Part shown: piece by piece, positions 1 to 64,000 of the stretch
How the letters are laid out: every line of letters begins with the position of its first letter
Position numbering within the stretch: the first letter of the stretch is position 1
From: Acinetobacter phage ZZ1
Reading direction: 5' to 3' (one strand)
Length of the DNA: 64,000 bases
Sequence record: NC_018087.3
Made by a program: the position numbers and the translations under genes
Notes under the pieces: generated by a model
What the model was told of the DNA's origin: nothing
Databases searched by the model: none
What the model saw: only the letters and a program-made list of their open reading frames with translations

Positions 1-492
1 TAATCCTCCTTTACCGTCGGGCATATTATGTAAATTAATAGTTTTAAAATCAAGTTCATATACATAAATGCTATTGGAATTCATATTATATTTTGAATTC
101 CATTTTATTGATGAGTCATTTAACAATTCATATAATTTATTAAATCGAATTACAATTGGGTCATTTTTTAAATCGACTTTCGGGGTATATGTAAATACTT
201 TTTCTGTACCAAATGGGAAAAAGTCGATAACATGTAAACTATCGGATATATTTTGCCATTTATTAGATTCTTTGCGGTTATTTGTACCAAATAAAAATTC
301 ACTAAACCAACTCATTTTAATATCCTCAAAAATTGCTGTAATTGCATGTTTTGCAGATACGATGATCTGCATGGCCAGGTTTATTGTGATCACCACACTT
401 GTCTAATGATGATTGACATTTAGGGCATTTTCTTAAAGGTGATGAAAACTTTTTAGAACTATTACGTTTAGCTCCTTTACCATCACGATTAC

Positions 493-807
493 TCATATTT
501 CCTCAACAAAAGACCAGGCTGCGTGATATACGCTAGCGCCTTTAGTATCATTCATACAAACCATATCAACAGGACATACTACGCGATAAATCTTTGGTTC
601 ACCGCCAAATTGATTACATGCACGTCCGGCATAAACTTTAGCCAAACCAAGATCAGCAGTAAAGAACACGCGATCAAGATTTTTATTACGACCTTTTTCT
701 GATAAAGTATCAGATACAATAGGAGGTAACAACATGTTTTCAATTCCACACGCACTTGAAGAGCCGTGATAAAACACTTTAACTTCAGCAGGAAATAAAT
801 TGACCAT
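493..807 (-). CDS. hypothetical protein (104 aa)
   Basis: ORF in the minus-strand early-gene array; no recognisable motif. Confidence 0.35.
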   Translation of the reverse strand: MVNLFPAEVKVFYHGSSSACGIENMLLPPIVSDTLSEKGRNKNLDRVFFTADLGLAKVYAGRACNQFGGEPKIYRVVCPVDMVCMNDTKGASVYHAAWSFVEEI

Positions 808-1044
808 GATTGTTACCTTAATTAGTTGATGAGTTTATTATACACCAGCTTGGTTAATTAAGTACACCACTTTTTACACCCTTTTGCATGATAAACAGGT
901 TCTTGAGGTACTCCATCTTTAATTATAAACCCCATTGCAGTGATTGGCGTACCATTAACATCATTTAAGAACGCACTATGCACTTGAACTTCACCTTTAC
1001 CATGAATAGTAATTGATTGATCACATTCTGGAGTTACATATTTT

Positions 1045-1374
1045 TTAATTTGCATTTTTCAATTCTCCGCATTTATATAAAGATTGTTCAATATTTGCAT
1101 AATAACTTTCTTGGCCTGTAACGTCAACACCACCATTCATAGTAAATGCCAATGAGCGACATGTTTTTGCAAGTTCATTCGTATCGTTATATGTGACATC
1201 ACGATTTGAATTACCTTTCATACACATTTTAAAGTCTTCACGAATTTGAGCCCGATTGACAATGTTGTTTTTAACTAATACGCGATTTGAATCACCAATT
1301 TCGCATAAAGGTGTTTCAACTTGTTTTAAACACCCTGTGAATAAGATGGGTAATAAAAGAAGTACGTATTTCAT
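1045..1374 (-). CDS. putative lipoprotein (signal peptide + lipobox LFTGC)
   Basis: N-terminus MKYVLLLLPILFTGC has a hydrophobic signal and a Cys lipobox. Confidence 0.45.
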   Translation of the reverse strand: MKYVLLLLPILFTGCLKQVETPLCEIGDSNRVLVKNNIVNRAQIREDFKMCMKGNSNRDVTYNDTNELAKTCRSLAFTMNGGVDVTGQESYYANIEQSLYKCGELKNAN

Positions 1375-1640
1375 TTTTATTCATCCGCAATTAATTGAAT
1401 TGTTGTTCCAGCAGGACAGATATCCCAACCCTGAACAGACGGCCAGGTTTTAGAATGATATCCAATTTGAAAAGAGGGTTCAAATGTCTTAGCATCAGCT
1501 TGTACAACCGTGCCCTCTTGGGCTGATGTAAACAAAACTGTAATACAATGACTAGAATTAGGGTGCATACGACGTCTAGCCAATAATGGGAATTTGAGTT
1601 TTGTTGGACCATTTAATTTAAGAATACATTTCATTTCTAA

Positions 1641-1916
1641 TCACCCAAAGCTAAGATTTGAACCAGTTAAAACTGCACATAAATCAGATACGGCTTCTTC
1701 AATATTGTCATTCCAATATTCATTTTCCCATGTAATAAATGTTACATCGCCTGTGCGCGTTTGAACAAGTAAAGTAATATCTTTATACTTGATTTTAACA
1801 ACGTGCTTGTCATCGGTATGTTCCAATGTAATTTGACGCATTGAACCGTCATTAATTACCCATAATGGGCCTGGGTATTGTTGTGTAACAATCGGTGAAA
1901 TTTTGTGCTTAATCAT
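1641..1916 (-). CDS. hypothetical protein (91 aa)
   Basis: ORF in co-directional array. Confidence 0.35.
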   Translation of the reverse strand: MIKHKISPIVTQQYPGPLWVINDGSMRQITLEHTDDKHVVKIKYKDITLLVQTRTGDVTFITWENEYWNDNIEEAVSDLCAVLTGSNLSFG

Positions 1917-1932
1917 TTTAATTTCCTCAATT

Positions 1933-2325
1933 TTATTTCATTACATGAATTTCAAAGTATACTTGTTTCATATTTGTATGATCATCAAAATCTACATTAT
2001 GACGCATTACACTTACTTCAAAGCTAGCTTTACCTCGTGAATTAAAAAATTCTAAGCTAGTATTATTATTTGTTTCATAGTTAACCATACCGCCCATGTT
2101 TTTAAGTTCAGTTTTGATTTCTTCTAAACGATTTGTAATAGCATTTTGAGTAATATCGTCAATTGCCATATCAGCATTATAAATTACACCAGCAGAAATC
2201 ATACGCACTAATTTACCTGCAGTATCTCTAAGGGCACAACGTTTTTGATTTGAATCAATCACATACACAGTTTCTTTAGGACATACTTTGTTTAACTGGC
2301 TTAATACTTGGCGTTGATTTAACAT
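1933..2325 (-). CDS. hypothetical protein (130 aa)
   Basis: ORF in co-directional array. Confidence 0.35.
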   Translation of the reverse strand: MLNQRQVLSQLNKVCPKETVYVIDSNQKRCALRDTAGKLVRMISAGVIYNADMAIDDITQNAITNRLEEIKTELKNMGGMVNYETNNNTSLEFFNSRGKASFEVSVMRHNVDFDDHTNMKQVYFEIHVMK

Positions 2326-2382
2326 TTTAATTTCCTCATTTAAAATGCTTTATTGCATTTGATGTAGCCATTATAGTAAAAA

Positions 2383-2406
2383 AGGTTATGCTTGTACATA
2401 ACCTTT
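2383..2406. terminator. palindromic bidirectional terminator (TATGTACATA-core family)
   Basis: AAGGTTATGCTTGTACATAACCTT flanked by A/T runs. Confidence 0.5.
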
Positions 2407-2420
2407 TGAATAATTTTTAA

Positions 2421-2894
2421 TCATTTAAACCATTTTGGTGGATTACGTTTAGACCACTTCGCAAGATGTGCTTTCTCATTTGAATATAAGCTACGATAGT
2501 GTTTAACTGCATTTTGATAATGAATTTTGCCTGGCATAACTGCTACAAATTCAGTTAATTTATTTTTACCCACAGGAATACGTTCGATTGAATCAATAAG
2601 TTCAGGAATTAAACGCGAACTTGCATGTACTTTTCCATAACGATGCGTGTATTCGGCAAATAATTCAATAACCAAATTTAATAAGTATTCAAAATTTTGG
2701 CGAGATTCCATAACCCAAAGTACGCTTGGATGATTTTTATGTGTTGCTTTATATAAAGTTTCGCTTTCAATTCCATTTAAACGACATACCGTAGAAAGAA
2801 TTTGGCAATATTCGACACACATTTTAACAACGTGTTTATCACAATGTGCTTGTGCATTGAAAGATGGATTCACATCAAAAAGAAAAATATTCAT
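2421..2894 (-). CDS. possible DenV-like pyrimidine-dimer glycosylase (weak)
   Basis: N-terminal pattern NIFLFDVNPSFNAQAHCDKHVVKMCVEY loosely resembles the RINL..ELSDQHL.AEYRELP N-terminus of T4 endonuclease V, and the size (157 aa) is similar. Weak. Confidence 0.3.
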   Translation of the reverse strand: MNIFLFDVNPSFNAQAHCDKHVVKMCVEYCQILSTVCRLNGIESETLYKATHKNHPSVLWVMESRQNFEYLLNLVIELFAEYTHRYGKVHASSRLIPELIDSIERIPVGKNKLTEFVAVMPGKIHYQNAVKHYRSLYSNEKAHLAKWSKRNPPKWFK

Positions 2895-2904
2895 ATTAAA
2901 TTAC

Positions 2905-3447
2905 TCACTTAAATTTTGTAAATGTAATCAAACGGATTATACGGTCACATTCCGAGATTAGAAAATCAACTGCGTTCCAACGAGCGTTATTAAGCCATAT
3001 TGTACCACGTCTTGATTCATGATCAAACTCTCTTTTACCTCCAATTGGATATGCAAGTTGACCATAATGACAATTCCAACCGTCAAAAGCATCGCGAGTT
3101 TGTTTGGCTAAAGCTAATCGGTGCAAAGGAACTGCACCGCAAATACCGCGAGATAACGATACGGTATTTTCTAAGCTTTTAATATAAACGCGATATGATT
3201 TTTTATCATGTCTTACAGAGCATTCCTGTAAAATATCTTTAGCTTGAACTAAAGATACTAATTGTGTTTTAAGAGCTTCCATTTCGGCAACTGTTATACA
3301 ATCAATACCATATAACTTAATTTCCGTATTTCGCATTGTTTTTGCACGATATCGTGTATATGAACCATCATATTTTTCAATGGATTGTAAAATATAAACT
3401 TCTCCGCGGTACAAAACTTTTGTACCTAATGGTATTTTGTCATACAT
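2905..3447 (-). CDS. hypothetical protein, possible His-Me/HNH-type nuclease
   Basis: C-terminal DGWNCHYG...EFDHESRRGTIWLNNARWN is His/Asn-rich like a His-Me finger. Low confidence. Confidence 0.25.
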   Translation of the reverse strand: MYDKIPLGTKVLYRGEVYILQSIEKYDGSYTRYRAKTMRNTEIKLYGIDCITVAEMEALKTQLVSLVQAKDILQECSVRHDKKSYRVYIKSLENTVSLSRGICGAVPLHRLALAKQTRDAFDGWNCHYGQLAYPIGGKREFDHESRRGTIWLNNARWNAVDFLISECDRIIRLITFTKFK

Positions 3448-3493
3448 TTCAATTTACTCATCATTAATTGATATAATCTATAATACTAAAAAA

Positions 3494-3517
3494 CCAGGGT
3501 TATGTACATAACCCTGG
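3494..3517. terminator. palindromic bidirectional terminator (TATGTACATA-core family)
   Basis: CCAGGGTTATGTACATAACCCTGG flanked by an A-run and a T-run. Confidence 0.55.
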
Positions 3518-3681
3518 TCCTTATTTTTAACCTAAAATATTGTATTTGGTTAACAATTGATCAATAATCAAATACCATCCTATAGGAGGAAATAAAACTG
3601 CACCTAATGTCCACCAAAATCCTTTGGCGATAACAATACCTGCAATATAAACAATAAATGCAAAAAGTCTAACTAATGCGC

Positions 3682-4152
3682 TCATATTTTATCCCTTTTA
3701 CGTAAAGTGTCGATTGTGCTTAAAACATTTTCCATTGACGCTTTCATATAACGTGCCAGGCTAATGCGACGAGGGTTTAACCATAAGTTTAGTTCATCTT
3801 GCGGTCGTGTACCATATTCATTTTGTCCACCCACTGGATAAACCGGACTATATTCTGGGTTATATTCGGGCCATTCCGATATTAATTTATATTTTAATGT
3901 GCCAAATGTAATATCGGCCGCATAACATAACCCATCTTCTTTAGGTTTAATTACTAAACGACTTTCACCCAATACTACAACATGTTGATTGGTGGTTTGC
4001 AATTCATCTAAATTGTCTAAGATGACATTAATTTTACGGATTGCAATTGGTAAATATTTAACAAAATAATCCAAACGAGCTGGATCGTGATGCTGAAGAT
4101 ATTCAATGTATTCTGTTGAAGTCATTTTTTGTATATATTCAGGCATAGTCAT
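3682..4152 (-). CDS. hypothetical protein (156 aa)
   Basis: ORF; no motif recognised. Confidence 0.35.
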   Translation of the reverse strand: MTMPEYIQKMTSTEYIEYLQHHDPARLDYFVKYLPIAIRKINVILDNLDELQTTNQHVVVLGESRLVIKPKEDGLCYAADITFGTLKYKLISEWPEYNPEYSPVYPVGGQNEYGTRPQDELNLWLNPRRISLARYMKASMENVLSTIDTLRKRDKI

Positions 4153-5108
4153 AACTGATCGTCCATATGCATAATAAGTTTATCTGAATCACGAGCAAGA
4201 ATAAATTTATCAACATAAATTCCGTCATACATACGTGATACCAATTCATAATTTTCCCAAGCAAATTGCCTAAACCAACCACTTGTTATTGAAGTACAAA
4301 CTTTTTCTAAAGCCATGTCAAAGGCTTGACGAGGTTTAACATTAAAATTATTTGGGATTAACACACGTTCAATCGCAAGAACATATGCTTCTTCTAATAC
4401 ACCCAATAATTGAATTTCCCGAGGTTGTGCAAAAAATTTCTCTCTTGAGCTTTTAACTTCTTGATCATATTCCATATAATACATATATGCAGGTCTATCT
4501 AAAACTTTAACTGCATTATGAATAGAATCGTGATCATACACATATGCAAAATTTGAATTAAAGAAATCCGATTTGCTCACATTTAATTTAGGATGCGAAT
4601 AATCATAAGTTTCTTTTTCACGTAACTTTAACCATTCTTCGTCATAAACTTTTGCACCAATTTTTTGCAAATTGCGAATAGTCACCATTGTCTTTCTAAA
4701 ATGAGGTGAATTTTTAAGATAACGATGAGACCATTTCAGCATAAACAATACATCTAATGGCGCAACTTTACAAATTACTCCATTAATAGTCGTGTATTCT
4801 TTCCAATAAGAAGAAAGCAATAATAAATTTGATGTACTGGTATCATCAGTATAATCAAGAGGATGAGTAATTTCAAAAATTACTCCATCACATTTAAATG
4901 CTTTAGTATGAGTATTAAACTTTTTAGAAGTTATACTAACTAAAGGGGTTGTTTCAATTGCATTTTCTTGAATTACACTACTAATACCTTTTGCATCATA
5001 TTCATCTTGTACAATAAGATCATAATCTTTAGGCACAATATTATGCGCAATTTCCATTTTATCAAGATGGTATGCGAGTGCTGCAGAACCAATTAAAAGA
5101 GGTCTCAT
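4149..5108 (-). CDS. hypothetical protein with N-terminal Pol-beta-type nucleotidyltransferase-like motif
   Basis: MRPLLIGSAALAYH...KDYDLIV matches the GS...DxD pattern of the Pol-beta NTase fold. Confidence 0.3.
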   Translation of the reverse strand: MRPLLIGSAALAYHLDKMEIAHNIVPKDYDLIVQDEYDAKGISSVIQENAIETTPLVSITSKKFNTHTKAFKCDGVIFEITHPLDYTDDTSTSNLLLLSSYWKEYTTINGVICKVAPLDVLFMLKWSHRYLKNSPHFRKTMVTIRNLQKIGAKVYDEEWLKLREKETYDYSHPKLNVSKSDFFNSNFAYVYDHDSIHNAVKVLDRPAYMYYMEYDQEVKSSREKFFAQPREIQLLGVLEEAYVLAIERVLIPNNFNVKPRQAFDMALEKVCTSITSGWFRQFAWENYELVSRMYDGIYVDKFILARDSDKLIMHMDDQL

Positions 5109-5352
5109 TTTTTACGTCCTGTATTAATATTAAGAAGACGTTTAATGTCTTTTTGAATACGGTTCAATTCATCATAATCGGCACGGTCAGTAATACATAC
5201 CGTTGCAATACTTGGCCCAGGCCGCATGGTTTTCATTACACTTTTAATATTAGTGCGAGCCGCAATAATAAGTTGTGTTTGTAAATTATTCATGATATTT
5301 TCCTCTAAGACGTGTCAAATTATTTTAAACCAAAATACCTCTTATGTACATA

Positions 5353-5892
5353 TTATCCTGCTGCTTTGTTAATCATTTCTTCAATAATTGACACAACTTT
5401 AGGATTTTTTAACATTGTTGATGCAGTACCTTGTATTGTCATGTTAGTACCATCTTTAATGTTTAACTGTTTAGGATCACCAGCCGCTTTATCCGCAGCA
5501 ATTTCTAAATCATCTTCAGAAATAAAATATGCTTTTTTCCGATCATTTGGAGAAATTGCTACATGCGCCCCATGCAAAATTTTGTTAACAATTGCAGGAT
5601 TTACTCTATGGTATCCGGTACTAAATTTGTCAAGTGTGGCATACCACCCTTTAATTTCAAAGTTTACCGCATCTTTAAGAGTTTTACCATAGCCAAATTG
5701 ATTTTTTGCTGGGGCAATAACAAGGGTAAGAGTAAAATGTTCACCTACTGCATAACCGGGACGATCTGCATAAGAGTTGATATGTACTGCAATCTCATCG
5801 CCTGATTTTTCTGTATGCATATAATCCCGGTCTTTTTTAATTACAGTTAATTGAGGTTTAGACGCTTCATATAATTTACTAAATTTTGACAT
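5353..5892 (-). CDS. hypothetical protein (179 aa)
   Basis: ORF; no motif recognised. Confidence 0.35.
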   Translation of the reverse strand: MSKFSKLYEASKPQLTVIKKDRDYMHTEKSGDEIAVHINSYADRPGYAVGEHFTLTLVIAPAKNQFGYGKTLKDAVNFEIKGWYATLDKFSTGYHRVNPAIVNKILHGAHVAISPNDRKKAYFISEDDLEIAADKAAGDPKQLNIKDGTNMTIQGTASTMLKNPKVVSIIEEMINKAAG

Positions 5893-5957
5893 ATAATGCC
5901 TTCCAATAAAAGTGTTATTAACTATTTATGAAAATATTATAACAAATATTTTAATCG

Positions 5958-6332
5958 TTAGGTATAGAATTTTTTACAATTATCAAAAAGAATTTGTTTC
6001 CATTTAGTTTCAGTCATTTGATCTTCATCATCCCACATCATACTATCAAATCCGTATTTTAAATAATCGGCGTATGCAAATAATGGAATTTCATCATGAA
6101 TAATTTCATAAATGTTGCGTACATACTCTTCAAAATACATACGTAATATACGAAGTTCAGTTTGAAATGATACACTAGTTAGTGCACCATTATATTTTTG
6201 ATAAAGTAATTTGCATGCGATGTTTGCAAAAATTGCTCGGTCATCACGGACCTGTTCGGGTTCACAAAAAGTTCTAGTCATTGCTTGCATACCATGTAAT
6301 AGTTTTACGACCGTATTCATCGGTAACTTCAA
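5958..6332 (-). CDS. hypothetical protein (124 aa)
   Basis: ORF. Confidence 0.3.
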   Translation of the reverse strand: MKLPMNTVVKLLHGMQAMTRTFCEPEQVRDDRAIFANIACKLLYQKYNGALTSVSFQTELRILRMYFEEYVRNIYEIIHDEIPLFAYADYLKYGFDSMMWDDEDQMTETKWKQILFDNCKKFYT

Positions 6333-6540
6333 AATCTAATTCTGCCAAGTCACCATTATGTGTACGAAGATGATCATCTTCATAAATCATATCTTCGATT
6401 AGTTGTGCCTGTTCTTGGATATGAGCAAGAATTTCTTTAATCAATACAACTTTACGCCGACTTGATTTAATCTTTATTTCTTCAAGCTGATTTTGTAAAT
6501 CACGCTCGAGAATAGATGCACCCACATGTTTTTTAGGCAT
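6274..6540 (-). CDS. hypothetical protein (88 aa)
   Basis: ORF overlapping its neighbour. Confidence 0.3.
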   Translation of the reverse strand: MPKKHVGASILERDLQNQLEEIKIKSSRRKVVLIKEILAHIQEQAQLIEDMIYEDDHLRTHNGDLAELDFEVTDEYGRKTITWYASND

Positions 6541-6785
6541 TAACTATTCTCCGAAGATGCGGACCATTCACCAGTTTCATGGTCATATGTACCACCCATG
6601 CCGTATGCAGGGCCCGAAATATAAAAAGTAAGCTTATGTTTATCTGCAAAAACTTCGGCTTCTAAAACGGCTGAATTAATTGCATCTTTTAAGCGTTTAA
6701 GTTCTTTTTGCTGTTCATCATATGTCATGTCATGTTCCTCAATTGGCTATTACTCATTCTAACATAAGTAATAGCCAAAGCAAAT

Positions 6786-8270
6786 TTAAAAGGTTAAAGA
6801 TTCTGCCAATGCATCCAATTCACTTCGTGAAGCTGCTGCGACACGGTGCACTTTATCCATTTCGACAGATTTGTGTAATTCAATAGATTCTTGTGTAACA
6901 GGTACTTGATCTGCTGCACCGATACATGCTTGAATAATTTCTTCTTCACTTGGAATAATTGGAGCACTTGGACCATCTTCTTCATGCCAACGCTGATTAC
7001 CTTTCTTAACACACAAGTTAAACTTATTATTAACCATCTTATCACCGTATCGGGATTTGATTTGTTTCATAAGTTGAATACCTTGTGCTGCTAAATCTTC
7101 GGTTTCAATAACAGCTAAAATAAAATCGGCTGTGTGACTCAAGCCCGCAGATTCTGCAATATCTCCCATTGTAATATCAGAGTTATCCCACCCACCACGT
7201 GTTGTTTGTGCCGCGGTCCAAATTGGCACTTCCTCTTCAACTGCTAAAGCCCGAAGCTCTTCTGCAATTGCTTTTACTAAAGTATATGAGTTTTCACTAA
7301 ACACTTTAATGCGAGAAGATGCACAAATACCTAAGTAATCGACAACAATAATATCAGGTTTAAACCCCTTCTTTAACTTCAATTCATTTAATAATGCCTT
7401 AAATGTTAAAGCGTGCGCACCACCGATTGGATATTGCTTAATATAAAGTTGGCCAAGTACATTGGATTTTCTCCAACGTTCCATTTTACCTTTATATTCT
7501 GCATAAGATACATGACCTTCATCCAGGTCATCCATTGTAACATCTAGTAAGTTGGCATCAATACGTTTTGCTACAACTTCTTCAGCCATTTCCATGGAAA
7601 TGTATAAAACATTTTTACCCATTTGTAAATAATCGGCTGCAAGAGAACACAGACCCAATGATTTACCAACGTTTACACCCGCAAGTAAAATATTCAAAGT
7701 ACCGGTTTCAACACCACCTTTTGTAATAACATTTAACTTATTAAGTTTAAATGGTACTTTACGGGTTTTATTTTGATATGAAAGCCATCGGGCTTCGTAA
7801 TCATCCATCCAAGAATGACCGATTGATGAGTCAAAACAAATAGATAAGGCTTCTTTCATAATGTCTGGAATTGCACCAACATCAGGTAAATACTTATCTC
7901 GTTTTTCTTTTGGCTTTTCCGCATTTAATTGAATTTGGACAATGCGAGTGGTTGCATTATACATTGCAACATTTTTAACATATTGCTCTGTTTCAGGTAC
8001 TAGCCAATCATTAGATTCTTTTTCAAGTTTCAAACGATTTAATAATTCCATTGCACCCTTATATTCAGTTTCGGGCAGTTGAGAATTACCTATTGCAATA
8101 TCAAGAGCTACTTTGCTTGGAACCCCATTATAAGCATCAACATGTTTTTTAATAGAATTAAAAATAGTACGAGCGGGACCTTTTTCAAAGTACTCGTCTT
8201 TCATATATGGCCATACCCGACCAAAATATTCCTGGTTGGATATCAGTTGGCCCAAAATTACATCAATCAT
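6786..8270 (-). CDS. 41: replicative DNA helicase gp41 (DnaB-like)
   Basis: Near-colinear with T4 gp41 as I recall it (MxxIILxxLIxxQxYFxxVWPYM..., GVETGTLNxLxAGVNVGKSLGLCSLAADYLQ Walker A, ...SRYGDK...). 494 aa versus T4 475 aa. Confidence 0.9.
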   Translation of the reverse strand: MIDVILGQLISNQEYFGRVWPYMKDEYFEKGPARTIFNSIKKHVDAYNGVPSKVALDIAIGNSQLPETEYKGAMELLNRLKLEKESNDWLVPETEQYVKNVAMYNATTRIVQIQLNAEKPKEKRDKYLPDVGAIPDIMKEALSICFDSSIGHSWMDDYEARWLSYQNKTRKVPFKLNKLNVITKGGVETGTLNILLAGVNVGKSLGLCSLAADYLQMGKNVLYISMEMAEEVVAKRIDANLLDVTMDDLDEGHVSYAEYKGKMERWRKSNVLGQLYIKQYPIGGAHALTFKALLNELKLKKGFKPDIIVVDYLGICASSRIKVFSENSYTLVKAIAEELRALAVEEEVPIWTAAQTTRGGWDNSDITMGDIAESAGLSHTADFILAVIETEDLAAQGIQLMKQIKSRYGDKMVNNKFNLCVKKGNQRWHEEDGPSAPIIPSEEEIIQACIGAADQVPVTQESIELHKSVEMDKVHRVAAASRSELDALAESLTF

Positions 8271-8323
8271 AATGGCACCTCAATTAATATAAAAATTATA
8301 TCATACCCTTATAAAAAGCAAAA

Positions 8324-8337
8324 AGACCCGAAGGTCT
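8324..8337. terminator. hairpin terminator downstream of gene 41
   Basis: AGACC-cgaa-GGTCT with AAAAA/TTTT flanks. Confidence 0.5.
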
Positions 8338-8339
8338 TT

Positions 8340-8666
8340 TTAAAAGAAGAATGATTTTTTAACGCGCCGTGGATTTGGTGCAGGCTCATTTAAGGCCAAC
8401 TGAGTTAAAGCAGCTTCAACATGTTTTCCTAATTCATCTTTGCGATCCGTAGAAGGCGTACTAAAGTCTAAAGAAATACGACCTGAGACATCAACATCGC
8501 ACCCATGAATATAAACGATATGATGTGTATCGTCTTCAAGGGTGATAACCATTTCATGCTTAACATCTTTCATGGCATCTTTGATGATATCAAATGATTG
8601 ATTGAATAAGTTATCACCCGGAGTATATGTATGCGTTTCTGTTACAATTTCTGAATCTGTGCTCAT
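8340..8666 (-). CDS. hypothetical protein (108 aa)
   Basis: ORF in array downstream of gene 41. Confidence 0.35.
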   Translation of the reverse strand: MSTDSEIVTETHTYTPGDNLFNQSFDIIKDAMKDVKHEMVITLEDDTHHIVYIHGCDVDVSGRISLDFSTPSTDRKDELGKHVEAALTQLALNEPAPNPRRVKKSFFF

Positions 8667-8983
8667 TTATTTGTCCTTTTAATTGAAAACTGAATATAAG
8701 CTTTTTCATATACCACTGGGTGATCAAATTCATCATGAAAAATTACATCCAGTTGTGTTTTATTTAACTTAACAAAATGTTTTTTAATTAAGTTATACAT
8801 TTCTTTTACTTCAGATTTAGGTCGGTATTTCTCCGGCCAATTTACACCCCAATATGATAGCTCAGGGTGCAACTGAATTAAATTCAATACTTGGTGTTCG
8901 GCATTATTTAAAACTTTTTCAGCACTTTCAATAGTTATAGATTTGTCTGGCAAACCCTTTAAAACATTTTTAAAATCAATCAT
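8663..8983 (-). CDS. hypothetical protein (106 aa)
   Basis: ORF. Confidence 0.35.
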   Translation of the reverse strand: MIDFKNVLKGLPDKSITIESAEKVLNNAEHQVLNLIQLHPELSYWGVNWPEKYRPKSEVKEMYNLIKKHFVKLNKTQLDVIFHDEFDHPVVYEKAYIQFSIKRTNK

Positions 8984-9315
8984 ATTAAACGGTCCTTTCG
9001 TTCAATATAAAATTTAATGCTTGGTTCCCGGCTACGTGCAAATTGTTGGTCCGTATTAACAAACTCAATTTGCATTTGGGTTTTTCCTGTTTTTACATAG
9101 TTGTCTCGAATATATGTAAAAGCGCGGCGAAGTAAATCCGGTGGTAATTCTATAGACGGAGCCTCAATTGAAACCCATTGATTTCGTGAAATATCTGCAG
9201 TAATTTTATCTTGTAAAATCTTTTCATTGGATTCAACTAAAGCTGCAGCTATTTTTTGCAAATTCTCTGTATCGGCAATAGTTAATGCCTGTATATGTGC
9301 GTGTAAGTCGATCAT
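8980..9315 (-). CDS. hypothetical protein (111 aa)
   Basis: ORF. Confidence 0.35.
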   Translation of the reverse strand: MIDLHAHIQALTIADTENLQKIAAALVESNEKILQDKITADISRNQWVSIEAPSIELPPDLLRRAFTYIRDNYVKTGKTQMQIEFVNTDQQFARSREPSIKFYIERKDRLI

Positions 9316-9548
9316 AATAAAATACTCAAAATAATTATAAATTGAATGGATAATGTTATTGTAACACCTAATGATATATAAGCGGCTTTCTTATACCAAA
9401 GCTTACGTTTATACTCTTCACCTATACCCCACATTAAATCTGTAAAAACCTTTTCATTTTCACGTGTATCTAATGCAGAAAATGAGGCATAAGAAACTAA
9501 TGATAAAATTATGCCGAGTACGAGTATATATCCGATATTAATTAACAT
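9312..9548 (-). CDS. small membrane protein (78 aa)
   Basis: Two hydrophobic segments. Confidence 0.35.
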   Translation of the reverse strand: MLINIGYILVLGIILSLVSYASFSALDTRENEKVFTDLMWGIGEEYKRKLWYKKAAYISLGVTITLSIQFIIILSILL

Positions 9549-9859
9549 TTAAGAAGACCCTTTAAAGTTTCAATACATTTATCGAGACGTTGAAATAAAC
9601 TTTTCAAATCAACTTCACTTTCAAGAAGCTCATCTGTTGCTTTCCCTGGTACTACCGTTTCAATATGATCAATAATTATATCTGGTCCAGTGCAAGCAGG
9701 TTTCCATCCATTTGAATAAATGCGTAAGTCGGCTTGCTGAATGTGCGGATAGTATTGATAAAAACAATCAACTCCTTGATGTTGTAATTTAAAACATAAA
9801 TCCAGGATTTCATGATTTTTATCTTGAATTTGCTTAGTAACAGTCGCTCGGATATCCAT
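9542..9859 (-). CDS. hypothetical protein (105 aa)
   Basis: ORF. Confidence 0.35.
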   Translation of the reverse strand: MDIRATVTKQIQDKNHEILDLCFKLQHQGVDCFYQYYPHIQQADLRIYSNGWKPACTGPDIIIDHIETVVPGKATDELLESEVDLKSLFQRLDKCIETLKGLLKC

Positions 9860-10341
9860 TAGTATAAGTTCTCACTATAAAGAGTTCCACCTTTAGATGT
9901 GTCACCACCCACACGACATACAATTTGTTTTTGTTCGACGGCAATTTTCCATGCTTCTTGTCGATCAACAAATCGATGTTTATTTGTCAAAAAGCCTTGT
10001 ACTTCAGTGCTACGATATAAAATATCTTCACCGCTATTATGACCTACAAATGAACTATGCATAACACCACAGGCATGACGAACACCAGCAATAACAATCT
10101 TTTTACCATTGTGATCTTCATATTGATTCGCAGCGCAAACAATGCGTTCGGGTGCAATATAATCACGGCCATCTGGTAAATTATTGATATTATATGTATC
10201 TCGATACCATACTTCACTTTTTGTTACATTAATATTCGGGGCGTGGTTATCAACACTCATATTATAATATCCTACATTTGGAAGACTATCAAGAGTTTCT
10301 TTAGTAATTACATCAAGTGGGTTAGTCATAAGAAATTCCAT
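9859..10341 (-). CDS. hypothetical protein (160 aa)
   Basis: ORF. Confidence 0.35.
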   Translation of the reverse strand: MEFLMTNPLDVITKETLDSLPNVGYYNMSVDNHAPNINVTKSEVWYRDTYNINNLPDGRDYIAPERIVCAANQYEDHNGKKIVIAGVRHACGVMHSSFVGHNSGEDILYRSTEVQGFLTNKHRFVDRQEAWKIAVEQKQIVCRVGGDTSKGGTLYSENLY

Positions 10342-10690
10342 TAGATTTTAAACATGCGCCATAAGATGACGTGTAAAAAGATGATTTGATATAACCAAAT
10401 CGTAATTGTGCTTCTTGAATTGAAATTTGTCTACATGCTTCTGCAATTAATTCACGAGCACCGGCTTTCGGTTGGTTTCGAATGATTTTATCAACTTCGC
10501 GTTGCTTTTCAACAGCCACATTAATTTGACTTTGCATCCACTTGCGATGACTTGCGATATCGTCATCAAGAGCTTGTTGACGTTGATATTCTTTTTCAAT
10601 GCATTTTGTATCCCAATTATAACAACCAGGCACAGCAGCATTTACTGAAGTTAATGTGCATACACTCAAAATTAAAATAAGATTTTTCAT
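10322..10690 (-). CDS. secreted protein (N-terminal signal peptide)
   Basis: N-terminus MKNLILILSVCTLTSVNAA is a signal peptide. Confidence 0.4.
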   Translation of the reverse strand: MKNLILILSVCTLTSVNAAVPGCYNWDTKCIEKEYQRQQALDDDIASHRKWMQSQINVAVEKQREVDKIIRNQPKAGARELIAEACRQISIQEAQLRFGYIKSSFYTSSYGACLKSNGISYD

Positions 10691-10983
10691 TAGATTACTC
10701 CAATCATACTTGCAATTACAGCAAGTTCACCGGCACCAATGATGAAAACTAAAAACATTAAAAATATAGCAAATGCGATTGATTTTAATGTATTAGCAAG
10801 GCCAATTGAAATTGCAGAAACAATAAATGCAATAATTGTGGTAAGACCCATTGTAACAAAGCCAAGTAAATTTAAAATAAGACTTGTTAAAATTATGCCT
10901 GTTGACCGTTTATAATACACTACCATAACAGTTGGAAAAAATGATAAAAATAACCCAACTAATGCTGCTAAAATAAGACTCAT
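10690..10983 (-). CDS. small integral membrane protein (97 aa)
   Basis: Almost entirely hydrophobic. Confidence 0.4.
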   Translation of the reverse strand: MSLILAALVGLFLSFFPTVMVVYYKRSTGIILTSLILNLLGFVTMGLTTIIAFIVSAISIGLANTLKSIAFAIFLMFLVFIIGAGELAVIASMIGVI

Positions 10984-11306
10984 AATTTTTTCTCCCGAGC
11001 ATCTACATGGATGATACGGATATTATTTGCATCGGGATATACTTCCCAACGATAGTTTTCCCAATTTTCAAGAAGTACATTATCAATTTTTGCAACGCCC
11101 ATATATCCTTGGTATGCATCCCAACAAGTTTTATCTTTAATTGGTTCATCGGAACTAAACACTGCGATTGAACCATCCTTGTCGATTGCAAGCCATTTTG
11201 CATTCTTTGGTATATAAATTGTATGATCAATGCCTTCAGGCGACCATTCAGTTTTTAATCGAAGAATAACTTGAGGCGGAGTATATAGATTTTTAAAAAT
11301 TGCCAT
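10980..11306 (-). CDS. hypothetical protein (108 aa)
   Basis: ORF. Confidence 0.35.
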   Translation of the reverse strand: MAIFKNLYTPPQVILRLKTEWSPEGIDHTIYIPKNAKWLAIDKDGSIAVFSSDEPIKDKTCWDAYQGYMGVAKIDNVLLENWENYRWEVYPDANNIRIIHVDAREKKL

Positions 11307-11351
11307 AATAAAATTCTCAAATTTGTATCTTGAATATAATATTACTAAAAA

Positions 11352-11377
11352 TCCAGGACTATGTACATAGTCCTGGA
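11352..11377. terminator. palindromic bidirectional terminator (TATGTACATA-core family)
   Basis: TCCAGGACTATGTACATAGTCCTGGA flanked by A/T runs, downstream of 43B. Confidence 0.55.
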
Positions 11378-11386
11378 TAATTTATT

Positions 11387-11698
11387 TCAACTTTTTTCTA
11401 TGAATCGTATTTTATACTCTTCACAAATTTTATCCGCCGTATTAAAAGCTTGTGTTGGAGTAGAACCATCTTTTAATCTACTTAATACGGATGTTAACCA
11501 TATCGGGCCCAAATCAGGATGTTCTCGTTTAGGCTTGTTAATAGAATCAAACTCTTTTGCTCGACGCTTTGCATCATAAACCTGAGCATCCGATACAATC
11601 ATAGTAGTTCTACATTTTCGACAACGGACTTGCGGAGGATTACTCAACAAGACCGAATTGTAGTTAAAATCATGAACACATGTTTCTTGATTTGCCAT
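11387..11698 (-). CDS. small zinc-finger protein (CxxC...CxxC)
   Basis: Contains C..H...CRKCRTTM cysteine pairs. Confidence 0.4.
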   Translation of the reverse strand: MANQETCVHDFNYNSVLLSNPPQVRCRKCRTTMIVSDAQVYDAKRRAKEFDSINKPKREHPDLGPIWLTSVLSRLKDGSTPTQAFNTADKICEEYKIRFIEKS

Positions 11699-11700
11699 AA

Positions 11701-12885
11701 TTAGAATCCAAAAATATCTTCAAGCGATGCCCGCTTTTCAAATTTAAGCCCTGCTGCGTCACTCATTGCCTCTAGAGGTTTTTTGAATGATTTCGCAAAC
11801 ATTTCTGCCGTATCAATATGACGTAAAACATCATCTCGAATTTCTTTTGGTAAATCATTACCAGACGGCCAAGCCATAACTTTTTCACCAAATGGATTAC
11901 CCTGTTTGAGTGGGATAACCATAACTTTTTCGCCTTCCATAATATCAGGAAGACCTTGGAATTTTTTAATTGCTCGTTTATATGCAAGTACACCACGAAT
12001 ATGACCAGGACATTTTAATCCAGGGAATCCTTTATCGTCATATTTTGCAATATTGTTTGCTGCTGATACTTTAGCAACCACCTTATAATCCAATTTACGG
12101 AATTCTGCATCAAATTCCTTATAATATTCTTGTAAAGATGATTCACCTTCTTGTAACATACGACGAACAGCTTCATATAATGCATCTTTAACCGCTTTTG
12201 GTGTAGATGATTTTTGTGTTTCCAGCCCCATGATTTTTAAATATGGTTCTTTAAAACGCACGCCTTCCATGTCGTATACATTTAATGCATAACGTTTCTT
12301 CGCGGTCCAGAATGCACCAATACCGTCAGAACCTAATGGTGGGCATGCAATTGCTTCGCGGTCCATAAACATTAATTGTTCATAATTGTTTAAGTATTCG
12401 CACATTTCAGCAAAGCCTGCATTAATAACAGGTTCGATCTTTTTAGATGCAACAGCATCCAAGAAATCTACAAGTTGTTCAGTTGTTGTAAATCGGTCCA
12501 ACCCAACCTTTTCAATCAATGGTGATAGTTCAAGATATAATGAATCAGTATCACCATAAATGACATATGCATGATTTGTAGTACCACACATCTCATTCAA
12601 ATATGCGTTAATCTTTCGTTCGGTCCATTGTAATACAAGTTGACCAAAAATAGTAATAGCTTCTGCATTTCGAAGATCATAAAAGCGGAACCAAATATTA
12701 CCCAATGCACCATAAAGTGAGTTAATCAATAATTTACGGTTAATCTGATTCGTGTCACATAATGTAATATAGTCTTCGCATTGGTCTTCTAACGCAATAA
12801 GTTCTTCTTGCGAAAGTGTCTGCAAATATGCAATTTCTTCTTCTGTAAAGTCCCGGCTAAAGTCAAGAACCATATCATACTCCAA
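11701..12885 (-). CDS. 43B: DNA polymerase gp43, C-terminal cistron (43B: palm/fingers/thumb)
   Basis: Colinear with T4 gp43 residues ~505-898 (NQINRKLLINSLYGALGNIWFRFYDLRNAEAITIFGQ, YGDTDS, KKRYALNV, ...LEDIFGF C-terminus). It has its own ATG. Confidence 0.9.
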   Translation of the reverse strand: MEYDMVLDFSRDFTEEEIAYLQTLSQEELIALEDQCEDYITLCDTNQINRKLLINSLYGALGNIWFRFYDLRNAEAITIFGQLVLQWTERKINAYLNEMCGTTNHAYVIYGDTDSLYLELSPLIEKVGLDRFTTTEQLVDFLDAVASKKIEPVINAGFAEMCEYLNNYEQLMFMDREAIACPPLGSDGIGAFWTAKKRYALNVYDMEGVRFKEPYLKIMGLETQKSSTPKAVKDALYEAVRRMLQEGESSLQEYYKEFDAEFRKLDYKVVAKVSAANNIAKYDDKGFPGLKCPGHIRGVLAYKRAIKKFQGLPDIMEGEKVMVIPLKQGNPFGEKVMAWPSGNDLPKEIRDDVLRHIDTAEMFAKSFKKPLEAMSDAAGLKFEKRASLEDIFGF

Positions 12886-12930
12886 TATAAGGGTTTAAAT
12901 TATTATACAATTAATATAAAAATAAGCGCT

Positions 12931-13170
12931 TTAATCATCATCTCGTGGGTTAATGGTATAAGTTAAACCAATGTAGCCTACAACTTCATCAGGTAAATCA
13001 ATGAATAAAATCTTTGCAACTTCAATTAGTTCATTGATTTTTAGTTTAGCAATATTCATGTCATCAGAATAATCACCACTTGAATAAGTATTAGAATAAT
13101 CGGCATATGTATAATCATACACGTGCTTTTCTAAACGCTTAATAAAATTATCATGTTGAGATTTAGTCAT
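12931..13170 (-). CDS. hypothetical protein (79 aa) in gene-43 insertion
   Basis: ORF between 43A and 43B. Confidence 0.3.
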   Translation of the reverse strand: MTKSQHDNFIKRLEKHVYDYTYADYSNTYSSGDYSDDMNIAKLKINELIEVAKILFIDLPDEVVGYIGLTYTINPRDDD

Positions 13171-13212
13171 ATGTACCTCAAAAATAAAAAGAAGGCTTAA
13201 AGCCTTCTTTAG

Positions 13213-13593
13213 TTAAATTGATAACATCCTATTATTCAGAACAATGCGAATTACCTTATCGACGGTTATACTGTTTCTTAGTGATGCATTGGCTGAAATT
13301 TTACTTAGGCCTTCATGTGCCAAATAAAATAAAAGTTTATTTGGGTCTGCATCATAATGAACAACATGATCTAATTTGGGTTCCCACTTTTCCTTTTTAA
13401 CAAGATGTACTGTAAAATCCGTTGAAAACGGATTTTTACGTATTTGATCCATTAAATTATTAATAACATCATTTAGAATTGCTTCAAATGTCTTCTCATA
13501 TTGAGAGATTTGTTTACGAGCTTCGTCGCATATAAATTGATCTAAAGTTGTCATTAAATATTCCATATAAAAAGTGGCCAGTAATTTGACCAC
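13213..13593 (-). CDS. hypothetical protein (126 aa) in gene-43 insertion
   Basis: ORF between 43A and 43B. Confidence 0.35.
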   Translation of the reverse strand: MVKLLATFYMEYLMTTLDQFICDEARKQISQYEKTFEAILNDVINNLMDQIRKNPFSTDFTVHLVKKEKWEPKLDHVVHYDADPNKLLFYLAHEGLSKISANASLRNSITVDKVIRIVLNNRMLSI

Positions 13594-13603
13594 TTATATA
13601 TAT

Positions 13604-13804
13604 TTAGAACATTGCGTTTACAGTTTGAGACCCCGCTTCAAATGGATTTTTAAACATTACACAACCACATAAAAACCCAGCCAGATATAATAATGGGATA
13701 CAAAACAATAATCCAAATAAAATACGCCAAGCCAGAGGTGCTTTTTCGCTAAATCCTTCAGCATCTTCCCATGCATTTTTAATTTGAAATAAAATATCAG
13801 ACAT
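13604..13804 (-). CDS. small membrane protein (66 aa) in gene-43 insertion
   Basis: Hydrophobic core LLFCIPLLYLAGFLCGCVMF. Confidence 0.3.
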   Translation of the reverse strand: MSDILFQIKNAWEDAEGFSEKAPLAWRILFGLLFCIPLLYLAGFLCGCVMFKNPFEAGSQTVNAMF

Positions 13805-14154
13805 TATATTACTCCTACCAAATAATTTAATATATGTAGTGTCGGTGTAATTCGTAAATCAGATTGATATGATTGCATTGCCATAGTATGAACATATTCA
13901 ACTGTTGAATTATGTGTACAACGAGCGTTTAATGTTGTTTCAATATTTTTACGAACTTGATCCACAGTATTAAAATATGTTTTCGGCCTTGGCAAATTTA
14001 AGGCTTTTAAAATTGCGGGTTGCCAATTAACAGAGAAGCCTTGTGGCTTCTCTTGAATAATAAACAAATGTGTTTCTAAACGCTCAAACACTTCATTTGT
14101 TTGACTAGATTTCATAACGTTTAACCACCATATCGTAACGAGGATGTTTTGCAC
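13804..14154 (-). CDS. hypothetical protein (116 aa) in gene-43 insertion
   Basis: ORF. Confidence 0.3.
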   Translation of the reverse strand: MQNILVTIWWLNVMKSSQTNEVFERLETHLFIIQEKPQGFSVNWQPAILKALNLPRPKTYFNTVDQVRKNIETTLNARCTHNSTVEYVHTMAMQSYQSDLRITPTLHILNYLVGVI

Positions 14155-14428
14155 GTAATTCTGATTGAATTTTTACAAAACCATCAAAAATTTCATGTAA
14201 CAAAGGTACTGTAATTGCTTTATGACTTAATGTTTTAGCCAATTCTAAAATTGCATCGCGAATATCTTTACGAACATCATCAGCAAACTGGTTTATAAAC
14301 ATATCATCACAATCTAATAATGCATTACCGTCACGAATTATGCATAAGTATGGATATACATTAACACTTTGAACTTGTGAGTTATGTGAAATTACGCCAG
14401 CATCAAATTCAATAAAATTGGTTTTCAT
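14105..14428 (-). CDS. hypothetical protein (107 aa) in gene-43 insertion
   Basis: ORF. Confidence 0.3.
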   Translation of the reverse strand: MKTNFIEFDAGVISHNSQVQSVNVYPYLCIIRDGNALLDCDDMFINQFADDVRKDIRDAILELAKTLSHKAITVPLLHEIFDGFVKIQSELRAKHPRYDMVVKRYEI

Positions 14429-14455
14429 AACATTTTCCTCAAATACTTTAAAAGA

Positions 14456-14728
14456 TTAAGCAATAACTAATTTAGTTGCGATTGGCTCAAGTTCATCTGC
14501 TAAGGCCGCTAAGTTTAATGTTGTTACATCAACACCAATGTAATTATGGATAATACGTTCCATTTGTTGGATTTCATTTAAATTTGATTCGCGAATATAT
14601 TCGGGTACAACAAATTTAACTGAATCATTTGCAAATAAAACAGATACTTCACCCAAAGTAATTTTACCGTCAAGCGAACGTGTTGCGCGAGCATCTACAA
14701 CTGCTTTACATTGATTTAATACTTTCAT
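14456..14728 (-). CDS. hypothetical protein (90 aa) in gene-43 insertion
   Basis: ORF. Confidence 0.3.
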   Translation of the reverse strand: MKVLNQCKAVVDARATRSLDGKITLGEVSVLFANDSVKFVVPEYIRESNLNEIQQMERIIHNYIGVDVTTLNLAALADELEPIATKLVIA

Positions 14729-14789
14729 TTCATTTACCTTGTTTGCTTGATGTGATCATTATATCACATCCCTGTGATAATGGAACCCT

Positions 14790-16298
14790 TTATTTAATTA
14801 ATTTTTTAATTATTTCTGCATTACGTTCTGCAGTCTTCATTTTCTTCTTCCATTCTTTACGTTGGAAGAAAACTTTAGCTGTTTCACGTGGAATCACACC
14901 TTGTTTGGTCTTATCATACATCATGCCACTCGGTGAACATGAATAACGATCAGAAGGTTTCTTAGCAATTCGTCCAATATAGTCTGCTAAAGGTGCCGGT
15001 GCAAATTGGCCAGCAATTGTTTCTGGACTAATATTAACTTGTCGAATAATCGATGGGTAAAGTGATGTTACGTCAAATGATACAACATACTTATATGCCC
15101 CAGGTTTTGGTTCTTTAACAAATGCACCTGCATATGGTTGTCGTACATTAGATTTGGTTTCCGGTAACACCAAATGATCAGGTTTCAATGAGTTAAAAAT
15201 AATCGCATCCCAGGTTTTTACTGGACTCATTACACCTTGAATATTCATTTTAGCATAATAACCCATCGAAATAGATAGATTAATAAATCCACGCTTCATA
15301 TCAATAGCTTGTACACAGTATACGTCTACAATGTTATATGAAATATAACGCTGATGATTTGTACTTCGTAATTTATTAATTGGACCATCATATGCCAATT
15401 TATTGATTTTTGCTTCATACTCTGCAATATAATCAAGTTTATATGTAGGCTGAGTAGTAAATGAGAACTTTTTATAAAGATCAATATAATCTAAAATTTG
15501 AACACCTGAAATACTAAAAATTTCAGCGTCACCATACATATTTGTAATTGTCTTAGATGTAATACGACCAAATGGACTCATTTTTTTCATATAAGAAACG
15601 CCGAGTACGTTCTTAATACGATTTAATAAGTACGGGATATCAAACCCTTCAATATTCCATCCTGTGAAAATAACGGGAGGTTTTTCTTCCCAAAGACGAA
15701 CATATTCTTGCAGCATTTCATGTTCAGTATCAAATGCGAAGTATACAACTTTATCTAAAATATGTTGTGGGACTTCATCACCACCTTCAGACTCAGGCAA
15801 AGCTGCTTTAATACGATCCCAGGGTTCAACACGCCCATCGCTAGAATTTAATAAATCAAATACATAATACTTATCATCTATCGAATCATAATGCGTAATA
15901 GCATCAATTTCGTATTTTGCAAATGCAGGCTCAGGGAACTCAGGTGCTGTTACCTCAATGTCACAATTGGCAACACGAATCGCTTTGCGGTCATATGTGA
16001 TATCTGAATTATATGTGTCAGAAATATAGGCTAGTTTAAAATCGTCCATGCCTAAAATTTCAACAATACCACGAGTCTTTTGGGCCCATTCTTTTGCTGC
16101 ACGAATAGATGTAAATTCTTTTGGTAAACACGGTTTACCATAAATGTCTTTATGCTTAGTTACAGTACCTTCTTTTGCATGAATAAACAATGTTGGTTCA
16201 TATGCAACTTCACGACGTTTTTCAATACCATCTTCAATATAACGTTCCTGAATTAAATCACCGGATTGTTCTACTACTAGATAAAAAGTATTACTCAT
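14790..16298 (-). CDS. 43A: DNA polymerase gp43, N-terminal cistron (43A: N-terminal + 3'-5' exonuclease domains)
   Basis: Colinear with T4 gp43 residues 1-~500 (ERYIEDGIEKRREVAYEPTLF, FKLAYISDTY, VANCDIEV, DAITHYDSIDD, GWNIEGFDIPY, LDYIDLYKKFSF, QRYISYNIVDV, LYPSIIRQVNISPETI, KVFFQRKEWKKKM). It ends with a stop where the T4 protein continues. Confidence 0.9.
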   Translation of the reverse strand: MSNTFYLVVEQSGDLIQERYIEDGIEKRREVAYEPTLFIHAKEGTVTKHKDIYGKPCLPKEFTSIRAAKEWAQKTRGIVEILGMDDFKLAYISDTYNSDITYDRKAIRVANCDIEVTAPEFPEPAFAKYEIDAITHYDSIDDKYYVFDLLNSSDGRVEPWDRIKAALPESEGGDEVPQHILDKVVYFAFDTEHEMLQEYVRLWEEKPPVIFTGWNIEGFDIPYLLNRIKNVLGVSYMKKMSPFGRITSKTITNMYGDAEIFSISGVQILDYIDLYKKFSFTTQPTYKLDYIAEYEAKINKLAYDGPINKLRSTNHQRYISYNIVDVYCVQAIDMKRGFINLSISMGYYAKMNIQGVMSPVKTWDAIIFNSLKPDHLVLPETKSNVRQPYAGAFVKEPKPGAYKYVVSFDVTSLYPSIIRQVNISPETIAGQFAPAPLADYIGRIAKKPSDRYSCSPSGMMYDKTKQGVIPRETAKVFFQRKEWKKKMKTAERNAEIIKKLIK

Positions 16299-16340
16299 AT
16301 TTTAATCCTCATCAAGATATACTAATTATAAAATAAAAAA

Positions 16341-16359
16341 GGGGAAAGCAACTTTCCCC
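16341..16359. terminator. rho-independent terminator upstream of 43A / downstream of neighbouring ORF
   Basis: GGGGAAAG-caac-TTTCCCC with a flanking A-run and T-run. Confidence 0.55.
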
Positions 16360-16364
16360 TTTTA

Positions 16365-16598
16365 TTACTTGTCGCCTTGGACAACAGCTGTTTTTGTCAT
16401 TTCTTCTTGAGGTACAAATCCATTATCTGTTTTTACAAAACACCCACTAATTAATGAATATTTTGTGGTACGGCCTGTAATAGATTCATAACTGTTACAT
16501 TTAATATAGCCACTCACTGTATTGTATGTTAAGCCTACTACAACAATAACACAGACGATAATAACAGAGAATATGAGTTCAATTAAATTATTGCTCAT
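16365..16598 (-). CDS. small membrane protein (77 aa)
   Basis: N-terminal transmembrane helix. Confidence 0.35.
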   Translation of the reverse strand: MSNNLIELIFSVIIVCVIVVVGLTYNTVSGYIKCNSYESITGRTTKYSLISGCFVKTDNGFVPQEEMTKTAVVQGDK

Positions 16599-16982
16599 TT
16601 ATGCACCTACAACATATTTTGATTTAAGAGTCCACTCGGCTTTCTGTGCAGCTTTAATAACACGAAAATTATTGGTAACTTCAATTTCAGGTGGCGCAAA
16701 TTCAACCTCAACAAGACCCCATGTTTCAAGTGTCTTAGCAATAGAAACAGTACGTTGAACATCTTCATCGCTAATATTAACTACTTTACCATCCAAGCGC
16801 ATCATATCTTTAAAGTGAACAATATAAAATTTAGGTTCACCTGTCGCAGGGTCTTGTTTTTTCAAGATATGACATGATTGATATAAAACTTTATCACGTT
16901 GATTTGCAATACCCATACGGGTTAAGGTTTCTTTTACTTTCAAAAAGTTTTCAGATTGTACAAGTTTAATAGGGATCATCAT
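16599..16982 (-). CDS. regA: translational repressor RegA
   Basis: FLKVKETLTRMGIANQRDKVLYQSCHIL is near-identical to the T4 RegA core; position between 43 and 62 as in T4. Confidence 0.8.
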   Translation of the reverse strand: MMIPIKLVQSENFLKVKETLTRMGIANQRDKVLYQSCHILKKQDPATGEPKFYIVHFKDMMRLDGKVVNISDEDVQRTVSIAKTLETWGLVEVEFAPPEIEVTNNFRVIKAAQKAEWTLKSKYVVGA

Positions 16983-17566
16983 AGTAGTTTCAACTCTTTA
17001 AGTTCTTTGGGATTTTTGGTAATTGACTTTAAAAAGTCGTCTGTCGCTAATGCTTTAGCATCGCGTAATACTTCAGTTAACTTACCTTTATGCTCAAGTA
17101 ATTTTCGATAGTCATAAGCCGTATTTGCATTAACTTTATAATATTTCATTAAAAGCTGAATAATATATTTGTCTTTAAAACTCTCATCCAGCTTTACAGT
17201 TTTGCTAAATCTACGACCTTTTGGAATCAACATTGTCAAATAATTATGATGATGTTGATCACTAAGACCTTGTAATACCATATTGGACATATACACAGCA
17301 GGCATACATTCAATGTGTCGACTTAACATGTTGTCAATCATAAACTTTGAATAGTCCATATGCATTACAGACATTTCACGTTTATTTTGATTGATATTAT
17401 TTAAGATTTTAAACAAATCGGCTTCTGGCTTTTCTTTAAATTCGTCAGCAAGTTTTTTAACTGCATCCCAATCTTTATTCATCCAAGCAACTTCATGAGG
17501 ATTAAGTTGAACTTCATCCTCATCAAATAAACAAATCATACTCATTTTATCACTCCAATTATACAC
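16979..17566 (-). CDS. 62: clamp-loader small subunit gp62
   Basis: Synteny (regA-62-44-45) and size (195 aa vs T4 187 aa). Confidence 0.65.
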   Translation of the reverse strand: MYNWSDKMSMICLFDEDEVQLNPHEVAWMNKDWDAVKKLADEFKEKPEADLFKILNNINQNKREMSVMHMDYSKFMIDNMLSRHIECMPAVYMSNMVLQGLSDQHHHNYLTMLIPKGRRFSKTVKLDESFKDKYIIQLLMKYYKVNANTAYDYRKLLEHKGKLTEVLRDAKALATDDFLKSITKNPKELKELKLL

Positions 17567-17598
17567 CGGTCATTATAACATATATGACCGGCAAAGCA

Positions 17599-18558
17599 TT
17601 AGTTAAATTGCATTTCTTTAAGTAATTGGATAAACATATACACCAGGTGAATTTCCAAATTTGCACAAAGCCCTTTCATTTGATTATTTTCACCAATGAT
17701 TTCATACATTCGTAAAATTGAAACTTTGTTGACACGAGTATATAATTCGTTTGCCAATTTTTCAATAAAATTTGAATAATCCGGTGCATATTTTGCAGCC
17801 AATGCTCTAAGTTGTGCAAAGTCTTTGTTTTGAATTGCTGTAAGAACATCATCAATAGACCCACGAGTTTCCATAACAATAGACAGGATACCCGCATCAA
17901 TTTTGCCATTGGTTGAGTAATGATCTAATGCAACAATTGTTGACCGGAAGTCAGGGAAGTTCTTTTTAACTAATGCAGCTAATACTTTAGGCTCTTCAAC
18001 AACAATACCTTCGTTTTTACAAATTTCCATTGAACGTTGAATCATTTCACGCATCATTTGAACCGAATCTTCTGCAGTCGGTTGACCAAATTTAATAACG
18101 CGCGAACGTGAACGAATGGCTTCAAGAATACCATCAAGATTATTTGCCGTAATAATCAATGAACATGATTTGCCATATGATTCCATAAATGAACGCAAGT
18201 AACGTTGTGCCTCGCCAAGTTGTGCACGGTCAAACTCATCAAGAATAATAACTTTTTGTTTACCTTCTAATGATTTTGATGTTGCAAAACGAGTTAATTC
18301 ATTTTTAATGAAATCAATACCAACACCAGATCCGTTCACAAACATATATTCAGCATCGACATCATTACATAATGCATTTGCAACTGTAGTTTTACCGGTA
18401 CCGGGAGAATTTGATTGTAATACTAAATGAGGTAAACGTTTTTTCTTAACTAGACCACGAAAAATTTCTTTATCCGCGGCTGGTAAAATACACTCTTCAA
18501 TTGAACCTGGACGATATTTAAGTTCAAACATGTGCTCGCGTTCATTAACTGTTAACAT
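17599..18558 (-). CDS. 44: clamp-loader ATPase gp44 (RFC-like AAA+)
   Basis: Walker A SPGTGKTT; exactly 319 aa as in T4 gp44; synteny. Confidence 0.85.
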   Translation of the reverse strand: MLTVNEREHMFELKYRPGSIEECILPAADKEIFRGLVKKKRLPHLVLQSNSPGTGKTTVANALCNDVDAEYMFVNGSGVGIDFIKNELTRFATSKSLEGKQKVIILDEFDRAQLGEAQRYLRSFMESYGKSCSLIITANNLDGILEAIRSRSRVIKFGQPTAEDSVQMMREMIQRSMEICKNEGIVVEEPKVLAALVKKNFPDFRSTIVALDHYSTNGKIDAGILSIVMETRGSIDDVLTAIQNKDFAQLRALAAKYAPDYSNFIEKLANELYTRVNKVSILRMYEIIGENNQMKGLCANLEIHLVYMFIQLLKEMQFN

Positions 18559-18579
18559 ACTATTTTACTCCGATCAGGT

Positions 18580-18595
18580 GAGGCCCGAAGGCCTC
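18580..18595. terminator. hairpin between genes 45 and 44
   Basis: GAGGCC-cgaa-GGCCTC (GNRA-like loop) in the short 45-44 intergenic region. Confidence 0.45.
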
Positions 18596-18600
18596 AATTA

Positions 18601-19290
18601 TTAAAAGTTGTGTGATGATTCATCTTCAACTGCGATTACATAATTTGCAGCAGTACCTTCAAAACGGGCTGCAAATAAATGATCTTTTGCCCATAATTGA
18701 ACTTTATAAGTATCAGACTGTAATTTTAAATTTGTTAAATTAATCACAAAATTAAAATCACGTGAACCATCATAGTCCGAAACTTCAAAAGTTGAAAGTG
18801 GTTTTTCAAGATTTGGATCAATTGTTTTGTTGAATGCATTAATAACGACCAATCCAGACTTATTTGTAATCGCTACTGTATCAGCGCCAAGACCACGTGC
18901 AATTTTCATAACCTGATTATATTCTTCGGCAGGCAACTCAAATTCAACTTCAGCTGGCGGGAATTGAATTGGTTTTTTAGGATACACAATTGCCGATGGG
19001 TCACACGATGGCCAAATAATTTCAGAACGTTTACCTTTAATAATAATATCTGCACCTTTAACAGACACTTCCGAATCTTCACCAGATAAAGATAAAATAC
19101 TTAAAAATGCATTTAAATCATAAATAGCAACATCAAAATCAATAGTGTCTTCAGGCTGAAGATTTACTTCACCGTATGTTGCACCATTTGCGGCACGAGT
19201 CATAATAAATGTGCCAGCTGTTAAGTTAATGCCAGTATTAATAGTTGCAAAGTTTTTAAGAGTTGCAATTAGACCTTTAGAAAATTTCAT
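18601..19290 (-). CDS. 45: sliding clamp gp45
   Basis: N-terminus MKFSKGLIATLKNFATINTGI matches T4 gp45 (MKLSKDTTALLKNFATINSGI); 229 aa. Confidence 0.85.
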   Translation of the reverse strand: MKFSKGLIATLKNFATINTGINLTAGTFIMTRAANGATYGEVNLQPEDTIDFDVAIYDLNAFLSILSLSGEDSEVSVKGADIIIKGKRSEIIWPSCDPSAIVYPKKPIQFPPAEVEFELPAEEYNQVMKIARGLGADTVAITNKSGLVVINAFNKTIDPNLEKPLSTFEVSDYDGSRDFNFVINLTNLKLQSDTYKVQLWAKDHLFAARFEGTAANYVIAVEDESSHNF

Positions 19291-19321
19291 TCATTACACC
19301 TTTCAAATCAATTAAGTTAAA

Positions 19322-19792
19322 TTATTTTACATCACGTTGTGCGAAACGCGTAATAAACATTTGGGCAGCTTGAATCAATAATTCATCCGGATTTTTACAG
19401 AATTCATCTGATAAACGTTTAAAACCGCCGACACGAATTTCTTTAGCACCAGCCGCTTCAGCTTCTTTATTTGCATTTGCTAAAAGTTCAACCCAAATTT
19501 CATTAGTCTCCTGGTCAAATGATTTATATAATTGTCGTTTTACATCACCAGGAAAATGTGCAAATTTGGCTTTTACTTCATCCGGCATTTGCAATGACCA
19601 TGCTTTTCGAATACGATTATCAGCAGATTGACCTACGGCGTCATTCGTTGTATTTGCTGCGGTACGTTTAGGTTGCAAGTCATTTACCGTAATTTCTTTA
19701 AAGATCATAATAAGATTACCTTGTTTCGTTACATCTATTTTAATATAAAATTTGTGAAGCATTTGAAGTTGTTTGGTCGTTAAAATTTTCAA
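19322..19792 (-). CDS. hypothetical protein in rpbA position
   Basis: Sits between 45 and 46 where T4 has rpbA/45.1/45.2; no sequence confirmation. Confidence 0.3.
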   Translation of the reverse strand: MKILTTKQLQMLHKFYIKIDVTKQGNLIMIFKEITVNDLQPKRTAANTTNDAVGQSADNRIRKAWSLQMPDEVKAKFAHFPGDVKRQLYKSFDQETNEIWVELLANANKEAEAAGAKEIRVGGFKRLSDEFCKNPDELLIQAAQMFITRFAQRDVK

Positions 19793-19964
19793 TCAACGAC
19801 CATGCTTTACTACGACCCGATTTAATTTTCATTAATTCGGATTCATCAGTAAAAGCTTGTTCAAGCATTGCGTCCGTAACTAAACGCTCTTCACCTGTGA
19901 ATAAGTTAATTAGTGTCCATGTTTTAAATTCAGGATATGTTTCTAAATCACTGAATACACTCAT
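19740..19964 (-). CDS. hypothetical small protein (74 aa)
   Basis: ORF between 45 and 46. Confidence 0.3.
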   Translation of the reverse strand: MSVFSDLETYPEFKTWTLINLFTGEERLVTDAMLEQAFTDESELMKIKSGRSKAWSLIENFNDQTTSNASQILY

Positions 19965-19976
19965 TATACACCTCTC

Positions 19977-20189
19977 TTACATTAAGCGAATTAAATTTAA
20001 GTCCCGAATATATTCATATGGAGATTGATCATCAGGATGACATTCTATAAAAAGTTCCCAGTGCTGACGAACTTTATGCATCCACTTATCGTAATCACCT
20101 AAATTACGATCATTAAAATCTGCAATTGCCCCATCCAGGCAGTATAACAGATCATCTAAGACTTCTTTACATTCTGGTGTTAAACTCAT
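19977..20189 (-). CDS. hypothetical small protein (70 aa)
   Basis: ORF between 45 and 46. Confidence 0.3.
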   Translation of the reverse strand: MSLTPECKEVLDDLLYCLDGAIADFNDRNLGDYDKWMHKVRQHWELFIECHPDDQSPYEYIRDLNLIRLM

Positions 20190-20190
20190 T

Positions 20191-21888
20191 TTATGACTCC
20201 ATTACAGTAAATCGACCAACTTTTTTCATTTGCAGGTGTTGGCCATAATCTTGGGGATTGTGGTCTCGATGTGAAATAATAAAAATATTTGCATCCGGCA
20301 TATTATTCAATACCGTTGTAATATTTTTTGAACCTTGTGCATCAAGGCATGAATCAAATACTTCATCCAAGAATAAACATGAAATTTTAATGCCTGAAAT
20401 CTTTTCGGCAATATCTCTCCATGTAAACATTAAAGCTAGGTCAATACGTCCTTTTTCGCCTTGTGAGAATGAAGCATACGAAAAGTCTTCTCGACCTCGT
20501 GAACGTATAGTTTCACTAAACTCTGAATTTAGCGTAAATGAATAATCGGCTTCTAACAATGAAAGATAATAGTTGATTTGTTTATTAAACAAAGGTAGGT
20601 ATTTTTCAATAATAGAACCTTTTACACCGCTATCTTTTAACATTTCAACTATTAAAGATCGACGGTGTTTTTCAACCACTAAATTGGACTTAGTTTCAAC
20701 AAATTGAGTATATTCACCTTTAAGACGATCAATACTATCTTTATTGCTAACAAATTCCTTTTTAGCTTCATCTAAAGCTGCATTAATTTTTTTAATACGA
20801 TCAACATGCTGAATGGCCAATTGTCTATTAGTCGCAATTTTATTTTCATATTGACGAATTTCTTCTTTAGCATTTAAATATGCAACTTTACGATTATGCA
20901 CTTCAGTATGAACTTTTTTAAGACGTTCAAGTTCTGCATGCAATGAATCTTTAGAGTCTTCAATTTTACTAACTAAAGAAGCATCAGAAAGTTGTTGTAA
21001 ACATGTTGGGCAAGCACCACCTTTCTGATAAAGTGATAATACACGGACCGTTTGATTAAACTCACCTTCAATCTGCACTACGGCTCGATGTGAGTTATGA
21101 CTTTCTTCTGACGGGTCTTCGCCAGCATTTACAGAAAGAATTTTATCATTTAAAGACTGATTTTCAGCTTTGATCTTTTCAATTTCTGTCATTGCATCAG
21201 ATTTCATCGTCTCTAGGCGAGTTAAGTTGTCACCAGACAGCTTTTTCTGACGATCATCTGCTTCCTGAAGAGTTTTAATTTGTGTATTGATATGACCAAG
21301 TTGAAGCTCGATTTTTGACAATTCCGCATTGATTACTTTGATAGCATCTTTGTTCATCTTATCCATATCTGCTAGAACTGATACTTCCAATAAGTCTTCA
21401 ACAAGTTTACGGCGTTCTGCAGCTTTTAATCCCATAAATGGTGTATAACCGGCTGTACCTAAAACTACAACTTGTTTATATGAGACATAATTCATGCCGA
21501 TCATTTCTTCAAATTCAGTTTGGAAATCTTTGACCGATGCTGCAGCATCAAGAGGTAAGCCATCTTTTAACACTTCAAATACAGTCGGTTTTTGACCACG
21601 GCGTACAAGATACTCATGGTTATCATATTCCATAATTAATTCTACCAACATATTCTTTTTATTAATAGAATTAATTAATTGACCTTTTTTAACATCTCGG
21701 AAAGGTCTGCCAAATAGAGCAAAGGTAATAGCTTCAAGCATAGTTGACTTGCCGCCACCATTACGACCTGTGATAAGCGTCTTATGGCAAGCATCAAGTT
21801 TAATTTCAATTGGGTCGTTTCCAACCGACATAATATTTTGATACTTGATATTTTTCAACTTAAAAATTTTCATTTCACAATATCCCAA
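20191..21888 (-). CDS. 46: recombination endonuclease subunit gp46 (Rad50/SbcC-like ATPase)
   Basis: Walker A GRNGGGKST, long coiled-coil middle, signature/D-loop near C-terminus; 565 aa (T4 560 aa); synteny. Confidence 0.85.
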   Translation of the reverse strand: MGYCEMKIFKLKNIKYQNIMSVGNDPIEIKLDACHKTLITGRNGGGKSTMLEAITFALFGRPFRDVKKGQLINSINKKNMLVELIMEYDNHEYLVRRGQKPTVFEVLKDGLPLDAAASVKDFQTEFEEMIGMNYVSYKQVVVLGTAGYTPFMGLKAAERRKLVEDLLEVSVLADMDKMNKDAIKVINAELSKIELQLGHINTQIKTLQEADDRQKKLSGDNLTRLETMKSDAMTEIEKIKAENQSLNDKILSVNAGEDPSEESHNSHRAVVQIEGEFNQTVRVLSLYQKGGACPTCLQQLSDASLVSKIEDSKDSLHAELERLKKVHTEVHNRKVAYLNAKEEIRQYENKIATNRQLAIQHVDRIKKINAALDEAKKEFVSNKDSIDRLKGEYTQFVETKSNLVVEKHRRSLIVEMLKDSGVKGSIIEKYLPLFNKQINYYLSLLEADYSFTLNSEFSETIRSRGREDFSYASFSQGEKGRIDLALMFTWRDIAEKISGIKISCLFLDEVFDSCLDAQGSKNITTVLNNMPDANIFIISHRDHNPQDYGQHLQMKKVGRFTVMES

Positions 21889-22424
21889 TCTACATTGTAA
21901 TAACCGTACTCTTGATAGTGGTACTCTCGCTTTTTCATTATCTCACGAATTTCAAAAAGCGAAATTGGTTTAAACCCAATATTTTCTAAAGATGTATTAA
22001 AGTAATTGCTATCTTTAATATTTTGGTTATGCACATGTCCGTGGATATTAAACTTTCCACGCAATTCGGCCGGATGCATCGGGGCATGAGAAAGCCAAAA
22101 CTCTTTATACTTCTTCAAAGCATATACGCTATCAAAAGTTTCGCAAAGTTCTTTCATAGACAATCTATCTGTATCATGATTGCCACAAATAAGAATTTTT
22201 TGACCAGGCCACTTAGCCACTTGACGGGCACGTTCTAGTGTAAAGACGGCATCTCCGGTAAAGTAACACACATCTCGTTTAGTTACGCGTTTATGATATT
22301 CAGATTCAACATGTTCAAAATGGTCTTGTTCATCCCGAAATTGAGTGCGATATTTTGCGATAGCATTATGACCAGCGTGCAGATCGCCTAAAAATAATAC
22401 ATTAGCCAAAGATTTTACCTCCAA
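21870..22424 (-). CDS. calcineurin-like metallophosphoesterase (184 aa)
   Basis: Motifs GDLHAGHN ... GDAVF ... GNHD ... GHVH typical of PPP/MPE phosphoesterases. It is inserted between 46 and 47, which are adjacent in T4. Confidence 0.55.
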   Translation of the reverse strand: MEVKSLANVLFLGDLHAGHNAIAKYRTQFRDEQDHFEHVESEYHKRVTKRDVCYFTGDAVFTLERARQVAKWPGQKILICGNHDTDRLSMKELCETFDSVYALKKYKEFWLSHAPMHPAELRGKFNIHGHVHNQNIKDSNYFNTSLENIGFKPISLFEIREIMKKREYHYQEYGYYNVDWDIVK

Positions 22425-22495
22425 TAAAAAAGCCCAAAGCTAAACTAGCTAACGGCAATAAAGCCGTTAGCCAAAAGTCTATAGGTGGAAACTTC

Positions 22496-22753
22496 TTACC
22501 ACTCATGAGGATGAACTTCCACATAATTATTATCTTCCATCGCAGCTTCAATAGAGGCTTCAACTTGGTGTGGTTTAAGGTATGCAATTCGGCCAGTGCT
22601 TGGGCATGTGATTTTTAAATCACCAACTTTCCCATATTTCATACGAACTGTATATTCAATAATAAATCGAGCAGGATATTCATCCGCTAATTTAAACATT
22701 ACATGTTTAGACTTAGGCTTTTCTTTGATCAAGATAATATTTTTTAAATTCAT
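22496..22753 (-). CDS. hypothetical protein (85 aa)
   Basis: ORF between 46 and 47. Confidence 0.3.
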   Translation of the reverse strand: MNLKNIILIKEKPKSKHVMFKLADEYPARFIIEYTVRMKYGKVGDLKITCPSTGRIAYLKPHQVEASIEAAMEDNNYVEVHPHEW

Positions 22754-23769
22754 CGCGTTGCTTCCAAATATAAGTTGGTGGTCATAGTTTTAACTTCATT
22801 AACATCTTCTGGTGTTAAATCGGGCAAGGCATCAATATAATCACCAATAATATCAATTAAAGGTTTAACTTCTTCTGTCGTACTAGTATCAATATCTAAA
22901 ACTGCATCGGTATCAATACGTGAAACTAGCTTAACTTCATGTGCAACAGCTTCTAAATCAGTTTCAAGTTTTGCTAAATTATCATCAACTTTAGTAATGA
23001 ATACCCGCACAGATAAATTACGATACATTTCAGGGTTAATTGAACATGGATATGTAATCTTACGATGCCACATTGTATTATTTGCAATAAAAGTATTTTC
23101 ATGTGTTTCGGTATCAAAAATCCAAAACCCTCGCACATCATTTTCATCGCCTGCTGTTAAAGTCCAAGGTGTTCCAATAAATCTAATATTTTTACCTTCA
23201 GATTGTGTATGAAAATGACCAGATTCAACAAGTTTATATTTGGCTAAAAAATCAGGTTCAATACCATGCGATTTAAGACCTTTATAAAATAAGAATCCAT
23301 TAAGTTCATAGTGACCAATATTGTATAAAGACTTTGAATTTGCAATAAACGTCATAATCTCATCTTTATTTTCATCACAAATCCAGGGTACCAGATCTAT
23401 TGCAACACCATCATATTCAACAGTTGTTGCTTTATTATACACTGTAAAGTTTGAAAATTGTGATAATAATTCATCACAGGCATTCGGCGTTAATTTGTTC
23501 TTAAAGGTTGCATCGTGGTTACCAACAATAACATCAACATGAATTCCAGCATTTCGAATTTCTTCACAAATTAAGCGGTTAAATTCCATAGTTTTATGAG
23601 TAATTGCTTTACGTACGTCAAACCAATCGCCAGCCTGGATCCACTTTTTAATATTAAATTTCTTTGAAATTTCAATTGCTTGTCGGATACCTTGCAATTG
23701 TATATTTTGCACCCAAGGGTCATCTTGTTTTACACCAATGTGTAAATCACCCAATTTCAGAATTTTCAT
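22750..23769 (-). CDS. 47: recombination nuclease subunit gp47 (Mre11/SbcD-like)
   Basis: MKILKLGDLHIG...GNHD phosphoesterase motifs; 339 aa as in T4 gp47; synteny. Confidence 0.85.
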   Translation of the reverse strand: MKILKLGDLHIGVKQDDPWVQNIQLQGIRQAIEISKKFNIKKWIQAGDWFDVRKAITHKTMEFNRLICEEIRNAGIHVDVIVGNHDATFKNKLTPNACDELLSQFSNFTVYNKATTVEYDGVAIDLVPWICDENKDEIMTFIANSKSLYNIGHYELNGFLFYKGLKSHGIEPDFLAKYKLVESGHFHTQSEGKNIRFIGTPWTLTAGDENDVRGFWIFDTETHENTFIANNTMWHRKITYPCSINPEMYRNLSVRVFITKVDDNLAKLETDLEAVAHEVKLVSRIDTDAVLDIDTSTTEEVKPLIDIIGDYIDALPDLTPEDVNEVKTMTTNLYLEATR

Positions 23770-23829
23770 GTCAAGACCTCGATTAAAGATAATACAATTA
23801 TATCACTTAAAATAAAAAGGCAAATAAAA

Positions 23830-23848
23830 AGGACCCTTAATGGGTCCT
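23830..23848. terminator. hairpin terminator between 47 and downstream ORF
   Basis: AGGACCC-ttaat-GGGTCCT with A/T-rich flanks. Confidence 0.5.
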
Positions 23849-23856
23849 TAAATTTA

Positions 23857-24231
23857 TCATTGTTGTTTTTGTGCAATTTTTACAATATTAAACAATGTTT
23901 GTCGACTATCATCATACATGACAATTAGTTCAGTTCTGCTTGCTTTTGGACGACGATAAAATTCACGCAACTTATTAATTGCATATCCATAACCTTCAAA
24001 GTTATCGGTTAATAGACATTTTTGTGCATGATTTTTTAATCGTTCAATTTCGCGCTTATTTTTACGTAAACTTTTTTCTGCTTGCTGACCCGCTTCACGT
24101 TCGATACGTCGTTGAATTTCATCGGTATCAAATTTATTTTCTAATAAGTCATCAATAGATAACGTTTCATCTTCATCAGTCTCTCGGCCTTCTGCTTCAA
24201 TTAATTGTTGCTCAATATTGATGGCTTGCAT
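23857..24231 (-). CDS. hypothetical acidic protein (124 aa)
   Basis: ORF between 47 and 55 (where T4 carries agt). Confidence 0.3.
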   Translation of the reverse strand: MQAINIEQQLIEAEGRETDEDETLSIDDLLENKFDTDEIQRRIEREAGQQAEKSLRKNKREIERLKNHAQKCLLTDNFEGYGYAINKLREFYRRPKASRTELIVMYDDSRQTLFNIVKIAQKQQ

Positions 24232-24370
24232 AATTTATTCCTTAACAGTTAAAGATAATCCTGAATCATGAACATTAAAAGAGTAGTCCCAGTCAGGATT
24301 GAATTCAAAAAGTATATTAATATCATCTTTTGCGCACGAGTCGCAATCTTCATTTAATAAATGAGTTATA

Positions 24371-24916
24371 TCAAGTGTCCGTTCTGCCATAAAGAAATTC
24401 TAGAACATTCACATCCTCATCTGCTTCCGTATCTTTAGGTTTTGCTTTTGCGGATGCTTCGTATTGTGTCATTTTATCGTAAATGTCCTGGATAAAATTT
24501 TCATCTGCAATAGATGTCATTTCAGGATCACGAGAATCATACACGTTATGGATGAAATAACTATATTTTACAGCCGTTTGTTTTCGTTCTTTTTTAATAC
24601 GTTGAACGAAGGCATTAAAACAAACCATTGTAATATATGCATGTGGATTACTAAAACGATTGGTATCAAAATTAATTAAGCCTTTAATTGCAGCTTCGAT
24701 GCCGTCACCAATCATTTCCTCCTTCCACGCAGGAGTATATCCGGAAAACTTAAAATACTTTGATAAACCGTGTGAAATTAATAGTATAGCTCGACCAATT
24801 TCATCACTCTGTTTTACAACTTCACCAGCTTCTTCGCATTTCGCTTTCCACGTACAAATAGCTTCATAAAGTTTCTTGTTGTCGACATAATCATTGCGAC
24901 CTTCTGATTTAGACAT
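24371..24916 (-). CDS. 55: late-transcription sigma factor gp55
   Basis: Synteny and size (181 aa vs T4 185 aa). Confidence 0.65.
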   Translation of the reverse strand: MSKSEGRNDYVDNKKLYEAICTWKAKCEEAGEVVKQSDEIGRAILLISHGLSKYFKFSGYTPAWKEEMIGDGIEAAIKGLINFDTNRFSNPHAYITMVCFNAFVQRIKKERKQTAVKYSYFIHNVYDSRDPEMTSIADENFIQDIYDKMTQYEASAKAKPKDTEADEDVNVLEFLYGRTDT

Positions 24917-24946
24917 AATATCAATCTCCTTAAAGTATATTATACT

Positions 24947-25420
24947 TTACATTTCAAATGAAGCATAAAAATATTTATTGGATATAATCTGTTGCACATA
25001 AAATATCTCGTAATTGTCTATACGCTTTAAGATAATCTTCTTGGTCAAGAGGCCCCCCGATGGATCTCCATCCGGCTTAGATGATACTCTCATACTTTCA
25101 ATATCGATTATATTATTACAAATATCAATGCTAGCTTGAAAAATACATTCACCAGACGGGGCATGTAACCATAAACAACGATTTCCAGGTTTACCAACTA
25201 AAGTAACTGAACCCAATTTGTATTGTTCAGTTACTGTTTTCTTAAAAATCCAAAACCCTTTTGTGGTCAAACGAGTACCGTATAGACCATATGAGCCATT
25301 TGGCTTGTGTGACAATTTATCTGTATAAACTTTCATATCATTCTCCGCATATAATTTCTTATTATACCACGAATAAATTTTATGCAAATAAAAAGGGCCA
25401 TATGGCCCTTTAATAATCAA
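24947..25420 (-). CDS. hypothetical protein (157 aa)
   Basis: ORF. Confidence 0.3.
   Translation of the reverse strand: MIIKGPYGPFYLHKIYSWYNKKLYAENDMKVYTDKLSHKPNGSYGLYGTRLTTKGFWIFKKTVTEQYKLGSVTLVGKPGNRCLWLHAPSGECIFQASIDICNNIIDIESMRVSSKPDGDPSGGLLTKKIILKRIDNYEIFYVQQIISNKYFYASFEM
25395..25408. terminator. palindromic hairpin terminator
   Basis: GGGCCATATGGCCC with an AAAAA/TTT context. Confidence 0.45.
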
Positions 25421-25673
25421 TTAAATCTTTAAATTCAGAAAATGTCACATAATTATTATCAATAAAAATATATGGCAATTTTAATATTCCAACTTCTATA
25501 CGTTGTTTTAATTCGTGAAGAATATCATCGTCTTTGGTAGGAACTCCATCTTTCATTACAATAATTCGATTAAACTTATATTTGTGACCAGATTCTTCGC
25601 ATATTTTTTTAACTTGTTCACATCCTGCACATCTATAATTCGGTTCATCAATTCCATATATTTCAATTTTCAT
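25410..25673 (-). CDS. glutaredoxin-like protein (NrdH-like)
   Basis: CAGC redox motif near N-terminus of an 87-aa thioredoxin-fold-sized ORF. Confidence 0.5.
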   Translation of the reverse strand: MKIEIYGIDEPNYRCAGCEQVKKICEESGHKYKFNRIIVMKDGVPTKDDDILHELKQRIEVGILKLPYIFIDNNYVTFSEFKDLIDY

Positions 25674-26155
25674 TTGGCCACACCTTTTAGATAATTACGT
25701 AATGCTTTTTTATATAATGTACATAATTGCGCTTTTGTCGCTTTGGCTGGAATAACTGCATTAATCGATTCAAGTTCGGCTATCATTTCTGGCTTGTTCA
25801 AATACTTAAATGCTTTGGCTTTATCATTAACATAAACTGGGTGTATATTGGCATTTGATAAATCTCTAAATTGATACGATAACCAATTTGTTATCCAGGT
25901 ATTTAAATCAGCACCTTTAGCGACTAAACCGCTTGAATTAAACTTGTGTAATAATTGACCATCCAATCCATTACATAAACAACACAGTAAGCCCCGTACT
26001 TTACCTGCATTTGGCCCCTCTAATGAATGATCATGGTCCAAATGATTAGAGGTAACGTCAGGATTTAATTCATTACCACAAATGCAACAAACGCCATTTT
26101 GTTCTTTATATAAACGATGTTTCTCTTCGATAAACTTTTTACCCACTAACAACAT
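25670..26155 (-). CDS. 49: endonuclease VII (Holliday junction resolvase) gp49
   Basis: Near-colinear with T4 endo VII (MLLVGKKFIEEKHRLYKEQNGVCCICGNELNPDV..NHLDHDH...GKVRGLLCCLCN; T4: MLLTGKLYKEEKQKFYDAQNGKCLICQRELNPDVQANHLDHDHELNGPKAGKVRGLLCNLCN). Confidence 0.85.
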   Translation of the reverse strand: MLLVGKKFIEEKHRLYKEQNGVCCICGNELNPDVTSNHLDHDHSLEGPNAGKVRGLLCCLCNGLDGQLLHKFNSSGLVAKGADLNTWITNWLSYQFRDLSNANIHPVYVNDKAKAFKYLNKPEMIAELESINAVIPAKATKAQLCTLYKKALRNYLKGVAK

Positions 26156-26195
26156 ACAAAAATACCCATATCAGTTGATATGGGTATTTATTAAT

Positions 26196-26468
26196 TTATT
26201 GCTGCGGGATTATACGATATGAATCATCGGCATCTAATAGACACCAATAATCTTTTAACGCATCTACTGTTGAAATATCAATAACTTCACCAGTTTCAGT
26301 ATTTTCTAATTTATCAATACCCCATATATCATCAATTAAAATCGCAATACTTTTAATTGTGTAAGGTACACCAGGTTTTAATTCAGGAAAATATTGTGAA
26401 ATTAAAACATTGTGTTCAAAATACTGTTTATTAATGAGAACTATATCACCAATTTTAGGTTTTGCCAT
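26196..26468 (-). CDS. hypothetical protein (90 aa)
   Basis: ORF. Confidence 0.3.
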   Translation of the reverse strand: MAKPKIGDIVLINKQYFEHNVLISQYFPELKPGVPYTIKSIAILIDDIWGIDKLENTETGEVIDISTVDALKDYWCLLDADDSYRIIPQQ

Positions 26469-26471
26469 TTA

Positions 26472-26786
26472 TTACTCCTTACGAATAATGAAATTTTCCG
26501 GCGTATGTTCAGTAAAGAAGGCCCAGAAATCAGGATCATCTGCTTCAATGCGGATAACCTCACCACTTTCAACATGTTTAATTGCAGTGCAACCTAGTGT
26601 TTCATCAAGCAGTTCAGTGTGTTCATCTTCAGCTAAACAGTCGCGAATATCTACAACTTCAAAAAGACCTAAACCAATAATAGGATTTTCTTTTTGAAGT
26701 CGACGGATTTCGGATAAACCTAATTCAGTGAATACAAAACGAGTACCGATTTCGAATTTTACATTGTTTAAGTATGAAGTAGTCAT
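26472..26786 (-). CDS. hypothetical protein (104 aa)
   Basis: ORF. Confidence 0.3.
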   Translation of the reverse strand: MTTSYLNNVKFEIGTRFVFTELGLSEIRRLQKENPIIGLGLFEVVDIRDCLAEDEHTELLDETLGCTAIKHVESGEVIRIEADDPDFWAFFTEHTPENFIIRKE

Positions 26787-26819
26787 GTCATGATCCTAAT
26801 TTATTCAATTAATTAAAAA

Positions 26820-27098
26820 TTACTTACGAGCGATATGTGCACGGAGTTCATTGAATCCACCAATATGTTCACCATCGGCAAATACAACAGGAAGACTTAA
26901 ACCTGCAGGTCCAGTACGACCTAATTTTGCTAACATACCATGAAATTGCGCATTAAAAACTGGACCATGTTCATTTACTGAATCTGCAATTGAAATAAAT
27001 TCAAATTCTTTTTTCTTTGCTGTGCAAAGACGCTTAGCGCTGTCGCAATTAATACACTTTTGAATTTCAGGTAGATACCCATAAATTTGATACATCAT
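26820..27098 (-). CDS. nrdC: thioredoxin/glutaredoxin NrdC
   Basis: MMYQIYGYLPEIQKCINCDSAKRLCTAKKKEFEFISI...LSLPVVFADGEHIGGFNELRAHI closely parallels T4 NrdC (MFKVYGYDSNIHKCVYCDNAKRLLTVKKQPFEFINI...LTMPQVFAPDGSHIGGFDQLREYF). Confidence 0.8.
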   Translation of the reverse strand: MMYQIYGYLPEIQKCINCDSAKRLCTAKKKEFEFISIADSVNEHGPVFNAQFHGMLAKLGRTGPAGLSLPVVFADGEHIGGFNELRAHIARK

Positions 27099-27158
27099 TA
27101 TGTTCCATTGTTAAGTTGATGTAAACTATATTATCATAATTTACATCAAAGCAAATAA

Positions 27159-28319
27159 TTATTTACTATTAGGACGTCGTAAAATAGACAAAGCTGATTC
27201 AAGTGCTTGAATATCACCCAAAAGAAGTGTTGCCCTTGAATTTGCTTCTTTTGCTTTTTCCACATAGTCTTTATGCGATCGCATTAAAGAATCATGTTTT
27301 GATTTCATATCTTTAATACGTTCTTCAAGTTGGTCATCCAACGACTTGAGCAAGTCAAGAGGTGATCGAGCCTCAATTGTACTAGTAGTGATACGGCCTG
27401 CACTAGGCTGTACTAATGGTTGAACAATATTTGGACTAATTCTATCGTATGGATTTTTAAAAATATCGATACCTGTACCTAATGGTGGAATAGTTACATT
27501 TGATACAATCATATCATTTACCTTGGATGACGATTTAAAAATAACATCTAAATAATTTTCACCTACTGCAGTAGCAGATAAATTTGGGCACATATTTAAA
27601 AATATTAACCAACGGCGTTGATATTCTGTCGATCGATGTTGTACAGTACGATAATCATGTGATCGAAATGCAGAACGATTTGAATCACATGAATAAACAA
27701 AACGCAATCTTACGCCACTAAGTTGTTTTTCAATATAAATTTTCATGTCATATGATGCACGAATACATCGGCCTGACGAACTTTTTGAAATATAATGTGC
27801 GCCTTCTACATCACGAGAATTTGCTCGAGACCAACGTGCTTCCATTGGTACAAGTCGCGGCATATTTTCTAAGAACAAATCATTTAAAATATCACTTGAA
27901 TTTGCATCAGTAGACCACCAATGTGTATGAGCTAAACCATTTAAAATAATAGATTTTTGCTTAGCTAAAGGTGTAACATTTTTAGCAAATGCATTTAAAC
28001 GAGCACGTACTACTTTATCTGCGAACCATCGAGAACGAATAATACGCTTGGCAATAACATTAACATTGTTTAAGTGAATATCGCGTTCTAAATTAATAAC
28101 ACTTCTAATAAGACGTTCAATTTCTGGAGCAATCGGTGCAGAAGGCTCACCAAATCGAGTTATGGCATTAGTCAAATATACAATGTACTGGCTTTTAACA
28201 GTATGTGATAACGGAGTATAACTTTTTGCATCTCGTTTGATAGGTCCATTTAATTGAGTGATAACATCTTTAATAATAGTTGTAAGTTTGTTCTCAAGCT
28301 CTTTACGTATGTGTAGCAT
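27159..28319 (-). CDS. hypothetical protein (386 aa)
   Basis: Large ORF; no recognisable motif. Confidence 0.4.
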   Translation of the reverse strand: MLHIRKELENKLTTIIKDVITQLNGPIKRDAKSYTPLSHTVKSQYIVYLTNAITRFGEPSAPIAPEIERLIRSVINLERDIHLNNVNVIAKRIIRSRWFADKVVRARLNAFAKNVTPLAKQKSIILNGLAHTHWWSTDANSSDILNDLFLENMPRLVPMEARWSRANSRDVEGAHYISKSSSGRCIRASYDMKIYIEKQLSGVRLRFVYSCDSNRSAFRSHDYRTVQHRSTEYQRRWLIFLNMCPNLSATAVGENYLDVIFKSSSKVNDMIVSNVTIPPLGTGIDIFKNPYDRISPNIVQPLVQPSAGRITTSTIEARSPLDLLKSLDDQLEERIKDMKSKHDSLMRSHKDYVEKAKEANSRATLLLGDIQALESALSILRRPNSK

Positions 28320-28481
28320 TTTTAAATCCTCAAAACAATTATTTCCGTCCTACGGACGAGGGGCGAAGCCCCTATATCTATCCCGGCTTAAAGAGACAAA
28401 CCAATGGGCCAACCTTCGGTTTTATTATACACGCTTTTTAATGGAAAGCGACTTAATATCAACTTTCCATTAATTGTTTGT

Positions 28482-29195
28482 TTACTTTTCAGTCAAATCT
28501 ATAAGAATTGACGCACCTGCAGCTACTGCAACATCAATATTAGCAAAACGTGTGTCATGCCATTCATTTTTTGCCGAGTTCCATACTAATAAAATATTTT
28601 TAATACGACACTGGCGGTATTGATAAACTGTACGTTGATGCCATGACCCTCTGGTTGGCCACTGCAACACATATTCAACTTTATTATGATTGTCTTTAAA
28701 TTTTTGCCAATCCCAATATTCTGGTTTTTTGAATAAAACAGTTTTAGATGATTTTGGTCGACTTTCAATTGATATAATTGTATGAATACCGAATTCACCG
28801 TATGGCACATTATCTGCAATACATTCATAAATCGTATCACGAATTTCTTCTAAGATATCGTCACCGTATTCTTCATACGCTTCATCACTTTCAAGATCGA
28901 TGCCATATAAAGCCAAAGCCGTCCAACGTACTGTTTTATATGCTTCATCGCGATCATCATATTCATCACGACCCCAATTGTGTAATGTATCTACTTTAGG
29001 CATTTGCAATGCAACAATAAGAGCGGCCATAAATTCTTCAAAAGTTTTATCTACAACTCCTGGTACATTAGCAAAAGAATATTCGCTGGCTTTGATAAAA
29101 ACTTCAGTATCTCCAGGAGTATAATCAATAGTTGTATTGATATAATCCGCGTCGTTTGTATCGCCTGTGATTAGATATTCATGTGTATGTTTCAT
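28482..29195 (-). CDS. hypothetical protein (237 aa), paralogue of 29986..30867
   Basis: Shares C-terminal motif W.D..FA.IDVA.AA with ORF 29986..30867. Confidence 0.4.
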   Translation of the reverse strand: MKHTHEYLITGDTNDADYINTTIDYTPGDTEVFIKASEYSFANVPGVVDKTFEEFMAALIVALQMPKVDTLHNWGRDEYDDRDEAYKTVRWTALALYGIDLESDEAYEEYGDDILEEIRDTIYECIADNVPYGEFGIHTIISIESRPKSSKTVLFKKPEYWDWQKFKDNHNKVEYVLQWPTRGSWHQRTVYQYRQCRIKNILLVWNSAKNEWHDTRFANIDVAVAAGASILIDLTEK

Positions 29196-29482
29196 TTGTA
29201 AAAGTCCTGTGCTAATGATAAAATTGCTTTTCGCATACGACGATTTTTCTTAATCATCTTTTTATGCCATTTCATATAACGCTTGTGTAATGCAAGTAAA
29301 GGTTCTGCATCTTCAGGTGCATCAAAAACCTGGAGTATAGTATGCTTCATATATCGTCTTGGCACTTTAGATGAAGTTTCTACCATCACCATTGCACCTT
29401 CATCCGCAATAACTTTAAATGTATGATCGATAATAACTTCAGTGTCATATTTGACAATTATATATTTGCCAACTAAGCTCAT
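29192..29482 (-). CDS. hypothetical basic protein (96 aa)
   Basis: ORF. Confidence 0.3.
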   Translation of the reverse strand: MSLVGKYIIVKYDTEVIIDHTFKVIADEGAMVMVETSSKVPRRYMKHTILQVFDAPEDAEPLLALHKRYMKWHKKMIKKNRRMRKAILSLAQDFYK

Positions 29483-29985
29483 TTTGGATCAACTCCATAA
29501 AATTTATTACAAAACTCCATTAAATTATCACGAGATTCAAAGGCCTCATCTGTAATAGAATCTAACATTTTACTACGAGCTTCTGGGTCCATAGTGCGTA
29601 ATGGTGATAACAATTCAGACAGTTTGCGAGCTGAACGTCGAGCAATTTGTTGCTTTGCTTCATGTTCATACCATTTTTTGATTTCATCTATTTCTGCTTC
29701 TTCAACAATAAAATCTGGTACCATTAACCCTACACTCATATGCGAGTCTTGTGTATAACGAGTTTCTCCTTTCTTTTTATAGCCAAATACGTAACGATAT
29801 TTGCCATCAAGAATACTAATTGATGCATAATCATCCATTTGGCCATCTAATTTATATCGAAGTTGAAGATCATTTATGCGACCAAAGGTAAATTCTTTGA
29901 ATACATCAGTTAAGAATGTTGTACGCTTCTTTAAAAAATTAATGTGTTCTTGAAACTGCTTGGCAGAATATTGTTGACGACTCAT
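29479..29985 (-). CDS. hypothetical protein (168 aa)
   Basis: ORF. Confidence 0.35.
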   Translation of the reverse strand: MSRQQYSAKQFQEHINFLKKRTTFLTDVFKEFTFGRINDLQLRYKLDGQMDDYASISILDGKYRYVFGYKKKGETRYTQDSHMSVGLMVPDFIVEEAEIDEIKKWYEHEAKQQIARRSARKLSELLSPLRTMDPEARSKMLDSITDEAFESRDNLMEFCNKFYGVDPK

Positions 29986-30867
29986 TTAAATTTCCTCATA
30001 CTCAATTAGAGTTTTACCATTAAATTTGCTACGATGTTCCTTGTACTTGTAGCCCACATATTTTGCAGCATCTTTACGACTATACAAAATATTATCAATA
30101 ACTACATAATCATCAAGATTGCCGAATGTGCCGAAGCCTTCTGAAGGAATCCAGTTCTCCATCGCTTCAAGGTAATTATTTGCACACGTACGGAAAGTAT
30201 TACACTTTCTATACTTGACGTTGTTTCGTATTTTACGGCAAATCTTACTAATATGTACACCGCCTTTTGAATGTTTTCTAATCAAACGAACAACATTATT
30301 TTTCGCACGACGGTACCCTTCCCAATTGCAATGACGATGAATAGGATCATACCAAGCTGCAGCCAATGCAACATCAATATGTGCAAACTCTGGGTCGAAC
30401 CAACGGTAAACCGTATTACTCTGACTAAGAGTCTTAAGCTTATGATATGAAACATGTTTTGTATCAATCCAAAGCTCAATACCTGTTTCAGGGTCTAAAT
30501 CGTCTTCAGGATCATAATCATAATTATAGTCAAAATAGTTCATCATATCGGATGAACATGCATCAAATGCAGTATCATCCCAAGATGTTCCAAATGGTGC
30601 GTAATCAATAGACCATTTATACTTAACAGCTTCATACGTAAAGTGTGAACCGCAACGACTAACTTCAGCAATCATAGAACGAGTTAAATTGAGGCTATTC
30701 TCTTCTGCGAAATACATAATTTCATCAAAATCAAGAGGATGCATCGCTTCTTCACATTTTGCATTTAGTGTTTTACACAGAGCAATAGCTTCACTTGCTT
30801 CGGGTAAAATACAAACAATATTTTTGTGATGCTCGTAATCCTTTAAAAACACAACAAAATGATTCAT
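29986..30867 (-). CDS. hypothetical protein (293 aa), paralogue of 28482..29195
   Basis: Shared motif WFDPEFAHIDVALAAAW. Confidence 0.4.
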   Translation of the reverse strand: MNHFVVFLKDYEHHKNIVCILPEASEAIALCKTLNAKCEEAMHPLDFDEIMYFAEENSLNLTRSMIAEVSRCGSHFTYEAVKYKWSIDYAPFGTSWDDTAFDACSSDMMNYFDYNYDYDPEDDLDPETGIELWIDTKHVSYHKLKTLSQSNTVYRWFDPEFAHIDVALAAAWYDPIHRHCNWEGYRRAKNNVVRLIRKHSKGGVHISKICRKIRNNVKYRKCNTFRTCANNYLEAMENWIPSEGFGTFGNLDDYVVIDNILYSRKDAAKYVGYKYKEHRSKFNGKTLIEYEEI

Positions 30868-30883
30868 TTAACTCTCCAATAGT

Positions 30884-31189
30884 TTAAGTAGAAGATTGTC
30901 TTTCTTTATAATATGATGATACAACATTTGGATGAATCTTGCCTTGTGCCAATTTCATCACATAATGAATAAAAAACTTCTCGTCCATTTCCATAATGTC
31001 AATTTTATTTTCTGTAAAATATTCATCCAAATGTGGTTTACTAAATGTAAAGTAATCATATGTTAATGCATTTTGACGAACATATTCCATTGCATTTGGG
31101 CGATGTTTATTTTCAGTGTATACTTTAGCGCTAATCATTCCCCAAGCATACATTTCTTCAAAGTTTTTAGGTTCAGTGCGTAATGACAT
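30884..31189 (-). CDS. hypothetical protein (101 aa)
   Basis: ORF. Confidence 0.3.
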   Translation of the reverse strand: MSLRTEPKNFEEMYAWGMISAKVYTENKHRPNAMEYVRQNALTYDYFTFSKPHLDEYFTENKIDIMEMDEKFFIHYVMKLAQGKIHPNVVSSYYKERQSST

Positions 31190-31430
31190 TTTGAATAGCC
31201 TCGATAATTTTTGGATAATTTGAACGAATATTAACTTTTAAACCCTTTGAGGTAATTTCAATTTTAATTCTACAAATCGATTCATAACCTCGTACGAATT
31301 CTGTACACATATAATTTTGTGTATAATGAATTTCTACATCATTTGGATACCCAAATTCTGCCAAAATTGCATTTGTTACTGCTTCTTTAATAGCATATTC
31401 GTACGCCAGTACTCGATTTATTAAACTCAT
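31173..31430 (-). CDS. hypothetical protein (85 aa)
   Basis: ORF. Confidence 0.3.
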   Translation of the reverse strand: MSLINRVLAYEYAIKEAVTNAILAEFGYPNDVEIHYTQNYMCTEFVRGYESICRIKIEITSKGLKVNIRSNYPKIIEAIQNVITH

Positions 31431-31486
31431 ATTGATTTCCTCATTTGGAATTTCATGAAATTATATCATGAAATTCCAATAATGTG

Positions 31487-32539
31487 TTAACGTAATTGTG
31501 TTACTTCTGCAATTTCTTTCCAATTATGTTCATCAGTTTTAACAAAACTTGCAAGATATAATGCTGTACGTAAACTAACATTACGTAAGCGAGAAATATT
31601 GGATTTCATCCACTCTAAAATTTCTAAAGTTTCAGATTCAAGTAATCCTGCTTTAAACATCATATCAGTATTTAAAATTACGTCTTCAACACGGACCATA
31701 ATTTCTTCGTTTGTATGAACACCTAAATCAAGATAAACTGAACGTGAAATAAGAGCATCTAAATGTGGAGCCAACTTGCTTCCACGAGACAATTCACGAT
31801 CAAAATCAACATTTGAAATAAACACAATTGTACCTTCAAATTCAAATTCAAGTGGAATTCCTTCATCTTTAAGGTAAGATGAAGCAGTAGACCAACATAC
31901 TTTACGAGTTTCAGAAGTATCCAACGCTGCTTTAAGAAGATTTAAAGCGTCTTCTGAAGAAAATACATCAACATCATCAAGAACTAATACAGAATTTGAA
32001 GAAGCGCATTCAAATAACTTGCAATATAACCCAATTGGAGACATTTTACCATTTAAAATAGTATATTCAATTTCACCCGCATCATCAGCAGCTTGTAAAT
32101 CACGATTTAATGTAAATGTTTTACCAATTCCAGGCGCACCAGAAATAATCAATGAGCGAATTGATTTATTAATAATGCCTTTAGTCATCATATCCATAAC
32201 TGAAAAACGCTTATTAATACGAGCACGCATTTCTTCAGCAGTTTCTGATGGTGCAACAGGAGTAGGTGCTGCAACTGCTTTGAAAGTATTTGTCATACGA
32301 GCAACAGGTTCAGCATTAACTGCTTGATAAATTTTGTTAAACTGAATTTGTTCGCTTAATTCAAAATTACCTAAATCAACCCAAACGCCTTGCACTTTAC
32401 CATCGATTTCAACAAAAAACTTAACATCGCCTTTTGCGTAATGTGGTTTTGTTTCAGGATACCAATTATTAACAACTTCATACGTGCCTGAAACATATTT
32501 GCCACGTAAGATGCCGTTTGTAATAGTAACTGTTGCCAT
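31487..32539 (-). CDS. P-loop NTPase / AAA-type ATPase (350 aa)
   Basis: Walker A GAPGIGKT and Walker B-like VLVLDDVD. Confidence 0.55.
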   Translation of the reverse strand: MATVTITNGILRGKYVSGTYEVVNNWYPETKPHYAKGDVKFFVEIDGKVQGVWVDLGNFELSEQIQFNKIYQAVNAEPVARMTNTFKAVAAPTPVAPSETAEEMRARINKRFSVMDMMTKGIINKSIRSLIISGAPGIGKTFTLNRDLQAADDAGEIEYTILNGKMSPIGLYCKLFECASSNSVLVLDDVDVFSSEDALNLLKAALDTSETRKVCWSTASSYLKDEGIPLEFEFEGTIVFISNVDFDRELSRGSKLAPHLDALISRSVYLDLGVHTNEEIMVRVEDVILNTDMMFKAGLLESETLEILEWMKSNISRLRNVSLRTALYLASFVKTDEHNWKEIAEVTQLR

Positions 32540-32588
32540 GATAATTTACTCAGTGTTTGTTCATTTGATGTAGTTATTATACAGAAAA

Positions 32589-32614
32589 GCCCAGGCAATG
32601 TAAACTGCCTGGGC
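32589..32614. terminator. hairpin terminator upstream of ATPase gene
   Basis: GCCCAGGCA-atgtaaac-TGCCTGGGC. Confidence 0.5.
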
Positions 32615-32649
32615 GATAAAAAGTTAAATATTTACGTATATTTTTACCA

Positions 32650-32943
32650 TTACATTGTCCCTAATCCAACAATAATTAATAATGCAGCAACTAAACCTAA
32701 CCAATTTATCATTGAACTTAATTTAGTAATTGCAGTGTATTTTGGTGGTGCATAATTTGGATATGTACGTGGCAATTGAAAATATAAATCTGTTTTCAAT
32801 CGAGTACAAGGGGCTTCGCCCTGGTGTTTACCCAAATCAATCCAAAGTGTTTGAACCGATCCATTATAACGAATCGATTTGATTTTACCGAATCGACATT
32901 TGCGCCATACGAATACGGTTTGGTTTTCTTTAAATTTACTCAT
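32650..32943 (-). CDS. small protein with C-terminal transmembrane helix (97 aa)
   Basis: C-terminal WLGLVAALLIIVGLGTM. Confidence 0.3.
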   Translation of the reverse strand: MSKFKENQTVFVWRKCRFGKIKSIRYNGSVQTLWIDLGKHQGEAPCTRLKTDLYFQLPRTYPNYAPPKYTAITKLSSMINWLGLVAALLIIVGLGTM

Positions 32944-33938
32944 TTCAATTTGTACTCCAATTTAATTTGTTCAAGATATACGTCTTCAATAAATTTATCC
33001 CAAAATTTGGTGTCAACTTCTGCGGGCATACCATTTTTAGATGCTTCAATTGCTAAACGATCAACATCTGAAATTGTATCTTCTAAAATTTCAGATACTT
33101 CTTTGAAACTCAATTTACCGAGTTTAATGTCTAAAAGTAATTTTGCATCTTTTAATGGATATTGTAAATCGCCAGTTTTGTATATTTCTTGCAACTGGAA
33201 TCCACCTCGAATCGCATGATGCATAGATTTCCAATCAACACCTTGATTTAATTCAGCTTGACGCGCACGTGCGCCATATTTTTCCCATTGCTTTTTAATT
33301 GCAGATACAAATGATGCAAGTGATACTGTTAATTGATGCTTTGCACCTAATACTTCATAAAATACTTGACCTGTATCTTCATTTGTTACTGTAAAGCAAT
33401 ATTCATTTTGTGGAAGTTTATCAATTACACGATCTAATGTAAAAGACTTCCAACCATACGGCGAAGGTCGATCATATCCAACTTCTTCTTTTGATACAAT
33501 TTCCCATACTTCTCGCAGTGCTGCCATACGAGTGCCTTTAATACCATATTTTGATGCTTGCTTTTTAACATAGCCCAAATACGCTTTCATATCAGTAGTA
33601 TAGAAACGATGACGATTATTATAAATGAAATCCCATGGTTCCATATAGTCATAATCAATAATATGTTGTGTATTAGAATGCAACATATCTAATGCAATTG
33701 TTTCACCTTTAACCGCCATTGCAATAAACTGTTTTAAAGAATACATTTCTTCGTCAACATCATTTGCAGTATTTTTAACATTATCGCCTGCGGTATTATT
33801 TAAATAATGTTCAACAGGATTACCTAAGATCAAGTCTCGAGCACCTGGAATAAAAATACCTTTGATATCTGTATCACTTTCAGGTGTTTGTGTCCCATAT
33901 AAAGCAGAACCAAACACAGTCTTCATAATTAAACGCAT
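32940..33938 (-). CDS. Pol-beta-type nucleotidyltransferase-fold protein (332 aa)
   Basis: N-terminal FGSALYGTQTPESDTDIKGIF fits the hG[GS]x(9-13)DhDh NTase signature. Confidence 0.45.
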   Translation of the reverse strand: MRLIMKTVFGSALYGTQTPESDTDIKGIFIPGARDLILGNPVEHYLNNTAGDNVKNTANDVDEEMYSLKQFIAMAVKGETIALDMLHSNTQHIIDYDYMEPWDFIYNNRHRFYTTDMKAYLGYVKKQASKYGIKGTRMAALREVWEIVSKEEVGYDRPSPYGWKSFTLDRVIDKLPQNEYCFTVTNEDTGQVFYEVLGAKHQLTVSLASFVSAIKKQWEKYGARARQAELNQGVDWKSMHHAIRGGFQLQEIYKTGDLQYPLKDAKLLLDIKLGKLSFKEVSEILEDTISDVDRLAIEASKNGMPAEVDTKFWDKFIEDVYLEQIKLEYKLK

Positions 33939-34039
33939 ATTATCTTACTCATTAAAAACACAAAAACATGATACTGTAAATTATATTAAATGTACACCCT
34001 ATAAATGAAAAAAGAGGAAAATAAATTTCCTCTTTTTAA

Positions 34040-34345
34040 TTAAATTGAAATACGAATATTAGCTCGCCAAACACCTGAAGAGTATTCAACACGGAATGGC
34101 AATTCATCACTAAACACTAATTCACCCGTAAATGGTCTAGATTTAACAGTTTTAATTGTTTTATCCGGCCAAATAAATTTCGCAACAGGTACTTTAAAAA
34201 ATGAGTCCATTTCAACTTCAGCACGAAATTGTACTCGCTCACCTTCTACCCAATAATAATTGGTGTGTTTTAGATCAATTATTGGTAATTCAGACATTTT
34301 AATCCTTAAATGTAATTTTTGGACAAATTTTAGAGTGCTTTGCAT
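34040..34345 (-). CDS. hypothetical protein (101 aa)
   Basis: ORF. Confidence 0.3.
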   Translation of the reverse strand: MQSTLKFVQKLHLRIKMSELPIIDLKHTNYYWVEGERVQFRAEVEMDSFFKVPVAKFIWPDKTIKTVKSRPFTGELVFSDELPFRVEYSSGVWRANIRISI

Positions 34346-34778
34346 GCAAATATTTAATTACAATATTATCAGATTGTTTAATTGTATCTGTAATAGAAGC
34401 ACTACCTTTATTTAGCCACCATTTATGAATAATATGTAATACTAAAAACATACCACATACAATTCCAAAAGCTGCAGCACAAGCAAATGCAATGCCTAAG
34501 GCGCCCAAAATTGCTAAAACCGGATACCAACCCCAATGATTAAGATGTTGAGATTGATCAAAAAATAAATTTAATGCATATTTTTGTTCAAGCCCTGCAG
34601 CCATACCTAAACCTACTGCTGAACATATAAACACACCAAATACAACTAATGCTATAATAACTAGCAATCGCCATGTTAATGCACGAATATATGGACATAA
34701 ATTTTCCGGAACTGGTTTAAATGAAGGCAAAAACGTTTTAATAAGTGAATAATGCCATGATGTTTTACTAATATTCAT
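34299..34778 (-). CDS. integral membrane protein (159 aa)
   Basis: Multiple hydrophobic helices. Confidence 0.4.
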   Translation of the reverse strand: MNISKTSWHYSLIKTFLPSFKPVPENLCPYIRALTWRLLVIIALVVFGVFICSAVGLGMAAGLEQKYALNLFFDQSQHLNHWGWYPVLAILGALGIAFACAAAFGIVCGMFLVLHIIHKWWLNKGSASITDTIKQSDNIVIKYLHAKHSKICPKITFKD

Positions 34779-34783
34779 AATAA

Positions 34784-35050
34784 TTACCTCAATTGCGAAT
34801 CTTTACATCCGCGTCTATTAACATATGATAACACTTGTTTATCATAAACGGCTTGACAATTTATACAATATTGTACACCTTTTACGGCGAGTCGTCTACC
34901 CAATGGAATCACCGCGTCACAATCTTCGCATAATTCATTTGATTCTCTTTTCGATGCCAACTCTAGTTCAAGACGTGCCCAATCTACTGCATCATCAATA
35001 GTGGCTTGATTAGTTTCAAAAACACCATCATTTGGGCCCCAGCCGTTCAT
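34784..35050 (-). CDS. DksA/TraR-family C4 zinc-finger protein
   Basis: CEDCDAVIP...CINCQ C4 motif with DksA/TraR-like spacing; 88 aa. Confidence 0.5.
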   Translation of the reverse strand: MNGWGPNDGVFETNQATIDDAVDWARLELELASKRESNELCEDCDAVIPLGRRLAVKGVQYCINCQAVYDKQVLSYVNRRGCKDSQLR

Positions 35051-35082
35051 AATAAATTACTCATCACTATAAAGTAAGAATA

Positions 35083-35385
35083 TTATAATGAAGTTTTAAT
35101 TATTTGTACACTCTTTTTAGGTTTAATTTCAACATTTTTCTCCTTTACGTATTGTTTACCTGTATTATACCCAGCCACCGAACAATTTTGGGTACATTCG
35201 TTAGAAGACCATTTTGCTTGCAAAAAAGAATAGAAACGTTCTGATTCTGCTTTGCTAGGTTTTTTAAATTGCGAATAAACTTCTAGGGCACCTTCGACAA
35301 AGTTATTAAACTCTTTGTCATTTGCTTGTGCCGCAGAAGACATTAGACATAGTATAAATGCACACAATAATAAAATAGATTTCAT
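35083..35385 (-). CDS. secreted small protein (signal peptide)
   Basis: N-terminus MKSILLLCAFILCLMSSAAQA. Confidence 0.4.
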   Translation of the reverse strand: MKSILLLCAFILCLMSSAAQANDKEFNNFVEGALEVYSQFKKPSKAESERFYSFLQAKWSSNECTQNCSVAGYNTGKQYVKEKNVEIKPKKSVQIIKTSL

Positions 35386-35681
35386 TGATACTCTCCTCTA
35401 TGAGGGTTCAACTGCAAGCATGTACTCATAAATCTTTGATCAAAATTATTATAAATCCATGCTAATTTTACAACATTATTGCGGTCAACAGTAGATTCAT
35501 AATCCGATCTAATGCCCCGTAAAATTTTACGATTTGGGCAAAGCTGTGAGTTGTATACCCTATAAGAAAACGCTAAAGAGTCCACTTCGCGTTCATATGT
35601 TTTTGTTTTTATTGTAGGAATGTTATAAATCCCAATTCCAATTGCTGTTATTACAACAAGTGATAATGTAATTTTTTTCAT
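35382..35681 (-). CDS. secreted/membrane-anchored small protein
   Basis: N-terminal hydrophobic segment. Confidence 0.35.
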   Translation of the reverse strand: MKKITLSLVVITAIGIGIYNIPTIKTKTYEREVDSLAFSYRVYNSQLCPNRKILRGIRSDYESTVDRNNVVKLAWIYNNFDQRFMSTCLQLNPHRGEYQ

Positions 35682-36112
35682 TATTTTTGCTCTGGCAATG
35701 GCCCTGCATTTTCAAATTTATATGTAACATGCTCATTTGCAGTGTCCCAAACTCGAAAAAACATTGGACGTTTACAATCTATGAATAGATTGTCCATCTG
35801 ATCCCTAGATGGGATGTCTATAAGTGAAGTACCTGAAATAGCCCCGGTGGTATTAATACCACATGTACGCATATTAAAAATACCGTAACGTACTACTTGT
35901 CTAACTCCCTTTGAATTGATAAATGATATACCAAAGTTATCACTATCTCTATCATATACAATTTCAGCAAAGGGCATTAATACGGCTGTTGGCTTAGACT
36001 GATCTATTTTTGTGCCATATATTGCATATAATGATGGGGTTAATTGTTCCCAGGCAAAAACGCCTGGGCTTACTAAGAAAAGTAGGCTAAGTAAAACAGC
36101 CTTTATTTTCAT
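35681..36112 (-). CDS. secreted protein (signal peptide)
   Basis: N-terminus MKIKAVLLSLLFLVSPGVFA. Confidence 0.4.
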   Translation of the reverse strand: MKIKAVLLSLLFLVSPGVFAWEQLTPSLYAIYGTKIDQSKPTAVLMPFAEIVYDRDSDNFGISFINSKGVRQVVRYGIFNMRTCGINTTGAISGTSLIDIPSRDQMDNLFIDCKRPMFFRVWDTANEHVTYKFENAGPLPEQK

Positions 36113-36438
36113 CTGTCTAAAAGTCCTGTAATGTATTTTAACATTAATTGGTTTCTATAAGTATCACAAATTTTTCTGTCTTCTGCATGTTCACAGAAAG
36201 TTTGTAATGTTTTAGCTTTCCGATTAATTAATGTTCCGATTGAAGCCGGGTCTCTTTCATTTAAACCGAGATAATACATCCCATCTAATTGAATTGAGAC
36301 CAGATCTGAACATTCTTTATCAATCGAACAAACCATACTTGCAGCTTTTGATGTTTGTTTATCCGATGCCGTATTTTGAGCATACACAGGCATTGAAATA
36401 ATCATGCAGAACACTGCAATTATGTTGATAAGTTTCAT
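36109..36438 (-). CDS. secreted protein (signal peptide)
   Basis: N-terminus MKLINIIAVFCMIISMPVYA. Confidence 0.4.
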   Translation of the reverse strand: MKLINIIAVFCMIISMPVYAQNTASDKQTSKAASMVCSIDKECSDLVSIQLDGMYYLGLNERDPASIGTLINRKAKTLQTFCEHAEDRKICDTYRNQLMLKYITGLLDR

Positions 36439-36962
36439 TATTCAACCTTTAAAATGTTGTTGTCTTTAAGATAATTTGCTTTCTTGATTACACTACGGGA
36501 ATAACCCGCACCTTTGTGCGTAGCCCAGCCTGCATTATAAGACGCTAAAGCCTTTTCTAAATTGCCATTGTGTGTTTTTAACCAATACTGCATTTCTACT
36601 CTTGCCCAATGGGCCGAGGTATTATGATTTTGGAGTTCTTTCGTGATTTGAGCCCGAGATTTATTTACTCCATCTTTAGCCATTCTAGACTTTACTGTCG
36701 TGACCAAGTTTTGATATTGACCGGCAGCATGTTTGCCTGTTCCGCAGTTGATTCCCGCGCTGGTCTCTTGCCACATAACTGCGGCCATGATGTACCCAAA
36801 ATCAACTCGTGAACCGTTAAATTTTAATGGTTTTGAATGACCATAATGATATGCCTTTTGCATATTTTTAATTTGTTGTGGGCTAAAATCTGGTTTAGCC
36901 GCATGCAACATGGGCGAAATTGCTAATGCTAACATTAGTAAAAAATACTTAAAATACTTCAT
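36438..36962 (-). CDS. secreted lytic transglycosylase (SLT domain) with signal peptide
   Basis: Signal peptide MKYFKYFLLMLALAISPMLHAA; catalytic-Glu context VMWQETSAG; ASYNAG motif typical of SLT domains. Confidence 0.55.
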   Translation of the reverse strand: MKYFKYFLLMLALAISPMLHAAKPDFSPQQIKNMQKAYHYGHSKPLKFNGSRVDFGYIMAAVMWQETSAGINCGTGKHAAGQYQNLVTTVKSRMAKDGVNKSRAQITKELQNHNTSAHWARVEMQYWLKTHNGNLEKALASYNAGWATHKGAGYSRSVIKKANYLKDNNILKVE

Positions 36963-37080
36963 AGGAATCTCCTGCTCGTTTGAGCTTGTTTCATTTACGC
37001 TATGCGCATCCTTCTTAATGATAGGTTAAATGTATTTAATACAATATAGGGTTAAATATTGTATCACACCATAATAAAAA

Positions 37081-37100
37081 AGGGAACTAATTTGTTCCCT
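37081..37100. terminator. bidirectional hairpin terminator downstream of GIY-YIG gene
   Basis: AGGGAAC-taattt-GTTCCCT with AAAAA before and TTTTTTT after. Confidence 0.55.
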
Positions 37101-37527
37101 TTTTTTCTTTTGCCTTTCGGCGTCCTTCCAACATACGAGTGTGCCAAAATTTATAAAATTCTGGGTCTTGCAATTTCTCTTGGAGGACTTGTGACGCTTT
37201 AATATTGCGTTCACGAATTAATTCAGTTGAATTGGTGGCATTTACATAATCGAACCCACCAAGGCCACCTAATTTAATGTTATATGAGTTCGGATTTGAG
37301 ACCAAATCGGCATCGACTAACTCCTTTTCGTGTTCATACATTGCGTCTTGGGTATCGTGATATTTTATAATTTCTTTTGTGAAATTATGAATACCATATT
37401 TTTTAATTGCCCGTTTAATAATTGTACCTGAGCCCATATAACCATCATCTAAATTGGATGTTTTATGAGCCCCGATATAAAAATGACCATTAACGTTGTT
37501 AGTGATCTTGTATGTGTAATAAAACAT
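37087..37527 (-). CDS. GIY-YIG homing endonuclease (Seg-like)
   Basis: N-terminus FYYTYKITNNVNGHFYIGAHKTS carries the GIY...YIG motif; size and position typical of free-standing HEGs in T4-like phages. Confidence 0.75.
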   Translation of the reverse strand: MFYYTYKITNNVNGHFYIGAHKTSNLDDGYMGSGTIIKRAIKKYGIHNFTKEIIKYHDTQDAMYEHEKELVDADLVSNPNSYNIKLGGLGGFDYVNATNSTELIRERNIKASQVLQEKLQDPEFYKFWHTRMLEGRRKAKEKKGTN

Positions 37528-37577
37528 CTTTCCACTTTACAAAACCTTAATAATAGTATTTATAAAGTGGAATGGTC

Positions 37578-37925
37578 TTATTTCATACGTTTGGTTCCAT
37601 TTTTCTTAATATAATGTATTACTTCAGTTCGATATTTAGATTTAACCCGATCTGTAACGTCTTTGCCATTACTATTAATAATACGCCACATTTCATTTTG
37701 TTTAACATACGCAAACCCAAAACGATTATGCATGGTTTCACGAGAAACAGCTAAAAATAAGCTTACCATATCAAATCCGTATTGAATTGAACTTTGAGGT
37801 GAATCCTCTTGGATTTTAAACCAATATTTTGCCAAGCGAGTTGTACTTCGATTTGAGTCAAAATACGACCAGGCGCAAAGACATAATAAAAGTACAAAAG
37901 CTGAAATTAAAATACATGCTACCAT
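37578..37925 (-). CDS. membrane protein (115 aa)
   Basis: N-terminal transmembrane helix. Confidence 0.35.
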   Translation of the reverse strand: MVACILISAFVLLLCLCAWSYFDSNRSTTRLAKYWFKIQEDSPQSSIQYGFDMVSLFLAVSRETMHNRFGFAYVKQNEMWRIINSNGKDVTDRVKSKYRTEVIHYIKKNGTKRMK

Positions 37926-37926
37926 A

Positions 37927-38187
37927 TCATTCTCCCAATGATGCCAACCATTCTTGATGGTTTATTTCTGATTGAATTGCGATTGCTTCAGATAAAAGTT
38001 CTTTTATTTCATCTACATCCGCATTATCTTCCCCTGTTACCCAAAAAGTACTCACGCAACCAAGTTCTGTGCCAAGTTCTTTTATTACATTAATTACAGT
38101 GCTTACGTTATTATCAAAATATGGAATGAGATAGTTGTAATGATCTGTTGATTCGGTAACTAAATGTATTGCTACAAATAATTTCAT
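37927..38187 (-). CDS. hypothetical protein (86 aa)
   Basis: ORF. Confidence 0.3.
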   Translation of the reverse strand: MKLFVAIHLVTESTDHYNYLIPYFDNNVSTVINVIKELGTELGCVSTFWVTGEDNADVDEIKELLSEAIAIQSEINHQEWLASLGE

Positions 38188-38648
38188 TAGGTTATCTCCA
38201 TTAATGACAGCATACGATAATCGCGCTGAATGTCAAATAAGAACATACCACTCAATGAACTAATAGTACCATGATGTTCTAAAATACCTATAGATACTTT
38301 TAGATCGCGCAAATTTATATATTTTACTAAGTATCGACCATATGCAATTGATTTCATTGATTCTTTATCAAAACTCTTAGGCATATTAAAAATAGTCTGT
38401 TCACCTAATTCAATGTTAAATTGACAGTTATATTCAGCAATAACTTCTTTAATATACCATCTATATATTTTGAACCCATCTACAACAAATTCAATATCAG
38501 TATTTTTAACTGTAACCTGGGCTGAAACAATTTCATTCGCTTGTTCATGAGTATCATCAAATACAATTTTAAAAGATACTCCTGGTACTTTTAAAAGATT
38601 TGAAATTTTCCACCAATCACTTGGTGATATTGATGTTTTAATAACCAT
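38187..38648 (-). CDS. hypothetical protein (153 aa)
   Basis: ORF. Confidence 0.3.
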   Translation of the reverse strand: MVIKTSISPSDWWKISNLLKVPGVSFKIVFDDTHEQANEIVSAQVTVKNTDIEFVVDGFKIYRWYIKEVIAEYNCQFNIELGEQTIFNMPKSFDKESMKSIAYGRYLVKYINLRDLKVSIGILEHHGTISSLSGMFLFDIQRDYRMLSLMEIT

Positions 38649-38835
38649 TCCATAATCCCGATAAGCTTAAACATAAACACGTACAACCTATAATAAATGG
38701 TATCGGTTTAAATTTATATGTCGACTGTGTACAAAAAATATACAAACCGTCAATTATTAAAGATAGGCCTACAAAACAACCTATAATATAACCTAATACA
38801 TTTACATCCATAATTACATCGCCTTTAATGCGCAA
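38638..38835 (-). CDS. small membrane protein (65 aa)
   Basis: Two hydrophobic segments. Confidence 0.3.
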   Translation of the reverse strand: MRIKGDVIMDVNVLGYIIGCFVGLSLIIDGLYIFCTQSTYKFKPIPFIIGCTCLCLSLSGLWNGY

Positions 38836-39437
38836 AAGTCTACAGCTTCAACAAACTCTTTGTCATTTTTAATTTCAATATTTGCTGCAGCACATGCTGG
38901 TAACGCTTTTTGAAATGCAGGATCATCTCTATATGATTTATCTTCGCCGGCAATAGCAGGTAATTCGTTTTCAAAATCATCGACATCATTAAACCCTGCA
39001 ATCTCAGACTCATTTAATTCGAGACCTACATTTTCACGTGGCAATTGAACTCGATCTTTTTCAGGAATAATCGGATAAGGTTTTAATGTTTCATCAACAC
39101 ATTTTTCAACTTTAACTTGATACTCTTGTAATACAGTTGCGCCGTAATCACTAGACATATCAATATTTTTCAGTAAGTTTTCAAATTTAGAATTACATAC
39201 GGCAATAGCTTTAAATGCAATTGAACCATATAATTCTGCGGCTTTATATTCGGCTTCAGTTTCAAGAGAAAAATTTGTATTAACAGTTGTATGCTCTTGA
39301 AGATTTTTTACACCATATTGCATTTCGTTAACAGTAGGAGCTACTGTAGCTTCTTTATGTGTACTACATCCAACTAAGCTTAAAGATGCGATTGAAATAG
39401 CTAAAAGTAATTTGTTCATGATTATCTCACAATACAT
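38814..39437 (-). CDS. putative lipoprotein (207 aa)
   Basis: N-terminus ...LLLAISIASLSLVGCS has a signal peptide and lipobox. Confidence 0.45.
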   Translation of the reverse strand: MYCEIIMNKLLLAISIASLSLVGCSTHKEATVAPTVNEMQYGVKNLQEHTTVNTNFSLETEAEYKAAELYGSIAFKAIAVCNSKFENLLKNIDMSSDYGATVLQEYQVKVEKCVDETLKPYPIIPEKDRVQLPRENVGLELNESEIAGFNDVDDFENELPAIAGEDKSYRDDPAFQKALPACAAANIEIKNDKEFVEAVDFCALKAM

Positions 39438-39543
39438 TTATTCATTCATTGGTGCTATTATATAAGCAAAAAATTAAAAGCGTACATATATCAAATGTAA
39501 ACTTTTGTAACTGAAAAATAATTCAATTATTTTTCAATAAAGG

Positions 39544-39574
39544 GTTTACAAGTCGGTTGAACTGAGCCATAATA
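39544..39574 (+). promoter_or_regulatory. candidate early-type promoter (GTTTAC -35, ~17 nt, cATAATa -10) for ORF 39607
   Basis: GTTTAC at 39544-39549 and CATAAT at 39568-39573, about 30 nt upstream of the ATG. Confidence 0.35.
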
Positions 39575-39606
39575 CACTCATACCAACACAACATGAGTAA
39601 ATTGAA

Positions 39607-40026
39607 ATGAAAAACTTATTTTTAGTAATGACTGCAAACTTCGAAGTTTCTTATGTATCTACTGCACCGGTTGCAGATAATGGAGCTGAAATTGTTGTAC
39701 GTCAAGATATTCTTAAACATCTTAGTGTTACACAATTGGTTCAAATCGCTAAAAGCATGAACCCTGAATTAAAAGTTAATAATAAACAAGCGCGTGAAAT
39801 CATTCTCACTGCTATTGATGAAGAAATTGTTAAAATCCCAGTTAAATCGACTGAAACTAAAACAGTATCTTCTAAATCAATTTGTTATGCGGCATTTGAT
39901 TTAATCGATATGGATAATAAAGAAGTTGCACGTTCTACTGTTGAAGCTTTGATTACAGAGCACAATATTCCAAAACGTGTTGTTCAATCTTATGCATCAA
40001 ACTATCGTAAAGCTAAACGCGCATAA
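39607..40026 (+). CDS. hypothetical protein (139 aa), opposite orientation to flanking genes
   Basis: Lone plus-strand ORF with its own promoter-like element and a strong downstream terminator. Confidence 0.45.
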   Translation: MKNLFLVMTANFEVSYVSTAPVADNGAEIVVRQDILKHLSVTQLVQIAKSMNPELKVNNKQAREIILTAIDEEIVKIPVKSTETKTVSSKSICYAAFDLIDMDNKEVARSTVEALITEHNIPKRVVQSYASNYRKAKRA

Positions 40027-40044
40027 AATTTAAGTATGAAAAAA

Positions 40045-40070
40045 CCCGCAAATTGCGGGTTTTCTTTTAT
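40045..40070. terminator. bidirectional rho-independent terminator
   Basis: Hairpin CCCGCAAATTGCGGG preceded by an A-run and followed by TTTTCTTTTATTT. Confidence 0.6.
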
Positions 40071-40161
40071 TTGGCGGAAAGCAGTGTAGTCGAAACACAA
40101 CCGATTTAACGGTCCACTCGGTTAGCAGTCGGTGCCAATGACCTCATTGATTTACTTTCCA

Positions 40162-40392
40162 TTATTGAATTACTGCAGTAGGTGTATAAAAATTAGATAA
40201 TACACTTAAAATCTTATCTAATTCAACTAATGCATGATATCGATTTTTATAAACTGATCTATGTTCGGTACATTCAACTTTGATACCAGTTGAAATATGA
40301 GTAACTCGAACACCTCTATCGGGCGTATTAACCCAATTACTATGTTTGCCTACTCTAAATGTATCAATTCTAATATCAGAAGGTAGTAGCAT
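40162..40392 (-). CDS. release-factor GGQ-domain-like protein lacking the GGQ motif (76 aa)
   Basis: DIRIDTFRVGKHSNWVNTPDRGVRVTHISTGIKVECTEHRSVYKNRYHAL aligns with the RF1/RF2 domain-3 core ([49 protein letters not shown]), but GGQ is replaced (HSN/KHS). Confidence 0.55.
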   Translation of the reverse strand: MLLPSDIRIDTFRVGKHSNWVNTPDRGVRVTHISTGIKVECTEHRSVYKNRYHALVELDKILSVLSNFYTPTAVIQ

Positions 40393-40404
40393 TTTAATTT
40401 CCTC

Positions 40405-40510
40405 ATTTAAAAATACGAGCGGGAATCGAACCCGCTAGCGCCGTATGGTCTTACGCGAACCATTCTTTCAATGGAATCGAACCATCTGCAGCCTCCGCCG
40501 GCACCTTCCA
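40405..40510 (-). other. tRNA-like remnant: two tandem T-arm/acceptor-like minihelices
   Basis: Minus strand contains GATGGTTCGATTCCATT and GCGGGTTCGATTCCCGC T-arm-like hairpins, but no canonical cloverleaf could be folded. Confidence 0.3.
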
Positions 40511-40518
40511 CCAAGGTA

Positions 40519-40968
40519 TCAGGTAATAATATAAATTGGTTTTTGTGGTAATATCGTCTCTAAATTATCAATAGTTCGACGAATTTTTGCCATCAAGTTT
40601 TTATCAACAATTGCGTCAGGTCCAACATTAATAAAAACACGTTCGATTGTTTTAAGGGCATCAAATCCACGTAAGGAATTTGCATTTCTATAACCAGTAG
40701 AAAAAATAAAACAATCTTGGCCCAAATCAGATTTAAAATTCCGTGCTGCAGGTAAAGACTGTGCAACATAAAGATCAGTATCTTTATTAAAAATTTCTAA
40801 AATATTTTTAGTACAATTAATAGGTGTGCACACATAAATCATACGATTGTAAATGGCATCTATAGGTTTATACGTTATTGGAGTTGTGGTTGCAGCTTTC
40901 TCTTTTACCTTATGGCATGTAAGATCTAAAAATCGTTGTAACTCATTCATAACATTCCATCCAAACAT
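40519..40968 (-). CDS. hypothetical protein (149 aa)
   Basis: ORF immediately downstream of the tRNA-island terminator. Confidence 0.4.
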   Translation of the reverse strand: MFGWNVMNELQRFLDLTCHKVKEKAATTTPITYKPIDAIYNRMIYVCTPINCTKNILEIFNKDTDLYVAQSLPAARNFKSDLGQDCFIFSTGYRNANSLRGFDALKTIERVFINVGPDAIVDKNLMAKIRRTIDNLETILPQKPIYIIT

Positions 40969-40980
40969 AATAAAAAATTG

Positions 40981-41005
40981 CCCAGGTTGGTAAGTTCAAC
41001 CTGGG
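40981..41005 (-). terminator. rho-independent terminator downstream of the tRNA array
   Basis: Hairpin CCCAGGTTG-gtaagtt-CAACCTGGG followed on the minus strand by a TTTTTTATT run. Confidence 0.55.
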
Positions 41006-41033
41006 TCTTACAAGTCCCTTTAGGGAACTATTT

Positions 41034-41108
41034 GGCGGCGTCGCCAAGGACTCGAACCCTGGATTGCGGATTTGGAATCCACCGTGTTTCCAACTACACT
41101 AACGACCC
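41034..41108 (-). tRNA. tRNA-Trp (anticodon CCA)
   Basis: Manual fold: D-stem GTGT/ACAC, anticodon stem GTGGA/TCCGC, loop TTCCAAA, T-arm CAGGG-TTCGAGT-CCTTG. Acceptor has one G.G mismatch and CCA is not exactly encoded. Confidence 0.55.
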
Positions 41109-41347
41109 TTAAACTGCAAATGTGCCAGCATGAAATAATCTCAAACACAATATAAAACATGTTGTCAACGCAGGAAAGCTTAATGGCATGTCACGATATA
41201 AATTGACAAGTGCATGCAAGCTGTTCTTTTTTAATTATATAGTAAGCACCAACAAATTGTGAAACGGTGGAATGAGTGAGGCAATTTGCTTTACTCAAGT
41301 ACCTATACTTACTATAGTGTATATTCGTCTTACGAGAAATATACAAA

Positions 41348-41425
41348 TTGGTCTCCGTAGAATGATTTGAACATTCGACACCTGCGTCCCAAACGCAGTG
41401 CTCTACCAGACTGAGCTATACGGAG
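41348..41425 (-). tRNA. tRNA-Pro (anticodon UGG)
   Basis: Manual fold: acceptor CTCCGTA/TACGGAG, anticodon loop TTTGGGA (G37), T-arm GAATG-TTCAAAT-CATTC, encoded CCA. Confidence 0.7.
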
Positions 41426-41431
41426 TTAAAA

Positions 41432-41518
41432 TGGTGTGCCCCCTGGGATTCGAACCCAGATAGCGTTAGCGCCGGAGTTACAGTCCGGTGAGTATGGCCA
41501 ATAACTCGAACGAGACAC
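41432..41518 (-). tRNA. tRNA-Tyr (anticodon GUA), type II with long variable arm
   Basis: Acceptor GTGTCTC/GGGGCAC (G.U wobbles), anticodon arm CCGGA-CTGTAAC-TCCGG, variable arm GCG-CTAA-CGC, T-arm CTGGG-TTCGAAT-CCCAG, CCA. Confidence 0.7.
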
Positions 41519-41638
41519 ATAAATTGCCGTGAAATGTCCTTTTATACTTTCGAGCATTTCACCACTCAATAAGTAAATCTTGAAGCTTTGTTTGTTTTAC
41601 AAGAGGAAACTTCGTCCTGCTTATCAGGCAATTAAATC

Positions 41639-41733
41639 TGGCGGAAGGTGAGGGGGTCGAACCCTCAAGGCGTGTCACCACGCTCGACTGATTTCAAGTC
41701 AGCTGCCGTCGCCAGCTTTCGGCTTGACCTTCC
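41639..41733 (-). tRNA. tRNA-Ser (anticodon UGA), type II
   Basis: Acceptor GGAAGGT/ACCTTCC, anticodon loop CTTGAAA, long variable arm GCGTG-GTGA-CACGC, T-arm GAGGG-TTCGACC-CCCTC, G73, CCA. Confidence 0.7.
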
Positions 41734-41800
41734 AATAAAATATTGACGACCTAAGAACCTTTACACCAATAATGGAGACTTAGGACCCTTTACATCAATT

Positions 41801-41879
41801 TGGCTCCCACCGTGAGATTCGAACTCACCTAACCTCGGATTAACAGTCCGGTCCATGCACCTAGCTCGGATTCGTGGGA
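41801..41879 (-). tRNA. tRNA-Asn (anticodon GUU)
   Basis: Anticodon loop CUGUUAA as in E. coli tRNA-Asn, T-arm GTGAG-TTCGAAT-CTCAC, acceptor with one mismatch, CCA. Confidence 0.65.
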
Positions 41880-41886
41880 ATAATTC

Positions 41887-41962
41887 TGGTGCCGACACGA
41901 GGATTTGAACCCCGGACCCTCTGATTACAAAACAGACGCTCTACCAACTGAGCTATGACGGC
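41887..41962 (-). tRNA. tRNA-Thr (anticodon UGU)
   Basis: D-arm GCTC-AGTTGGTA-GAGC, anticodon loop TTTGTAA, T-arm CGGGG-TTCAAAT-CCTCG, acceptor GCCGTCA/TGTCGGC (one U.U), CCA. Confidence 0.7.
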
Positions 41963-42058
41963 AAATCATTAATCAAATGAACCCGGGATACAATTTGAAT
42001 TTTGCGAGGATAAGTCGCTCATCTACCGGTATCGCCAAGATCATTTGATTAATGATCT
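41962..42058. repeat. 17-bp perfect inverted repeat flanking a 60-nt structured insert, abutting the 5' end of tRNA-Thr
   Basis: AATCATTAATCAAATGA (41962-41978) and its exact reverse complement TCATTTGATTAATGATC (42041-42058). The insert contains an anticodon-arm-like hairpin GCGA-CTTATCC-TCGC. Confidence 0.5.
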
Positions 42059-42364
42059 TATACATTTATTTATACAACCCAAAAGGGCACCAGTATGACC
42101 ACTTGCCGAGAACACAGTGAGTTAAAACTCTTTATGACAAGATTAATAAAATTTGATCGCTAAAACTTTGAACTTTACGAAATAAAAACTTTAATCTTTG
42201 AGATTTAAACTTTAAGCTTTCGCAATTTTGGGATAATGTACAGTCTTCGCGCATGGGAATCTGTATCACCATCAAAGTTCTATAACCTTAGAAGTTAGCC
42301 GATTTTAGGATGCATCGGCTAGAACCCTCTACAGTTTTTGATCATACTGATTTTATTTAAAACA

Positions 42365-42934
42365 TTAATCTAAAACAATTAATGGATTATTTTCTGTTAA
42401 AATTGCGTCGAATTCAAGCTCGAAGAAATCTATTGTCTTTTTAATTTCATCGAGTTCTTCTTGTATGTCCAGAATTGTAGGTTTTTCTCGTTTTTCCAAC
42501 AATGTCTTGAACTCGGCGTCATCTGATGGAGTTTTGAGCATCTTAGCATCAAACTCACGTTCAACTTGAACAAACAGTGAACGATTTGCAGCTAAATCTT
42601 TTTGCATTTTAGCATATAAGGCTTTAAGCTGAGGTAAAACATGAGTACGATATGTTAACGCATCATTAATACTCATTTCCATGTTGCCAATTTGAATTGT
42701 ATGTTTTGCATTGGCTCGATTAATTGCACAGCGCAATTTAAATTCTTCAGCTAAGCGATCTTTAAATGATTGAATATTACGACGACTTCCTTCAGAAAAT
42801 TCTTTAACCGGTCGTGCTGTTGAAATTTCAACTCCATTACGGAATACACCAGAAAATGCTGCATCACGAAGATCTGAAGTGAATGATACTTTATTGCGTT
42901 TTAACGTAACTAAACCACGAGCGATTGTAGTCAT
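42365..42934 (-). CDS. hypothetical protein (189 aa) embedded in the tRNA island
   Basis: ORF between the two tRNA sub-clusters. Confidence 0.4.
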   Translation of the reverse strand: MTTIARGLVTLKRNKVSFTSDLRDAAFSGVFRNGVEISTARPVKEFSEGSRRNIQSFKDRLAEEFKLRCAINRANAKHTIQIGNMEMSINDALTYRTHVLPQLKALYAKMQKDLAANRSLFVQVEREFDAKMLKTPSDDAEFKTLLEKREKPTILDIQEELDEIKKTIDFFELEFDAILTENNPLIVLD

Positions 42935-43155
42935 AATAAATTCCTCTATTCAAAATAAACTTTATGTGATCATTATATCATTAAATTATGAAAAGCAACT
43001 TAATTACTAATCATGTCCAACTTTTTTATTACATAATATACAAGTAGATTCTTTAGAATAATAACCCATATCATTTAACATTCTAGCTGTATATGAATCA
43101 TTATCTTTAGTTACTTGATAATAATGTTTGCAAAATAACTGTTTGAAGAACTTAA

Positions 43156-43398
43156 TCATTTAAGACGCACCTTGGCTTCAAAAACAAATCTGTATTCATC
43201 ATCCGTCAAAACTTTGGCTCGTTCATAAGAAGTTGCCATTCTTAAAACGGCACCAGTATATGATACAATTGCAAAAACACAATTTTTAGAATCTTTATTG
43301 GCAATTTCACCAACTTTAAATCTAAATTTTTTATACGTATATTTATTATCATACGTACATAAAAATTGTGCTAAATTTTTAGAAAATGTAAATCTCAT
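43156..43398 (-). CDS. hypothetical protein (80 aa) embedded in the tRNA island
   Basis: ORF. Confidence 0.35.
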   Translation of the reverse strand: MRFTFSKNLAQFLCTYDNKYTYKKFRFKVGEIANKDSKNCVFAIVSYTGAVLRMATSYERAKVLTDDEYRFVFEAKVRLK

Positions 43399-43599
43399 TA
43401 ATTTACCATCTTCATTTAAAATTCCATAAATTGAACGGCTTGATGTTTTATCAATGCACTTGCGACAAATCTATTTATTCATGGTAAACCTCATCAATTA
43501 AGGGTTAAAAGAAATAAAGGAGGTTTTTCATTCAAGGACCTCATACCTTTGCCAATGAGAGGGCATGCTAAGCAGTGGTCACATCTCAGGCTATGAATT

Positions 43600-43675
43600 T
43601 GGTGGATACCGGGAGTGCTTGCACCTCCAATCAACTACGTTGTCCGCTGCTTTACTATTTAAGCTAACAGTACCC
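43600..43675 (-). ncRNA. atypical tRNA-like RNA gene (acceptor stem + CCA, non-canonical arms)
   Basis: Minus strand GGGTACT...GGTATCC-A-CCA forms a 7-bp acceptor stem (with G.U) and a D-arm-like GCTT-AAATAGTA-AAGC. It lies 1 nt 3' of tRNA-Cys, but the T-loop is GTGCAAGCA and no clear anticodon arm exists. Confidence 0.3.
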
Positions 43676-43676
43676 A

Positions 43677-43753
43677 TGGAGACGCCGGATGGATTCGAAC
43701 CCTCATCGACGCGGATTTGCAATCCGCCGCATAACCAATTCTGCCACGACGTC
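43677..43753 (-). tRNA. tRNA-Cys (anticodon GCA)
   Basis: Acceptor GACGTCG/CGGCGTC, anticodon arm GCGGA-TTGCAAA-TCCGC, T-loop TTCGAAT (one mismatch in T-stem), U73, CCA. Confidence 0.6.
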
Positions 43754-43944
43754 ATAAAATTTATTAAATGCAAGCAACTTCCTCAGTTTCCCCTGGCTAC
43801 CACACCAGTGCATTAAAGTTTCATTTATCTAGCATGACAGTCCCTGCAGTGACCAACATATTCAATAAAATTATTCAAAACTACATTTTCGGGAGCGACC
43901 CTATTCACTTCGTTTTTATATGCTATACTTGCTCTAATAAATCT

Positions 43945-44021
<77 letters not shown>

Positions 44022-44026
44022 AAAAA

Positions 44027-44102
44027 TGGTCCGCCTGACAGGATTCGAACCTGTGTGAGTCGCAATAGAACTACGATGCCTAATCCATTCGGCCACAGAC
44101 GG
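44027..44102 (-). tRNA. tRNA-Arg (anticodon UCU)
   Basis: Acceptor CCGTCTG/CAGGCGG, anticodon arm TCGTA-GTTCTAT-TGCGA, T-arm ACAGG-TTCGAAT-CCTGT, CCA. T4 also carries tRNA-Arg(UCU). Confidence 0.65.
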
Positions 44103-44107
44103 ATGTT

Positions 44108-44188
44108 TGGTGGAAAAGACAAGAATTGCACTTGCATATCCAGGAGTTATTAAGTTCCCGGGCGTTCACTTTGTTTCGCCACTTTCCC
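44108..44188 (-). ncRNA. atypical tRNA-like gene with expanded (10-nt) anticodon loop ACUUAAUAAC and T-loop TGCAATT
   Basis: Acceptor GGGAAAG/CTTTTCC, A73, CCA; D-arm GGCG-loop-CGCC; anticodon stem CGGGA/TCCTG around a 10-nt loop; T-arm GCAAG-TGCAATT-CTTGT. Packed 5-7 nt from the flanking tRNAs like a real tRNA gene. Confidence 0.35.
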
Positions 44189-44195
44189 ATAAATT

Positions 44196-44269
44196 TGGTC
44201 GTTCAGGACGGATTCGAACCGTCACACAGAGTTTTAGGGACTCCTGGTCTACCGTTAACCTACTGAACG
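44196..44269 (-). tRNA. tRNA with anticodon CUA (amber/UAG-reading; suppressor-type), identity unknown
   Basis: Perfect acceptor CGTTCAG/CTGAACG, A73, CCA; D-arm GGTT-AACGGTA-GACC; anticodon stem GGAGT/ACTCT (one G.U) with loop CCCUAAA, so 34-36 = CUA; T-arm GACGG-TTCGAAT-CCGTC. C33 instead of U33 is unusual. Confidence 0.5.
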
Positions 44270-44272
44270 AAA

Positions 44273-44291
44273 CCCGCTAAAATAAAGCGGG
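44273..44291 (-). terminator. hairpin (terminator or processing signal) immediately 5' of the CUA tRNA
   Basis: CCCGCT-aaaataa-AGCGGG; on the minus strand it is followed by TTT and then tRNA nucleotide 1. Confidence 0.45.
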
Positions 44292-44440
44292 AGTTGATCA
44301 AGTTACGCATTATCAAGAGGCTATTGATCCATGAAAATAAAATTACTTGACCATCCTGGCAGATTTGTTGGAATTCCACCAACTATCTCCATCATATCTA
44401 AGATGGCATTCTAATCTTGAACTATAATCCACTAGGTCAA

Positions 44441-44576
44441 AGTAACTTTTAAATGATAACGAATATTGATGGGACTCGAACCACATATCAACCGGGTTTA
44501 ACAGGCCGGTTATGCTCCAGTATCAGGCGCAAGCTTAACCAATTAGCTACTAATTCATTATCATTTAAAAGTTACC
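44441..44576 (-). pseudogene. degenerate type-II tRNA-like element flanked by 18-bp perfect inverted repeat (23-bp stem overall)
   Basis: GTAACTTTTAAATGATAA (44441-44458) and its exact reverse complement (44559-44576). The enclosed ~95 nt has a canonical D-arm (AGCT-AATTGGTTA-AGCT), an Asn-like CTGTTAA hairpin and a TTCGAGT T-loop, but the stems do not close into a cloverleaf. Confidence 0.35.
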
Positions 44577-44601
44577 TCTTAATTGAGGTAACTGAGGTAA
44601 T

Positions 44602-44859
44602 TTAAGCAGTTGCTTCAACTAAACCTAATTTAACAGCGTTTTCATAATCTACCATTTCAATTGCATCCATGATAGTGTCAAAATCTTCATTGACAGCAGT
44701 TTGAATAATATCGCCATTACGTGCTTCAAATGTTACCGCTACTACACCGTTTTCATATTGAACTAGGCCGCGGATTTTAGCTGCATCAAGAGCAAAACGT
44801 GCAATATTAGTAGCTTGTGGTACGTCTTTACGAACAGATAAAGAAATGCGAGTTGCCAT
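44602..44859 (-). CDS. hypothetical protein (85 aa) in the ipI position, with late promoter
   Basis: ORF between 57B and the tRNA island; TATAAATA (minus strand) lies ~35 nt upstream. Confidence 0.4.
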   Translation of the reverse strand: MATRISLSVRKDVPQATNIARFALDAAKIRGLVQYENGVVAVTFEARNGDIIQTAVNEDFDTIMDAIEMVDYENAVKLGLVEATA

Positions 44860-44891
44860 GATGTTTTCCTTTAAGGTTTAATTTACAAAAA

Positions 44892-44899
44892 TATTTATA
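44892..44899 (-). promoter_or_regulatory. T4-type late promoter TATAAATA (minus strand)
   Basis: Forward TATTTATA is TATAAATA on the minus strand, upstream of ORF 44602..44859. Confidence 0.5.
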
Positions 44900-45116
44900 C
44901 AGCAGTTTTTCTATTTTGACGAAAATCAATAATAGAAGAAATAAATGCAAAAATCATTGAGATGCCAATAAATTTCAATGAAGTAAATCCCATTGTTTTA
45001 ATTTCAGCATTTGTCATAAAAATACCAAAAATAGCCGTTGCTAATGCAACTAACATACCTACAGCAAAAATGCTATAACCTACTTTGTTAAAGAACTCTA
45101 CAGATTTGGTTTTCAT
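44895..45116 (-). CDS. small membrane protein (73 aa)
   Basis: Two transmembrane helices. Confidence 0.35.
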   Translation of the reverse strand: MKTKSVEFFNKVGYSIFAVGMLVALATAIFGIFMTNAEIKTMGFTSLKFIGISMIFAFISSIIDFRQNRKTAV

Positions 45117-45204
45117 AACAATTTACTCAATGTTTGTTAACTTGATAAAATCATAATATCACACTTTTTTGAAAAGCGTTAATACTTTTTTTAAAAATTT
45201 TAAA

Positions 45205-45660
45205 TTATTTTTCAGGAGACCAATCTAAATCTAAATCCTCAACATATTCATGCGTGGCGCCGATTGAAATTTTAAACTCCAATTTAGGCTTTGCCATCGC
45301 CCCAATATCATATGCTAATGTAATATGAGGTTGATAATCCGGAAAATCATAAGTTGCACCCAATGCTTGTGCATATGCAAAACGAGAGTGCAAATAAGGT
45401 GAATCTAGTAATAACACAAGGGCTCGTTTGCCGTTATGTTCAAATATTTCAAAGTCTTTAGCATATGCAATAATACCAAGATTGTCCATTGGTTTAAATG
45501 GAACAAACACACGAGAATAGCATATTGTAGAATGTAATTTATCGCGAGGTGTTGCATCAAATAACTTTAATTTATCTTGTAAATCGCATAAAGCATCTAA
45601 TGTGTCATTACTAAATTTGACCGCAGCATATGTACCACGGTCAAGTTGACTAAATTTCAT
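45205..45660 (-). CDS. 57B: gp57B-position protein (151 aa)
   Basis: Synteny (57B-57A-1-3-2-4) and size (T4 57B is 152 aa). Confidence 0.4.
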   Translation of the reverse strand: MKFSQLDRGTYAAVKFSNDTLDALCDLQDKLKLFDATPRDKLHSTICYSRVFVPFKPMDNLGIIAYAKDFEIFEHNGKRALVLLLDSPYLHSRFAYAQALGATYDFPDYQPHITLAYDIGAMAKPKLEFKISIGATHEYVEDLDLDWSPEK

Positions 45661-45959
45661 TATTCTTGAACTAAGTTTACATCAACTTCTTCAGGAATGC
45701 CTTCTACTGCACCTTCCAAAGCAAGATTTTCGTTATCAGCTACAAGAGCTTTAACAGTTTCAACAACATCAGCTAATGTAACATGACCTTCTTCATTGCC
45801 TTGAATTTGTGCAATATTAACAATTTCTTGAATTGTACCAGAAAGTTCTTGTACTTGGCCCTGCGCTTGACGTAAAAGTTCATTTACATCAAATAATTGT
45901 GCCTTTAAAAGAATAACTTGTTGTTCTGCAGTTGGTTGTTGCTGTGCTTGTTGAGTCAT
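45660..45959 (-). CDS. 57A: tail-fibre assembly chaperone gp57A-like (99 aa)
   Basis: Synteny upstream of gene 1; Gln/Glu-rich coiled-coil-like small protein. Confidence 0.45.
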   Translation of the reverse strand: MTQQAQQQPTAEQQVILLKAQLFDVNELLRQAQGQVQELSGTIQEIVNIAQIQGNEEGHVTLADVVETVKALVADNENLALEGAVEGIPEEVDVNLVQE

Positions 45960-45973
45960 TTTATTACCTCTAA

Positions 45974-46675
45974 TTAAATGTGTGCCAAAACGGCTTTTGT
46001 TAAATCTTCAATAGTACCATTATTTTTGATAACAGGTTCATGTGGAAGTTTATTAATTCCAGCTTCAGAAACATGTTCATCTTGATCTGTATTTAGTGTA
46101 TCACGTTCAATATGAAGAATTATTGCACCTAGATTACGAACTAAATTTGCTTCATGAGGATGACGAATATCAGTAATGATAAAAACATCTTTACCTTTAA
46201 CAAGCTGATCAAAATAAGCTTGCATCATACATCTTGACCAAAATTCACGATCAATTAATGATACAACAACATCAGTACCTAATGTTTGCATTAATCTACG
46301 AATAGACCAACTTTTACGATTACCCATTATTAATGTTGCTATTTCATTATCAATACGGGATGTCTCGCGGGTTGGAATATGCAAATTATATGTCTTGACT
46401 AAAAATTCAAGAGACTTAATAATAAGATTGTGTACATCATCATTTGAAAGTAAAAGAGGACTTTCACGATCAAAATCAGTCTCACCATTAAAGTCTGCGA
46501 ATGTTAATTTTACACCACTTTTTTCGAAAAGCGCCAATTTTTCATAAGAAATATCAAGAGCTTCTTTAATAGGATAGGCTAATGCATATTTAATTGCATT
46601 GCGATGTTCACAAATAATATCGGCCGTAGTATCTTTGCCTGAACGTTTCTTTCCGGAGATAGTTACAATACGCAT
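45974..46675 (-). CDS. 1: deoxynucleoside monophosphate kinase gp1
   Basis: P-loop MRIVTISGKKRSGKDT at the N-terminus; 233 aa vs T4 241 aa; synteny. Confidence 0.7.
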   Translation of the reverse strand: MRIVTISGKKRSGKDTTADIICEHRNAIKYALAYPIKEALDISYEKLALFEKSGVKLTFADFNGETDFDRESPLLLSNDDVHNLIIKSLEFLVKTYNLHIPTRETSRIDNEIATLIMGNRKSWSIRRLMQTLGTDVVVSLIDREFWSRCMMQAYFDQLVKGKDVFIITDIRHPHEANLVRNLGAIILHIERDTLNTDQDEHVSEAGINKLPHEPVIKNNGTIEDLTKAVLAHI

Positions 46676-46700
46676 TTCATATTATCCTCACAAGTGTATA

Positions 46701-47267
46701 TTATTTCGGAGATTTCCCCTTAATTAATTTATCAGAGATGCTTTCTCTTGTCTCTATAATAACACCGTTTTTTTCAATAGCGAAATGACTATAGTGAAAA
46801 GTGACATTTAGGTTAATAGCTGGGTCGCCGTCATCAGTGAATGAATATTCAAGATCACCCATCATAGATGGCCATGCATTATAATAATGTACAGACATTA
46901 CAGTTTTTGTCTTATCATTATTAAGAATGTGTAATGTAATAAATGGCGGTAGAACACCTGGTTCCCATCCATTACTTTCTTGGGTCATATAATTATTTAA
47001 AGCCAACATCCACTTATAAATGTCGAGCCATGCATCTAAATTTTCATCTACTAATACACGACAAACTAAAGGTTCAAATTCAAATGTTGAACCGGGTCTG
47101 TTGGCTCGGCCAACGCCGCGAGGGCCTAATGATGTATTAGTTACTGGAATTGAGATACCTGGAATTAAAGCTGTTTGTACATTTAATTTAAAAGCTTCTG
47201 TAATATTTGCATCAGGAACATCCAATGCAAAGTTAGTTATATTAGTTTGATTAAAAAACGCGCTCAA
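46701..47267 (-). CDS. 3: tail completion / sheath stabiliser gp3 (by synteny)
   Basis: Position between gene 1 and gene 2; 188 aa vs T4 176 aa. Confidence 0.5.
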   Translation of the reverse strand: MSAFFNQTNITNFALDVPDANITEAFKLNVQTALIPGISIPVTNTSLGPRGVGRANRPGSTFEFEPLVCRVLVDENLDAWLDIYKWMLALNNYMTQESNGWEPGVLPPFITLHILNNDKTKTVMSVHYYNAWPSMMGDLEYSFTDDGDPAINLNVTFHYSHFAIEKNGVIIETRESISDKLIKGKSPK

Positions 47268-47436
47268 GAGGGGCTCCTGGTTAAAAAATAACCATTTGAA
47301 ACTGTATTTCTAACGCTTTACAAATTTCAAATGGTATAATGGGTTTATCCCCTATCCCCTACCCCCTATGCTTTTCGGTCGGGAGAGATATAGGAGCTTT
47401 ATCTAATGTATCTAATATATTTTAATAATTAATATA

Positions 47437-48285
47437 TTATGATCTATTCGACCATACTCTTTGAGAGCTGAATCGTTTACCTTTCGACATAAATTGTTGA
47501 AGTGGCATTAATACTACATTAGCCCAATCGGTTGTTTTAATTTCAACAAATCGACCTTTTACATGTGAAGGCAAATATGCCTTAATCATTTTATCTGCGC
47601 CATTAAAACCTTTTACTTTAGACCAGTCAATCTTTAATTTTGTACTATTGGTTAAAGTTGATGTACTTGAATACTGTTTAAGTAAATCTTCTAAAAATTG
47701 TTGTCGAGCTTTTGGTGGAATATAATGTAAGTTTAAACCATGAAATAAAGTCGTTCCAGCTACTGATGATTTTGATGTACCTAGAAAAATAATTAAAGGA
47801 TACTTATCCCAATACGGCAACGTTTCTTTATGTTTAGCATCATAAATGAAAGCATAAATTTTACCAGGTTGTGGCTTGACCACTTGGTGTCCGCGGACAC
47901 CTTTACTTAATGTTTCTTTAAACCATTTTTCAGATTTATTGTTAATGGCCGCGCCGGCATCAGCAATTCTTGTTCGTAACGATTGTCTAAAGCTATTAAT
48001 AATAACTGCTTCACGTTCTCTTTTAGTTAGTTTATTTGATGGTTTAGATTTAGCTTGCTCGGCTTCCCATGCTAACTCTATTTGATTTTTATATCTAAGC
48101 ATACTACGAGTAAATGTATTATAAGTAATACCTCGTTCTTCGGCAAACTTTTTAGCAGTTGAGCCTTTTGCTTTTGCTTTATACCAATCTACGCCAATAT
48201 TAACCCAAGCTTGTTCTTGCCTAGTTATTTTAGGCTGAAACTTACTTTTTGCTGGTGCAGCTTCTTCTATTTGAAATATTGACAT
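47437..48285 (-). CDS. 2: DNA end-protector gp2 (by synteny)
   Basis: Position and size (282 aa vs T4 274 aa). Confidence 0.5.
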
Positions 48286-48297
48286 ATCTAAACAACC

Positions 48298-48747
48298 TTA
48301 AATTTTCATGCCCATCTTACGTAGACCAACTTCAGTTAAAACTCTAAAGGTCACACCTCTTTTTTCAGCCAATTGCTGTGCGGCCTCCCATTTATTGCAG
48401 TTCACATTCCAAGTATAAATTTCTTTTTGAAATCTTTTCTTAGCTGCTGTTGTGAGTTGCGCAGGTGGAACAGGTTCCACTGTTTCCTTTTTTGGCTTAA
48501 CTTCAACAAAAAATTCTTTTCCGCCTTCAATTTTAAACCAAAAGTCCATAAAATATCGTCTTTTACGACCATCCATTTGTGAAAAATAAGGTATTACAAC
48601 CTCTTCACTACTCCATGCAATAACTTTATCATTATTGTCTAGCCAGTCCATATAGAACTTTTCCCATGTAGATCGATATTGAATTTTATCAATTTTACCT
48701 CGATATTTATTTTTATTTTTTGGTATAAATCGGCCAGAATATGCCAT
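48298..48747 (-). CDS. 4: head completion protein gp4 (by synteny)
   Basis: Position adjacent to 53 in divergent orientation; 149 aa vs T4 150 aa. Confidence 0.55.
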   Translation of the reverse strand: MAYSGRFIPKNKNKYRGKIDKIQYRSTWEKFYMDWLDNNDKVIAWSSEEVVIPYFSQMDGRKRRYFMDFWFKIEGGKEFFVEVKPKKETVEPVPPAQLTTAAKKRFQKEIYTWNVNCNKWEAAQQLAEKRGVTFRVLTEVGLRKMGMKI

Positions 48748-48764
48748 ACTTTGTACCTCATTAT

Positions 48765-48772
48765 TATAAATA
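48765..48772 (+). promoter_or_regulatory. T4-type late promoter TATAAATA for gene 53
   Basis: Exact TATAAATA ~35 nt upstream of the gene 53 ATG. Confidence 0.6.
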
Positions 48773-48784
48773 CATATATTAAAT

Positions 48785-48792
48785 TATTTATA
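48785..48792 (-). promoter_or_regulatory. T4-type late promoter TATAAATA (minus strand) for gene 4
   Basis: Forward TATTTATA; divergent from, and 13 bp away from, the gene 53 late promoter. Confidence 0.55.
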
Positions 48793-48806
48793 AATGGGAG
48801 AACACT

Positions 48807-49400
48807 ATGATTAATTCATTTTATGACCCAGTTGCATACTCGGCCAAAACGGTTAATGTGAATGCTCCTGAACGTCTAATGACAAATATATTTAAAACTT
48901 ATACTTCATATTTTAAAAAAGTTGCAGCAAATTATAATTTGATTACATACTATATTCAAGGGGCTCCTCGCCCAGAAGCATTATCGTATGAACTTTATAA
49001 TAATACCCAATTATATTGGGCTTTAACTATGGCCAATGATGTTTATGACCCATTTCACGATTGGATTAAATCTCAAGAAGCCTGTTATCAATCAGTTGCA
49101 CAAATTTATGATAATCCTGAAAGTGTTATTGTTTATCATGTTGATATAAAAGGTGAGCGATATTATAATTTAATACAATATGATGATGAACCTGGCGTTT
49201 GGTACGATAAGGGTGATAAGAATAGAAGTTATCCACAATATAAGGGTGCATTAGCTGCAGTTAATGCGTATGAAGACGCGTTATCAGAAAATGAGAAAAA
49301 ACGAGAAATTAAAATTATTGCACCAACAGATATAGATAATTTTATTTCAGATTTAATTAAAGAAATGGAGCGTAATTTGCATGAGACTACAGTCGGATGA
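48807..49400 (+). CDS. 53: baseplate wedge protein gp53
   Basis: Synteny immediately upstream of gene 5; 197 aa vs T4 196 aa. Confidence 0.65.
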   Translation: MINSFYDPVAYSAKTVNVNAPERLMTNIFKTYTSYFKKVAANYNLITYYIQGAPRPEALSYELYNNTQLYWALTMANDVYDPFHDWIKSQEACYQSVAQIYDNPESVIVYHVDIKGERYYNLIQYDDEPGVWYDKGDKNRSYPQYKGALAAVNAYEDALSENEKKREIKIIAPTDIDNFISDLIKEMERNLHETTVG

Positions 49401-51162
49401 TATTAAATGGTGGGTTGGTGTTGTTGAAGACCGAATGGATCCATTACAACAAGGTCGAGTTAGAGTTCGTGTAGTAGGTGCTCATCCATTTAGCCGTATT
49501 CAAGGCCCATTTTCAGGACTTCCTGTTGAAGACCTACCTTGGATGAGTGTTTTATTACCTGTCACAACACCAGCTGTCGCAGGGGTTTCTGGGGCTGTTA
49601 CCGGTTTATTACCAGGTTCAGGTGTATTTGGTATTTGGCTGGATAAGTATAAAACTAATGGTCTTGTATTAGGTTCATATTCTGGTAATCAAGCCAATAT
49701 TCCAAATTCCGAAGAAGGCTTTAGTGATCCGTCTGGTCAATATCCTGATTATGCCGGGCCTGATAGTTCTGCTCTTAATGCTGGTGGTGCATATGGTGAT
49801 AGTGCTGGGGCAAACGCTTCTCAAAATGCAAATACATCAAAAGGTCTTTGGCCGGGAGGCGCTGATATTTCTGGGCCGGATGATGATCCAAATTTCACTA
49901 TTGAAAAAATGTTACGCGGCGATGAAGGGGTTAAAAATACTGTTTATTGGGATCATTTGGGTTACCCTACTGTAGGTATTGGCCATTTAATTCTATATCG
50001 TAAAACCCGCGATATGAATACAATTTTAAAACAATTATCTGCAGATTTAGGTCATTCTGTTGGGGCTACTATTTCACAAGCCGATATCTCAAAACTGTTT
50101 ATTTCCGATTTAGGAAAGACTCAAGCTGAAATTAAAAAGAACCGTGTTACCGGCCCAGTCTATGCTAAATGTAACCGTTCTAGACAAATGGCTTTAGAAA
50201 ATATGGCATTCCAAATGGGAACAGGTGGATTAGCTAAGTTTAAAAATTCTTTAGCATTAATGGCGGCGGAAAAATGGGATGAAGCCGCAAAGCAGCTTAA
50301 AAATTCTTTATGGGCCAGACAAACTCCAGGCCGAGCCAACCGTGTTTGTATGGTAATTAAGAATGGCAATTTAGGTGCATATGGTGTTATACCTAAATCT
50401 AATACTCCTAATCCTAGTCCAAATGCAAAATTTAGTATGGGCTTTGTATCATCGGATAACAGTTTTGACCCATATGATCCAAATGATACTGAAATCGTAC
50501 CTGATTTTTCTGACTTAAAAGTTGGGGATGGTATTGAAGAAGATTTAAGTTTACCTTTTGTTCGTGAACCTTCTGCTACTCTTTTTGAAGAACCTGATAG
50601 TTCATATATGGGCTCATATCCATATGTACAAGCTTTAACTACAGAAGGCGGCCATTCACAAGAATTTGATAATACACCGGGTCAAGAACGATATCGATTA
50701 AGACATCCATCCGGTTCTTATGTTGAAGTTGCACCCGATGGTCGAAAAACAGACAAAGCCACAGGTGATTATTATTCATTAACTGAAGGTGATAGATGTG
50801 AATTAACATCAGGCGAACGTAAAGTTAATGTGGGTGGTACGGAAACATATATTAATTTTGCTGATGTAATTAAACAAGTTGAAGGAACTGTTAAAACTAC
50901 AATATCTGGTGATAACGAAATAACTATTGCAGGCGGTGAAACTAAGAAAATTACTGGTGATGGCACTATTGAAGTTGGTGGAAATGTTAAAATTATTGTG
51001 ACAGGTAATGCCAATATTGAAGTAAATGGTAATACAGACCTAAAAGTTGGTGGAAGTATGACTGCCAATATTTCTGGAAATTATACTATGAATGTTGGCG
51101 GTACCTATAACATAACTTCAGGTTCTGTTACTTGGAATACTCCTAAATTCGATTTGGTGTAA
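49381..51162 (+). CDS. 5: baseplate hub / cell-puncturing protein gp5 with lysozyme domain
   Basis: N-terminal OB region; T4-lysozyme-like domain (VYWDHLGYPTVGIGHL...RSRQMALENMAFQMGTGG...); C-terminal beta-helix repeats (VGGTETYI..., ITGDGTIEVGGNVKIIVTGNANIEVNGN). Confidence 0.85.
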   Translation: MRLQSDDIKWWVGVVEDRMDPLQQGRVRVRVVGAHPFSRIQGPFSGLPVEDLPWMSVLLPVTTPAVAGVSGAVTGLLPGSGVFGIWLDKYKTNGLVLGSYSGNQANIPNSEEGFSDPSGQYPDYAGPDSSALNAGGAYGDSAGANASQNANTSKGLWPGGADISGPDDDPNFTIEKMLRGDEGVKNTVYWDHLGYPTVGIGHLILYRKTRDMNTILKQLSADLGHSVGATISQADISKLFISDLGKTQAEIKKNRVTGPVYAKCNRSRQMALENMAFQMGTGGLAKFKNSLALMAAEKWDEAAKQLKNSLWARQTPGRANRVCMVIKNGNLGAYGVIPKSNTPNPSPNAKFSMGFVSSDNSFDPYDPNDTEIVPDFSDLKVGDGIEEDLSLPFVREPSATLFEEPDSSYMGSYPYVQALTTEGGHSQEFDNTPGQERYRLRHPSGSYVEVAPDGRKTDKATGDYYSLTEGDRCELTSGERKVNVGGTETYINFADVIKQVEGTVKTTISGDNEITIAGGETKKITGDGTIEVGGNVKIIVTGNANIEVNGNTDLKVGGSMTANISGNYTMNVGGTYNITSGSVTWNTPKFDLV

Positions 51163-51164
51163 TT

Positions 51165-51620
51165 ATGTCAGATATTTTACCTATCAATTCTTTATTACCT
51201 ACAATTATGGAGGGTGCAAATGCATCCTTCACTTTTACACCTTCATTAGCTGCGACAGAAAAATTAATCAGTTTAAAAATTATTCAAAATGATTTTCCAT
51301 CATATATTAATGTTTCTGGTCCAACATTTGCTGGCAGGTTCGTAGGTTTATTTAAATTACAACCCGGGGCTTTAAAATATCGGAAGGGTCTTATTTATGG
51401 TGAAACTGATTCATTTGATAAGCTTCCGCCAAAAGGTCAAGCTCAATTATATTCATATACTGCGCCAACTGTTATGAAGAAAGACTTTCACCTTAAAGTT
51501 GAATTAAAATATTCAACAGAAGGCAATACAGAACTAAATATAACTAAAGACTATATTCAGCCTATACAGGGCGATTGGAATACATTTAGAGAACAATTTA
51601 TTAACTATGTGAGGTCTTGA
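51165..51620 (+). CDS. gp5.1-position baseplate-associated protein (151 aa)
   Basis: Position between 5 and 5.4. Confidence 0.4.
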   Translation: MSDILPINSLLPTIMEGANASFTFTPSLAATEKLISLKIIQNDFPSYINVSGPTFAGRFVGLFKLQPGALKYRKGLIYGETDSFDKLPPKGQAQLYSYTAPTVMKKDFHLKVELKYSTEGNTELNITKDYIQPIQGDWNTFREQFINYVRS

Positions 51621-51621
51621 A

Positions 51622-51897
51622 ATGCCAGCAGTATCTTTTAACGGTGCAATGACTACAGGGCATGGACCGTATCCACCGACTCCAATTAGATCGACACAAA
51701 CTAAGATGTTTGTAAATGGTCAAGCCGTTTTAGTAAATGGCGATCGGGCGGATCCACATGGTCATACTGGTATAGCCACTTGTATAGCAACTACTACAAA
51801 ATTATTCATTCAAGGAAAAGCAGCAGTGCGTATTGCTGATATGCTTACCGATGGTGATACTGTCGCACAAGGCAGTCCAAAATTATTTTCAAATTAA
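51622..51897 (+). CDS. 5.4: PAAR-repeat spike-tip protein gp5.4
   Basis: MPAVSFNGAMTTGHGPYPP...DRADPHGHTG PAAR-like motifs; 91 aa. Confidence 0.65.
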   Translation: MPAVSFNGAMTTGHGPYPPTPIRSTQTKMFVNGQAVLVNGDRADPHGHTGIATCIATTTKLFIQGKAAVRIADMLTDGDTVAQGSPKLFSN

Positions 51898-51906
51898 GAG
51901 GCACAT

Positions 51907-53862
51907 ATGGCAGATAATCTACCAAAATATGCACACGGACAATTACAAAGAACAGTGAATGCTATTCCAGAGGTTTTTGTCGGTGCAACATTCCAAGAAA
52001 TAAAAACTGCATTAATTAACTGGTTGTCAGGTCAAAAAGAATTTTTGGATTATGATTTTTCAGGTTCACGTATTAATATATTGCTTGATTTATTAGCATA
52101 TAACACATTATACATTCAACAATTTTCTAATACTGCAATATATGAATCATTCTTAAGAACGGCAAATTTACGAAGTTCTGTTGTACAAGCAGCCCAAGAC
52201 AATTCATACCTACCAAGTGGTATGACAGCAGCATCAAATACCATTCAATTAAGAGTATCGAATTCAGTAAACCCGACTAATGTAAAAATTCCAAGAGGTA
52301 CAAAATTCCTGGCTTATGCTCGTGAAACTTCGGCTGACCCGTATCCATTTGTTGTTACTGAAGATGTAGTTGCGGTTCGAGACTTAGAGAATGAATATTG
52401 GCCAATTGTTAATCTAGCTCAAGGTCGAGTAGTGCGTACAGAATTGGTATTTGATCCTACTGAACCTATTATAATTAGAGATGAATATATTGATCGTAAT
52501 CATGTTCGAGTATTTGTAGATGGTGCGGAATGGACAAACTGGACGCATAATTCAATGGTGAAGGCTGGTTCAACATCAACGATTTATTATATTCGTGAAA
52601 CTGTTGATGGATTTACTGAAATTTATTTTGGTGAAGGGGAACAATCAATTTCAACAACAAATGGTGCATTATTTGCCAATTATATTGGTGGATTAAAACC
52701 TGTTAAAAATGCATCAATTGCAATCGAGTATATTCGTACCGATGGAGCAAAAGCTAATGGTGCTCGCGATTTTACATATGCAGATACTTTGCAATATATC
52801 ACTATTAATGAAGTAATTGAAAACTTTAATAATGATCCTGATTATGTTGGTGCTGATGGCGGTGGTGATCCTGAAGATAAAGAACGTATTCGAGAAATGG
52901 CTGCAATTAAACGCGAGGCCCAAATGCGATGTGTTACAGCTTCGGATTATGATGCATTTGTTTCTGAGCGATTTGGTTCAATAACACAGGCTGTACAGAC
53001 ATTTACAGATTCCGATAAACCAGGTTATGCTTTTATTGCAATTAAACCAAAATCTGGTTTATACTTAACAGCGGTTCAACGAGAAGATATTCAAAATTAT
53101 CTAAAAGAATATAATCTTGCGCCGATTACACCGTCTGTAATTTCACCAAACTATCTATTCATTAAACATAATATTCGTGTAACTTATGCTATTAATAAAT
53201 TACAAGAATCTGAGCAATGGTTAGAATCTAAAATTATTGATCAAATCGATCGATATTATATTGAAGATGTTGAACTGTTTAATAAGTCATTTGCTAAATC
53301 AAAAATGTTAACATTTATTGATAATGCAGATCATTCTATTATTGGCTCGAGCGCATCTATTGAATTAGTACGTGAAATTCAAAATTTCTTTGTAACTCCT
53401 GAATCTGGAATTAAATACTATAATACAGTTAAAGCCAGAAGTATTACATCTAATGAATTTCCATTTATCCCAGAAGATGCCGCTGCCGATGATTACATGG
53501 TAAAATTAGTATCAACAGATTCAGATTCTAATAATACGGGTAAAATTTTAATTGGGCCATTTATTCCTGGTGATATACCAGCCCATATTACACCTTATGC
53601 AGGTAATGATTTTAATAGATCACCTATTGGTGCACAAACTATGTATTATCAAGTGGGTGAAATTAATTACTTAACTGATTACATTTATTGGAATCTTGCT
53701 GCAATGGATGTAACTTCGGATAGATTCGAAGTACAACAGATTGAATTATCAGCAACACCTGAAACTGATAACATTTTTACAAAAGATGGTTCATTAATTG
53801 TATTTGAAAATGACTTACGTCCACAGTATACAAATATTATTTTAGAGGCAGTAACGCAATGA
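51907..53862 (+). CDS. 6: baseplate wedge protein gp6
   Basis: 651 aa (T4 660 aa); synteny 5-6-7-8. Confidence 0.75.
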   Translation: MADNLPKYAHGQLQRTVNAIPEVFVGATFQEIKTALINWLSGQKEFLDYDFSGSRINILLDLLAYNTLYIQQFSNTAIYESFLRTANLRSSVVQAAQDNSYLPSGMTAASNTIQLRVSNSVNPTNVKIPRGTKFLAYARETSADPYPFVVTEDVVAVRDLENEYWPIVNLAQGRVVRTELVFDPTEPIIIRDEYIDRNHVRVFVDGAEWTNWTHNSMVKAGSTSTIYYIRETVDGFTEIYFGEGEQSISTTNGALFANYIGGLKPVKNASIAIEYIRTDGAKANGARDFTYADTLQYITINEVIENFNNDPDYVGADGGGDPEDKERIREMAAIKREAQMRCVTASDYDAFVSERFGSITQAVQTFTDSDKPGYAFIAIKPKSGLYLTAVQREDIQNYLKEYNLAPITPSVISPNYLFIKHNIRVTYAINKLQESEQWLESKIIDQIDRYYIEDVELFNKSFAKSKMLTFIDNADHSIIGSSASIELVREIQNFFVTPESGIKYYNTVKARSITSNEFPFIPEDAAADDYMVKLVSTDSDSNNTGKILIGPFIPGDIPAHITPYAGNDFNRSPIGAQTMYYQVGEINYLTDYIYWNLAAMDVTSDRFEVQQIELSATPETDNIFTKDGSLIVFENDLRPQYTNIILEAVTQ

Positions 53863-56800
53863 CAGTAAAAGCACCTACAGTAACAAGTTTAACAGTTAGT
53901 AAACTATCTGCAAATAGTTTACAACTTACTTGGGACGATGTGGGTGAGAACTTTTATTATTTGGTAGAAATGACTAAAACAAGAGACCTTGGTGAAGCCA
54001 CCTGGGTCTCATTAGGATATACTGCAGATAATTTATGGTTTTCATCCGATTTAGAAGCATCAACATTTTATAAATTTAGAGTTGCGGTAACATCAGCCGG
54101 ATTTGAACAGTCTGATTGGATTGAAACCGAAGAATTTGAAACATTTGATCAAAATGCATATTCATTTGAATTAATGAATGAATTAACTTTAAATAAAAAA
54201 TTCATCGATGAAAAATTTATTAAAGGTAATAATGATTATGTAAATTTTAGTACCGATGTTGTTTGGGCTGCCCTAACAAATGAATCATTTGTATATTCTG
54301 ATGCATATTCTCATATTTCTCAAATTTCAAACTTTATTATTAAAGAAAATGAATACCATGAAATTCAAGGCGATATCACACCAATTTGTCGTGATATAGA
54401 TCGCATGTATCTAATGGAAGATGAAGGTATTTTGTACTTATTTGAACGTTGGCAAGCTCTTGTTAAGGTTTCAAATGATAGAGGACAAACTTGGAAAGCG
54501 GTTCAATTAATGAATGACCGGGTCGGCTGGCCATTATCAAAAACTGTATTTTATCAAACATCAACAACAAATTATGTATTGGGCTGGGACAAAGTGTTCT
54601 ACGGTAGAAAATCAACTGATGTACGTTGGTCTTCTGATGAAGTTAGAATGTCTTCTGATGATATCACTTTTGCAAAAATTGGTGATACATTACAATTAGG
54701 TTTTGATGTTAATATTTTTGGCACATATGCGTCATTACCGGGCGATGTGGCCAAAATTGCAGAAGCTATTACATGTAATGATGATTACATTTATGTCGTT
54801 GCTCGAGATAAAGTTCGTTTTGCAAAAGCAAAAAATGCACCGATTGATACTGACGAACAGTCTCCAACATATAAAGAAAAGTTGTTTGAAAAAGAATCAC
54901 ATTCAATCACTGGAAATCCAAAAGTTGTAACTTGGAAAATGGATTGTGTTGATGGTAAAATTTTTGCTCTTGTTGTTGGTGAAATGGCACAAGAAAAACA
55001 GGACCCTCGCAAATTCCCAATTCTAGATTCAAAAGATAAAGGCGTTTATATTTTAGAAGACCATGATACTGGTAAATGGACTCGTATTTTTGGTAACACA
55101 GAAGAAGAACGTCGCCGTATTGAAGTTGGTTATACCAACATGAGTTGTGATGACCGAGAACTTTTTATATCATCAAGCAATTGGCATGCCCTACCTGAAG
55201 ATATTGTTCCTGATACCGAATTGCCTGAAAAATATCCAAATGAAGTTGTAACTGCAGTTAAACAGTTATATCCAGATCAGTGGATTCATGATAAACATTA
55301 TTTGATGATGTCATTTAGGGCTAATGGTCATGACGGGTGGGATAAATGGGCCCCGGGGCGTATGCGTTATTATGCAGAACCGTTCTTCTCAAAATGTACC
55401 AATTCTGGCACAAGATGTTGGGTTAATAATTCAAATAAAGTTGTTATGGTGTATTCTGATGTAGAACATTCATACGCAATTGACCCATATACACAATCAT
55501 CGCCAAACCGATTTATGAAAGAAGTTTGGGACAAAGGCGATTGTACTGTAATTAGCCCGAATATTGAGTTTAAAAACTTTACACAATATGCAAATGGTAT
55601 TGTTTTTTATAGATACTCTGGTGAATTAATTGGGTATTATGAATTTAATTATCGTGTAAAAGATAATGTTAGAATCGTATGGAAACCTTCTAATATATTC
55701 TTAAAGGCCTTTTTACGTCAACAAACTAGAGAAGAGCCTTGGGCGCCTGATGATAATAATGGATATAATAATCCAGATTTACGTCCGTTTTTGACAAAGA
55801 TGATTCCCGATAGCTATTTGTTAGAAGATAGTAATTTTGAAAAATTCTGTCAATATTATCTTCAGTATCTTTCGGATGGCTATGGTACCCCATATAATAA
55901 TCTGGTTAATCTTATTAGAGACAAATACCCAAAAGAAAAACATTCTTGGGAGTATATGTGGAGCGAAATTTATAAACGCAATATTTACTTAAGTAAAGAA
56001 AAACGTGATCTTGTTGCAAGATTCTTTGAAACTCGTAAAAATGATTTTTATTCAACTAAAGGTATAGAAGCTTCATATAAATTTTTATTTAAAGTTTTAT
56101 ACAATGAAGATGTTGAGATTGATATTGAATCTGCAAACGGACTAGAATATGATATTATTGTAGAATCTGATAATATCACAGAAGACTTGGCTGGACGCAC
56201 TGTTTATACTGCAACAGGTCGGTCTAATGTTACTTATATTGAGCGTCATTATAATAAAGGCAAATTACAGTGGAAATTAACTATCCATAATTTAATGGGT
56301 AGATTTATTAATGGCCAAGAAATCTTATCAGAACGCACCAATTTTAAAGGTATGATTGTACAAGGTGTTCGAGGTAAAGATATGTCATCTAATACAATTG
56401 ACTATATTAATCGAGGTCGAGCGTATTATGTAATGAAGATTAAATCTGCATTACCTTCATCCCGATATAGAGATGATGTTTTACGTTTCGTGCATCCAGT
56501 TGGATTTGGTTTTATTGGTATTACTTTAATTACAATGTTTATTAATGCCGGATTAAGCATGAAACATGTTGAAACTGTCATAAATACATTGAAGAATTAT
56601 AGATGGGATTCTGGACTACCTTCATATTGGCCAGATCGGGTTGCTAAATTTGGCCCAGATGGCAAAATTGATCATGACGCTGTAACAGGTGAACCTTTAT
56701 ATAACCCACATCCAAATGCGGGCCAAAAATTTCCATTGCGTCCAACATATATGGCAGATAATCCGGGTTTATATTATGGTGTAAATGCCGATGACCGTCG

Positions 56801-56939
56801 TGTGCCAATGAGTCCATTATTTGATCAGTCTGCTGTAACTTTTGCGCGATATCGCGATCTTGTTAATAAACGACTAAAAGACGATATTGGTAATCCTCGT
56901 GATCCTAAAGAACCAACACAGGTAAAAGTTAATGAATGA
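53859..56939 (+). CDS. 7: baseplate wedge initiator gp7
   Basis: 1026 aa (T4 1032 aa); synteny. Confidence 0.75.
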   Translation: MTVKAPTVTSLTVSKLSANSLQLTWDDVGENFYYLVEMTKTRDLGEATWVSLGYTADNLWFSSDLEASTFYKFRVAVTSAGFEQSDWIETEEFETFDQNAYSFELMNELTLNKKFIDEKFIKGNNDYVNFSTDVVWAALTNESFVYSDAYSHISQISNFIIKENEYHEIQGDITPICRDIDRMYLMEDEGILYLFERWQALVKVSNDRGQTWKAVQLMNDRVGWPLSKTVFYQTSTTNYVLGWDKVFYGRKSTDVRWSSDEVRMSSDDITFAKIGDTLQLGFDVNIFGTYASLPGDVAKIAEAITCNDDYIYVVARDKVRFAKAKNAPIDTDEQSPTYKEKLFEKESHSITGNPKVVTWKMDCVDGKIFALVVGEMAQEKQDPRKFPILDSKDKGVYILEDHDTGKWTRIFGNTEEERRRIEVGYTNMSCDDRELFISSSNWHALPEDIVPDTELPEKYPNEVVTAVKQLYPDQWIHDKHYLMMSFRANGHDGWDKWAPGRMRYYAEPFFSKCTNSGTRCWVNNSNKVVMVYSDVEHSYAIDPYTQSSPNRFMKEVWDKGDCTVISPNIEFKNFTQYANGIVFYRYSGELIGYYEFNYRVKDNVRIVWKPSNIFLKAFLRQQTREEPWAPDDNNGYNNPDLRPFLTKMIPDSYLLEDSNFEKFCQYYLQYLSDGYGTPYNNLVNLIRDKYPKEKHSWEYMWSEIYKRNIYLSKEKRDLVARFFETRKNDFYSTKGIEASYKFLFKVLYNEDVEIDIESANGLEYDIIVESDNITEDLAGRTVYTATGRSNVTYIERHYNKGKLQWKLTIHNLMGRFINGQEILSERTNFKGMIVQGVRGKDMSSNTIDYINRGRAYYVMKIKSALPSSRYRDDVLRFVHPVGFGFIGITLITMFINAGLSMKHVETVINTLKNYRWDSGLPSYWPDRVAKFGPDGKIDHDAVTGEPLYNPHPNAGQKFPLRPTYMADNPGLYYGVNADDRRVPMSPLFDQSAVTFARYRDLVNKRLKDDIGNPRDPKEPTQVKVNE

Positions 56940-57936
56940 TAGTTCAATGATTTATCGAGCGATAATCACATCAAAGTTTCGCACAGAAAAAATGCTCAAC
57001 TTTTATAATTTGATCGGCGACAATGCCGATCAAAATACAATTTATTTGACATTTGGCCGAGATACGGCTTGGTCTGAAATGGAAAATGAACCTGGTTTTG
57101 CCCCTCCATATCCAGTTGATAGCCCACAAGGTGTTCAAGATGTTTGGACTAATATGTTAGGCGCGGTTAAAATTAAACAGTCTTATCTTGATGCCGTAAT
57201 CCCAAGAAAAGACTGGGGTGATTCACGTTACCCGAATCCTCGCACATTCCATGTTGGTGATATTGTTGTAACTAATACTATGCCAAATAATAGAGCACCT
57301 GGTGCCGAAGGTTGGCTAGTATATAAAGTAGTCGATGTTCCTTCAACAGGTACATGTTCGATCTCGACTATTACCAATAAGCCTGAATGTAATAAACTAG
57401 GAGGTAAGTGGACGCCTTCGATTGAATCATTTAATATACCTTCTGGGCGGGGCGATACGGAAGGCCTAGTTGATACTGGGGATGGATATCTTTGGGAATA
57501 TCTTTATGAGATTCCACCTGATGTGTCTATTAATAGATGTACAAATGAATATATTGTTGTGCCCTGGCCTGATGAAATAAAAGCCGACCCTGTTAGATGG
57601 GGGTATCAGCATAATTTATCTTGGCAACAAAATGATTACGGATTAGTCTTTAGAATGAAGACTGTAATTATGCGATTTAAAGCATACTTAGATTCTGTAT
57701 ATTTTCCAGAAGCATCTATTTTGGGTAACAAAGGGTTTAGACAAATTTCTATGATTATGAATCCCCTTGAAGCCAAGCCAAAACCTACGGCGCCTAATGT
57801 CAAGGCAATAAAAGATCATTATTCACAAAGCGGTTTAGACCGACATTCAGGTGAAATGATTTATATAGAAAATAGACAACCTATTATTCGGTCCATGGAC
57901 CAAACAGAGGAAGTCGCAATATTTTTCGAGTTTTAA
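56932..57936 (+). CDS. 8: baseplate wedge protein gp8
   Basis: 334 aa, identical length to T4 gp8; synteny. Confidence 0.75.
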   Translation: MNDSSMIYRAIITSKFRTEKMLNFYNLIGDNADQNTIYLTFGRDTAWSEMENEPGFAPPYPVDSPQGVQDVWTNMLGAVKIKQSYLDAVIPRKDWGDSRYPNPRTFHVGDIVVTNTMPNNRAPGAEGWLVYKVVDVPSTGTCSISTITNKPECNKLGGKWTPSIESFNIPSGRGDTEGLVDTGDGYLWEYLYEIPPDVSINRCTNEYIVVPWPDEIKADPVRWGYQHNLSWQQNDYGLVFRMKTVIMRFKAYLDSVYFPEASILGNKGFRQISMIMNPLEAKPKPTAPNVKAIKDHYSQSGLDRHSGEMIYIENRQPIIRSMDQTEEVAIFFEF

Positions 57937-57938
57937 TT

Positions 57939-57958
57939 AAGGGGCCTTTGTGCCCCTT
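57939..57958 (+). terminator. rho-independent terminator after gene 8
   Basis: AAGGGGC-ctttgt-GCCCCTT followed by A/T-rich sequence. Confidence 0.5.
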
Positions 57959-57966
57959 AAATTTTA

Positions 57967-57974
57967 TATAAATA
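57967..57974 (+). promoter_or_regulatory. T4-type late promoter TATAAATA for gene 9
   Basis: Exact TATAAATA ~24 nt upstream of the gp9 ATG at 57998. Confidence 0.6.
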
Positions 57975-57997
57975 CTAAAAATATAAGGGGACGTAAT

Positions 57998-58876
57998 ATG
58001 TTCAATCAAGAGCCAAAAACTAAAATTGACACTGGCGAGCAAGGTAACGCCTCGACTGGTGATATTCTATACGATGGTGGTAATAAAATTAATTCAAACA
58101 TGGATGCAATTTATAACATGTTTGGAGACCAACGCTTTTATAATCAAGGTGCAGCCGAAGGCAATCAAACAATTCATGCTACAGGCTATTATCAAAAAGT
58201 AGGGGCATTCGATTTTCCAACTCCTGCACCTTTAGGAACAATGTGGGATGTAGATTGTTCAAATGGATCGGTCGCTGTAACAGTTCAGCCTGGTAAAGTC
58301 GGTGAATGTATTGTAGTAGTAAACTCATTAGGTAATTGTAGCACATCTACCCCTATTGTAGTTAGATTGACCGGTGCTGGTTCATTTGTGGGCATTGGAC
58401 GAGATTTGGTAATTACAAGACCATTTTGTCGTGTTGAATGTTGGTGTATTGGTATTGATGCATCTGGAACTCCGATTTGGAATTTTTCACAATCATCAAT
58501 GTTTGGGTCTACAGAAGTACCGATTGAAAAAACAATTAAATTAGATGTAACAAAACCTAATGTTATACCAATTGCCCATGTAGATGAATATACTGCCATT
58601 AAGTTATTAATTAATGTGTCTGATACGGCTAATACTCAATTAAGACAGTCTGAAGCCTTATTATTAATTGAATCTCGTCCTGGTGTTCAAAATGTACATC
58701 ATACCGAATATGCTGTAATACGAGCAGGTCAAACGGTAACTGATCCAGACAACTTAGTAAATATTAAGTATGAAGTCGGTACGGGTTCAATAGTAAACCT
58801 AGTGGCCACAACAAGTAAAGTAAATATGCGAATTGCTGTTAAAAGTATCGCAACACAAAAAATTGGGTCAGCATAA
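57998..58876 (+). CDS. 9: baseplate wedge / long-tail-fibre socket protein gp9
   Basis: MFNQEPKTKIDTGEQGNASTGDILYDGGNKINSNMDAIYNMFGDQR parallels T4 gp9 (MFIQEPKKLIDTGEIGNASTGDILFDGGNKINSDFNAIYNAFGDQR); C-terminus ...VKSIATQKIGSA matches T4 ...VKVIATQKIGVAQ. The start is moved to the internal ATG at 57998 (ORF track gives 57950). Confidence 0.8.
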   Translation: MFNQEPKTKIDTGEQGNASTGDILYDGGNKINSNMDAIYNMFGDQRFYNQGAAEGNQTIHATGYYQKVGAFDFPTPAPLGTMWDVDCSNGSVAVTVQPGKVGECIVVVNSLGNCSTSTPIVVRLTGAGSFVGIGRDLVITRPFCRVECWCIGIDASGTPIWNFSQSSMFGSTEVPIEKTIKLDVTKPNVIPIAHVDEYTAIKLLINVSDTANTQLRQSEALLLIESRPGVQNVHHTEYAVIRAGQTVTDPDNLVNIKYEVGTGSIVNLVATTSKVNMRIAVKSIATQKIGSA

Positions 58877-60687
58877 TGAAAGAAAATTTAAAAATTGGTA
58901 ATGTTGTTGATGACGGCACTGGCGATTACCTTCGCGAAGGCGGTATTAAAATTAATAATAATTTTAATGATTTATACGGTGAATTAGGAGATGGTTCAAA
59001 TCCCCACCCTGCTGGCGCCTGGCAAACTATTAAATCATCAGCATCAAATATATTAGCTGCAAAATTTGGTAAATCATATGCTATTGATACAAATGCAGCA
59101 AGGGTTACAGTTAATTTACCGAAAGGTACAGTTAATGATTATAATAAAGTTATTCGTTTGCGGGATACTTTTGGTACTTGGCAAGCAAACAGTGTAACAG
59201 TTGTACCTGCATCAGGCGATACCTTAAAAGGATCAAGCGATTCACAAGTTTTTGCTACAAATTTAACGGATTTGGAATTGGTGTATTGTGCGCCAGGCCG
59301 TTGGGAATTCTTAGCAAATAAATTACTTAATAAAATTTCAAACGGTGATATTGCAACCGTTATGAAAAAAGAATTTTTATGCACAGAAGGCCAAACTGAT
59401 TTCATTAATATTTTTGGTGATGCGGATTTTAATTTAGTTAATACACATGTATATCATAGAGGTAACTTACTTTACTATGGCGCTAAATTTTCTGCAGATT
59501 CCGATTATGGCTCACCTGGTACAGGAAATACTATTGTGCCATTGGATGGTAAAAGTATTCGATTAAGACAGCCAGCTCGTAAGGGTGACAGCTTAATGAT
59601 CGTCACCTATGTTGATGGTATTGCACAATGGCGTTCTACATATAATCGCTTAGATATTCAGCTATTGGACCAAAAATTAACTGATTTAAAATCTGTTAAC
59701 GGCGCCCAACTTGTAACCGACCTGGCAACTTTAAATACTATTACTCCAGAACAAATGGGATATACCTTAACATCAAATAGCGGATTAATAAATCCTTCTA
59801 CTTTTGAAGTGTATTTAAATGGTGTTATTTTAAATATGGCAGGCAAGGCCGGTACACCATTATTCATTTGTGATGGCGCTAAAGCGGATAATCAATCGGA
59901 TTGTGTTGCATTAGGCGGAGTTTGGAAATTATCAAATACAGATTATGCTTATACCTTAAATGATAATGGCGCAATTGAAAGTATTGAGTTTGGTCGAACT
60001 TTTGAACATGGTGATATTTTAACAATTAAATGGTTTAATAATGATATCGGTACTACTTTAGAGATGGACGATATTATTAATGAAGCTGATAAACACTATA
60101 TTCAACATGGCACTACTTTTAATTTAAATGGTAATATCCGTATTACTGATTTTGATAAACCACAATGGCCAAATATCGAAGCTGTAGGCCAGGAAAAAAG
60201 ATTAGTTCAAACCCCTATTGATCTATTTGAATTGGTATATCCAGTCGGAACAATTTATGAAAATGCAGTGAATCCAAATAATCCTGCAACATATATGGGT
60301 TTTGGTGTTTGGAAACTTTGGGGTCAAAAACAAGTTTTATTTGGTTGGACCAATGACCAGCAAGATACTCAGTTTGGTTTAAATAATAACGACATTGATG
60401 CGAATGGTAATCCAACGGCTACTGCCGGAGGTACGGGTGGCGTACGAGCAATAACATTAGAAAATAATGATTTGCCAGCTACTGTAACCACAGAAAAAGC
60501 ATTAGTTGCGGATGATAATGGTAATATTATCATTGGTGGTTGTCAATTTGATCCTGATGATGGTGGTCCTGCATATAACAAATATAGAGAGGATGTGCTT
60601 AAAACAAATCCAACACACACTCCGCCAAACTCTATTGATATTTTACCGCCATATATTACTGTTTATCGTTGGATGAGGATTGCATAA
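58876..60687 (+). CDS. 10: baseplate wedge / short-tail-fibre attachment protein gp10
   Basis: 603 aa (T4 602 aa); synteny. Confidence 0.75.
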   Translation: MKENLKIGNVVDDGTGDYLREGGIKINNNFNDLYGELGDGSNPHPAGAWQTIKSSASNILAAKFGKSYAIDTNAARVTVNLPKGTVNDYNKVIRLRDTFGTWQANSVTVVPASGDTLKGSSDSQVFATNLTDLELVYCAPGRWEFLANKLLNKISNGDIATVMKKEFLCTEGQTDFINIFGDADFNLVNTHVYHRGNLLYYGAKFSADSDYGSPGTGNTIVPLDGKSIRLRQPARKGDSLMIVTYVDGIAQWRSTYNRLDIQLLDQKLTDLKSVNGAQLVTDLATLNTITPEQMGYTLTSNSGLINPSTFEVYLNGVILNMAGKAGTPLFICDGAKADNQSDCVALGGVWKLSNTDYAYTLNDNGAIESIEFGRTFEHGDILTIKWFNNDIGTTLEMDDIINEADKHYIQHGTTFNLNGNIRITDFDKPQWPNIEAVGQEKRLVQTPIDLFELVYPVGTIYENAVNPNNPATYMGFGVWKLWGQKQVLFGWTNDQQDTQFGLNNNDIDANGNPTATAGGTGGVRAITLENNDLPATVTTEKALVADDNGNIIIGGCQFDPDDGGPAYNKYREDVLKTNPTHTPPNSIDILPPYITVYRWMRIA

Positions 60688-61343
60688 TGAGCAAAAATTT
60701 TCAATTAGCCCAGAACTTTTCTCGTGAAGCATCACATCATGAGTTTGATGTTAAAAAGGGTAGCATTATTGTAGGCAATAATCAGCCAATCGGTTCCCCT
60801 TCAATTAGTCAAAGTCAAAAGGGAATTAAAGTGCCTAATGTAGAAGATGCGATTAATGATGTCGCATCTTTAACAATTTTACCTTTAAATACTATTATTA
60901 TTAATGATGATGGTAATAGCCCACAAGGTATTTCTCAGATTGATGAATTTAAGTTTATTGGCTCGATTAAAGACCCATCAAAACAAACGGGTGATGAAGT
61001 AAAATTTGATTTCTATGGGTTCGTAGTACCTGTAAAAATTGGAGATAACGCAGAAGAAGTTGCAGCCAAAGTTAAACTTGAATTAGATTTGGCTAAATCG
61101 GCAGGTATAGTTTTCAATAGAGTAGAAAATGGTGCCACTTTAGATATTCTTCAATTGACTTATAATGATGTTCAAAGCCATGAATTAGATGATTTAGTAC
61201 AATATACAATGCGAGTTACTCAAAATACTGTATCTCCGGCTAGAGGTGGCTACGGTATATGGAATCGAATTGGAACTCAAACTATAACTTTAGACGGTAC
61301 TACAAAACCTACAATTTTATATTATTTTAAACGAGAGGGTTAA
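60687..61343 (+). CDS. 11: baseplate wedge protein gp11
   Basis: C-terminus GGYGIWNRIGTQTITLDGTTKPTILYYFKRE parallels T4 gp11 ([31 protein letters not shown]). Start set at the ATG at 60687 (ORF track gives 60669, overlapping gp10). Confidence 0.75.
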   Translation: MSKNFQLAQNFSREASHHEFDVKKGSIIVGNNQPIGSPSISQSQKGIKVPNVEDAINDVASLTILPLNTIIINDDGNSPQGISQIDEFKFIGSIKDPSKQTGDEVKFDFYGFVVPVKIGDNAEEVAAKVKLELDLAKSAGIVFNRVENGATLDILQLTYNDVQSHELDDLVQYTMRVTQNTVSPARGGYGIWNRIGTQTITLDGTTKPTILYYFKREG

Positions 61344-61344
61344 G

Positions 61345-62877
61345 ATGGCTGAGACTCCATTAAATAATACATTTAAGCATATTTCGGATGAATCTCGATA
61401 TACATATTTTGACCCAACTGGTACTTTATTTCCGGCTACAGTCAAAACTGTTCAAGAAGCTTTAGCTTTAACATCGCCGACTACATATGCTACTACAACG
61501 CAAGCTGGTACTATTCAGCTTGCAACACAAGCTGAAGTAACTGCAGGTGTTAATAATACAAAAGCAGTTACACCGGCTACATTAGCAGAACGTTTGAAAT
61601 ATCCTGATGCTACTACAACTGTTAAAGGTATTGTATTTTTGGCAAGTAATGCGGAAGCCCAAGCCGGTACAGTAGCAACAAATAAAGTGGTTAATCCTGC
61701 TGCATTAAAATATACTCTTGATTGGTGGTGGGCAAATAAACGCGCCACAGAAACTGCCAATGGTGTGCTTAAATTATCTACGCAAGCTGCGGCACAAGCT
61801 GGAGTAGATGATACTACTGCAATGACTCCATTAAAAGTCAAACAAGCAATTAATTCGGCTACAAGTAATTTACCTGTTCCGGTTAAAGCTACAGAAAGTG
61901 TGCAAGGTTTAGTAACATTAGCAACAGTTGCACAAGTCACGCAGGGGACATTGCGTGAAGGGTATGCCATTTCACCATATACCTTGATGCAATTAAAAGG
62001 TAATTTAACTCGATATGGTATTACTCGTGGTGCAACATTAGCGGAAGCTAATGCAGGAACAGCCGATGACTTATATATTTCGGCAAAAGGATTTAAAACT
62101 TATAATGCTAATGATACAAATTTTGGTACAGTTAAGACTACTACTACTGTAAGCCCGACCGCTCAAGCAGGTACAGTTTTAGCATCTAATGCTTCAGTTT
62201 TAGGAACTAATTTAACAACACAACAAACTGTAACTGGTCCAGTTAATTTTAATGGGATAATGAAAAAAGGTAATGTTGATGTTGCTACAACAAAAAATAT
62301 TACTGATGCAACACCAATTGGTGTTATCCAAATGTGGTTAGGTGACCAAGCACCAACCGGTGGGCTATGGGCATTGTGTGATGGCGGTGCAGAGTCTAAA
62401 GCAGCTAGACCTGATTTATTTGCTGTAATTGGTTATAAATTTGGTGGTTCGGGTGATACATTCTATCGCCCAGATATGAGAGGTCTTTATGCTCGTGGTG
62501 CTGGTCGTGGTAAAGACATCATTGCAAACACCGGGTATGATGAGTTCAATAAACCTCTATTAGGTAATGGTGTAGATGGCGGTGTTGTTGGTCAAGTTCA
62601 AAAGCAACAAATTCGCGAACATAAACACATCGTTTCTTGGGGCGAGACTCGTCAAGAGACACCTAACTTCCCATTTGGTGGCACACAGTTAAGTAAATAT
62701 TGGGGGACCGCTGGTCGGGAAGATCATGATAATGGTTGGATGTTCTCTAACGATGGAACAGAATTTGAACCTGCATCAGTGCGGACCGAATATTCTACTG
62801 TCAACTCTAAAGAGTTAATTGGAACAGAGACACGCCCTTGGAGTATGTCTGTAAATTATATTATTAAGGTGGCTTAA
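61345..62877 (+). CDS. 12: short tail fibre gp12
   Basis: 510 aa (T4 527 aa); repetitive G/T/A-rich beta-rich sequence; synteny. Confidence 0.75.
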   Translation: MAETPLNNTFKHISDESRYTYFDPTGTLFPATVKTVQEALALTSPTTYATTTQAGTIQLATQAEVTAGVNNTKAVTPATLAERLKYPDATTTVKGIVFLASNAEAQAGTVATNKVVNPAALKYTLDWWWANKRATETANGVLKLSTQAAAQAGVDDTTAMTPLKVKQAINSATSNLPVPVKATESVQGLVTLATVAQVTQGTLREGYAISPYTLMQLKGNLTRYGITRGATLAEANAGTADDLYISAKGFKTYNANDTNFGTVKTTTTVSPTAQAGTVLASNASVLGTNLTTQQTVTGPVNFNGIMKKGNVDVATTKNITDATPIGVIQMWLGDQAPTGGLWALCDGGAESKAARPDLFAVIGYKFGGSGDTFYRPDMRGLYARGAGRGKDIIANTGYDEFNKPLLGNGVDGGVVGQVQKQQIREHKHIVSWGETRQETPNFPFGGTQLSKYWGTAGREDHDNGWMFSNDGTEFEPASVRTEYSTVNSKELIGTETRPWSMSVNYIIKVA

Positions 62878-64000
62878 TGACAACTAAAGTAGATTTTTTA
62901 CCATATGTAGATGGTATTCCAACAGACGGCCAACACCGTCTTAGTTGGATTCGTAATGGCGACCTTTTAAATGGTTCTGATACAAAATATGGCAATGAAG
63001 GCAATCTAAATGCCTTCGGTGTTGAATTGCAAAAAAATATCGTTTTCTTAGCGGAAAATATTGATGTTTTAGAATCAAATGCTAATATTACACAAGAAGA
63101 ACTTGAAAAAATAAAAGAAATTTTAGGTGAAGTTGGTACAGGTTCTATCGTCGAAAAGGTTAATGCAAATACAGAGAACATTGAATTAATTAATAAAACT
63201 GTTGAAACATTAACAACATCTTTTAATGAAAGTAAATTAATATTAAATCAAGCTGTAACCGATATTGGTATTAGAACTGAATTAAATGGACCTAATAATA
63301 TTTTTACAGATTTAGGTTTTATTAAATCTAGAATTGGTAATAATGAAAATGAGGATATTAGCGGATTACCGAGTGATGGCAATCCCGCCTCTGGAATTAT
63401 CTTAAAAATATTAGATCAAGGAAAACAAATTAATAAAAACTTATCGGATTTAGAAGAATTAAATACAAAGTTTAATGATTCAGATATTAGTGGGTTATCC
63501 CAAAATATTGATAAGTTACGGTTAGAACTTGGTCAATCTCCTGAGCCTAATACTCCGACAGTATATGCTAGACTGAATACATTAGAATCATCAGATAGAA
63601 GTGTTAAAGAACATTTAGATGAGATTGATAATAAAATCGGTTCTGGTAATATATCTGAAAAAGTTGAAATTAATACTGGTATTAAAAAATCAATTGAAGA
63701 TTTAAAACAAAACCAAGATACTCTTTTGACAGATTTGGCTAAAACTAATGAAAGTTTAGAAAATGTAGCAACCAAATCTAATACTAATGAAACAAATATT
63801 GGCACATTAAATGATACTGTAGGTATTAATAATGATAGCCCAAATACTTTGTTACAGAGAACCGCTAATCTTGAAACTGTGCAACAAAATCAAACCACGA
63901 CAATTCAAGATATGGAAGTAATTTTGGGTACAAGCACGACTGGTTTACAAGGTGATGTGCAAAATCTGAAAAAAGCTTTAGATGGTGACAGCTCAGCTAG
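62877..64000 (+). CDS. wac: fibritin (wac), 5' partial - continues beyond window
   Basis: N-terminus MTTKVDFLPYVDGIPTDGQHRLSWIRNG parallels T4 wac (MTDIVLNDLPFVDGPPAEGQSRISWIKNG), followed by a heptad-rich coiled coil. No stop before the window end. Confidence 0.7.
   Translation, partial: MTTKVDFLPYVDGIPTDGQHRLSWIRNGDLLNGSDTKYGNEGNLNAFGVELQKNIVFLAENIDVLESNANITQEELEKIKEILGEVGTGSIVEKVNANTENIELINKTVETLTTSFNESKLILNQAVTDIGIRTELNGPNNIFTDLGFIKSRIGNNENEDISGLPSDGNPASGIILKILDQGKQINKNLSDLEELNTKFNDSDISGLSQNIDKLRLELGQSPEPNTPTVYARLNTLESSDRSVKEHLDEIDNKIGSGNISEKVEINTGIKKSIEDLKQNQDTLLTDLAKTNESLENVATKSNTNETNIGTLNDTVGINNDSPNTLLQRTANLETVQQNQTTTIQDMEVILGTSTTGLQGDVQNLKKALDGDSSA

Follow-up and report, generated by a model that had tools for sequence, protein, structure and literature searches.

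The PolB of Methanothermobacter, which Kelman is said to have described in 1999, is reportedly split. Together with an engineered split Pfu polymerase and the PolB of phage RM378, it shows that a PolB can be broken and still reassemble from two chains, as would be expected for the DNA polymerase of Acinetobacter phage ZZ1. However, the position of the break is not the same, being in the palm for the Methanothermobacter enzyme and between the N-terminal and palm domains for RM378, unlike the fingertip site of ZZ1. The engineered Pfu enzyme, broken close to the fingertip, remains fully active (PMC3061061), although its split is artificial, unlike that of ZZ1.

[quoted passage not shown] This case, which a preliminary description of the ZZ1 locus had mentioned correctly, goes back to Petrov et al. 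2010 (J Mol Biol 395:457). That work is described in PMC2988022, where it is also cited for the finding that, in phage 25, gp43A and gp43B are purified together and are polymerase-active. Gene 43 of phage 25 is also associated with a homing endonuclease gene of the seg type (PMC2988022) and contains a group I intron (PMC2993671). In AhMtk13a, as in ZZ1, a hairpin is found directly past the 43A stop, whereas the gap is a 53-nt untranslated sequence lacking multi-ORF cargo, against 1.9 kb in ZZ1. By neighbor joining, the Acinetobacter clade does not have the Aeromonas enzymes as its sister group.

The Aeromonas precedent is nonetheless incomplete, since split gene 43 has long been known in Acinetobacter phages, ZZ1 included (PMC4177764, PMC3061061, PMC2839356). 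According to PMC3061061 and PMC2839356, the Acinetobacter split was reported by Petrov et al. 2006 (J Mol Biol 361:46), and the first of these, citing Petrov 2006 and 2010, describes fingertip splits whose inserts range from 2 bp in Aeromonas phages up to 3 kb in Acinetobacter phage 133. For ZZ1 itself, the split is stated in the genome paper (Jin et al. 2014, PMC4177764), and adding 32000 to the tRNA coordinates of the window gives those published for this phage. Moreover, a gp43A/gp43B split DNA polymerase is annotated in Henu6, PhT2, Kimel, Acj9, Acj61 and 133, and in Ac42 the split was detected in the present analysis. The layout is real but not new, since it is published for ZZ1 and appears in the annotations of its Acinetobacter relatives.

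Comparison with Acinetobacter relatives

The same split is present in all seven other Acinetobacter T4-like phages examined, with inserts of 1.8-4.0 kb. The locus of Henu6 (MK240351) and vB_AbaSt_W16 (PP174317) is effectively that of ZZ1, with nothing of substance different: each shows 99.2% DNA identity over 6 kb to the 64,000-nucleotide window analyzed here (NC_018087.3). Against Henu6, where both halves are annotated as split DNA polymerase, 49 point or indel differences are observed over 6 kb, with 25 synonymous and 8 non-synonymous changes in the ORFs of 11000-17000, flanking genes included. Phages 133, Acj9, Acj61 and Ac42 (Karam laboratory genomes), whose polymerases are 60-78% identical to that of ZZ1, share with it the fingertip split point and the order regA-43A-[small ORFs]-43B. 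However, their inserts measure 2.4, 2.5, 2.9 and 4.0 kb as a set, compared with 1.9 kb in ZZ1, and differ in content.

Layout of gene 43 and position of the break

In ZZ1, two ORFs collinear with T4 gp43 are found on one strand, in the order of the monocistronic protein, as the preliminary description had proposed. The first, 43A (14790..16298, minus strand), encodes 502 aa from an ATG to a TAA stop and comprises the N-terminal domain, the 3'-5' exonuclease, the beginning of the palm with motif A, and the first of the finger helices. In agreement with the N-terminal collinearity assigned to it earlier, it aligns with residues 3-500 of T4 gp43 (E 3.9e-214) and 3-502 of RB69 gp43, Pfam recognizes DNA_pol_B_exo1 and DNA_pol_B, and its motifs are intact (CDIEV 112-116, NIEGFD 215-220, YNIVDV 321-326, FDVTSLYPS 408-416 and QRKEWK 479-484). 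The second, 43B (11701..12873, minus strand), encodes 390 aa from an ATG and contributes the second finger helix (motif B), the remaining palm (motif C, YGDTDS, and KKRY), the thumb and the C-terminal tail. It aligns with residues 516-898 of T4 gp43 (E 4.2e-159) and 516-903 of RB69 gp43, also with intact motifs (KLLINSLYG 47-55, YGDTDS 106-111, KKRYA 192-196 and LEDIFGF 384-390). The catalytic motifs are complete across the two halves, with Exo I-III and motif A in 43A and B, C and KKRY in 43B. The tail of 43B aligns with the C-terminus of T4 gp43, which we take to be the sliding-clamp-binding end.

Alignment to T4 gp43, proposed earlier as the way to fix the split point, places the break at T4 501/515 (RB69 502/516), with K502 of 43A corresponding to T4 M501, and M1/V2 of 43B to R515/Y516. 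The T4 residues that have no counterpart are about 13 (502-514, KGAGSCSTKPEVE), in the fingertip loop, and not the approximately 25 first estimated. The break sits between QRKEWK, in the helix of RB69 R482/K486, and KLLINSLYG, in the helix of RB69 K560/N564; the roles of these finger-helix residues and the fingertip site of natural splits are described in PMC3061061. By this mapping, the break in gene 43 separates the two long helices of the fingers domain at the fingertip.

Expression signals and reading of the split

Just upstream of 43A, the terminator scan detected a terminator-like hairpin (16337..16363, minus strand; 12-bp stem and T-run) that would close the unit of regA and small ORFs. 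A TATAAT hexamer (16325-16330) and a GAGGA Shine-Dalgarno (16306-16310), both on the minus strand, then precede the 43A ATG at 16298. This hexamer would be a candidate promoter, and its counterpart in relatives reads TGGTATACAAT or TGTTATAAT.

A similar arrangement precedes the 43B ATG, with a TATAAT hexamer at 12902-12907 and a GGAG Shine-Dalgarno at 12880-12883 (minus strand), followed by 6 nt and the ATG at 12873. The ORF can be extended to 12885 (394 aa), where the preliminary description had placed an ATG start; the C-terminal collinearity of this half stood, including YGDTDS, but the codon at 12885 is TTG. Because this TTG overlaps the Shine-Dalgarno (ttGGAGtatgatATG), the ATG at 12873 is the likely start, and the resulting 390 aa coincide with the Henu6 annotation. 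GGAG and ATG are translation signals of 43B's own, and the separate 43A stop and 43B Shine-Dalgarno with ATG are kept in six further phages. The perfect TATAAT could possibly be a putative promoter of its own for 43B, although in the region upstream of 43B no convincing -35 or MotA box was found beside it.

Since no intron, intein or homing-endonuclease signature was detected and no catalytic motif is disrupted, the locus is best read as encoding two subunits that are translated separately. Very probably, it corresponds to a bicistronic T4-family gp43 broken at the fingertip, with subunits that associate non-covalently. The break falls in the fingertip loop, 43A ends at its TAA and 43B restarts from its own Shine-Dalgarno and ATG; according to this model, both polypeptides would be made separately before associating. 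Both subunits would then contribute to the active and dNTP-binding site, 43A with motif A and the R/K residues of the fingers, and 43B with motifs B and C. By analogy with the Aeromonas phage enzymes, association of the subunits and activity would be expected in ZZ1, and the lack of splicing is likewise the best reading that sequence and analogy offer.

A different possibility is a large group I or II intron, in which case the 1.9-kb insert would be removed from the transcript by splicing and gp43 would again be read as one frame. In the Maestro record, the polymerase CDS is joined from two pieces that flank the insert, which implies splicing, and the feature lists of AB-Navy71, Mokit, Melin, AB-Navy97, AB-Navy4 and AC4 hold a single polymerase CDS overlapping the cargo. 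Moreover, group I introns are present in gene 43 of phages 25 and JSE (PMC2993671). However, an Rfam search over 10500-17500 at E<=1 matched no intron family, giving only three weak, unrelated matches, and the gathering scan of the whole window recovered tRNAs only. The insert also carries six ORFs with their own Shine-Dalgarno sequences, a promoter-like hairpin and two terminator-like hairpins, and it varies between 6 and 10 annotated ORFs and 1.8-4.0 kb among phages whose polymerases are 60-80% identical. The 43A stop and the 43B Shine-Dalgarno and ATG are conserved in every lineage compared. In the Aeromonas phages, the gap is just 53 nt, and a two-subunit enzyme was shown for them (PMC2988022). 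An intron is thus very improbable.

Protein trans-splicing, in which a split intein would join the two finished halves, has a parallel in the annotation of some Aeromonas phages such as Aes508, where an intein-containing split polymerase is recorded. In ZZ1, however, neither Pfam nor PHROGs detected a Hint or intein domain, and Pfam found only PolB domains in the polymerase halves. Also, the alignment with T4 gp43 reaches the penultimate residue of 43A and begins at the second residue of 43B. As it comes within 1-2 residues of both junction ends, neither an N-intein (~100 aa) nor a C-intein (~35 aa) could be accommodated, and the sequence effectively refutes the split intein. The earlier view that the insert is neither intron nor intein agrees with these negative Rfam, Pfam and PHROGs results and with an alignment near-complete to the junctions.

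Finally, the stop or the insert could be an assembly or sequencing artefact, or the gene a decaying pseudogene. Nothing in favour of this was found, and it is refuted by conservation across genomes. Over 60 Acinetobacter phage records, sequenced independently of each other, have an identical architecture. Likewise, separately sequenced genomes from several genera have the stop after ...IKKLIK and the restart at M..DFSRD, which excludes the sequencing error that had been raised as a source of the stop; phages 133, Ac42 and Acj61 have variant ends at the same split point. Between the window and Henu6, 43A and 43B differ by 6 synonymous and 1 non-synonymous changes, with the motifs intact, and gp43 is counted among the T4-like core genes (PMC2993671).

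ORFs within the gap

The 1.9-kb gap between 43A and 43B holds six small ORFs on the minus strand, co-oriented and of 66-126 aa, as first described. The claim that they are free of homing-endonuclease motifs is borne out, Pfam and PHROGs giving no match to GIY-YIG, HNH or LAGLIDADG domains in any of the six. All coordinates that follow refer to the minus strand. The first ORF past 43A is o90 (family A, 14456..14728, 90 aa, Shine-Dalgarno AAGG; phrog_21960, 8.9e-43), a position that it occupies in 8/8 Acinetobacter lineages examined. It is followed by o107 (14105..14428, 107 aa, Shine-Dalgarno GAGG, TAG stop), which is lineage-specific: tblastn found homologues only in Henu6 and W16, and a very weak match at the same-position ORF of PhT2 and Kimel. 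Next, o103 (family B, 13804..14115; phrog_26620, 9.7e-53) encodes 103 aa from the ATG at 14115, or 116 aa if the ORF is taken from a GTG (13804-14154). The family is present in 64 records, only from Acinetobacter-type phages, and lies within the gene-43 gap in each of the eight lineages whose gap was examined.

The ORF o66 (family C, 13604..13804, 66 aa; phrog_24434, 1.4e-38) has one hydrophobic stretch and is kept in 6/8 lineages; it is annotated as a transmembrane protein in Maestro, while ORF 13604-13804 carries no annotation in Henu6. A terminator-like hairpin (13572..13595, 9-bp stem and T-run) separates it from o117 (13213..13566). Read from the ATG at 13566, this ORF encodes 117 aa and has no clear Shine-Dalgarno; from a GTG (13213-13593), it encodes 126 aa. 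PhT2 alone yielded a homologue, at 46% identity. After a second such hairpin (13188..13210, 10-bp stem and T-run), o79 (12931..13170, 79 aa, Shine-Dalgarno GAGG) is the last ORF before 43B, with a homologue of 35% identity inside the gene-43 gap of Acj61.

Families A and B keep their order in all eight lineages while the other cargo turns over; for 133, Acj9, Acj61 and Ac42, homologous cargo includes A and B in every phage and C in Acj9 and Acj61. The preliminary description regarded the cargo as different, but judged by homology it is a diverged version of a set common to the Acinetobacter T4-like phages. The gap would be a small hyperplastic region of early-type genes, composed of a promoter-bearing hairpin, six ORFs and two terminator-like hairpins, whose promoter and terminator functions are putative. 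It may have been inherited from the common ancestor of these phages, probably after a single insertion, and reshuffled since.

It could also be asked if, within a split polymerase, o90 and o103 are functional partners, for example in assembly or regulation, and not passengers. Both families hold their order inside the gap in 8/8 lineages, even in the distant 133 and Ac42 and amid cargo turnover, and the restriction of o103 to Acinetobacter-type phages, in the gap of each lineage examined, points in the same direction. However, synteny can come from linkage to an essential gene alone, and the Aeromonas phages have an equal split with no cargo, so cargo is not required for a working split gp43. 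Moreover, Pfam, PHROGs and structure searches gave neither functional annotation nor a structural match for o90 or o103, and the AF2 model for the cargo was unusable (pLDDT 57). A partner role is therefore unlikely.

The hairpin following 43A

Twenty nucleotides past the 43A stop and before the first cargo ORF, a hairpin with an 8-bp stem is found (GATGTGAT-ATAATG-ATCACATC, 14749..14770, minus strand). It carries a perfect extended -10 box, TGATATAAT (14758-14766), followed by AAGG and ATG, although its -35 is poor (GTTCCA, 3/6 consensus matches). The motif TGNTATAAT occurs 14 times in the window against 8.7 expected, an enrichment that is not significant. The hairpin resembles the PeSL cassettes known from T4-type phages (Arbiol et al. 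2010, PMC2839356; Comeau et al. 2014, PMC4122927) in that a sigma-70-type -10 is in or beside a stable hairpin, in a plastic region and directly ahead of small ORFs without assigned function. It differs from them in the poor -35 and in a stem that has no G-run/C-run, and PeSLs are not formally defined for Acinetobacter phages. It may be a PeSL-like promoter/stem-loop cassette, with putative promoter and terminator function.

PeSL-like sequences are described between g43A and g43B of 44RR and 25 (PMC2839356), and the same hairpin architecture is observed at the post-43A site of PhT2, Kimel and Acj9 and in the Aeromonas inter-cistronic sequence. Moreover, the arms of the AhMtk13a hairpin, AGGACTAT/ATAGTCCT, are common to the post-43A hairpins of PhT2, Kimel and Maestro. 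This hairpin, common to the 53-nt inter-cistronic sequence of Aeromonas and to the three Acinetobacter phages, could be the trace of a single mobile promoter/stem-loop element that split gene 43 in both host groups. Such an event would be improbable, as would, separately, a role of o90 and o103 as dedicated partners or regulators of the polymerase. At the same site, PhT2, Kimel and Acj9 show a clearer -35 (TTTACT/TTTACA), a 17-nt spacer and TATAAT.

Division of gene 43 at the tip of the fingers

Two large ORFs, 1.9 kb apart, occupy the minus strand between 11701 and 16298. The first, 43A (14790-16298, 502 amino acids, ATG start and TAA stop), matches residues 3-500 of T4 gp43 (E 3.9e-214) and 3-502 of RB69 gp43, and Pfam assigns to it DNA_pol_B_exo1 and the beginning of DNA_pol_B. 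The second, 43B (11701-12885), has 394 amino acids if begun at TTG and matches T4 gp43 516-898 (E 4.2e-159) and RB69 gp43 516-903. The preliminary description, a polymerase in two collinear ORFs with six small co-oriented ORFs between them, is correct, and both matches are far above chance. It had also given 43B an ATG of its own; a separate start is indeed present, but position 12885 is a TTG that falls within the ribosome-binding site of 43B (ttGGAGtatgatATG), the ATG being found at 12873. The latter is almost certainly the true start, resulting in a protein of 390 amino acids that matches the annotation of the near-identical phage Henu6 (MK240351).

In the junction alignment, K502 of 43A corresponds to T4 M501 and M1/V2 of 43B to T4 R515/Y516. 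Only ~13 T4 residues (502-514, KGAGSCSTKPEVE) are thus without a counterpart, instead of the ~25 previously estimated. The split is bounded by QRKEWK (43A 479-484), equivalent to RB69 R482/K486 in the first finger helix, and by KLLINSLYG (43B 47-55, motif B), equivalent to RB69 K560/N564 in the second finger helix, residues whose roles in RB69 are described in PMC3061061. This places the break at the fingertip.

The conserved motifs are distributed over both products. 43A contains the exonuclease motifs Exo I (CDIEV), Exo II (NIEGFD) and Exo III (YNIVDV) together with motif A of the palm (FDVTSLYPS), and 43B contains motifs B and C (YGDTDS in motif C), KKRY and, at its end, the tail LEDIFGF, which aligns to the C-terminus of T4 gp43. 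This C-terminal end of the T4 protein presumably binds the sliding clamp. Because the motifs are divided in this way, both chains would have to contribute to the pocket that binds dNTP and to the set of catalytic carboxylates, with the dNTP-binding residues shared out between them, to judge by the alignment and by existing knowledge of RB69 gp43.

The split itself is already known. The 6 kb around the locus are 99.2% identical to Henu6 and vB_AbaSt_W16 (PP174317), both classified as Zedzedvirus zz1, and both halves are annotated as "split DNA polymerase" in Henu6. According to the ZZ1 genome paper (PMC4177764), the gene for DNA polymerase (43), intact in T4, is split in ZZ1. Moreover, the summary of Petrov et al. 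(2006, 2010) in PMC3061061 describes natural fingertip splits in the T4-like phages 133, 44RR, 31, 25 and 65, the distance between the ORFs ranging from 2 bp in Aeromonas phages to 3 kb in Acinetobacter phages, and PMC2988022 describes the split products of phage 25 as co-purifying and as having polymerase activity. The split is therefore on record for the ZZ1 genome (2014), in dozens of GenBank records and as a class characterized in 2006-2010, and it carries little weight as a discovery. What is useful here is the split point set to the residue, the case against a joined-CDS annotation and the age of two families of ORFs in the insert. For the assembly of a two-chain polymerase, the locus gives no new route beyond those of phages 133, Acj9 and 44RR.

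Alternatives to two subunits

A single polypeptide could be restored if the insert were an intron. However, an Rfam E-value scan of 10500-17500 (7 kb) matched no intron family, its three hits being weak and unrelated, and the gathering-threshold scan of the whole window returned tRNAs only. Protein splicing would require an intein or the halves of a split intein; Pfam and PHROGs searches of both polymerase halves and of the six insert ORFs (hereafter cargo) detected no Hint/intein domain, and no spare residues are found at the junction. Since the polymerase alignments stop no more than one or two residues short of the junction on either side, there is no space for split-intein halves. The same searches of halves and cargo gave no GIY-YIG, HNH or LAGLIDADG match, which speaks against homing endonuclease cargo. 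The earlier view of the insert as neither intron nor intein, and of its cargo as free of homing endonucleases, is borne out by these scans. Finally, readthrough or bypass of the 43A stop was rejected as well: it would meet an in-frame TGA ~20 codons further on, and the putative CTA-anticodon suppressor tRNA of the phage would not read this stop because it is a TAA.

The insert has its own punctuation, a promoter-like box and terminator-like hairpins, which fits a separately expressed gene cluster and not an intron. The two-subunit reading is supported, with minor corrections in the start codon and in the size of the missing segment. At the sequence level, this favors two CDSs rather than a joined, intron-like CDS. 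Public annotation is inconsistent in this respect. In Maestro (MT949699), gp43 is given at 2716-7173 as a two-piece joined CDS across the cargo ORFs, as if the insert were spliced, and in AB-Navy71, Mokit, Melin, AB-Navy97, AB-Navy4 and AC4 it is also one CDS spanning them, whereas Henu6, PhT2, Kimel, Acj9, Acj61 and 133 have two "split DNA polymerase" CDSs.

Relatives and origin of the split

The locus was compared with those of PhT2 and Maestro (Hadassahvirus), Kimel (Lazarusvirus), Acj9, Acj61, Ac42 and 133, as well as Aeromonas phage AhMtk13a, T4 and several enterobacterial relatives. In all the Acinetobacter phages compared (the window and seven others), the split is at the identical point, with inserts of 1.8 kb in Maestro, 1.9 kb in the window, 2.0 kb in Kimel, 2.1 kb in PhT2, 2.4 kb in Acj9, 2.5 kb in Ac42, 2.9 kb in 133 and 4.0 kb in Acj61. 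AhMtk13a shares this split point, although its gap is just 53 nt, and gp43 is unsplit in the enterobacterial phages compared. In a crude gp43 tree (neighbor-joining, midpoint-rooted), the split enzymes of the Acinetobacter phages group together in a clade whose sister is the unsplit T4 group, and the Aeromonas enzyme falls outside their clade. This topology fits equally two separate fingertip splits or a split later healed in the T4 group.

Cargo of the insert

The cargo ORFs, named by their length in amino acids, are all on the minus strand: o90 (14456-14728), o107 (14105-14428), o103 (13804-14115), o66 (13604-13804), o117 (13213-13566) and o79 (12931-13170). A recognizable Shine-Dalgarno sequence precedes five of the six. 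All-against-all BLASTP of the gap ORFs of the eight Acinetobacter lineages placed o90 (family A) in every lineage, always as the first ORF after 43A, and o103 (family B) likewise in all eight with the order kept, the latter family amounting to 64 phage records, all Acinetobacter-type. o66 (family C) is present in 6 of 8 lineages and matches phrog_24434 (1.4e-38). Among these gap ORFs, o117 has a homologue only in PhT2, o79 has a counterpart inside the Acj61 gap and o107 is essentially lineage-specific. The impression that the cargo looks different does not hold within its own lineage, for which it is nothing out of the ordinary. Cargo identities are 30-58%, compared with 60-80% for the polymerase halves. 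Given these identities and the presence of both families in all lineages, the insertion would have been in place before these genera radiated, with part of its content replaced since; families A and B would go back as far as the Acinetobacter T4-like clade itself. Relative to Henu6, the window has 9 synonymous and 3 nonsynonymous differences in the cargo ORFs, weakly consistent with coding constraint.

Regarding function, Pfam and PHROGs searches of the six ORFs gave only families of unknown function, and profile searches with families A and B against PDB sequences gave nothing below E 0.06. For o103, a word-indexed homologue search found 2 proteins only, and its single-sequence AF2 model (pLDDT 57) is too low in confidence for a fold search. 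With o90, exhaustive HMMER searching gave 27 matches, mostly to phage-sized proteins of ~90 amino acids; the others, regarded as weak, align in several stretches (E down to 1.8e-16, 23-29% identity) with proteins of 500-2900 amino acids, and Pfam finds Big_3_5 Ig-like repeat arrays in three of the four such giant proteins scanned. However, o90 itself has no Big_3_5 match in Pfam, for which reason this kinship was judged unconvincing. The repeat matches could reflect a remote Ig-like fold or an artefact of composition. As for o66, it contains one hydrophobic stretch and is a transmembrane protein in the Maestro annotation; it is absent from that of Henu6.

Hairpins and promoter-like signals

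Directly after the 43A stop, PhT2, Kimel and Acj9 have a -35 box (TTTACT/TTTACA), a 17-nt spacer, TATAAT and a stable hairpin overlapping the boxes, the same architecture as the promoter-early stem-loop (PeSL) cassettes of T4-type phages (PMC2839356). In the window, the corresponding hairpin (14749-14770, minus strand) holds a perfect extended -10 box, TGATATAAT (14758-14766), but the -35 is poor. Further TGNTATAAT boxes on the minus strand are observed in or beside hairpins just upstream of gene starts (17572-17580, 31460-31468 and 42972-42980), and the box at 42972 has a 17-mer, TGATATAATGATCACAT, in common with the post-43A hairpin at 14758. These boxes may form a small cassette family of the promoter/stem-loop type in the ZZ1 genome; the bare -10 motif is not significantly enriched in the window (14 observed against 8.7 expected). 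Inside the insert, terminator-like hairpins are found at 13572-13595 and 13188-13210 (minus strand). Ahead of the 43B ribosome-binding site there is a perfect TATAAT (12902-12907, minus strand) with GCGCTTA 16 nt upstream, a possible MotA-type middle promoter, though a poor match to the consensus and spacing of T4.

One hairpin is common to both host groups. Its arms, AGGACTAT/ATAGTCCT, are identical between the post-43A hairpin of PhT2, Kimel and Maestro and the 53-nt inter-cistronic hairpin of AhMtk13a, and in these phages it is present a single time in each locus, precisely at this position. In the window, it is found farther downstream, two genes past the cargo (11355-11374). There, after ORF 11387-11698, these core arms lie within a perfect palindrome with a 12-bp stem, ATCCAGGACTAT-GTAC-ATAGTCCTGGAT (11351-11378, both strands), which may belong to a family of mobile or recombinogenic stem-loops. 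For 44RR and 25, PMC2839356 already describes PeSL-like sequences in the region separating g43A from g43B; the shared hairpin is a lead on the origin of the split and not a new kind of element.

tRNA region

The minus-strand tRNA cluster of the window (41037-44269) runs from Trp (41037-41108) to a CTA-anticodon tRNA (44196-44269), and the published ZZ1 coordinates of these two tRNAs, 73037-73108 and 76196-76269, equal those of the window plus exactly 32000 (PMC4177764). The window thus corresponds to 32001-96000 of ZZ1 or of a collinear isolate. Henu6 has a "Seg-like GIY-YIG homing endonuclease" at 134701-135363, which a constant offset puts over the second tRNA cluster of the window (43600-44300), where no ORF of at least 60 amino acids resembles it; this is probably an indel difference between the two phages near this region or a shifted offset. 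Between tRNA-Arg and the CTA tRNA, a ninth tRNA-like sequence (44111-44188, minus strand; Rfam 34.4 bits, gathering score 29) is neither reported by ARAGORN nor among the 8 tRNAs published for ZZ1; on visual inspection it shows an acceptor stem of 7 bp, a CCA end and a seemingly oversized anticodon loop. The CTA tRNA, the last gene of the cluster, reads UAG and is called "tRNA-Pyl" by ARAGORN (Rfam tRNA, 59.6 bits); the ZZ1 paper gives it as ZZ1t008 Sup(CTA) and notes a counterpart in Acj9 (PMC4177764). It is a putative suppressor, and TAG is the stop codon of one cargo ORF, o107.

What the first reader, a model, noticed from the sequence alone, without database searches (positions are those of the whole stretch)
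40162..40392. Phage-encoded release-factor catalytic-domain homologue with the GGQ motif replaced
The 76-aa ORF aligns residue by residue with the peptidyl-tRNA-hydrolysis domain (domain 3) of bacterial class-I release factors / ArfB: DIRIDTFR...VNT.D..VR(V/I)THI.TGI.VEC...RS..KN. Exactly where the universally conserved Gly-Gly-Gln loop should sit ([13 protein letters not shown]) it carries FRVGKHSNWVNT. Everything flanking the catalytic loop is conserved, so this does not look like random decay. A GGQ-less domain-3 mimic should be unable to hydrolyse peptidyl-tRNA but could still occupy the ribosomal A site / peptidyl-transferase centre and compete with host RF1/RF2 or ArfB. It lies directly beside the tRNA island, which includes an apparent CUA-anticodon tRNA, and is followed by a ~65-nt highly structured RNA segment and a terminator. 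Together these suggest a phage module for modulating translation termination or ribosome rescue. I am not aware of this in T4-like phages.
Basis: partly seen in the sequence, partly recalled or inferred. Interest (0 to 1): 0.88.

Follow-up and report, generated by a model that had tools for sequence, protein, structure and literature searches.

The report
Phage release-factor domain lacking GGQ
This Acinetobacter T4-like phage makes a 76-residue copy of the peptide-releasing domain of bacterial release factors whose catalytic Gly-Gly-Gln loop is replaced; it belongs to a large, conserved and apparently unstudied phage family of such "dead" release-factor domains, whose function is unknown.

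Summary
ORF 40162-40392 (minus strand, 76 aa) is a true homologue of domain 3 of RF1/RF2: Pfam RF-1 E=3e-10 (above the gathering score), E. coli RF1 E~2e-11, AlphaFold model pLDDT 89.6, TM 0.70-0.79 to ribosome-bound RF1/RF2. SNW sits where GGQH should be. Three independent isolates (ZZ1, Henu6, W16) carry the identical ORF, and no other frame restores GGQ.

It is not a one-off. Homologues without GGQ occur in at least five further T4-like Acinetobacter phage lineages and in unrelated Pseudomonas, Vibrio, temperate and ~210-kb phages. In 49 GGQ-less domains the loop motif is [S/G][G/N/A][W/F].

The proposed mechanism is untested. The protein has no codon-reading domain and no ArfB-like tail, and the isolated ArfB GGQ domain does not bind ribosomes. 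The link to tRNA genes and a CUA tRNA is lineage-specific: phage 133 lacks the CUA tRNA, and most relatives outside the T4-like phages have no tRNA nearby.

My best guess (about 0.35) is a non-catalytic mimic of RF domain 3 acting at the 50S A site or peptidyl-transferase centre, possibly with a partner. The gene has been annotated as "RF-1 domain" since 2010, but I found no paper noting or studying the missing GGQ.

The parts
40162..40392 (-). 76-aa ORF (ZZ1 genome nt 72162-72392): standalone RF1/RF2-type domain 3 (RF-1 / GGQ domain) without GGQ. Predicted fold: strand 7-12, loop 13-26, strand 27-32, strand 38-41, helix 47-68, then the tail NFYTPTAVIQ.
   Evidence: coordinate offset to ZZ1 from PMC4177764 Table 2
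40315..40356 (-). Codons for residues 13-26 (RVGKHSNWVNTPDR), the loop equivalent to the GGQ loop. It is one residue shorter than in RF1/RF2.
   Evidence: HMMER and MAFFT alignments; AlphaFold secondary structure
40333..40341 (-). AGT AAT TGG = Ser18-Asn19-Trp20, occupying the place of Gly-Gly-Gln-His. Family motif [S/G][G/N/A][W/F]: position 18 S 27, G 9; position 19 G 21, N 8, A 6; position 20 W 33, F 8, out of 49 domains.
40401..40404 (-). GAGG ribosome-binding site, 8 nt before the ATG
   Evidence: read directly from the sequence
40041..40063 (.). GC-rich hairpin flanked by A and T runs: a bidirectional terminator-like site shared with the convergent ORF 39607-40026 (+)
40519..40968 (-). 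Upstream 149-aa ORF (phrog_20652, unknown function). Context only; function not established. It is adjacent to the RF-like gene in ZZ1, in phage 133 (27% identity, E=4e-16) and in a metagenomic relative (L038).
40407..40519 (-). Conserved tRNA-like structured RNA between the 149-aa ORF and the RF-like ORF. It is a neighbour, not demonstrably part of the protein's function.
41037..44269 (-). tRNA cluster (Trp, Pro, Ser, Thr, Cys, Met, Arg, CUA-anticodon tRNA at 44196-44269). The RF-like gene lies at its downstream edge. Context only.

Best explanation
SHOWN. The ORF encodes a standalone domain homologous to domain 3 of RF1/RF2, the peptidyl-tRNA-hydrolysis (GGQ) domain. It is closer to RF1/RF2/PrfH than to ArfB/ICT1. 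It belongs to a diverse phage family in which the Gly-Gly-Gln-His tip of the catalytic loop is replaced by a shorter [S/G][G/N/A][W/F] tip, and in which two further RF-invariant glutamines are no longer constrained.

INFERRED. (a) As an RF-type hydrolase it is inactive. ZZ1 has neither of the two glycines nor the glutamine. (b) Because the fold and the R-S-x-H/Y-x-N-K/R helix start are kept, it most likely still goes where RF domain 3 goes. That is the A-site side of the 50S subunit next to the peptidyl-transferase centre and the CCA end of the P-site tRNA. There the aromatic residue would sit where the catalytic Gln sits, without triggering hydrolysis. It would act as a non-catalytic occupant that delays or blocks peptide release or rescue by RF1/RF2, ArfA-RF2 or ArfB, as an early host-takeover or counter-defence function.

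A 76-aa domain has no anchor in the decoding centre, so stable binding probably needs a partner, a special ribosome state (for example 50S with peptidyl-tRNA), or high concentration. In longer family members the variable extensions may supply the anchor.

My confidence in the identity statement is about 0.95. My confidence in the mechanism is about 0.35. The single figure below is for the mechanism.
For: Homology and fold:
-.

GGQ absent, and not an error:
-.

Family-wide, conserved replacement:
- Of the best 150 of 1186 exhaustive HMMER hits, 48 representatives of 50%-identity clusters lack GGQ.
- 41 of 49 domains have W or F at the Gln/His position.
- N50 is kept in 49/49, G36 in 48/49, R45 in 47/49, H32 in 46/49.

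Selection:
- Intact orthologues at 25-54% identity in ZZ1, phage 133, Acj9, Berthold, Minot, AB1I1M-1 and L038.
- dN/dS about 0.48 between ZZ1 and L038.

Modular architecture, consistent with a targeting domain:
- The domain occurs alone, N-terminal, C-terminal, internal or duplicated, joined to regions with no Pfam match.

Genomic context:
- Found among small early or accessory genes of unrelated phages: Septimatrevirus, a YuA-like temperate phage next to its integrase, a ~210-kb phage, and Vibrio phages.

Precedent:
- Catalytically dead RF-like domains are thought to still enter the ribosomal A site: Dom34 and baeRF-1 families (PMC6514570).
- From my own knowledge: full-length RF1/RF2 with mutated GGQ bind ribosomes and are dominant-negative (Mora et al. 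2003; Zavialov et al. 2002).
Against: - No experiment and no structure with a ribosome exists for this family.
- The isolated GGQ domain of ArfB (deletion 101-140) was found only in the soluble fraction and had no activity (PMC3950681; restated in PMC7427801). A bare domain 3 is therefore not expected to bind by itself.
- The residues that stay conserved (R45, S46, N50, H32, P34, G36) could be conserved only for the fold. I could not check which of them touch rRNA.
- The loop is modelled with high confidence (block pLDDT 89-93), whereas the GGQ loop of free factors is disordered. The Trp may therefore pack back onto the domain rather than project into the centre; I had no coordinates to check.
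- The loop varies among the T4-like orthologues. The Trp is shifted in Acj9 and phage 133 and absent in AB1I1M-1. This argues against a precise 'plug'.
- No hit in PADLOC.
Confidence: 0.35

Rival explanations
1. Neofunctionalised fold. The domain has left the ribosome and is used as an RNA- or tRNA-binding module or a protein adaptor, for example acting on phage tRNAs or their CCA ends, or on mRNA. This would resemble the plant GGQ-less RF2 paralogue, which became an mRNA-stability factor.
For: - Loss of GGQ together with relaxation of two more RF-invariant glutamines and other invariant positions shows a changed constraint regime.
- GGQ-less sequences are as far from each other (49% identity outside the loop) as from canonical RFs (52%), that is, fast-evolving.
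- The isolated GGQ domain does not bind ribosomes.
- Stable position inside the tRNA cluster in every T4-like Acinetobacter lineage examined.
- Loss of GGQ in plant mtRF2b and a tick ICT1 paralogue is documented (PMC3472500). The RNA-stability role of PrfB3 is from my own memory (Stoppel et al. 2011).
Against: - No known RNA-binding activity of this fold off the ribosome.
- Most family members outside the T4-like phages are not near tRNA genes.
- No fused RNA-binding or enzymatic domain was detected.
Confidence: 0.25
2. Decoy or inhibitor for a non-ribosomal protein that recognises the GGQ domain. The obvious candidate is the RF glutamine methyltransferase PrmC/HemK, with the aromatic residue entering the pocket that normally takes the Gln. 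An unknown host defence protein is another possibility.
For: - RF1 domain 3 is the surface bound by PrmC in the solved complex 2B3T, which appears among both the sequence and the fold matches.
- The replacement is not random: small-small-aromatic at exactly the GGQ(H) position. That is what a substrate-mimicking inhibitor might look like (inference).
- A small standalone soluble domain suits a protein-protein decoy.
Against: - There is no evident benefit. Host RFs are already methylated when infection starts, and ZZ1 has a latent period of 9 min (PMC4177764).
- The loop is variable in some orthologues.
- No co-occurring partner gene was found.
Confidence: 0.12
3. It is still a peptidyl-tRNA hydrolase or rescue factor with an alternative catalytic loop. 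It would free ribosomes stalled during infection, for example after host anticodon nucleases deplete tRNAs. This is how many records annotate it ('putative peptidyl-tRNA hydrolase').
For: - Mini RF domains of 68-122 aa that keep GGQ also exist in viral contigs (L028, L031, L030). A tiny standalone domain may therefore be able to act.
- Several GGQ-less members keep Gly-Gly before the aromatic residue (GGW, GGF).
- From my own knowledge: the Gln side chain is not strictly needed for catalysis in vitro (Shaw and Green 2007).
- Ribosome-rescue genes are found in tRNA arrays of mycobacteria and their phages (PMC5966550).
Against: - ZZ1 has Ser-Asn, not Gly-Gly. From my own knowledge, the glycines are the catalytically critical part.
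- The loop is one residue shorter.
- The ArfB N-terminal domain alone cannot hydrolyse peptidyl-tRNA.
- Scores against the prfA, prfB and prfH models are far below their cut-offs, with no ArfB match.
Confidence: 0.1
4. One reading: a dedicated partner of the CUA-anticodon tRNA that lowers RF1 activity so that amber codons are read through.
For: - The RF-like gene and a CUA tRNA co-occur in the tRNA cluster of ZZ1, Berthold, Acj9, AB1I1M-1, Minot and IMG/VR locus L010.
- The CUA tRNA anticodon loop is conserved across these lineages.
- TAG is a rare stop in the window (3 of 102), always with a nearby back-up stop.
Against: - Phage 133 has the gene but no CUA tRNA in its cluster.
- Most GGQ-less family members have no tRNA nearby.
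- The protein has no codon-reading domain, so it cannot be UAG-specific.
- No in-frame TAG-interrupted genes were seen in the window.
- The ZZ1 CUA tRNA has C instead of the near-universal U at position 33.
Confidence: 0.08
5. A decaying remnant of a captured release-factor gene, or a chance ORF with no function.
For: - It is only a fragment of an RF (domain 3 only), and the catalytic motif is gone.
Against: - Intact orthologues exist in many phage lineages at 25-54% identity, with a shared motif and a shared C-terminal tail FY-x-[PA]-T.
- dN/dS is 0.48.
- Good ribosome-binding site.
- Confident compact fold.
- The ORF is identical in three isolates.
Confidence: 0.02

Closest known systems
[quoted passage not shown]
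   Same: Same fold: three strands plus a long helix, TM 0.70-0.79, 37-45% identity. The motifs DxRIDTFR, VR(V/I)TH-x-(P/S)TG and RS-x-(H/Y)-x-N(K/R) are shared.
   Different: No GGQ, and the loop is one residue shorter. No domain 1, 2 or 4, so no stop-codon recognition and no RF3 interface. The RF-invariant Q of 'CQ' and Q of 'RSQ' are not conserved. Scores 43-49 bits against cut-offs of 370-423 for prfA/prfB.
ArfB (YaeJ) / ICT1 / C12orf65: codon-independent standalone GGQ-domain rescue factors
   Same: A GGQ-type domain used without a codon-recognition domain.
   Different: Those proteins keep GGQ, carry an inserted helix in the domain, and need a basic C-terminal tail for ribosome binding and activity (PMC3950681). 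The phage protein has none of the three. It gives no NCBIfam ArfB hit and only E=0.16-0.42 to C12orf65 chains.
GGQ-less RF paralogues of eukaryotes: plant mtRF2b (PrfB3), an extra ICT1-like protein of ticks, MRPS35
   Same: RF-family proteins that lost GGQ yet are retained and expressed, and are presumed non-hydrolytic (PMC3472500; PMC6514570).
   Different: Those are independent eukaryotic, organellar lineages of full-length or ICT1-type architecture. They are not viral, not minimal 64-80-aa domains, and have no [S/G][G/N/A][W/F] motif.
Catalytically inactive members of the archaeo-eukaryotic RF superfamily (Dom34/Pelota, most baeRF-1 families)
   Same: Same logic: the catalytic Gln is lost, the loop becomes variable, and a role as non-catalytic A-site ligands or negative regulators of translation is proposed (PMC6514570).
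   Different: Unrelated fold (RNase H-like aeRF-1 rather than the bacterial RF-PH domain). That survey does not mention phages or a GGQ-less bacterial-type family ('phage' 0 occurrences).
Phage-encoded full-length RF1/RF2 and mini GGQ-containing RF domains
   Same: Phage-borne RF-family genes. Some are equally small (68-73 aa; L028, L031).
   Different: Those keep GGQ, and the full-length ones keep the PCRF codon-recognition domain. They are presumably active.

Membership tests
Pfam PF00472 RF-1 domain (bacterial RF peptidyl-hydrolase fold) | Score at or above the Pfam gathering threshold | tested here: met
   40.5 bits against cut-off 35, E=3e-10, profile positions 9-69 of 116
Pfam PF00472 RF-1 domain (bacterial RF peptidyl-hydrolase fold) | Three-dimensional fold of RF1/RF2 domain 3 | tested here: met
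   AlphaFold model pLDDT 89.6. Foldseek TM 0.70-0.79 and rmsd 1.6-3.0 A to RF1/RF2 chains over 64-68 residues.
Class I release factor RF1/RF2 (TIGR00019, TIGR00020) | Universally conserved Gly-Gly-Gln catalytic motif | tested here: not met
   SNW aligns where GGQH should be. No GGQ in any frame, and the ORF is identical in three isolates.
Class I release factor RF1/RF2 (TIGR00019, TIGR00020) | Codon-recognition domain (PCRF PF03462, PxT/SPF motif) and N-terminal domain 1 | tested here: not met
   Only 76 aa; the only Pfam hit is RF-1.
Class I release factor RF1/RF2 (TIGR00019, TIGR00020) | NCBIfam equivalog score cut-off | tested here: not met
   prfA 49 bits against 423; prfB 43 against 370
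Class I release factor RF1/RF2 (TIGR00019, TIGR00020) | Stop-codon-dependent peptidyl-tRNA hydrolysis on the ribosome | not testable with these tools
   Needs a reconstituted release assay.
ArfB / ICT1 rescue factors (NF006718) | GGQ motif, inserted helix in the domain, and a basic C-terminal tail that enters the mRNA channel | tested here: not met
   No GGQ. The alignment to RF1 218-274 is contiguous with no insertion. The tail is NFYTPTAVIQ, not basic. No ArfB model hit.
PrfH (TIGR03072) | Equivalog score; GGQ; reduced codon-recognition-like domain; RtcB neighbour | tested here: not met
   35.7 bits against cut-off 166.65. No GGQ. No RtcB in the neighbourhood.
PHROG 20323 (phage 'RF-1 domain peptide chain release factor' family) | Full-length match to the family profile | tested here: met
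   E=1.1e-37, residues 1-72 on profile positions 1-73 of 73
Proposed phage GGQ-less RF-domain group (defined here) | RF-1 domain with GGQ(H) replaced by a one-residue-shorter [S/G][G/N/A][W/F] tip; phage context | tested here: met
   ZZ1 has S18-N19-W20. Phage contexts.
Proposed phage GGQ-less RF-domain group (defined here) | Single evolutionary origin (monophyly) of the GGQ-less proteins | tested here: inconclusive
   Outside the loop only 27 of 48 have a GGQ-less nearest neighbour. Mean identity is 49% within the group against 52% to canonical RFs. The domain is too short for a reliable tree.
Anti-phage defence system components (PADLOC) | Match to any defence-system protein model | tested here: not met
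   No hit at E<=0.1 for this protein, its neighbour or three relatives.

The most novel reading that the evidence does not exclude
Phages of many kinds carry a dedicated 'anti-release factor'. This would be a minimal, catalytically dead copy of the RF catalytic domain whose aromatic loop tip enters the peptidyl-transferase centre. There it would hold peptidyl-tRNA unhydrolysed, or exclude RF1/RF2 and rescue factors. That would give the phage a general handle on translation termination and ribosome rescue. In Acinetobacter T4-like phages it would act alongside a conserved amber-suppressor tRNA.
Probability: 0.2. Interest if true: 0.85.

Novelty: new variant of a known kind. Interest (0 to 1): 0.6.

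Why it matters
Release factors are among the most conserved proteins in bacteria, and GGQ is their universal catalytic signature. A large phage family keeps the domain but has replaced exactly that signature with a motif of its own. This suggests phages have repurposed the fold, most plausibly to interfere with termination, ribosome rescue or a protein that recognises RFs.

No viral protein of this kind has been characterised as far as I could find. The family is small, soluble-looking and easy to test. It occurs in therapeutic-candidate phages of Acinetobacter baumannii and Pseudomonas.

A practical point follows too. Current annotations such as 'peptide chain release factor 1', 'prfB' and 'putative peptidyl-tRNA hydrolase' assert an activity the sequence almost certainly cannot have.

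Tried and rejected
- **Word-indexed homology search.** With the single protein it returned only itself. With a family profile it was swamped by canonical RF1/RF2.
- **Viral locus scan.** The 45-sequence alignment had no stretch conserved enough to search with. A 12-sequence alignment worked, but it returned a mix of true RFs and GGQ-less proteins.
- **Extensions of longer family members.** Pfam scans of ten of them found nothing besides RF-1.
- **Neighbouring ORFs.** Pfam gave no hit and PHROGs matched only unknown-function families, apart from one 'tail fiber' label on ORF 42365-42934.
- **PADLOC.** No hit.
- **The conserved 149-aa upstream neighbour.** Only 2 homologues were found. The AlphaFold model had pLDDT 47 and was unusable, so no fold search was run.
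- **Frameshift hypothesis.** Rejected: the ORF is identical in three isolates, and the other frames are closed.
- **Amber recoding.** Rejected for this window.
- **Downstream 'structured RNA'.** z=-3.7 only when the terminator hairpin is included, and z=-1.7 without it. Rfam hits there are all far below their thresholds.
- **Strict linkage to the CUA tRNA or to tRNA genes.** Rejected.
- **Literature.** Eight full-text searches found no paper on a phage GGQ-less RF domain. The ZZ1 genome paper never mentions the gene.
Full report
**What is there.**
The window is Acinetobacter phage ZZ1 (genus Zedzedvirus, a T4-like phage), genome positions 32001-96000. The 1.5 kb around the finding is 99.3-99.8% identical to Henu6 and vB_AbaSt_W16. 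The protein is the one NCBI names for phage ZZ1. The tRNA coordinates in the ZZ1 genome paper equal the window coordinates plus 32000 (PMC4177764).

ORF 40162-40392 on the minus strand encodes 76 residues: MLLPSDIRIDTFRVGKHSNWVNTPDRGVRVTHISTGIKVECTEHRSVYKNRYHALVELDKILSVLSNFYTPTAVIQ. A GAGG ribosome-binding site lies 8 nt upstream. A GC-rich hairpin terminator, shared with a convergent gene, lies downstream.

**Is the resemblance real?**
Yes, by four independent measures:
- Pfam RF-1 (PF00472) matches at E=3e-10, above the curated threshold.
- phmmer against PDB sequences gives E. coli RF1 residues 218-274 at E about 2e-11, followed by RF2, mitochondrial RFs and PrfH.
- An AlphaFold2 model built on 45 family sequences has mean pLDDT 89.6, with three strands and one long helix.
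- Foldseek places it on domain 3 of RF1/RF2 in ribosome complexes, with TM 0.70-0.79 and 37-45% identity.

NCBIfam models rank prfA, prfB and prfH, all far below their cut-offs, and give no ArfB match. The alignment to RF1 has no insertion where ArfB/ICT1 carry their extra helix. The domain is therefore of the RF1/RF2 type, not the ArfB type.

**The missing GGQ.**
FRV-GKHSNWVNT aligns with [13 protein letters not shown]. Ser-Asn-Trp stands where Gly-Gly-Gln-His should be, and the loop is one residue shorter. The 231-nt ORF is identical in three independently sequenced isolates. The other two frames are closed and contain no GGQ. A frameshift or sequencing error is therefore excluded as far as sequence data can exclude it.

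**It is a family, not an accident.**
tblastn finds the gene in 117 phage records, 65 of them labelled Acinetobacter. I examined orthologues from Berthold (Lazarusvirus), Acj9, Minot (Hadassahvirus), AB1I1M-1, phage 133, a Zedzedvirus-like metagenomic contig (L038), Pseudomonas phage PSV3 (Septimatrevirus) and Vibrio phage 1.161.O. All lack GGQ.

An exhaustive HMMER search of 1.84 billion cluster representatives gave 1186 hits. Of the best 150, 48 lack GGQ. These are standalone proteins of 64-125 aa, or longer proteins in which the domain is N-terminal, C-terminal, internal or duplicated. The remaining parts match no Pfam family.

Across 49 GGQ-less domains the loop tip reads:
- S (27) or G (9);
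- then G (21), N (8) or A (6);
- then W (33) or F (8).

Meanwhile N50, G36, R45, H32, P34, S46 and L58 are kept in 45-49 of 49.

Other positions that are invariant in canonical RFs are relaxed: the Q of 'CQ', the Q of 'RSQ', V38 and A27. The constraint regime has therefore changed in more than the GGQ tripeptide.

The ZZ1 and L038 orthologues are 54% identical with dN/dS about 0.48. This is a fast-evolving gene under purifying selection. The T4-like subgroup also shares a C-terminal tail, F-Y-x-[P/A]-T-x-x-[I/Y]-[Q/S].

Whether all GGQ-less proteins descend from one loss is unresolved. Mini RF domains that keep GGQ also exist in viral contigs.

**Context.**
In the T4-like Acinetobacter lineages examined, the gene lies within the tRNA cluster (Berthold, Minot, AB1I1M-1) or just downstream of it (ZZ1, Acj9, phage 133). 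In ZZ1 it is the last gene of the cluster: tRNA-Trp, then a 149-aa ORF, then a tRNA-like RNA, then the RF-like gene.

A CUA-anticodon tRNA is present in ZZ1, Berthold, Acj9, AB1I1M-1, Minot and an IMG/VR relative. Phage 133 has the RF-like gene and the 149-aa neighbour but no CUA tRNA in its cluster.

Outside the T4-like phages the gene sits among small early or accessory ORFs:
- in a 40-43-kb siphovirus;
- next to the integrase of a YuA-like temperate phage;
- in Vibrio phages;
- in a ~210-kb phage.

No tRNA lies within about 6 kb in 12 of the 13 non-T4-like loci scanned.

TAG terminates only 3 of 102 long ORFs in the window, each followed by a second stop within 3-16 codons. I saw no TAG-interrupted genes. 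The tRNA and suppressor association is therefore a feature of one phage lineage, not of the protein family.

**How it probably works.**
The following is shown: an RF1/RF2-type domain 3, without GGQ, conserved in phages.

The following is inferred: it cannot perform RF-type hydrolysis. ZZ1 lacks both glycines as well as the glutamine. From my own knowledge of the RF literature, the glycines are the critical part.

For the positive function I favour, at about 0.35, a non-catalytic mimic. It would go to the normal docking site of domain 3, the 50S A site next to the peptidyl-transferase centre. There it would delay or block peptide release or rescue.

Two precedents support this. Dead RF-like domains such as Dom34 and most baeRF-1 families are proposed to act as A-site ligands (PMC6514570). 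From my own knowledge, GGQ mutants of full-length RFs are dominant-negative.

The main argument against is experimental. The isolated GGQ domain of ArfB neither binds ribosomes nor hydrolyses (PMC3950681; PMC7427801). The phage protein has no anchor of its own. A partner or a particular ribosome state would be needed.

The rivals are:
- a fold recruited for RNA, tRNA or adaptor functions, as in plant mtRF2b (0.25);
- a decoy for PrmC, which binds this very domain in structure 2B3T, or for another protein (0.12);
- a hydrolase with an altered loop (0.10);
- decay (0.02).

**Known or new?**
Databases already label the gene: PHROG 20323, 'RF-1 domain', 'peptide chain release factor', and 'putative peptidyl-tRNA hydrolase'. 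Acj9 carries a 2010-era note.

Eight full-text searches found no paper that notes the missing GGQ or studies these proteins. The broad survey of RF evolution does not mention phages. The ZZ1 genome paper does not mention the gene.

GGQ-less RF paralogues are known from plants, ticks and mitochondrial ribosomes. I therefore rate this a new variant of a known kind. It is interesting and readily testable, but the mechanism is open.

**Limits.**
- No coordinates of the model were available, so I could not see whether Trp20 is exposed.
- I could not map conserved residues onto rRNA contacts.
- The model of the conserved 149-aa neighbour failed (pLDDT 47).
- Only the best 150 of 1186 hits could be inspected.

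Noticed in passing
window 40407-40519 (minus strand): A conserved tRNA-like structured RNA lies directly upstream of the RF-like ORF, with two T-arm-like hairpins (GGTTCGATTCC). It is 91% identical in a relative whose flanking proteins are only 54-69% identical (L038), and 83-87% identical to segments of AB1I1M-1 and phage 133, where it sits at other places in the tRNA cluster. RNAalifold on three sequences gives 35 pairs, 8 with compensatory changes. It has no Rfam family and ARAGORN does not call it. By position it recalls the T4 stable RNAs C and D (from memory).
   Followed up: partly
window 44196-44269 (minus strand); L002 4222-4296, L003 986-1058, L005 4047-4118, L006 2349-2423: A CUA-anticodon (amber-suppressor-type) tRNA is conserved in five T4-like Acinetobacter phage lineages, with anticodon loop CUCUAAA. 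The ZZ1 copy alone has C instead of the near-universal U at position 33 (CCCUAAA). Its amino-acid identity is unknown.
   Followed up: partly
window 44111-44188 (minus strand): An Rfam tRNA match of 34.4 bits, above the gathering score of 29, lies between tRNA-Arg and the CUA tRNA. ARAGORN does not call it, and it is not among the 8 tRNAs listed in the ZZ1 genome paper. It may be a ninth or degenerate tRNA. A weaker tRNA-like match (25.4 bits) lies at 41435-41516.
   Followed up: no
window, all long ORFs; TAG-terminated ORFs at 6274-6540, 14105-14428, 37087-37527 (all minus strand): TAG is strongly under-used as a stop codon: 3 of 102 ORFs, against TAA 68 and TGA 31. Each TAG is followed by another in-frame stop 3-16 codons later. 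This would limit damage from a phage-borne amber suppressor.
   Followed up: partly
window 40519-40968 (minus strand); L009 4556-5005; L038 2794-3225: A 149-aa protein of unknown function (phrog_20652) is the immediate upstream neighbour of the RF-like gene in ZZ1, phage 133 (27% identity) and a metagenomic relative. It has no Pfam match, and the AlphaFold model was too poor to use.
   Followed up: partly
IMG/VR loci L028 860-1066, L031 5983-6204, L030 114-482, L020 5980-6399: Viral contigs also encode very small standalone RF domains that keep GGQ (68, 73 and 122 aa), and one with GGR in its place (139 aa). This suggests a spectrum from possibly active to inactive mini RF domains in phages.
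   Followed up: no
L007 3995-4489 (Pseudomonas phage PSV3) and P0012: In Septimatrevirus-type phages the GGQ-less domain is followed by about 100 residues rich in basic and aromatic residues (KPRIYWQYYPKSRRGFWKVS...) with no Pfam match. The gene is annotated 'prfA: peptide chain release factor 1', which is almost certainly a mis-annotation.
   Followed up: no

Follow-up and report, generated by a model that had tools for sequence, protein, structure and literature searches.

What could be the role of a gene which is packed among tRNA genes and has the arms of a tRNA, but whose anticodon loop is 10 nt long? Such a gene lies in the genome of Acinetobacter phage ZZ1, a T4-like phage of the Straboviridae/Twarogvirinae, and we have studied it in a stretch of 64,000 nucleotides of that genome (record NC_018087.3), which we call the window. 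The gene, here named TL1, is 81 nt long including an encoded CCA and lies on the minus strand at 44188..44108, with G1 at 44188 and A76 of the CCA at 44108; in the ZZ1 genome this is 76108-76188 (window position plus 32,000). The ZZ1 genome paper describes eight tRNAs and a 'CDS-devoid region', and TL1 is absent from its list (PMC4177764). The tRNAs called by ARAGORN in the window are also eight, the same as in Table 2 of that paper. A counter-defence role is documented for phage tRNA loci (PMC10264068, PMC13096335), among them those with Seg endonucleases (PMC13096335), and this role of phage tRNA clusters is now acknowledged, the discussion having so far been about tRNAs that decode. Is TL1 a decoder of unusual codons, a tRNA gene in decay, an aid to the processing of its neighbours, or an RNA with a role of its own?

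Structure and location of TL1

The RNA encoded by the gene (window 44188..44108) reads 5'-GGGAAAG UG GCGA AACAAAGUGA ACGC C CGGGA ACUUAAUAAC UCCUG GAUAU GCAAG UGCAAUU CUUGU CUUUUCC A CCA-3'. Its acceptor stem joins the 5' strand GGGAAAG (44182..44188, minus strand) to CUUUUCC (44112-44118), and the pairs read from the sequence are G1-C72, G2-C71, G3.U70, A4-U69, A5-U68, A6-U67 and G7-C66. The D-arm (44162..44179, minus strand), assigned from the sequence and the alignment, has the stem GCG(A)/(A)CGC and the loop AAACAAAGUGAA, which is without G18G19. The equivalent of the anticodon arm (44141..44160, minus strand) consists of the 5-bp stem CGGGA/UCCUG, with the pairs C-G, G.U, G-C, G-C and A-U, and of the 10-nt loop ACUUAAUAAC at 44146-44155. 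It is followed by a variable loop of 5 nt, GAUAU (44136..44140, minus strand, placed by the alignment), whose U48 may be the partner of A15 in a Levitt-type pair, and by the T-arm (44119..44135, minus strand), where the 5-bp stem GCAAG/CUUGU carries the T-loop UGCAAUU (44124-44130), that is U54-G55-C56-A57-A58-U59-U60 with a G at position 55. The discriminator A73 and the encoded CCA (44108..44111, minus strand) complete the molecule and are invariant in the orthologues. An earlier note on this DNA had described a 7-bp acceptor stem with one G.U pair, A73, CCA, a 5-bp anticodon stem, a 10-nt loop and the T-loop UGCAAUU; we confirmed all of these features on the minus strand and found the G.U pair to be 3:70.

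The array-like packing that had been noticed at this site is also borne out. Upstream of TL1 in the array, at a distance of 7 nt, lies tRNA(CUA), a tRNA of the amber-suppressor type (44196-44269, minus strand; called by ARAGORN; 59.6 bits with the Rfam model), which is the Sup(CTA) reported at ZZ1 76196-76269 (PMC4177764). Downstream, after 5 nt, lies tRNA-Arg(UCU) (44027-44102, minus strand; called by ARAGORN; 49.7 bits with the Rfam model). CCA is encoded in TL1 as in every neighbouring tRNA, and a U stands at its position -1. A scan for promoters and terminators gave a signal no different from that of shuffled sequences. The region of the tRNA cluster is syntenic with the T4 region gp1-57A-57B-tRNAs-segB-rnaD-rnaC, and the gp57B homologue which adjoins the cluster is Acb1, an anti-CBASS protein (Pfam E=1e-49). 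We also observed that the cluster sits in an accessory region rich in anti-defence genes.

With the Rfam tRNA model RF00005, TL1 scores 34.4 bits (gathering score 29; E=0.0019 for the whole window), so that a score above gathering is found together with the 7-bp acceptor stem, D-arm, 5-bp anticodon stem and 5-bp T-stem that define the cloverleaf of this family. A covariance model of the TL1 family (R1) gives 94 bits for TL1 and finds one copy in the window. The cloverleaf is also the minimum-free-energy fold of TL1, at -19.3 kcal/mol, with a z-score against shuffles of only -0.8; it is the conservation in orthologues, not the folding energy, which places TL1 beyond chance. ARAGORN, which the earlier note had suggested as a check, was run on the window and did not call TL1. 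Standard annotation, meaning ARAGORN as run here and the ZZ1 genome paper, overlooks conserved structured RNAs in such clusters.

Distribution and conservation

A sensitive blastn search with TL1 against 50,697 phage records found orthologues in only eight of them, which represent six Hadassahvirus phages (Maestro, Morttis, AB-Navy71, Bhz15, AbTZA1 and PhT2), at 76-79% identity. When the AbTZA1 copy was used as the query, the full-length matches were the same eight records, and in 45 others the match was confined to some 34 nt at the T-arm and 3' end. The Hadassahvirus copies remain below the Rfam threshold (at most 27.3 bits with RF00005 against 29). Pattern scans of larger collections gave a similar picture: in IMG/VR the D-arm pattern had eight hits, the AbTZA1 sequence being the only real one, and the T-arm/3'-end pattern had 16, which were tRNA-Tyr genes, tmRNAs or chance matches and included no new member; none of 23 hits in JGI metagenomes matched model R1; and among 185,579 species genomes there were 87 hits, about 70 of which we estimate to be expected by chance, with none in Acinetobacter and no R1 match at the site. 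The TL1 family is very small, comprising ZZ1 and six Hadassahvirus phages, and for this reason the covariation evidence comes from four distinct sequences.

Henu6, the closest relative of ZZ1 in the phage collection (98.8% identity over the shared parts of a 1-kb region), lacks TL1 cleanly: its tRNA(CUA) is followed by 6 nt and then by tRNA-Arg. In vB_AbaSt_W16 the megablast coverage of the TL1 region is limited to the same parts as in Henu6. TL1 is thus subject to a presence/absence polymorphism and, since it is cleanly absent from Henu6, it is accessory and dispensable.

The four distinct sequences (ZZ1, the Maestro type, PhT2 and AbTZA1; alignment A2) keep all four helices, and standard pairs fill 98.8% of their base-pair cells. 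Seven of the 20 pairs have changed on both sides, three of them in the anticodon stem, three in the T-stem and one in the acceptor stem. This level of compensated pairs was reached by none of 500 shuffles, and slid controls were 34-58% paired. RNAalifold, applied unguided to the four orthologues, returned the cloverleaf of ZZ1 TL1. Between ZZ1 and AbTZA1 there are 16 substitutions, 14 of which are in stems; six pairs are doubly changed and compensated, all 20 are kept, and not one of 200,000 neutral simulations attained this number of compensated pairs (P<5e-6). Maestro and AbTZA1, both with a loop of 6 nt, differ by six substitutions, and four of these make up two compensated pairs (P=4e-4). 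Since compensated pairs arose within the clade with the 6-nt loop, selection persisted there without a decoding loop.

The individual arms differ in the way they have been conserved. Acceptor pairs 1-5 and 7 are invariant in the four variants, and 6:67 is A-U, U-A or G/A. The D-stem pair 11:24 changes from C-G to U.G with its pairing retained. In the anticodon stem three of the five pairs show compensatory double changes relative to the orthologues, and in the T-stem three of five are compensated and one G.U has become G-C. The D-loop is invariant save for one A/U position and the T-loop is invariant in all orthologues; together with A73 and CCA, these unpaired parts are almost invariant and more conserved than the stems, which suggests sequence-specific tertiary or protein contacts. 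As the helices have been kept through compensatory changes and the loops are nearly invariant, a long-dead pseudogene is excluded. Refutation, according to the earlier note, would come from TL1 being the unconserved, decaying copy of a neighbour; both the covariation and the comparison with the neighbours speak against this. A recent duplication of a neighbouring tRNA was considered and rejected, as no neighbour matches at more than 51 positions, a level of similarity that is usual among tRNAs. The pattern of changes indicates that TL1 is a genuine tRNA-shaped small RNA gene maintained by selection.

Acceptor end, elbow and anticodon loop

The G3.U70 pair is invariant in the four variants, whereas the other G.U pairs (30:47 and 54:70) flip or turn into Watson-Crick pairs. 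G3.U70 is reportedly the major determinant for AlaRS and independent of the anticodon, and AlaRS does not read the anticodon. TL1 has this pair, and the minor AlaRS determinants A73 and G2-C71 with the 3' CCA are present and invariant, as is G1-C72. Because these identity nucleotides (G3.U70, G2-C71, A73) are the AlaRS identity set, TL1 is probably charged with alanine. LeuRS could conceivably charge it instead, since the D-arm of TL1 resembles that of tRNA-Leu.

TL1 departs from the canonical elbow, in which the D-loop has G18 and G19 and the T-loop has U54-U55-C56: the D-loop AAACAAAGUGAA is without GG, and the T-loop has G55, the gene having TGC in the place where tRNA genes normally have TTC. 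The T-loop UGCAAUU is not peculiar to TL1: phage tRNA-Tyr genes that are canonical in other respects have it, as have two phage tmRNAs from IMG/VR (L019, L026) and a Phe(GAA)-like gene of phage KARL-1. As canonical phage tRNA-Tyr genes have this loop in common, G55 alone is no proof of exclusion from translation. A short-armed phage tRNA(UAA) labelled tRNA-Leu by ARAGORN (L023) has a D-arm like that of TL1 and scores 41 bits with the family model, and it is plausible that TL1 descends from a short-armed gene of this kind with a UAA anticodon.

In ZZ1 the anticodon loop is 10 nt long (ACUUAAUAAC), while each of the six Hadassahvirus phages has a 6-nt loop, AUAAAC. The longer form is known from ZZ1 alone, and several events separate the two. 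Neither ZZ1 TL1 nor any of its orthologues has the 7-nt loop with U33 and a purine at 37 which is typical of a canonical tRNA, and conserved decoding by TL1 is not supported, because neither 10 nor 6 nt fits normal decoding. From this loop-length variation we infer that TL1 does not decode. Could the loop instead have an antisense target? Complementary sites numbered 12 against 9.9 expected, which is no enrichment.

Discussion

Why would a phage keep an RNA with a selected tRNA body and a loop of free length? The reading that we favour, though we would argue for and against it with equal force, is that TL1 is a processed, non-decoding tRNA mimic which serves as a decoy or sponge or as a carrier of an amino acid outside translation, and which is probably charged with alanine. 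TL1 would be transcribed as part of the tRNA(CUA)-TL1-Arg-Met array and excised from it by the tRNA-processing machinery, with RNase P cutting at G+1 after U-1 and the 3' ACCA (an RCCA sequence) already encoded. The released RNA would take up an L-shaped fold with an unusual elbow, made by the D-loop without G18G19 and the T-loop U54-G55-C56, and host AlaRS would alanylate it regardless of the anticodon. Codons would not be decoded, the length of the loop (10 nt in ZZ1, 6 nt in the orthologues) being presumably non-functional and not conserved. Two roles could follow for such a molecule. It may be a decoy or sponge, drawing off a protein which recognises the tRNA body, or it may carry its amino acid to some use outside translation. 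A Pfam scan of the ten ORFs around the tRNA clusters found no aminoacyl-transferase among them.

Perhaps TL1 keeps its tRNA shape for the sole purpose of guiding RNase P and the 3' enzymes to set positions on the polycistronic precursor, where their cuts release the neighbouring RNAs, the excised product itself having no role. We regard this as a doubtful but serious alternative. Bacterial RNase P recognises the acceptor stem, T-arm, elbow and RCCA, and just these features are the most conserved parts of TL1. In Hadassahvirus, TL1 stands directly after a conserved structured non-coding RNA of about 190 nt and before an ORF, and because it follows so directly, an RNase P cut at the 5' end of TL1 would set the 3' end of that RNA; in ZZ1 the 190-nt RNA has true tRNAs as its flanks instead. 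However, RNase P has no need of the anticodon arm, and yet three of the five pairs of its stem have been kept by compensation. The G3.U70 wobble is invariant although processing does not need it, and in ZZ1 TL1 is located between two ordinary tRNAs which require no extra punctuation.

We think it unlikely that TL1 is a pseudogene in decay, an ancestral phage tRNA, possibly a short-armed one with UAA, which was inactivated by indels in the anticodon loop and whose ZZ1 copy awaits deletion. Such a history would agree with the clean deletion of this accessory gene in Henu6 and the same megablast gaps in vB_AbaSt_W16, with the several indels and substitutions that separate the lineages in the loop region, and with the missing ARAGORN call. 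The cluster holds other marginal tRNA-like sequences that are likewise uncalled, at 41435-41516 (Rfam 25.4 bits) and at about 41795-41880, and the hits of model R1 outside the family include the tRNA(UAA) mentioned above (41 bits) and a gene of phage KP27 (44 bits) which is flagged as a pseudogene in one record. The 10-nt loop itself could be a recent lesion, since it is seen in ZZ1 alone. However, decay is difficult to reconcile with 20 of 20 helix pairs being intact in ZZ1, or with 14 of the 16 substitutions relative to AbTZA1 lying in stems and all of these preserving pairing (P<5e-6 under neutrality). Compensation also continued in the clade with the 6-nt loop (P=4e-4), and the D-loop and T-loop are nearly invariant. 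All that remains of the pseudogene reading is that TL1 may have been inactivated very recently, and in ZZ1 alone.

That TL1 reads codons through its expanded loop, whether as a frameshift suppressor, as a quadruplet or quintuplet reader, as an ochre suppressor (UUA) or as a reader of UUA-Leu codons (UAA), seems to us highly improbable, and there is very little chance that it is a conserved suppressor of frameshifts or of ochre codons. The ZZ1 loop does contain C-U-U-A-A, with which the anticodon loop of a tRNA-Leu(UAA) begins on its 5' side, and UUA as well; the adjoining gene is a tRNA(CUA) of the amber type, and longer codons can be read by engineered tRNAs whose loops have been enlarged. 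The frameshift or quadruplet decoding proposed in the earlier note is not supported, however, as the loop of the orthologues has 6 nt, so that the decoding geometry is not conserved, and the stems evolve by compensation; natural frameshift suppressors known to us have 8-nt loops, a change of +1 rather than +3, and to our knowledge a natural suppressor with an anticodon loop enlarged by three has no precedent. The ochre- or Leu-reading function suggested there fares no better. TAA is the stop of 48 of the 74 long ORFs in the window, so that ochre suppression would be costly to the phage, and a Leu (UAA) anticodon would clash with an acceptor stem carrying the alanine identity set, since the alanine charging predicted by G3.U70 would mistranslate UUA-Leu codons. 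Sites complementary to the loop are not in excess, and the non-canonical elbow is like that of tRNAs which are excluded from translation (PMC7826273).

TL1 may not be the only one of its kind in this cluster. A second unannotated element, TL2 (43598-43675, minus strand), resembles TL1 in its G3.U pair, its ACCA and its UGCAA T-loop, and the length of its middle region varies. There are 52 Acinetobacter T4-like phage records with any similarity; TL2 has a match in every one of them, and in 51 this covers 80% of the query or more. TL2 is more widespread than TL1. We propose, as a speculation that we hold only tentatively, that TL1 and TL2 form an unrecognised set of phage RNAs with alanine identity, which would not decode, would be charged by AlaRS and would act outside translation as immunity decoys or sponges or as donors of alanine. 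One possibility, if this is true, is that TL1 and TL2 divert immunity proteins directed against the body or the aminoacyl end of a tRNA, and so shield the tRNAs of host and phage; another is that alanine passes from them to a putative transferase. With its full tRNA body, alanine identity, selected stems and free loop length, TL1 would be a small and tractable model for phage tRNA mimicry, and nature provides a pair for comparison in ZZ1, which has the gene, and Henu6, which does not.

Comparison with known systems

How does TL1 compare with RNAs that have been described before? Natural frameshift suppressors of the sufD and SufB2 type share with it an enlarged anticodon loop on a tRNA shape, but theirs is an 8-nt loop on a fully canonical body, whereas TL1 has three extra nucleotides and a non-canonical elbow, and its orthologues, instead of retaining the expansion, are one nucleotide short. 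The resemblance to tRNA-Ala, to AlaRS minihelices and to the tRNA-like domain of tmRNA lies in G3.U70, G1-C72, G2-C71, A73-CCA and an identity independent of the anticodon. In contrast to tRNA-Ala, TL1 has no Ala anticodon. It also differs from tmRNA, which has no anticodon arm and has a tag frame and pseudoknots: TL1 keeps a complete anticodon stem and has neither an mRNA-like frame nor pseudoknots, and ARAGORN finds no tmRNA in the window. A tmRNA, or a two-piece tmRNA formed with the adjacent 190-nt RNA, was also considered and was rejected, there being no conserved tag frame and no ARAGORN call.

In the T-loop of the non-proteogenic tRNAGly of staphylococci, TTC is replaced by TGC or TGT, and these tRNAs are charged by the usual synthetase and kept from ribosomal decoding (PMC7826273). 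As a consequence of this replacement they are without pseudouridine 55. TL1 has the same feature (TGCAATT). The staphylococcal tRNAs, however, retain a normal UCC anticodon loop and have partners in the Fem transferases, for which they are glycine donors in cell-wall synthesis, whereas TL1 belongs to a phage of a Gram-negative host, is predicted to carry alanine and has an abnormal anticodon loop, with no dedicated transferase among the ten ORFs scanned near the tRNA clusters. Outside its own family, the best match of model R1 (44 bits) is a gene of the Klebsiella Slopekvirus KP27 (L058:2453-2529), annotated 'tRNA-Gln / tRNA-Leu pseudogene'. Its T-loop is UGCAAAU, its T-arm and its 3' end are like those of TL1, the trailing AAAUUA included, its D-arm is unusual, and it too is not called by ARAGORN. 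It differs from TL1 in its canonical 7-nt loop AUCUGAU (anticodon CUG) and in having C3-G70 instead of G3.U70. Homology of the two genes is plausible.

Lastly, the earlier note had offered as an alternative a stable RNA like the T4 species 1 and 2 RNAs, and as an analogy this holds, in location, in tRNA-like ends and in the want of a decoding loop. A search of the literature on T4 species 1 RNA and on phage tRNA-like decoys yielded nothing directly relevant. A homology of TL1 with T4 rnaC or rnaD was rejected, as local alignments score like those of shuffled sequences and neither RNA is picked up by model R1; the 10-mer ACUUAAUAAC also occurs in rnaC, within shuffle range, and is there part of a stem. 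The Rfam tRNA model does not detect rnaC or rnaD. At 139 and 119 nt they are longer than TL1 with its 81 nt, and rnaC, unlike TL1, has a normal UUCGAAU T-loop and no G3.U70, a candidate for this pair being unsupported by the full-length fold. The likeness is one of setting and plan. TL1 is situated between two tRNAs, tRNA(CUA) and tRNA-Arg, in a cluster of the T-even type within the syntenic gp1-57B-tRNA region, and the two phages share the neighbourhood of gp1, 57A/57B, tRNAs and a Seg homing endonuclease. In rnaC an acceptor-like terminal stem and a canonical T-arm are combined with a long hairpin with a 6-nt loop, which replaces the anticodon arm. By this analogy, the closest known counterparts of TL1 are rnaC and rnaD of T4, small stable RNAs which are flanked by tRNAs in the T-even tRNA cluster and are still annotated without function (T4 record).

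Structured RNA and tRNA-like elements of the ZZ1 tRNA cluster

A non-coding RNA of about 190 nt lies between tRNA-Met and tRNA-Cys (43754-43944, minus strand). It is both conserved and structured, and Rfam gave no match for it. Its identity to the copies in the Hadassahvirus phages, the group which holds the orthologues of the tRNA-like gene TL1, is 92-94% and exceeds the conservation of the flanking tRNAs. The 5' and 3' ends pair to form a long closing stem, and compensatory changes are seen in the hairpins (CUGG..CCAG, CCGG..CCGG and CUUGA..UCAAG; GGG..CCC and AGG..CCU). The copy in the Hadassahvirus phage PhT2 carries a 1-nt indel, so the region does not code for protein. The RNA is always flanked by two tRNA-shaped elements, tRNA-Met and tRNA-Cys in ZZ1 and TL2 and TL1 in Hadassahvirus, and it co-occurs with TL1. 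At the loci inspected it was missing from Minot and from Henu6, a close relative of ZZ1 which lacks TL1, and megablast coverage suggests that vB_AbaSt_W16 and Lazarusvirus are likewise without it.

TL2 is an unannotated tRNA-like element which directly follows tRNA-Cys (43598-43675, minus strand) and is called by neither ARAGORN nor Rfam. It has an acceptor stem of 8 bp (GGGUACUG/CGGUAUCC, including G3.U), a D-arm GCUU/AAGC without GG, the T-loop UGCAAGC and a 3' end ACCA, and the length of its middle part is 19 nt or 45 nt depending on the phage. A search with TL2 matched 52 records of Acinetobacter T4-like phages, in 51 of which at least 80% of the query was covered; nearly all of the 52 lack any annotation at this site.

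Three more tRNA-like sequences of the cluster escape the standard tools. The first lies between tRNA-Ser and tRNA-Pro (41435-41516, minus strand), resembles a tRNA-Tyr(GUA) gene and has a variable arm that is long. It scores 25.4 bits with the Rfam tRNA model, which is below the threshold; it is not called by ARAGORN and does not appear in the list of the ZZ1 paper. The second was read from the sequence after tRNA-Thr (about 41795-41880, minus strand) and is called by no tool: this tRNA-Asn(GUU)-like cloverleaf has an imperfect acceptor stem and may be a decayed tRNA. The third, also without a call from any tool, is a tRNA-like relic with a GGUUCGAGUCCCA T-arm upstream of tRNA(CUA) (about 44455-44560, minus strand), and it is 86% conserved in Hadassahvirus. 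The amber-type tRNA(CUA) itself (44196-44269, minus strand) has the loop CCCUAAA, with C in place of the nearly universal U at position 33. TAG serves as the terminator of only 2 of the 74 long ORFs in the window.

Neighbouring protein genes

An ORF of 76 aa (40162-40392, minus strand) matches the RF-1 domain of peptide chain release factors and peptidyl-tRNA hydrolases (Pfam, E=3e-10), but its sequence lacks a GGQ motif. In related phages its homologues, whose annotation is either release factor or peptidyl-tRNA hydrolase, are located inside the tRNA region. The gp57B homologue (45205-45660, minus strand), which adjoins the tRNA cluster, matches Pfam PF23474 with E=1e-49 and is an Acb1 protein, a 2H phosphodiesterase that counters CBASS; a known counter-defence gene therefore borders the cluster.

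Comparison with other T4-like phages

Could the 190-nt RNA have a counterpart in T4? It may be an analogue of rnaC and rnaD, the species 1 and 2 RNAs of the T4 tRNA cluster. The 10-nt anticodon-loop sequence of TL1, ACUUAAUAAC (44146-44155), is present identically in rnaC (1909-2047 of the T4 sequence L030), where it lies in a stem. The score of the TL1–rnaC alignment falls inside the range of shuffles, and the identity is probably due to chance.

ARAGORN also misses tRNA or tRNA-like genes of other T4-like phages, one in Klebsiella phage KP27 (L058:2453-2529) and one in Acinetobacter phage KARL-1 (L032:5878-5953). The D-arm of the KP27-type gene is atypical, and its annotation is inconsistent, being tRNA-Gln, 'tRNA-Leu pseudogene' or none; the D-loop of the KARL-1 gene has no GG. 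Both genes share with TL1 a G55 T-loop (UGCAAAU or UGCAAUU), but unlike TL1 they have anticodon loops of 7 nt, with the anticodons CUG in KP27 and GAA in KARL-1.
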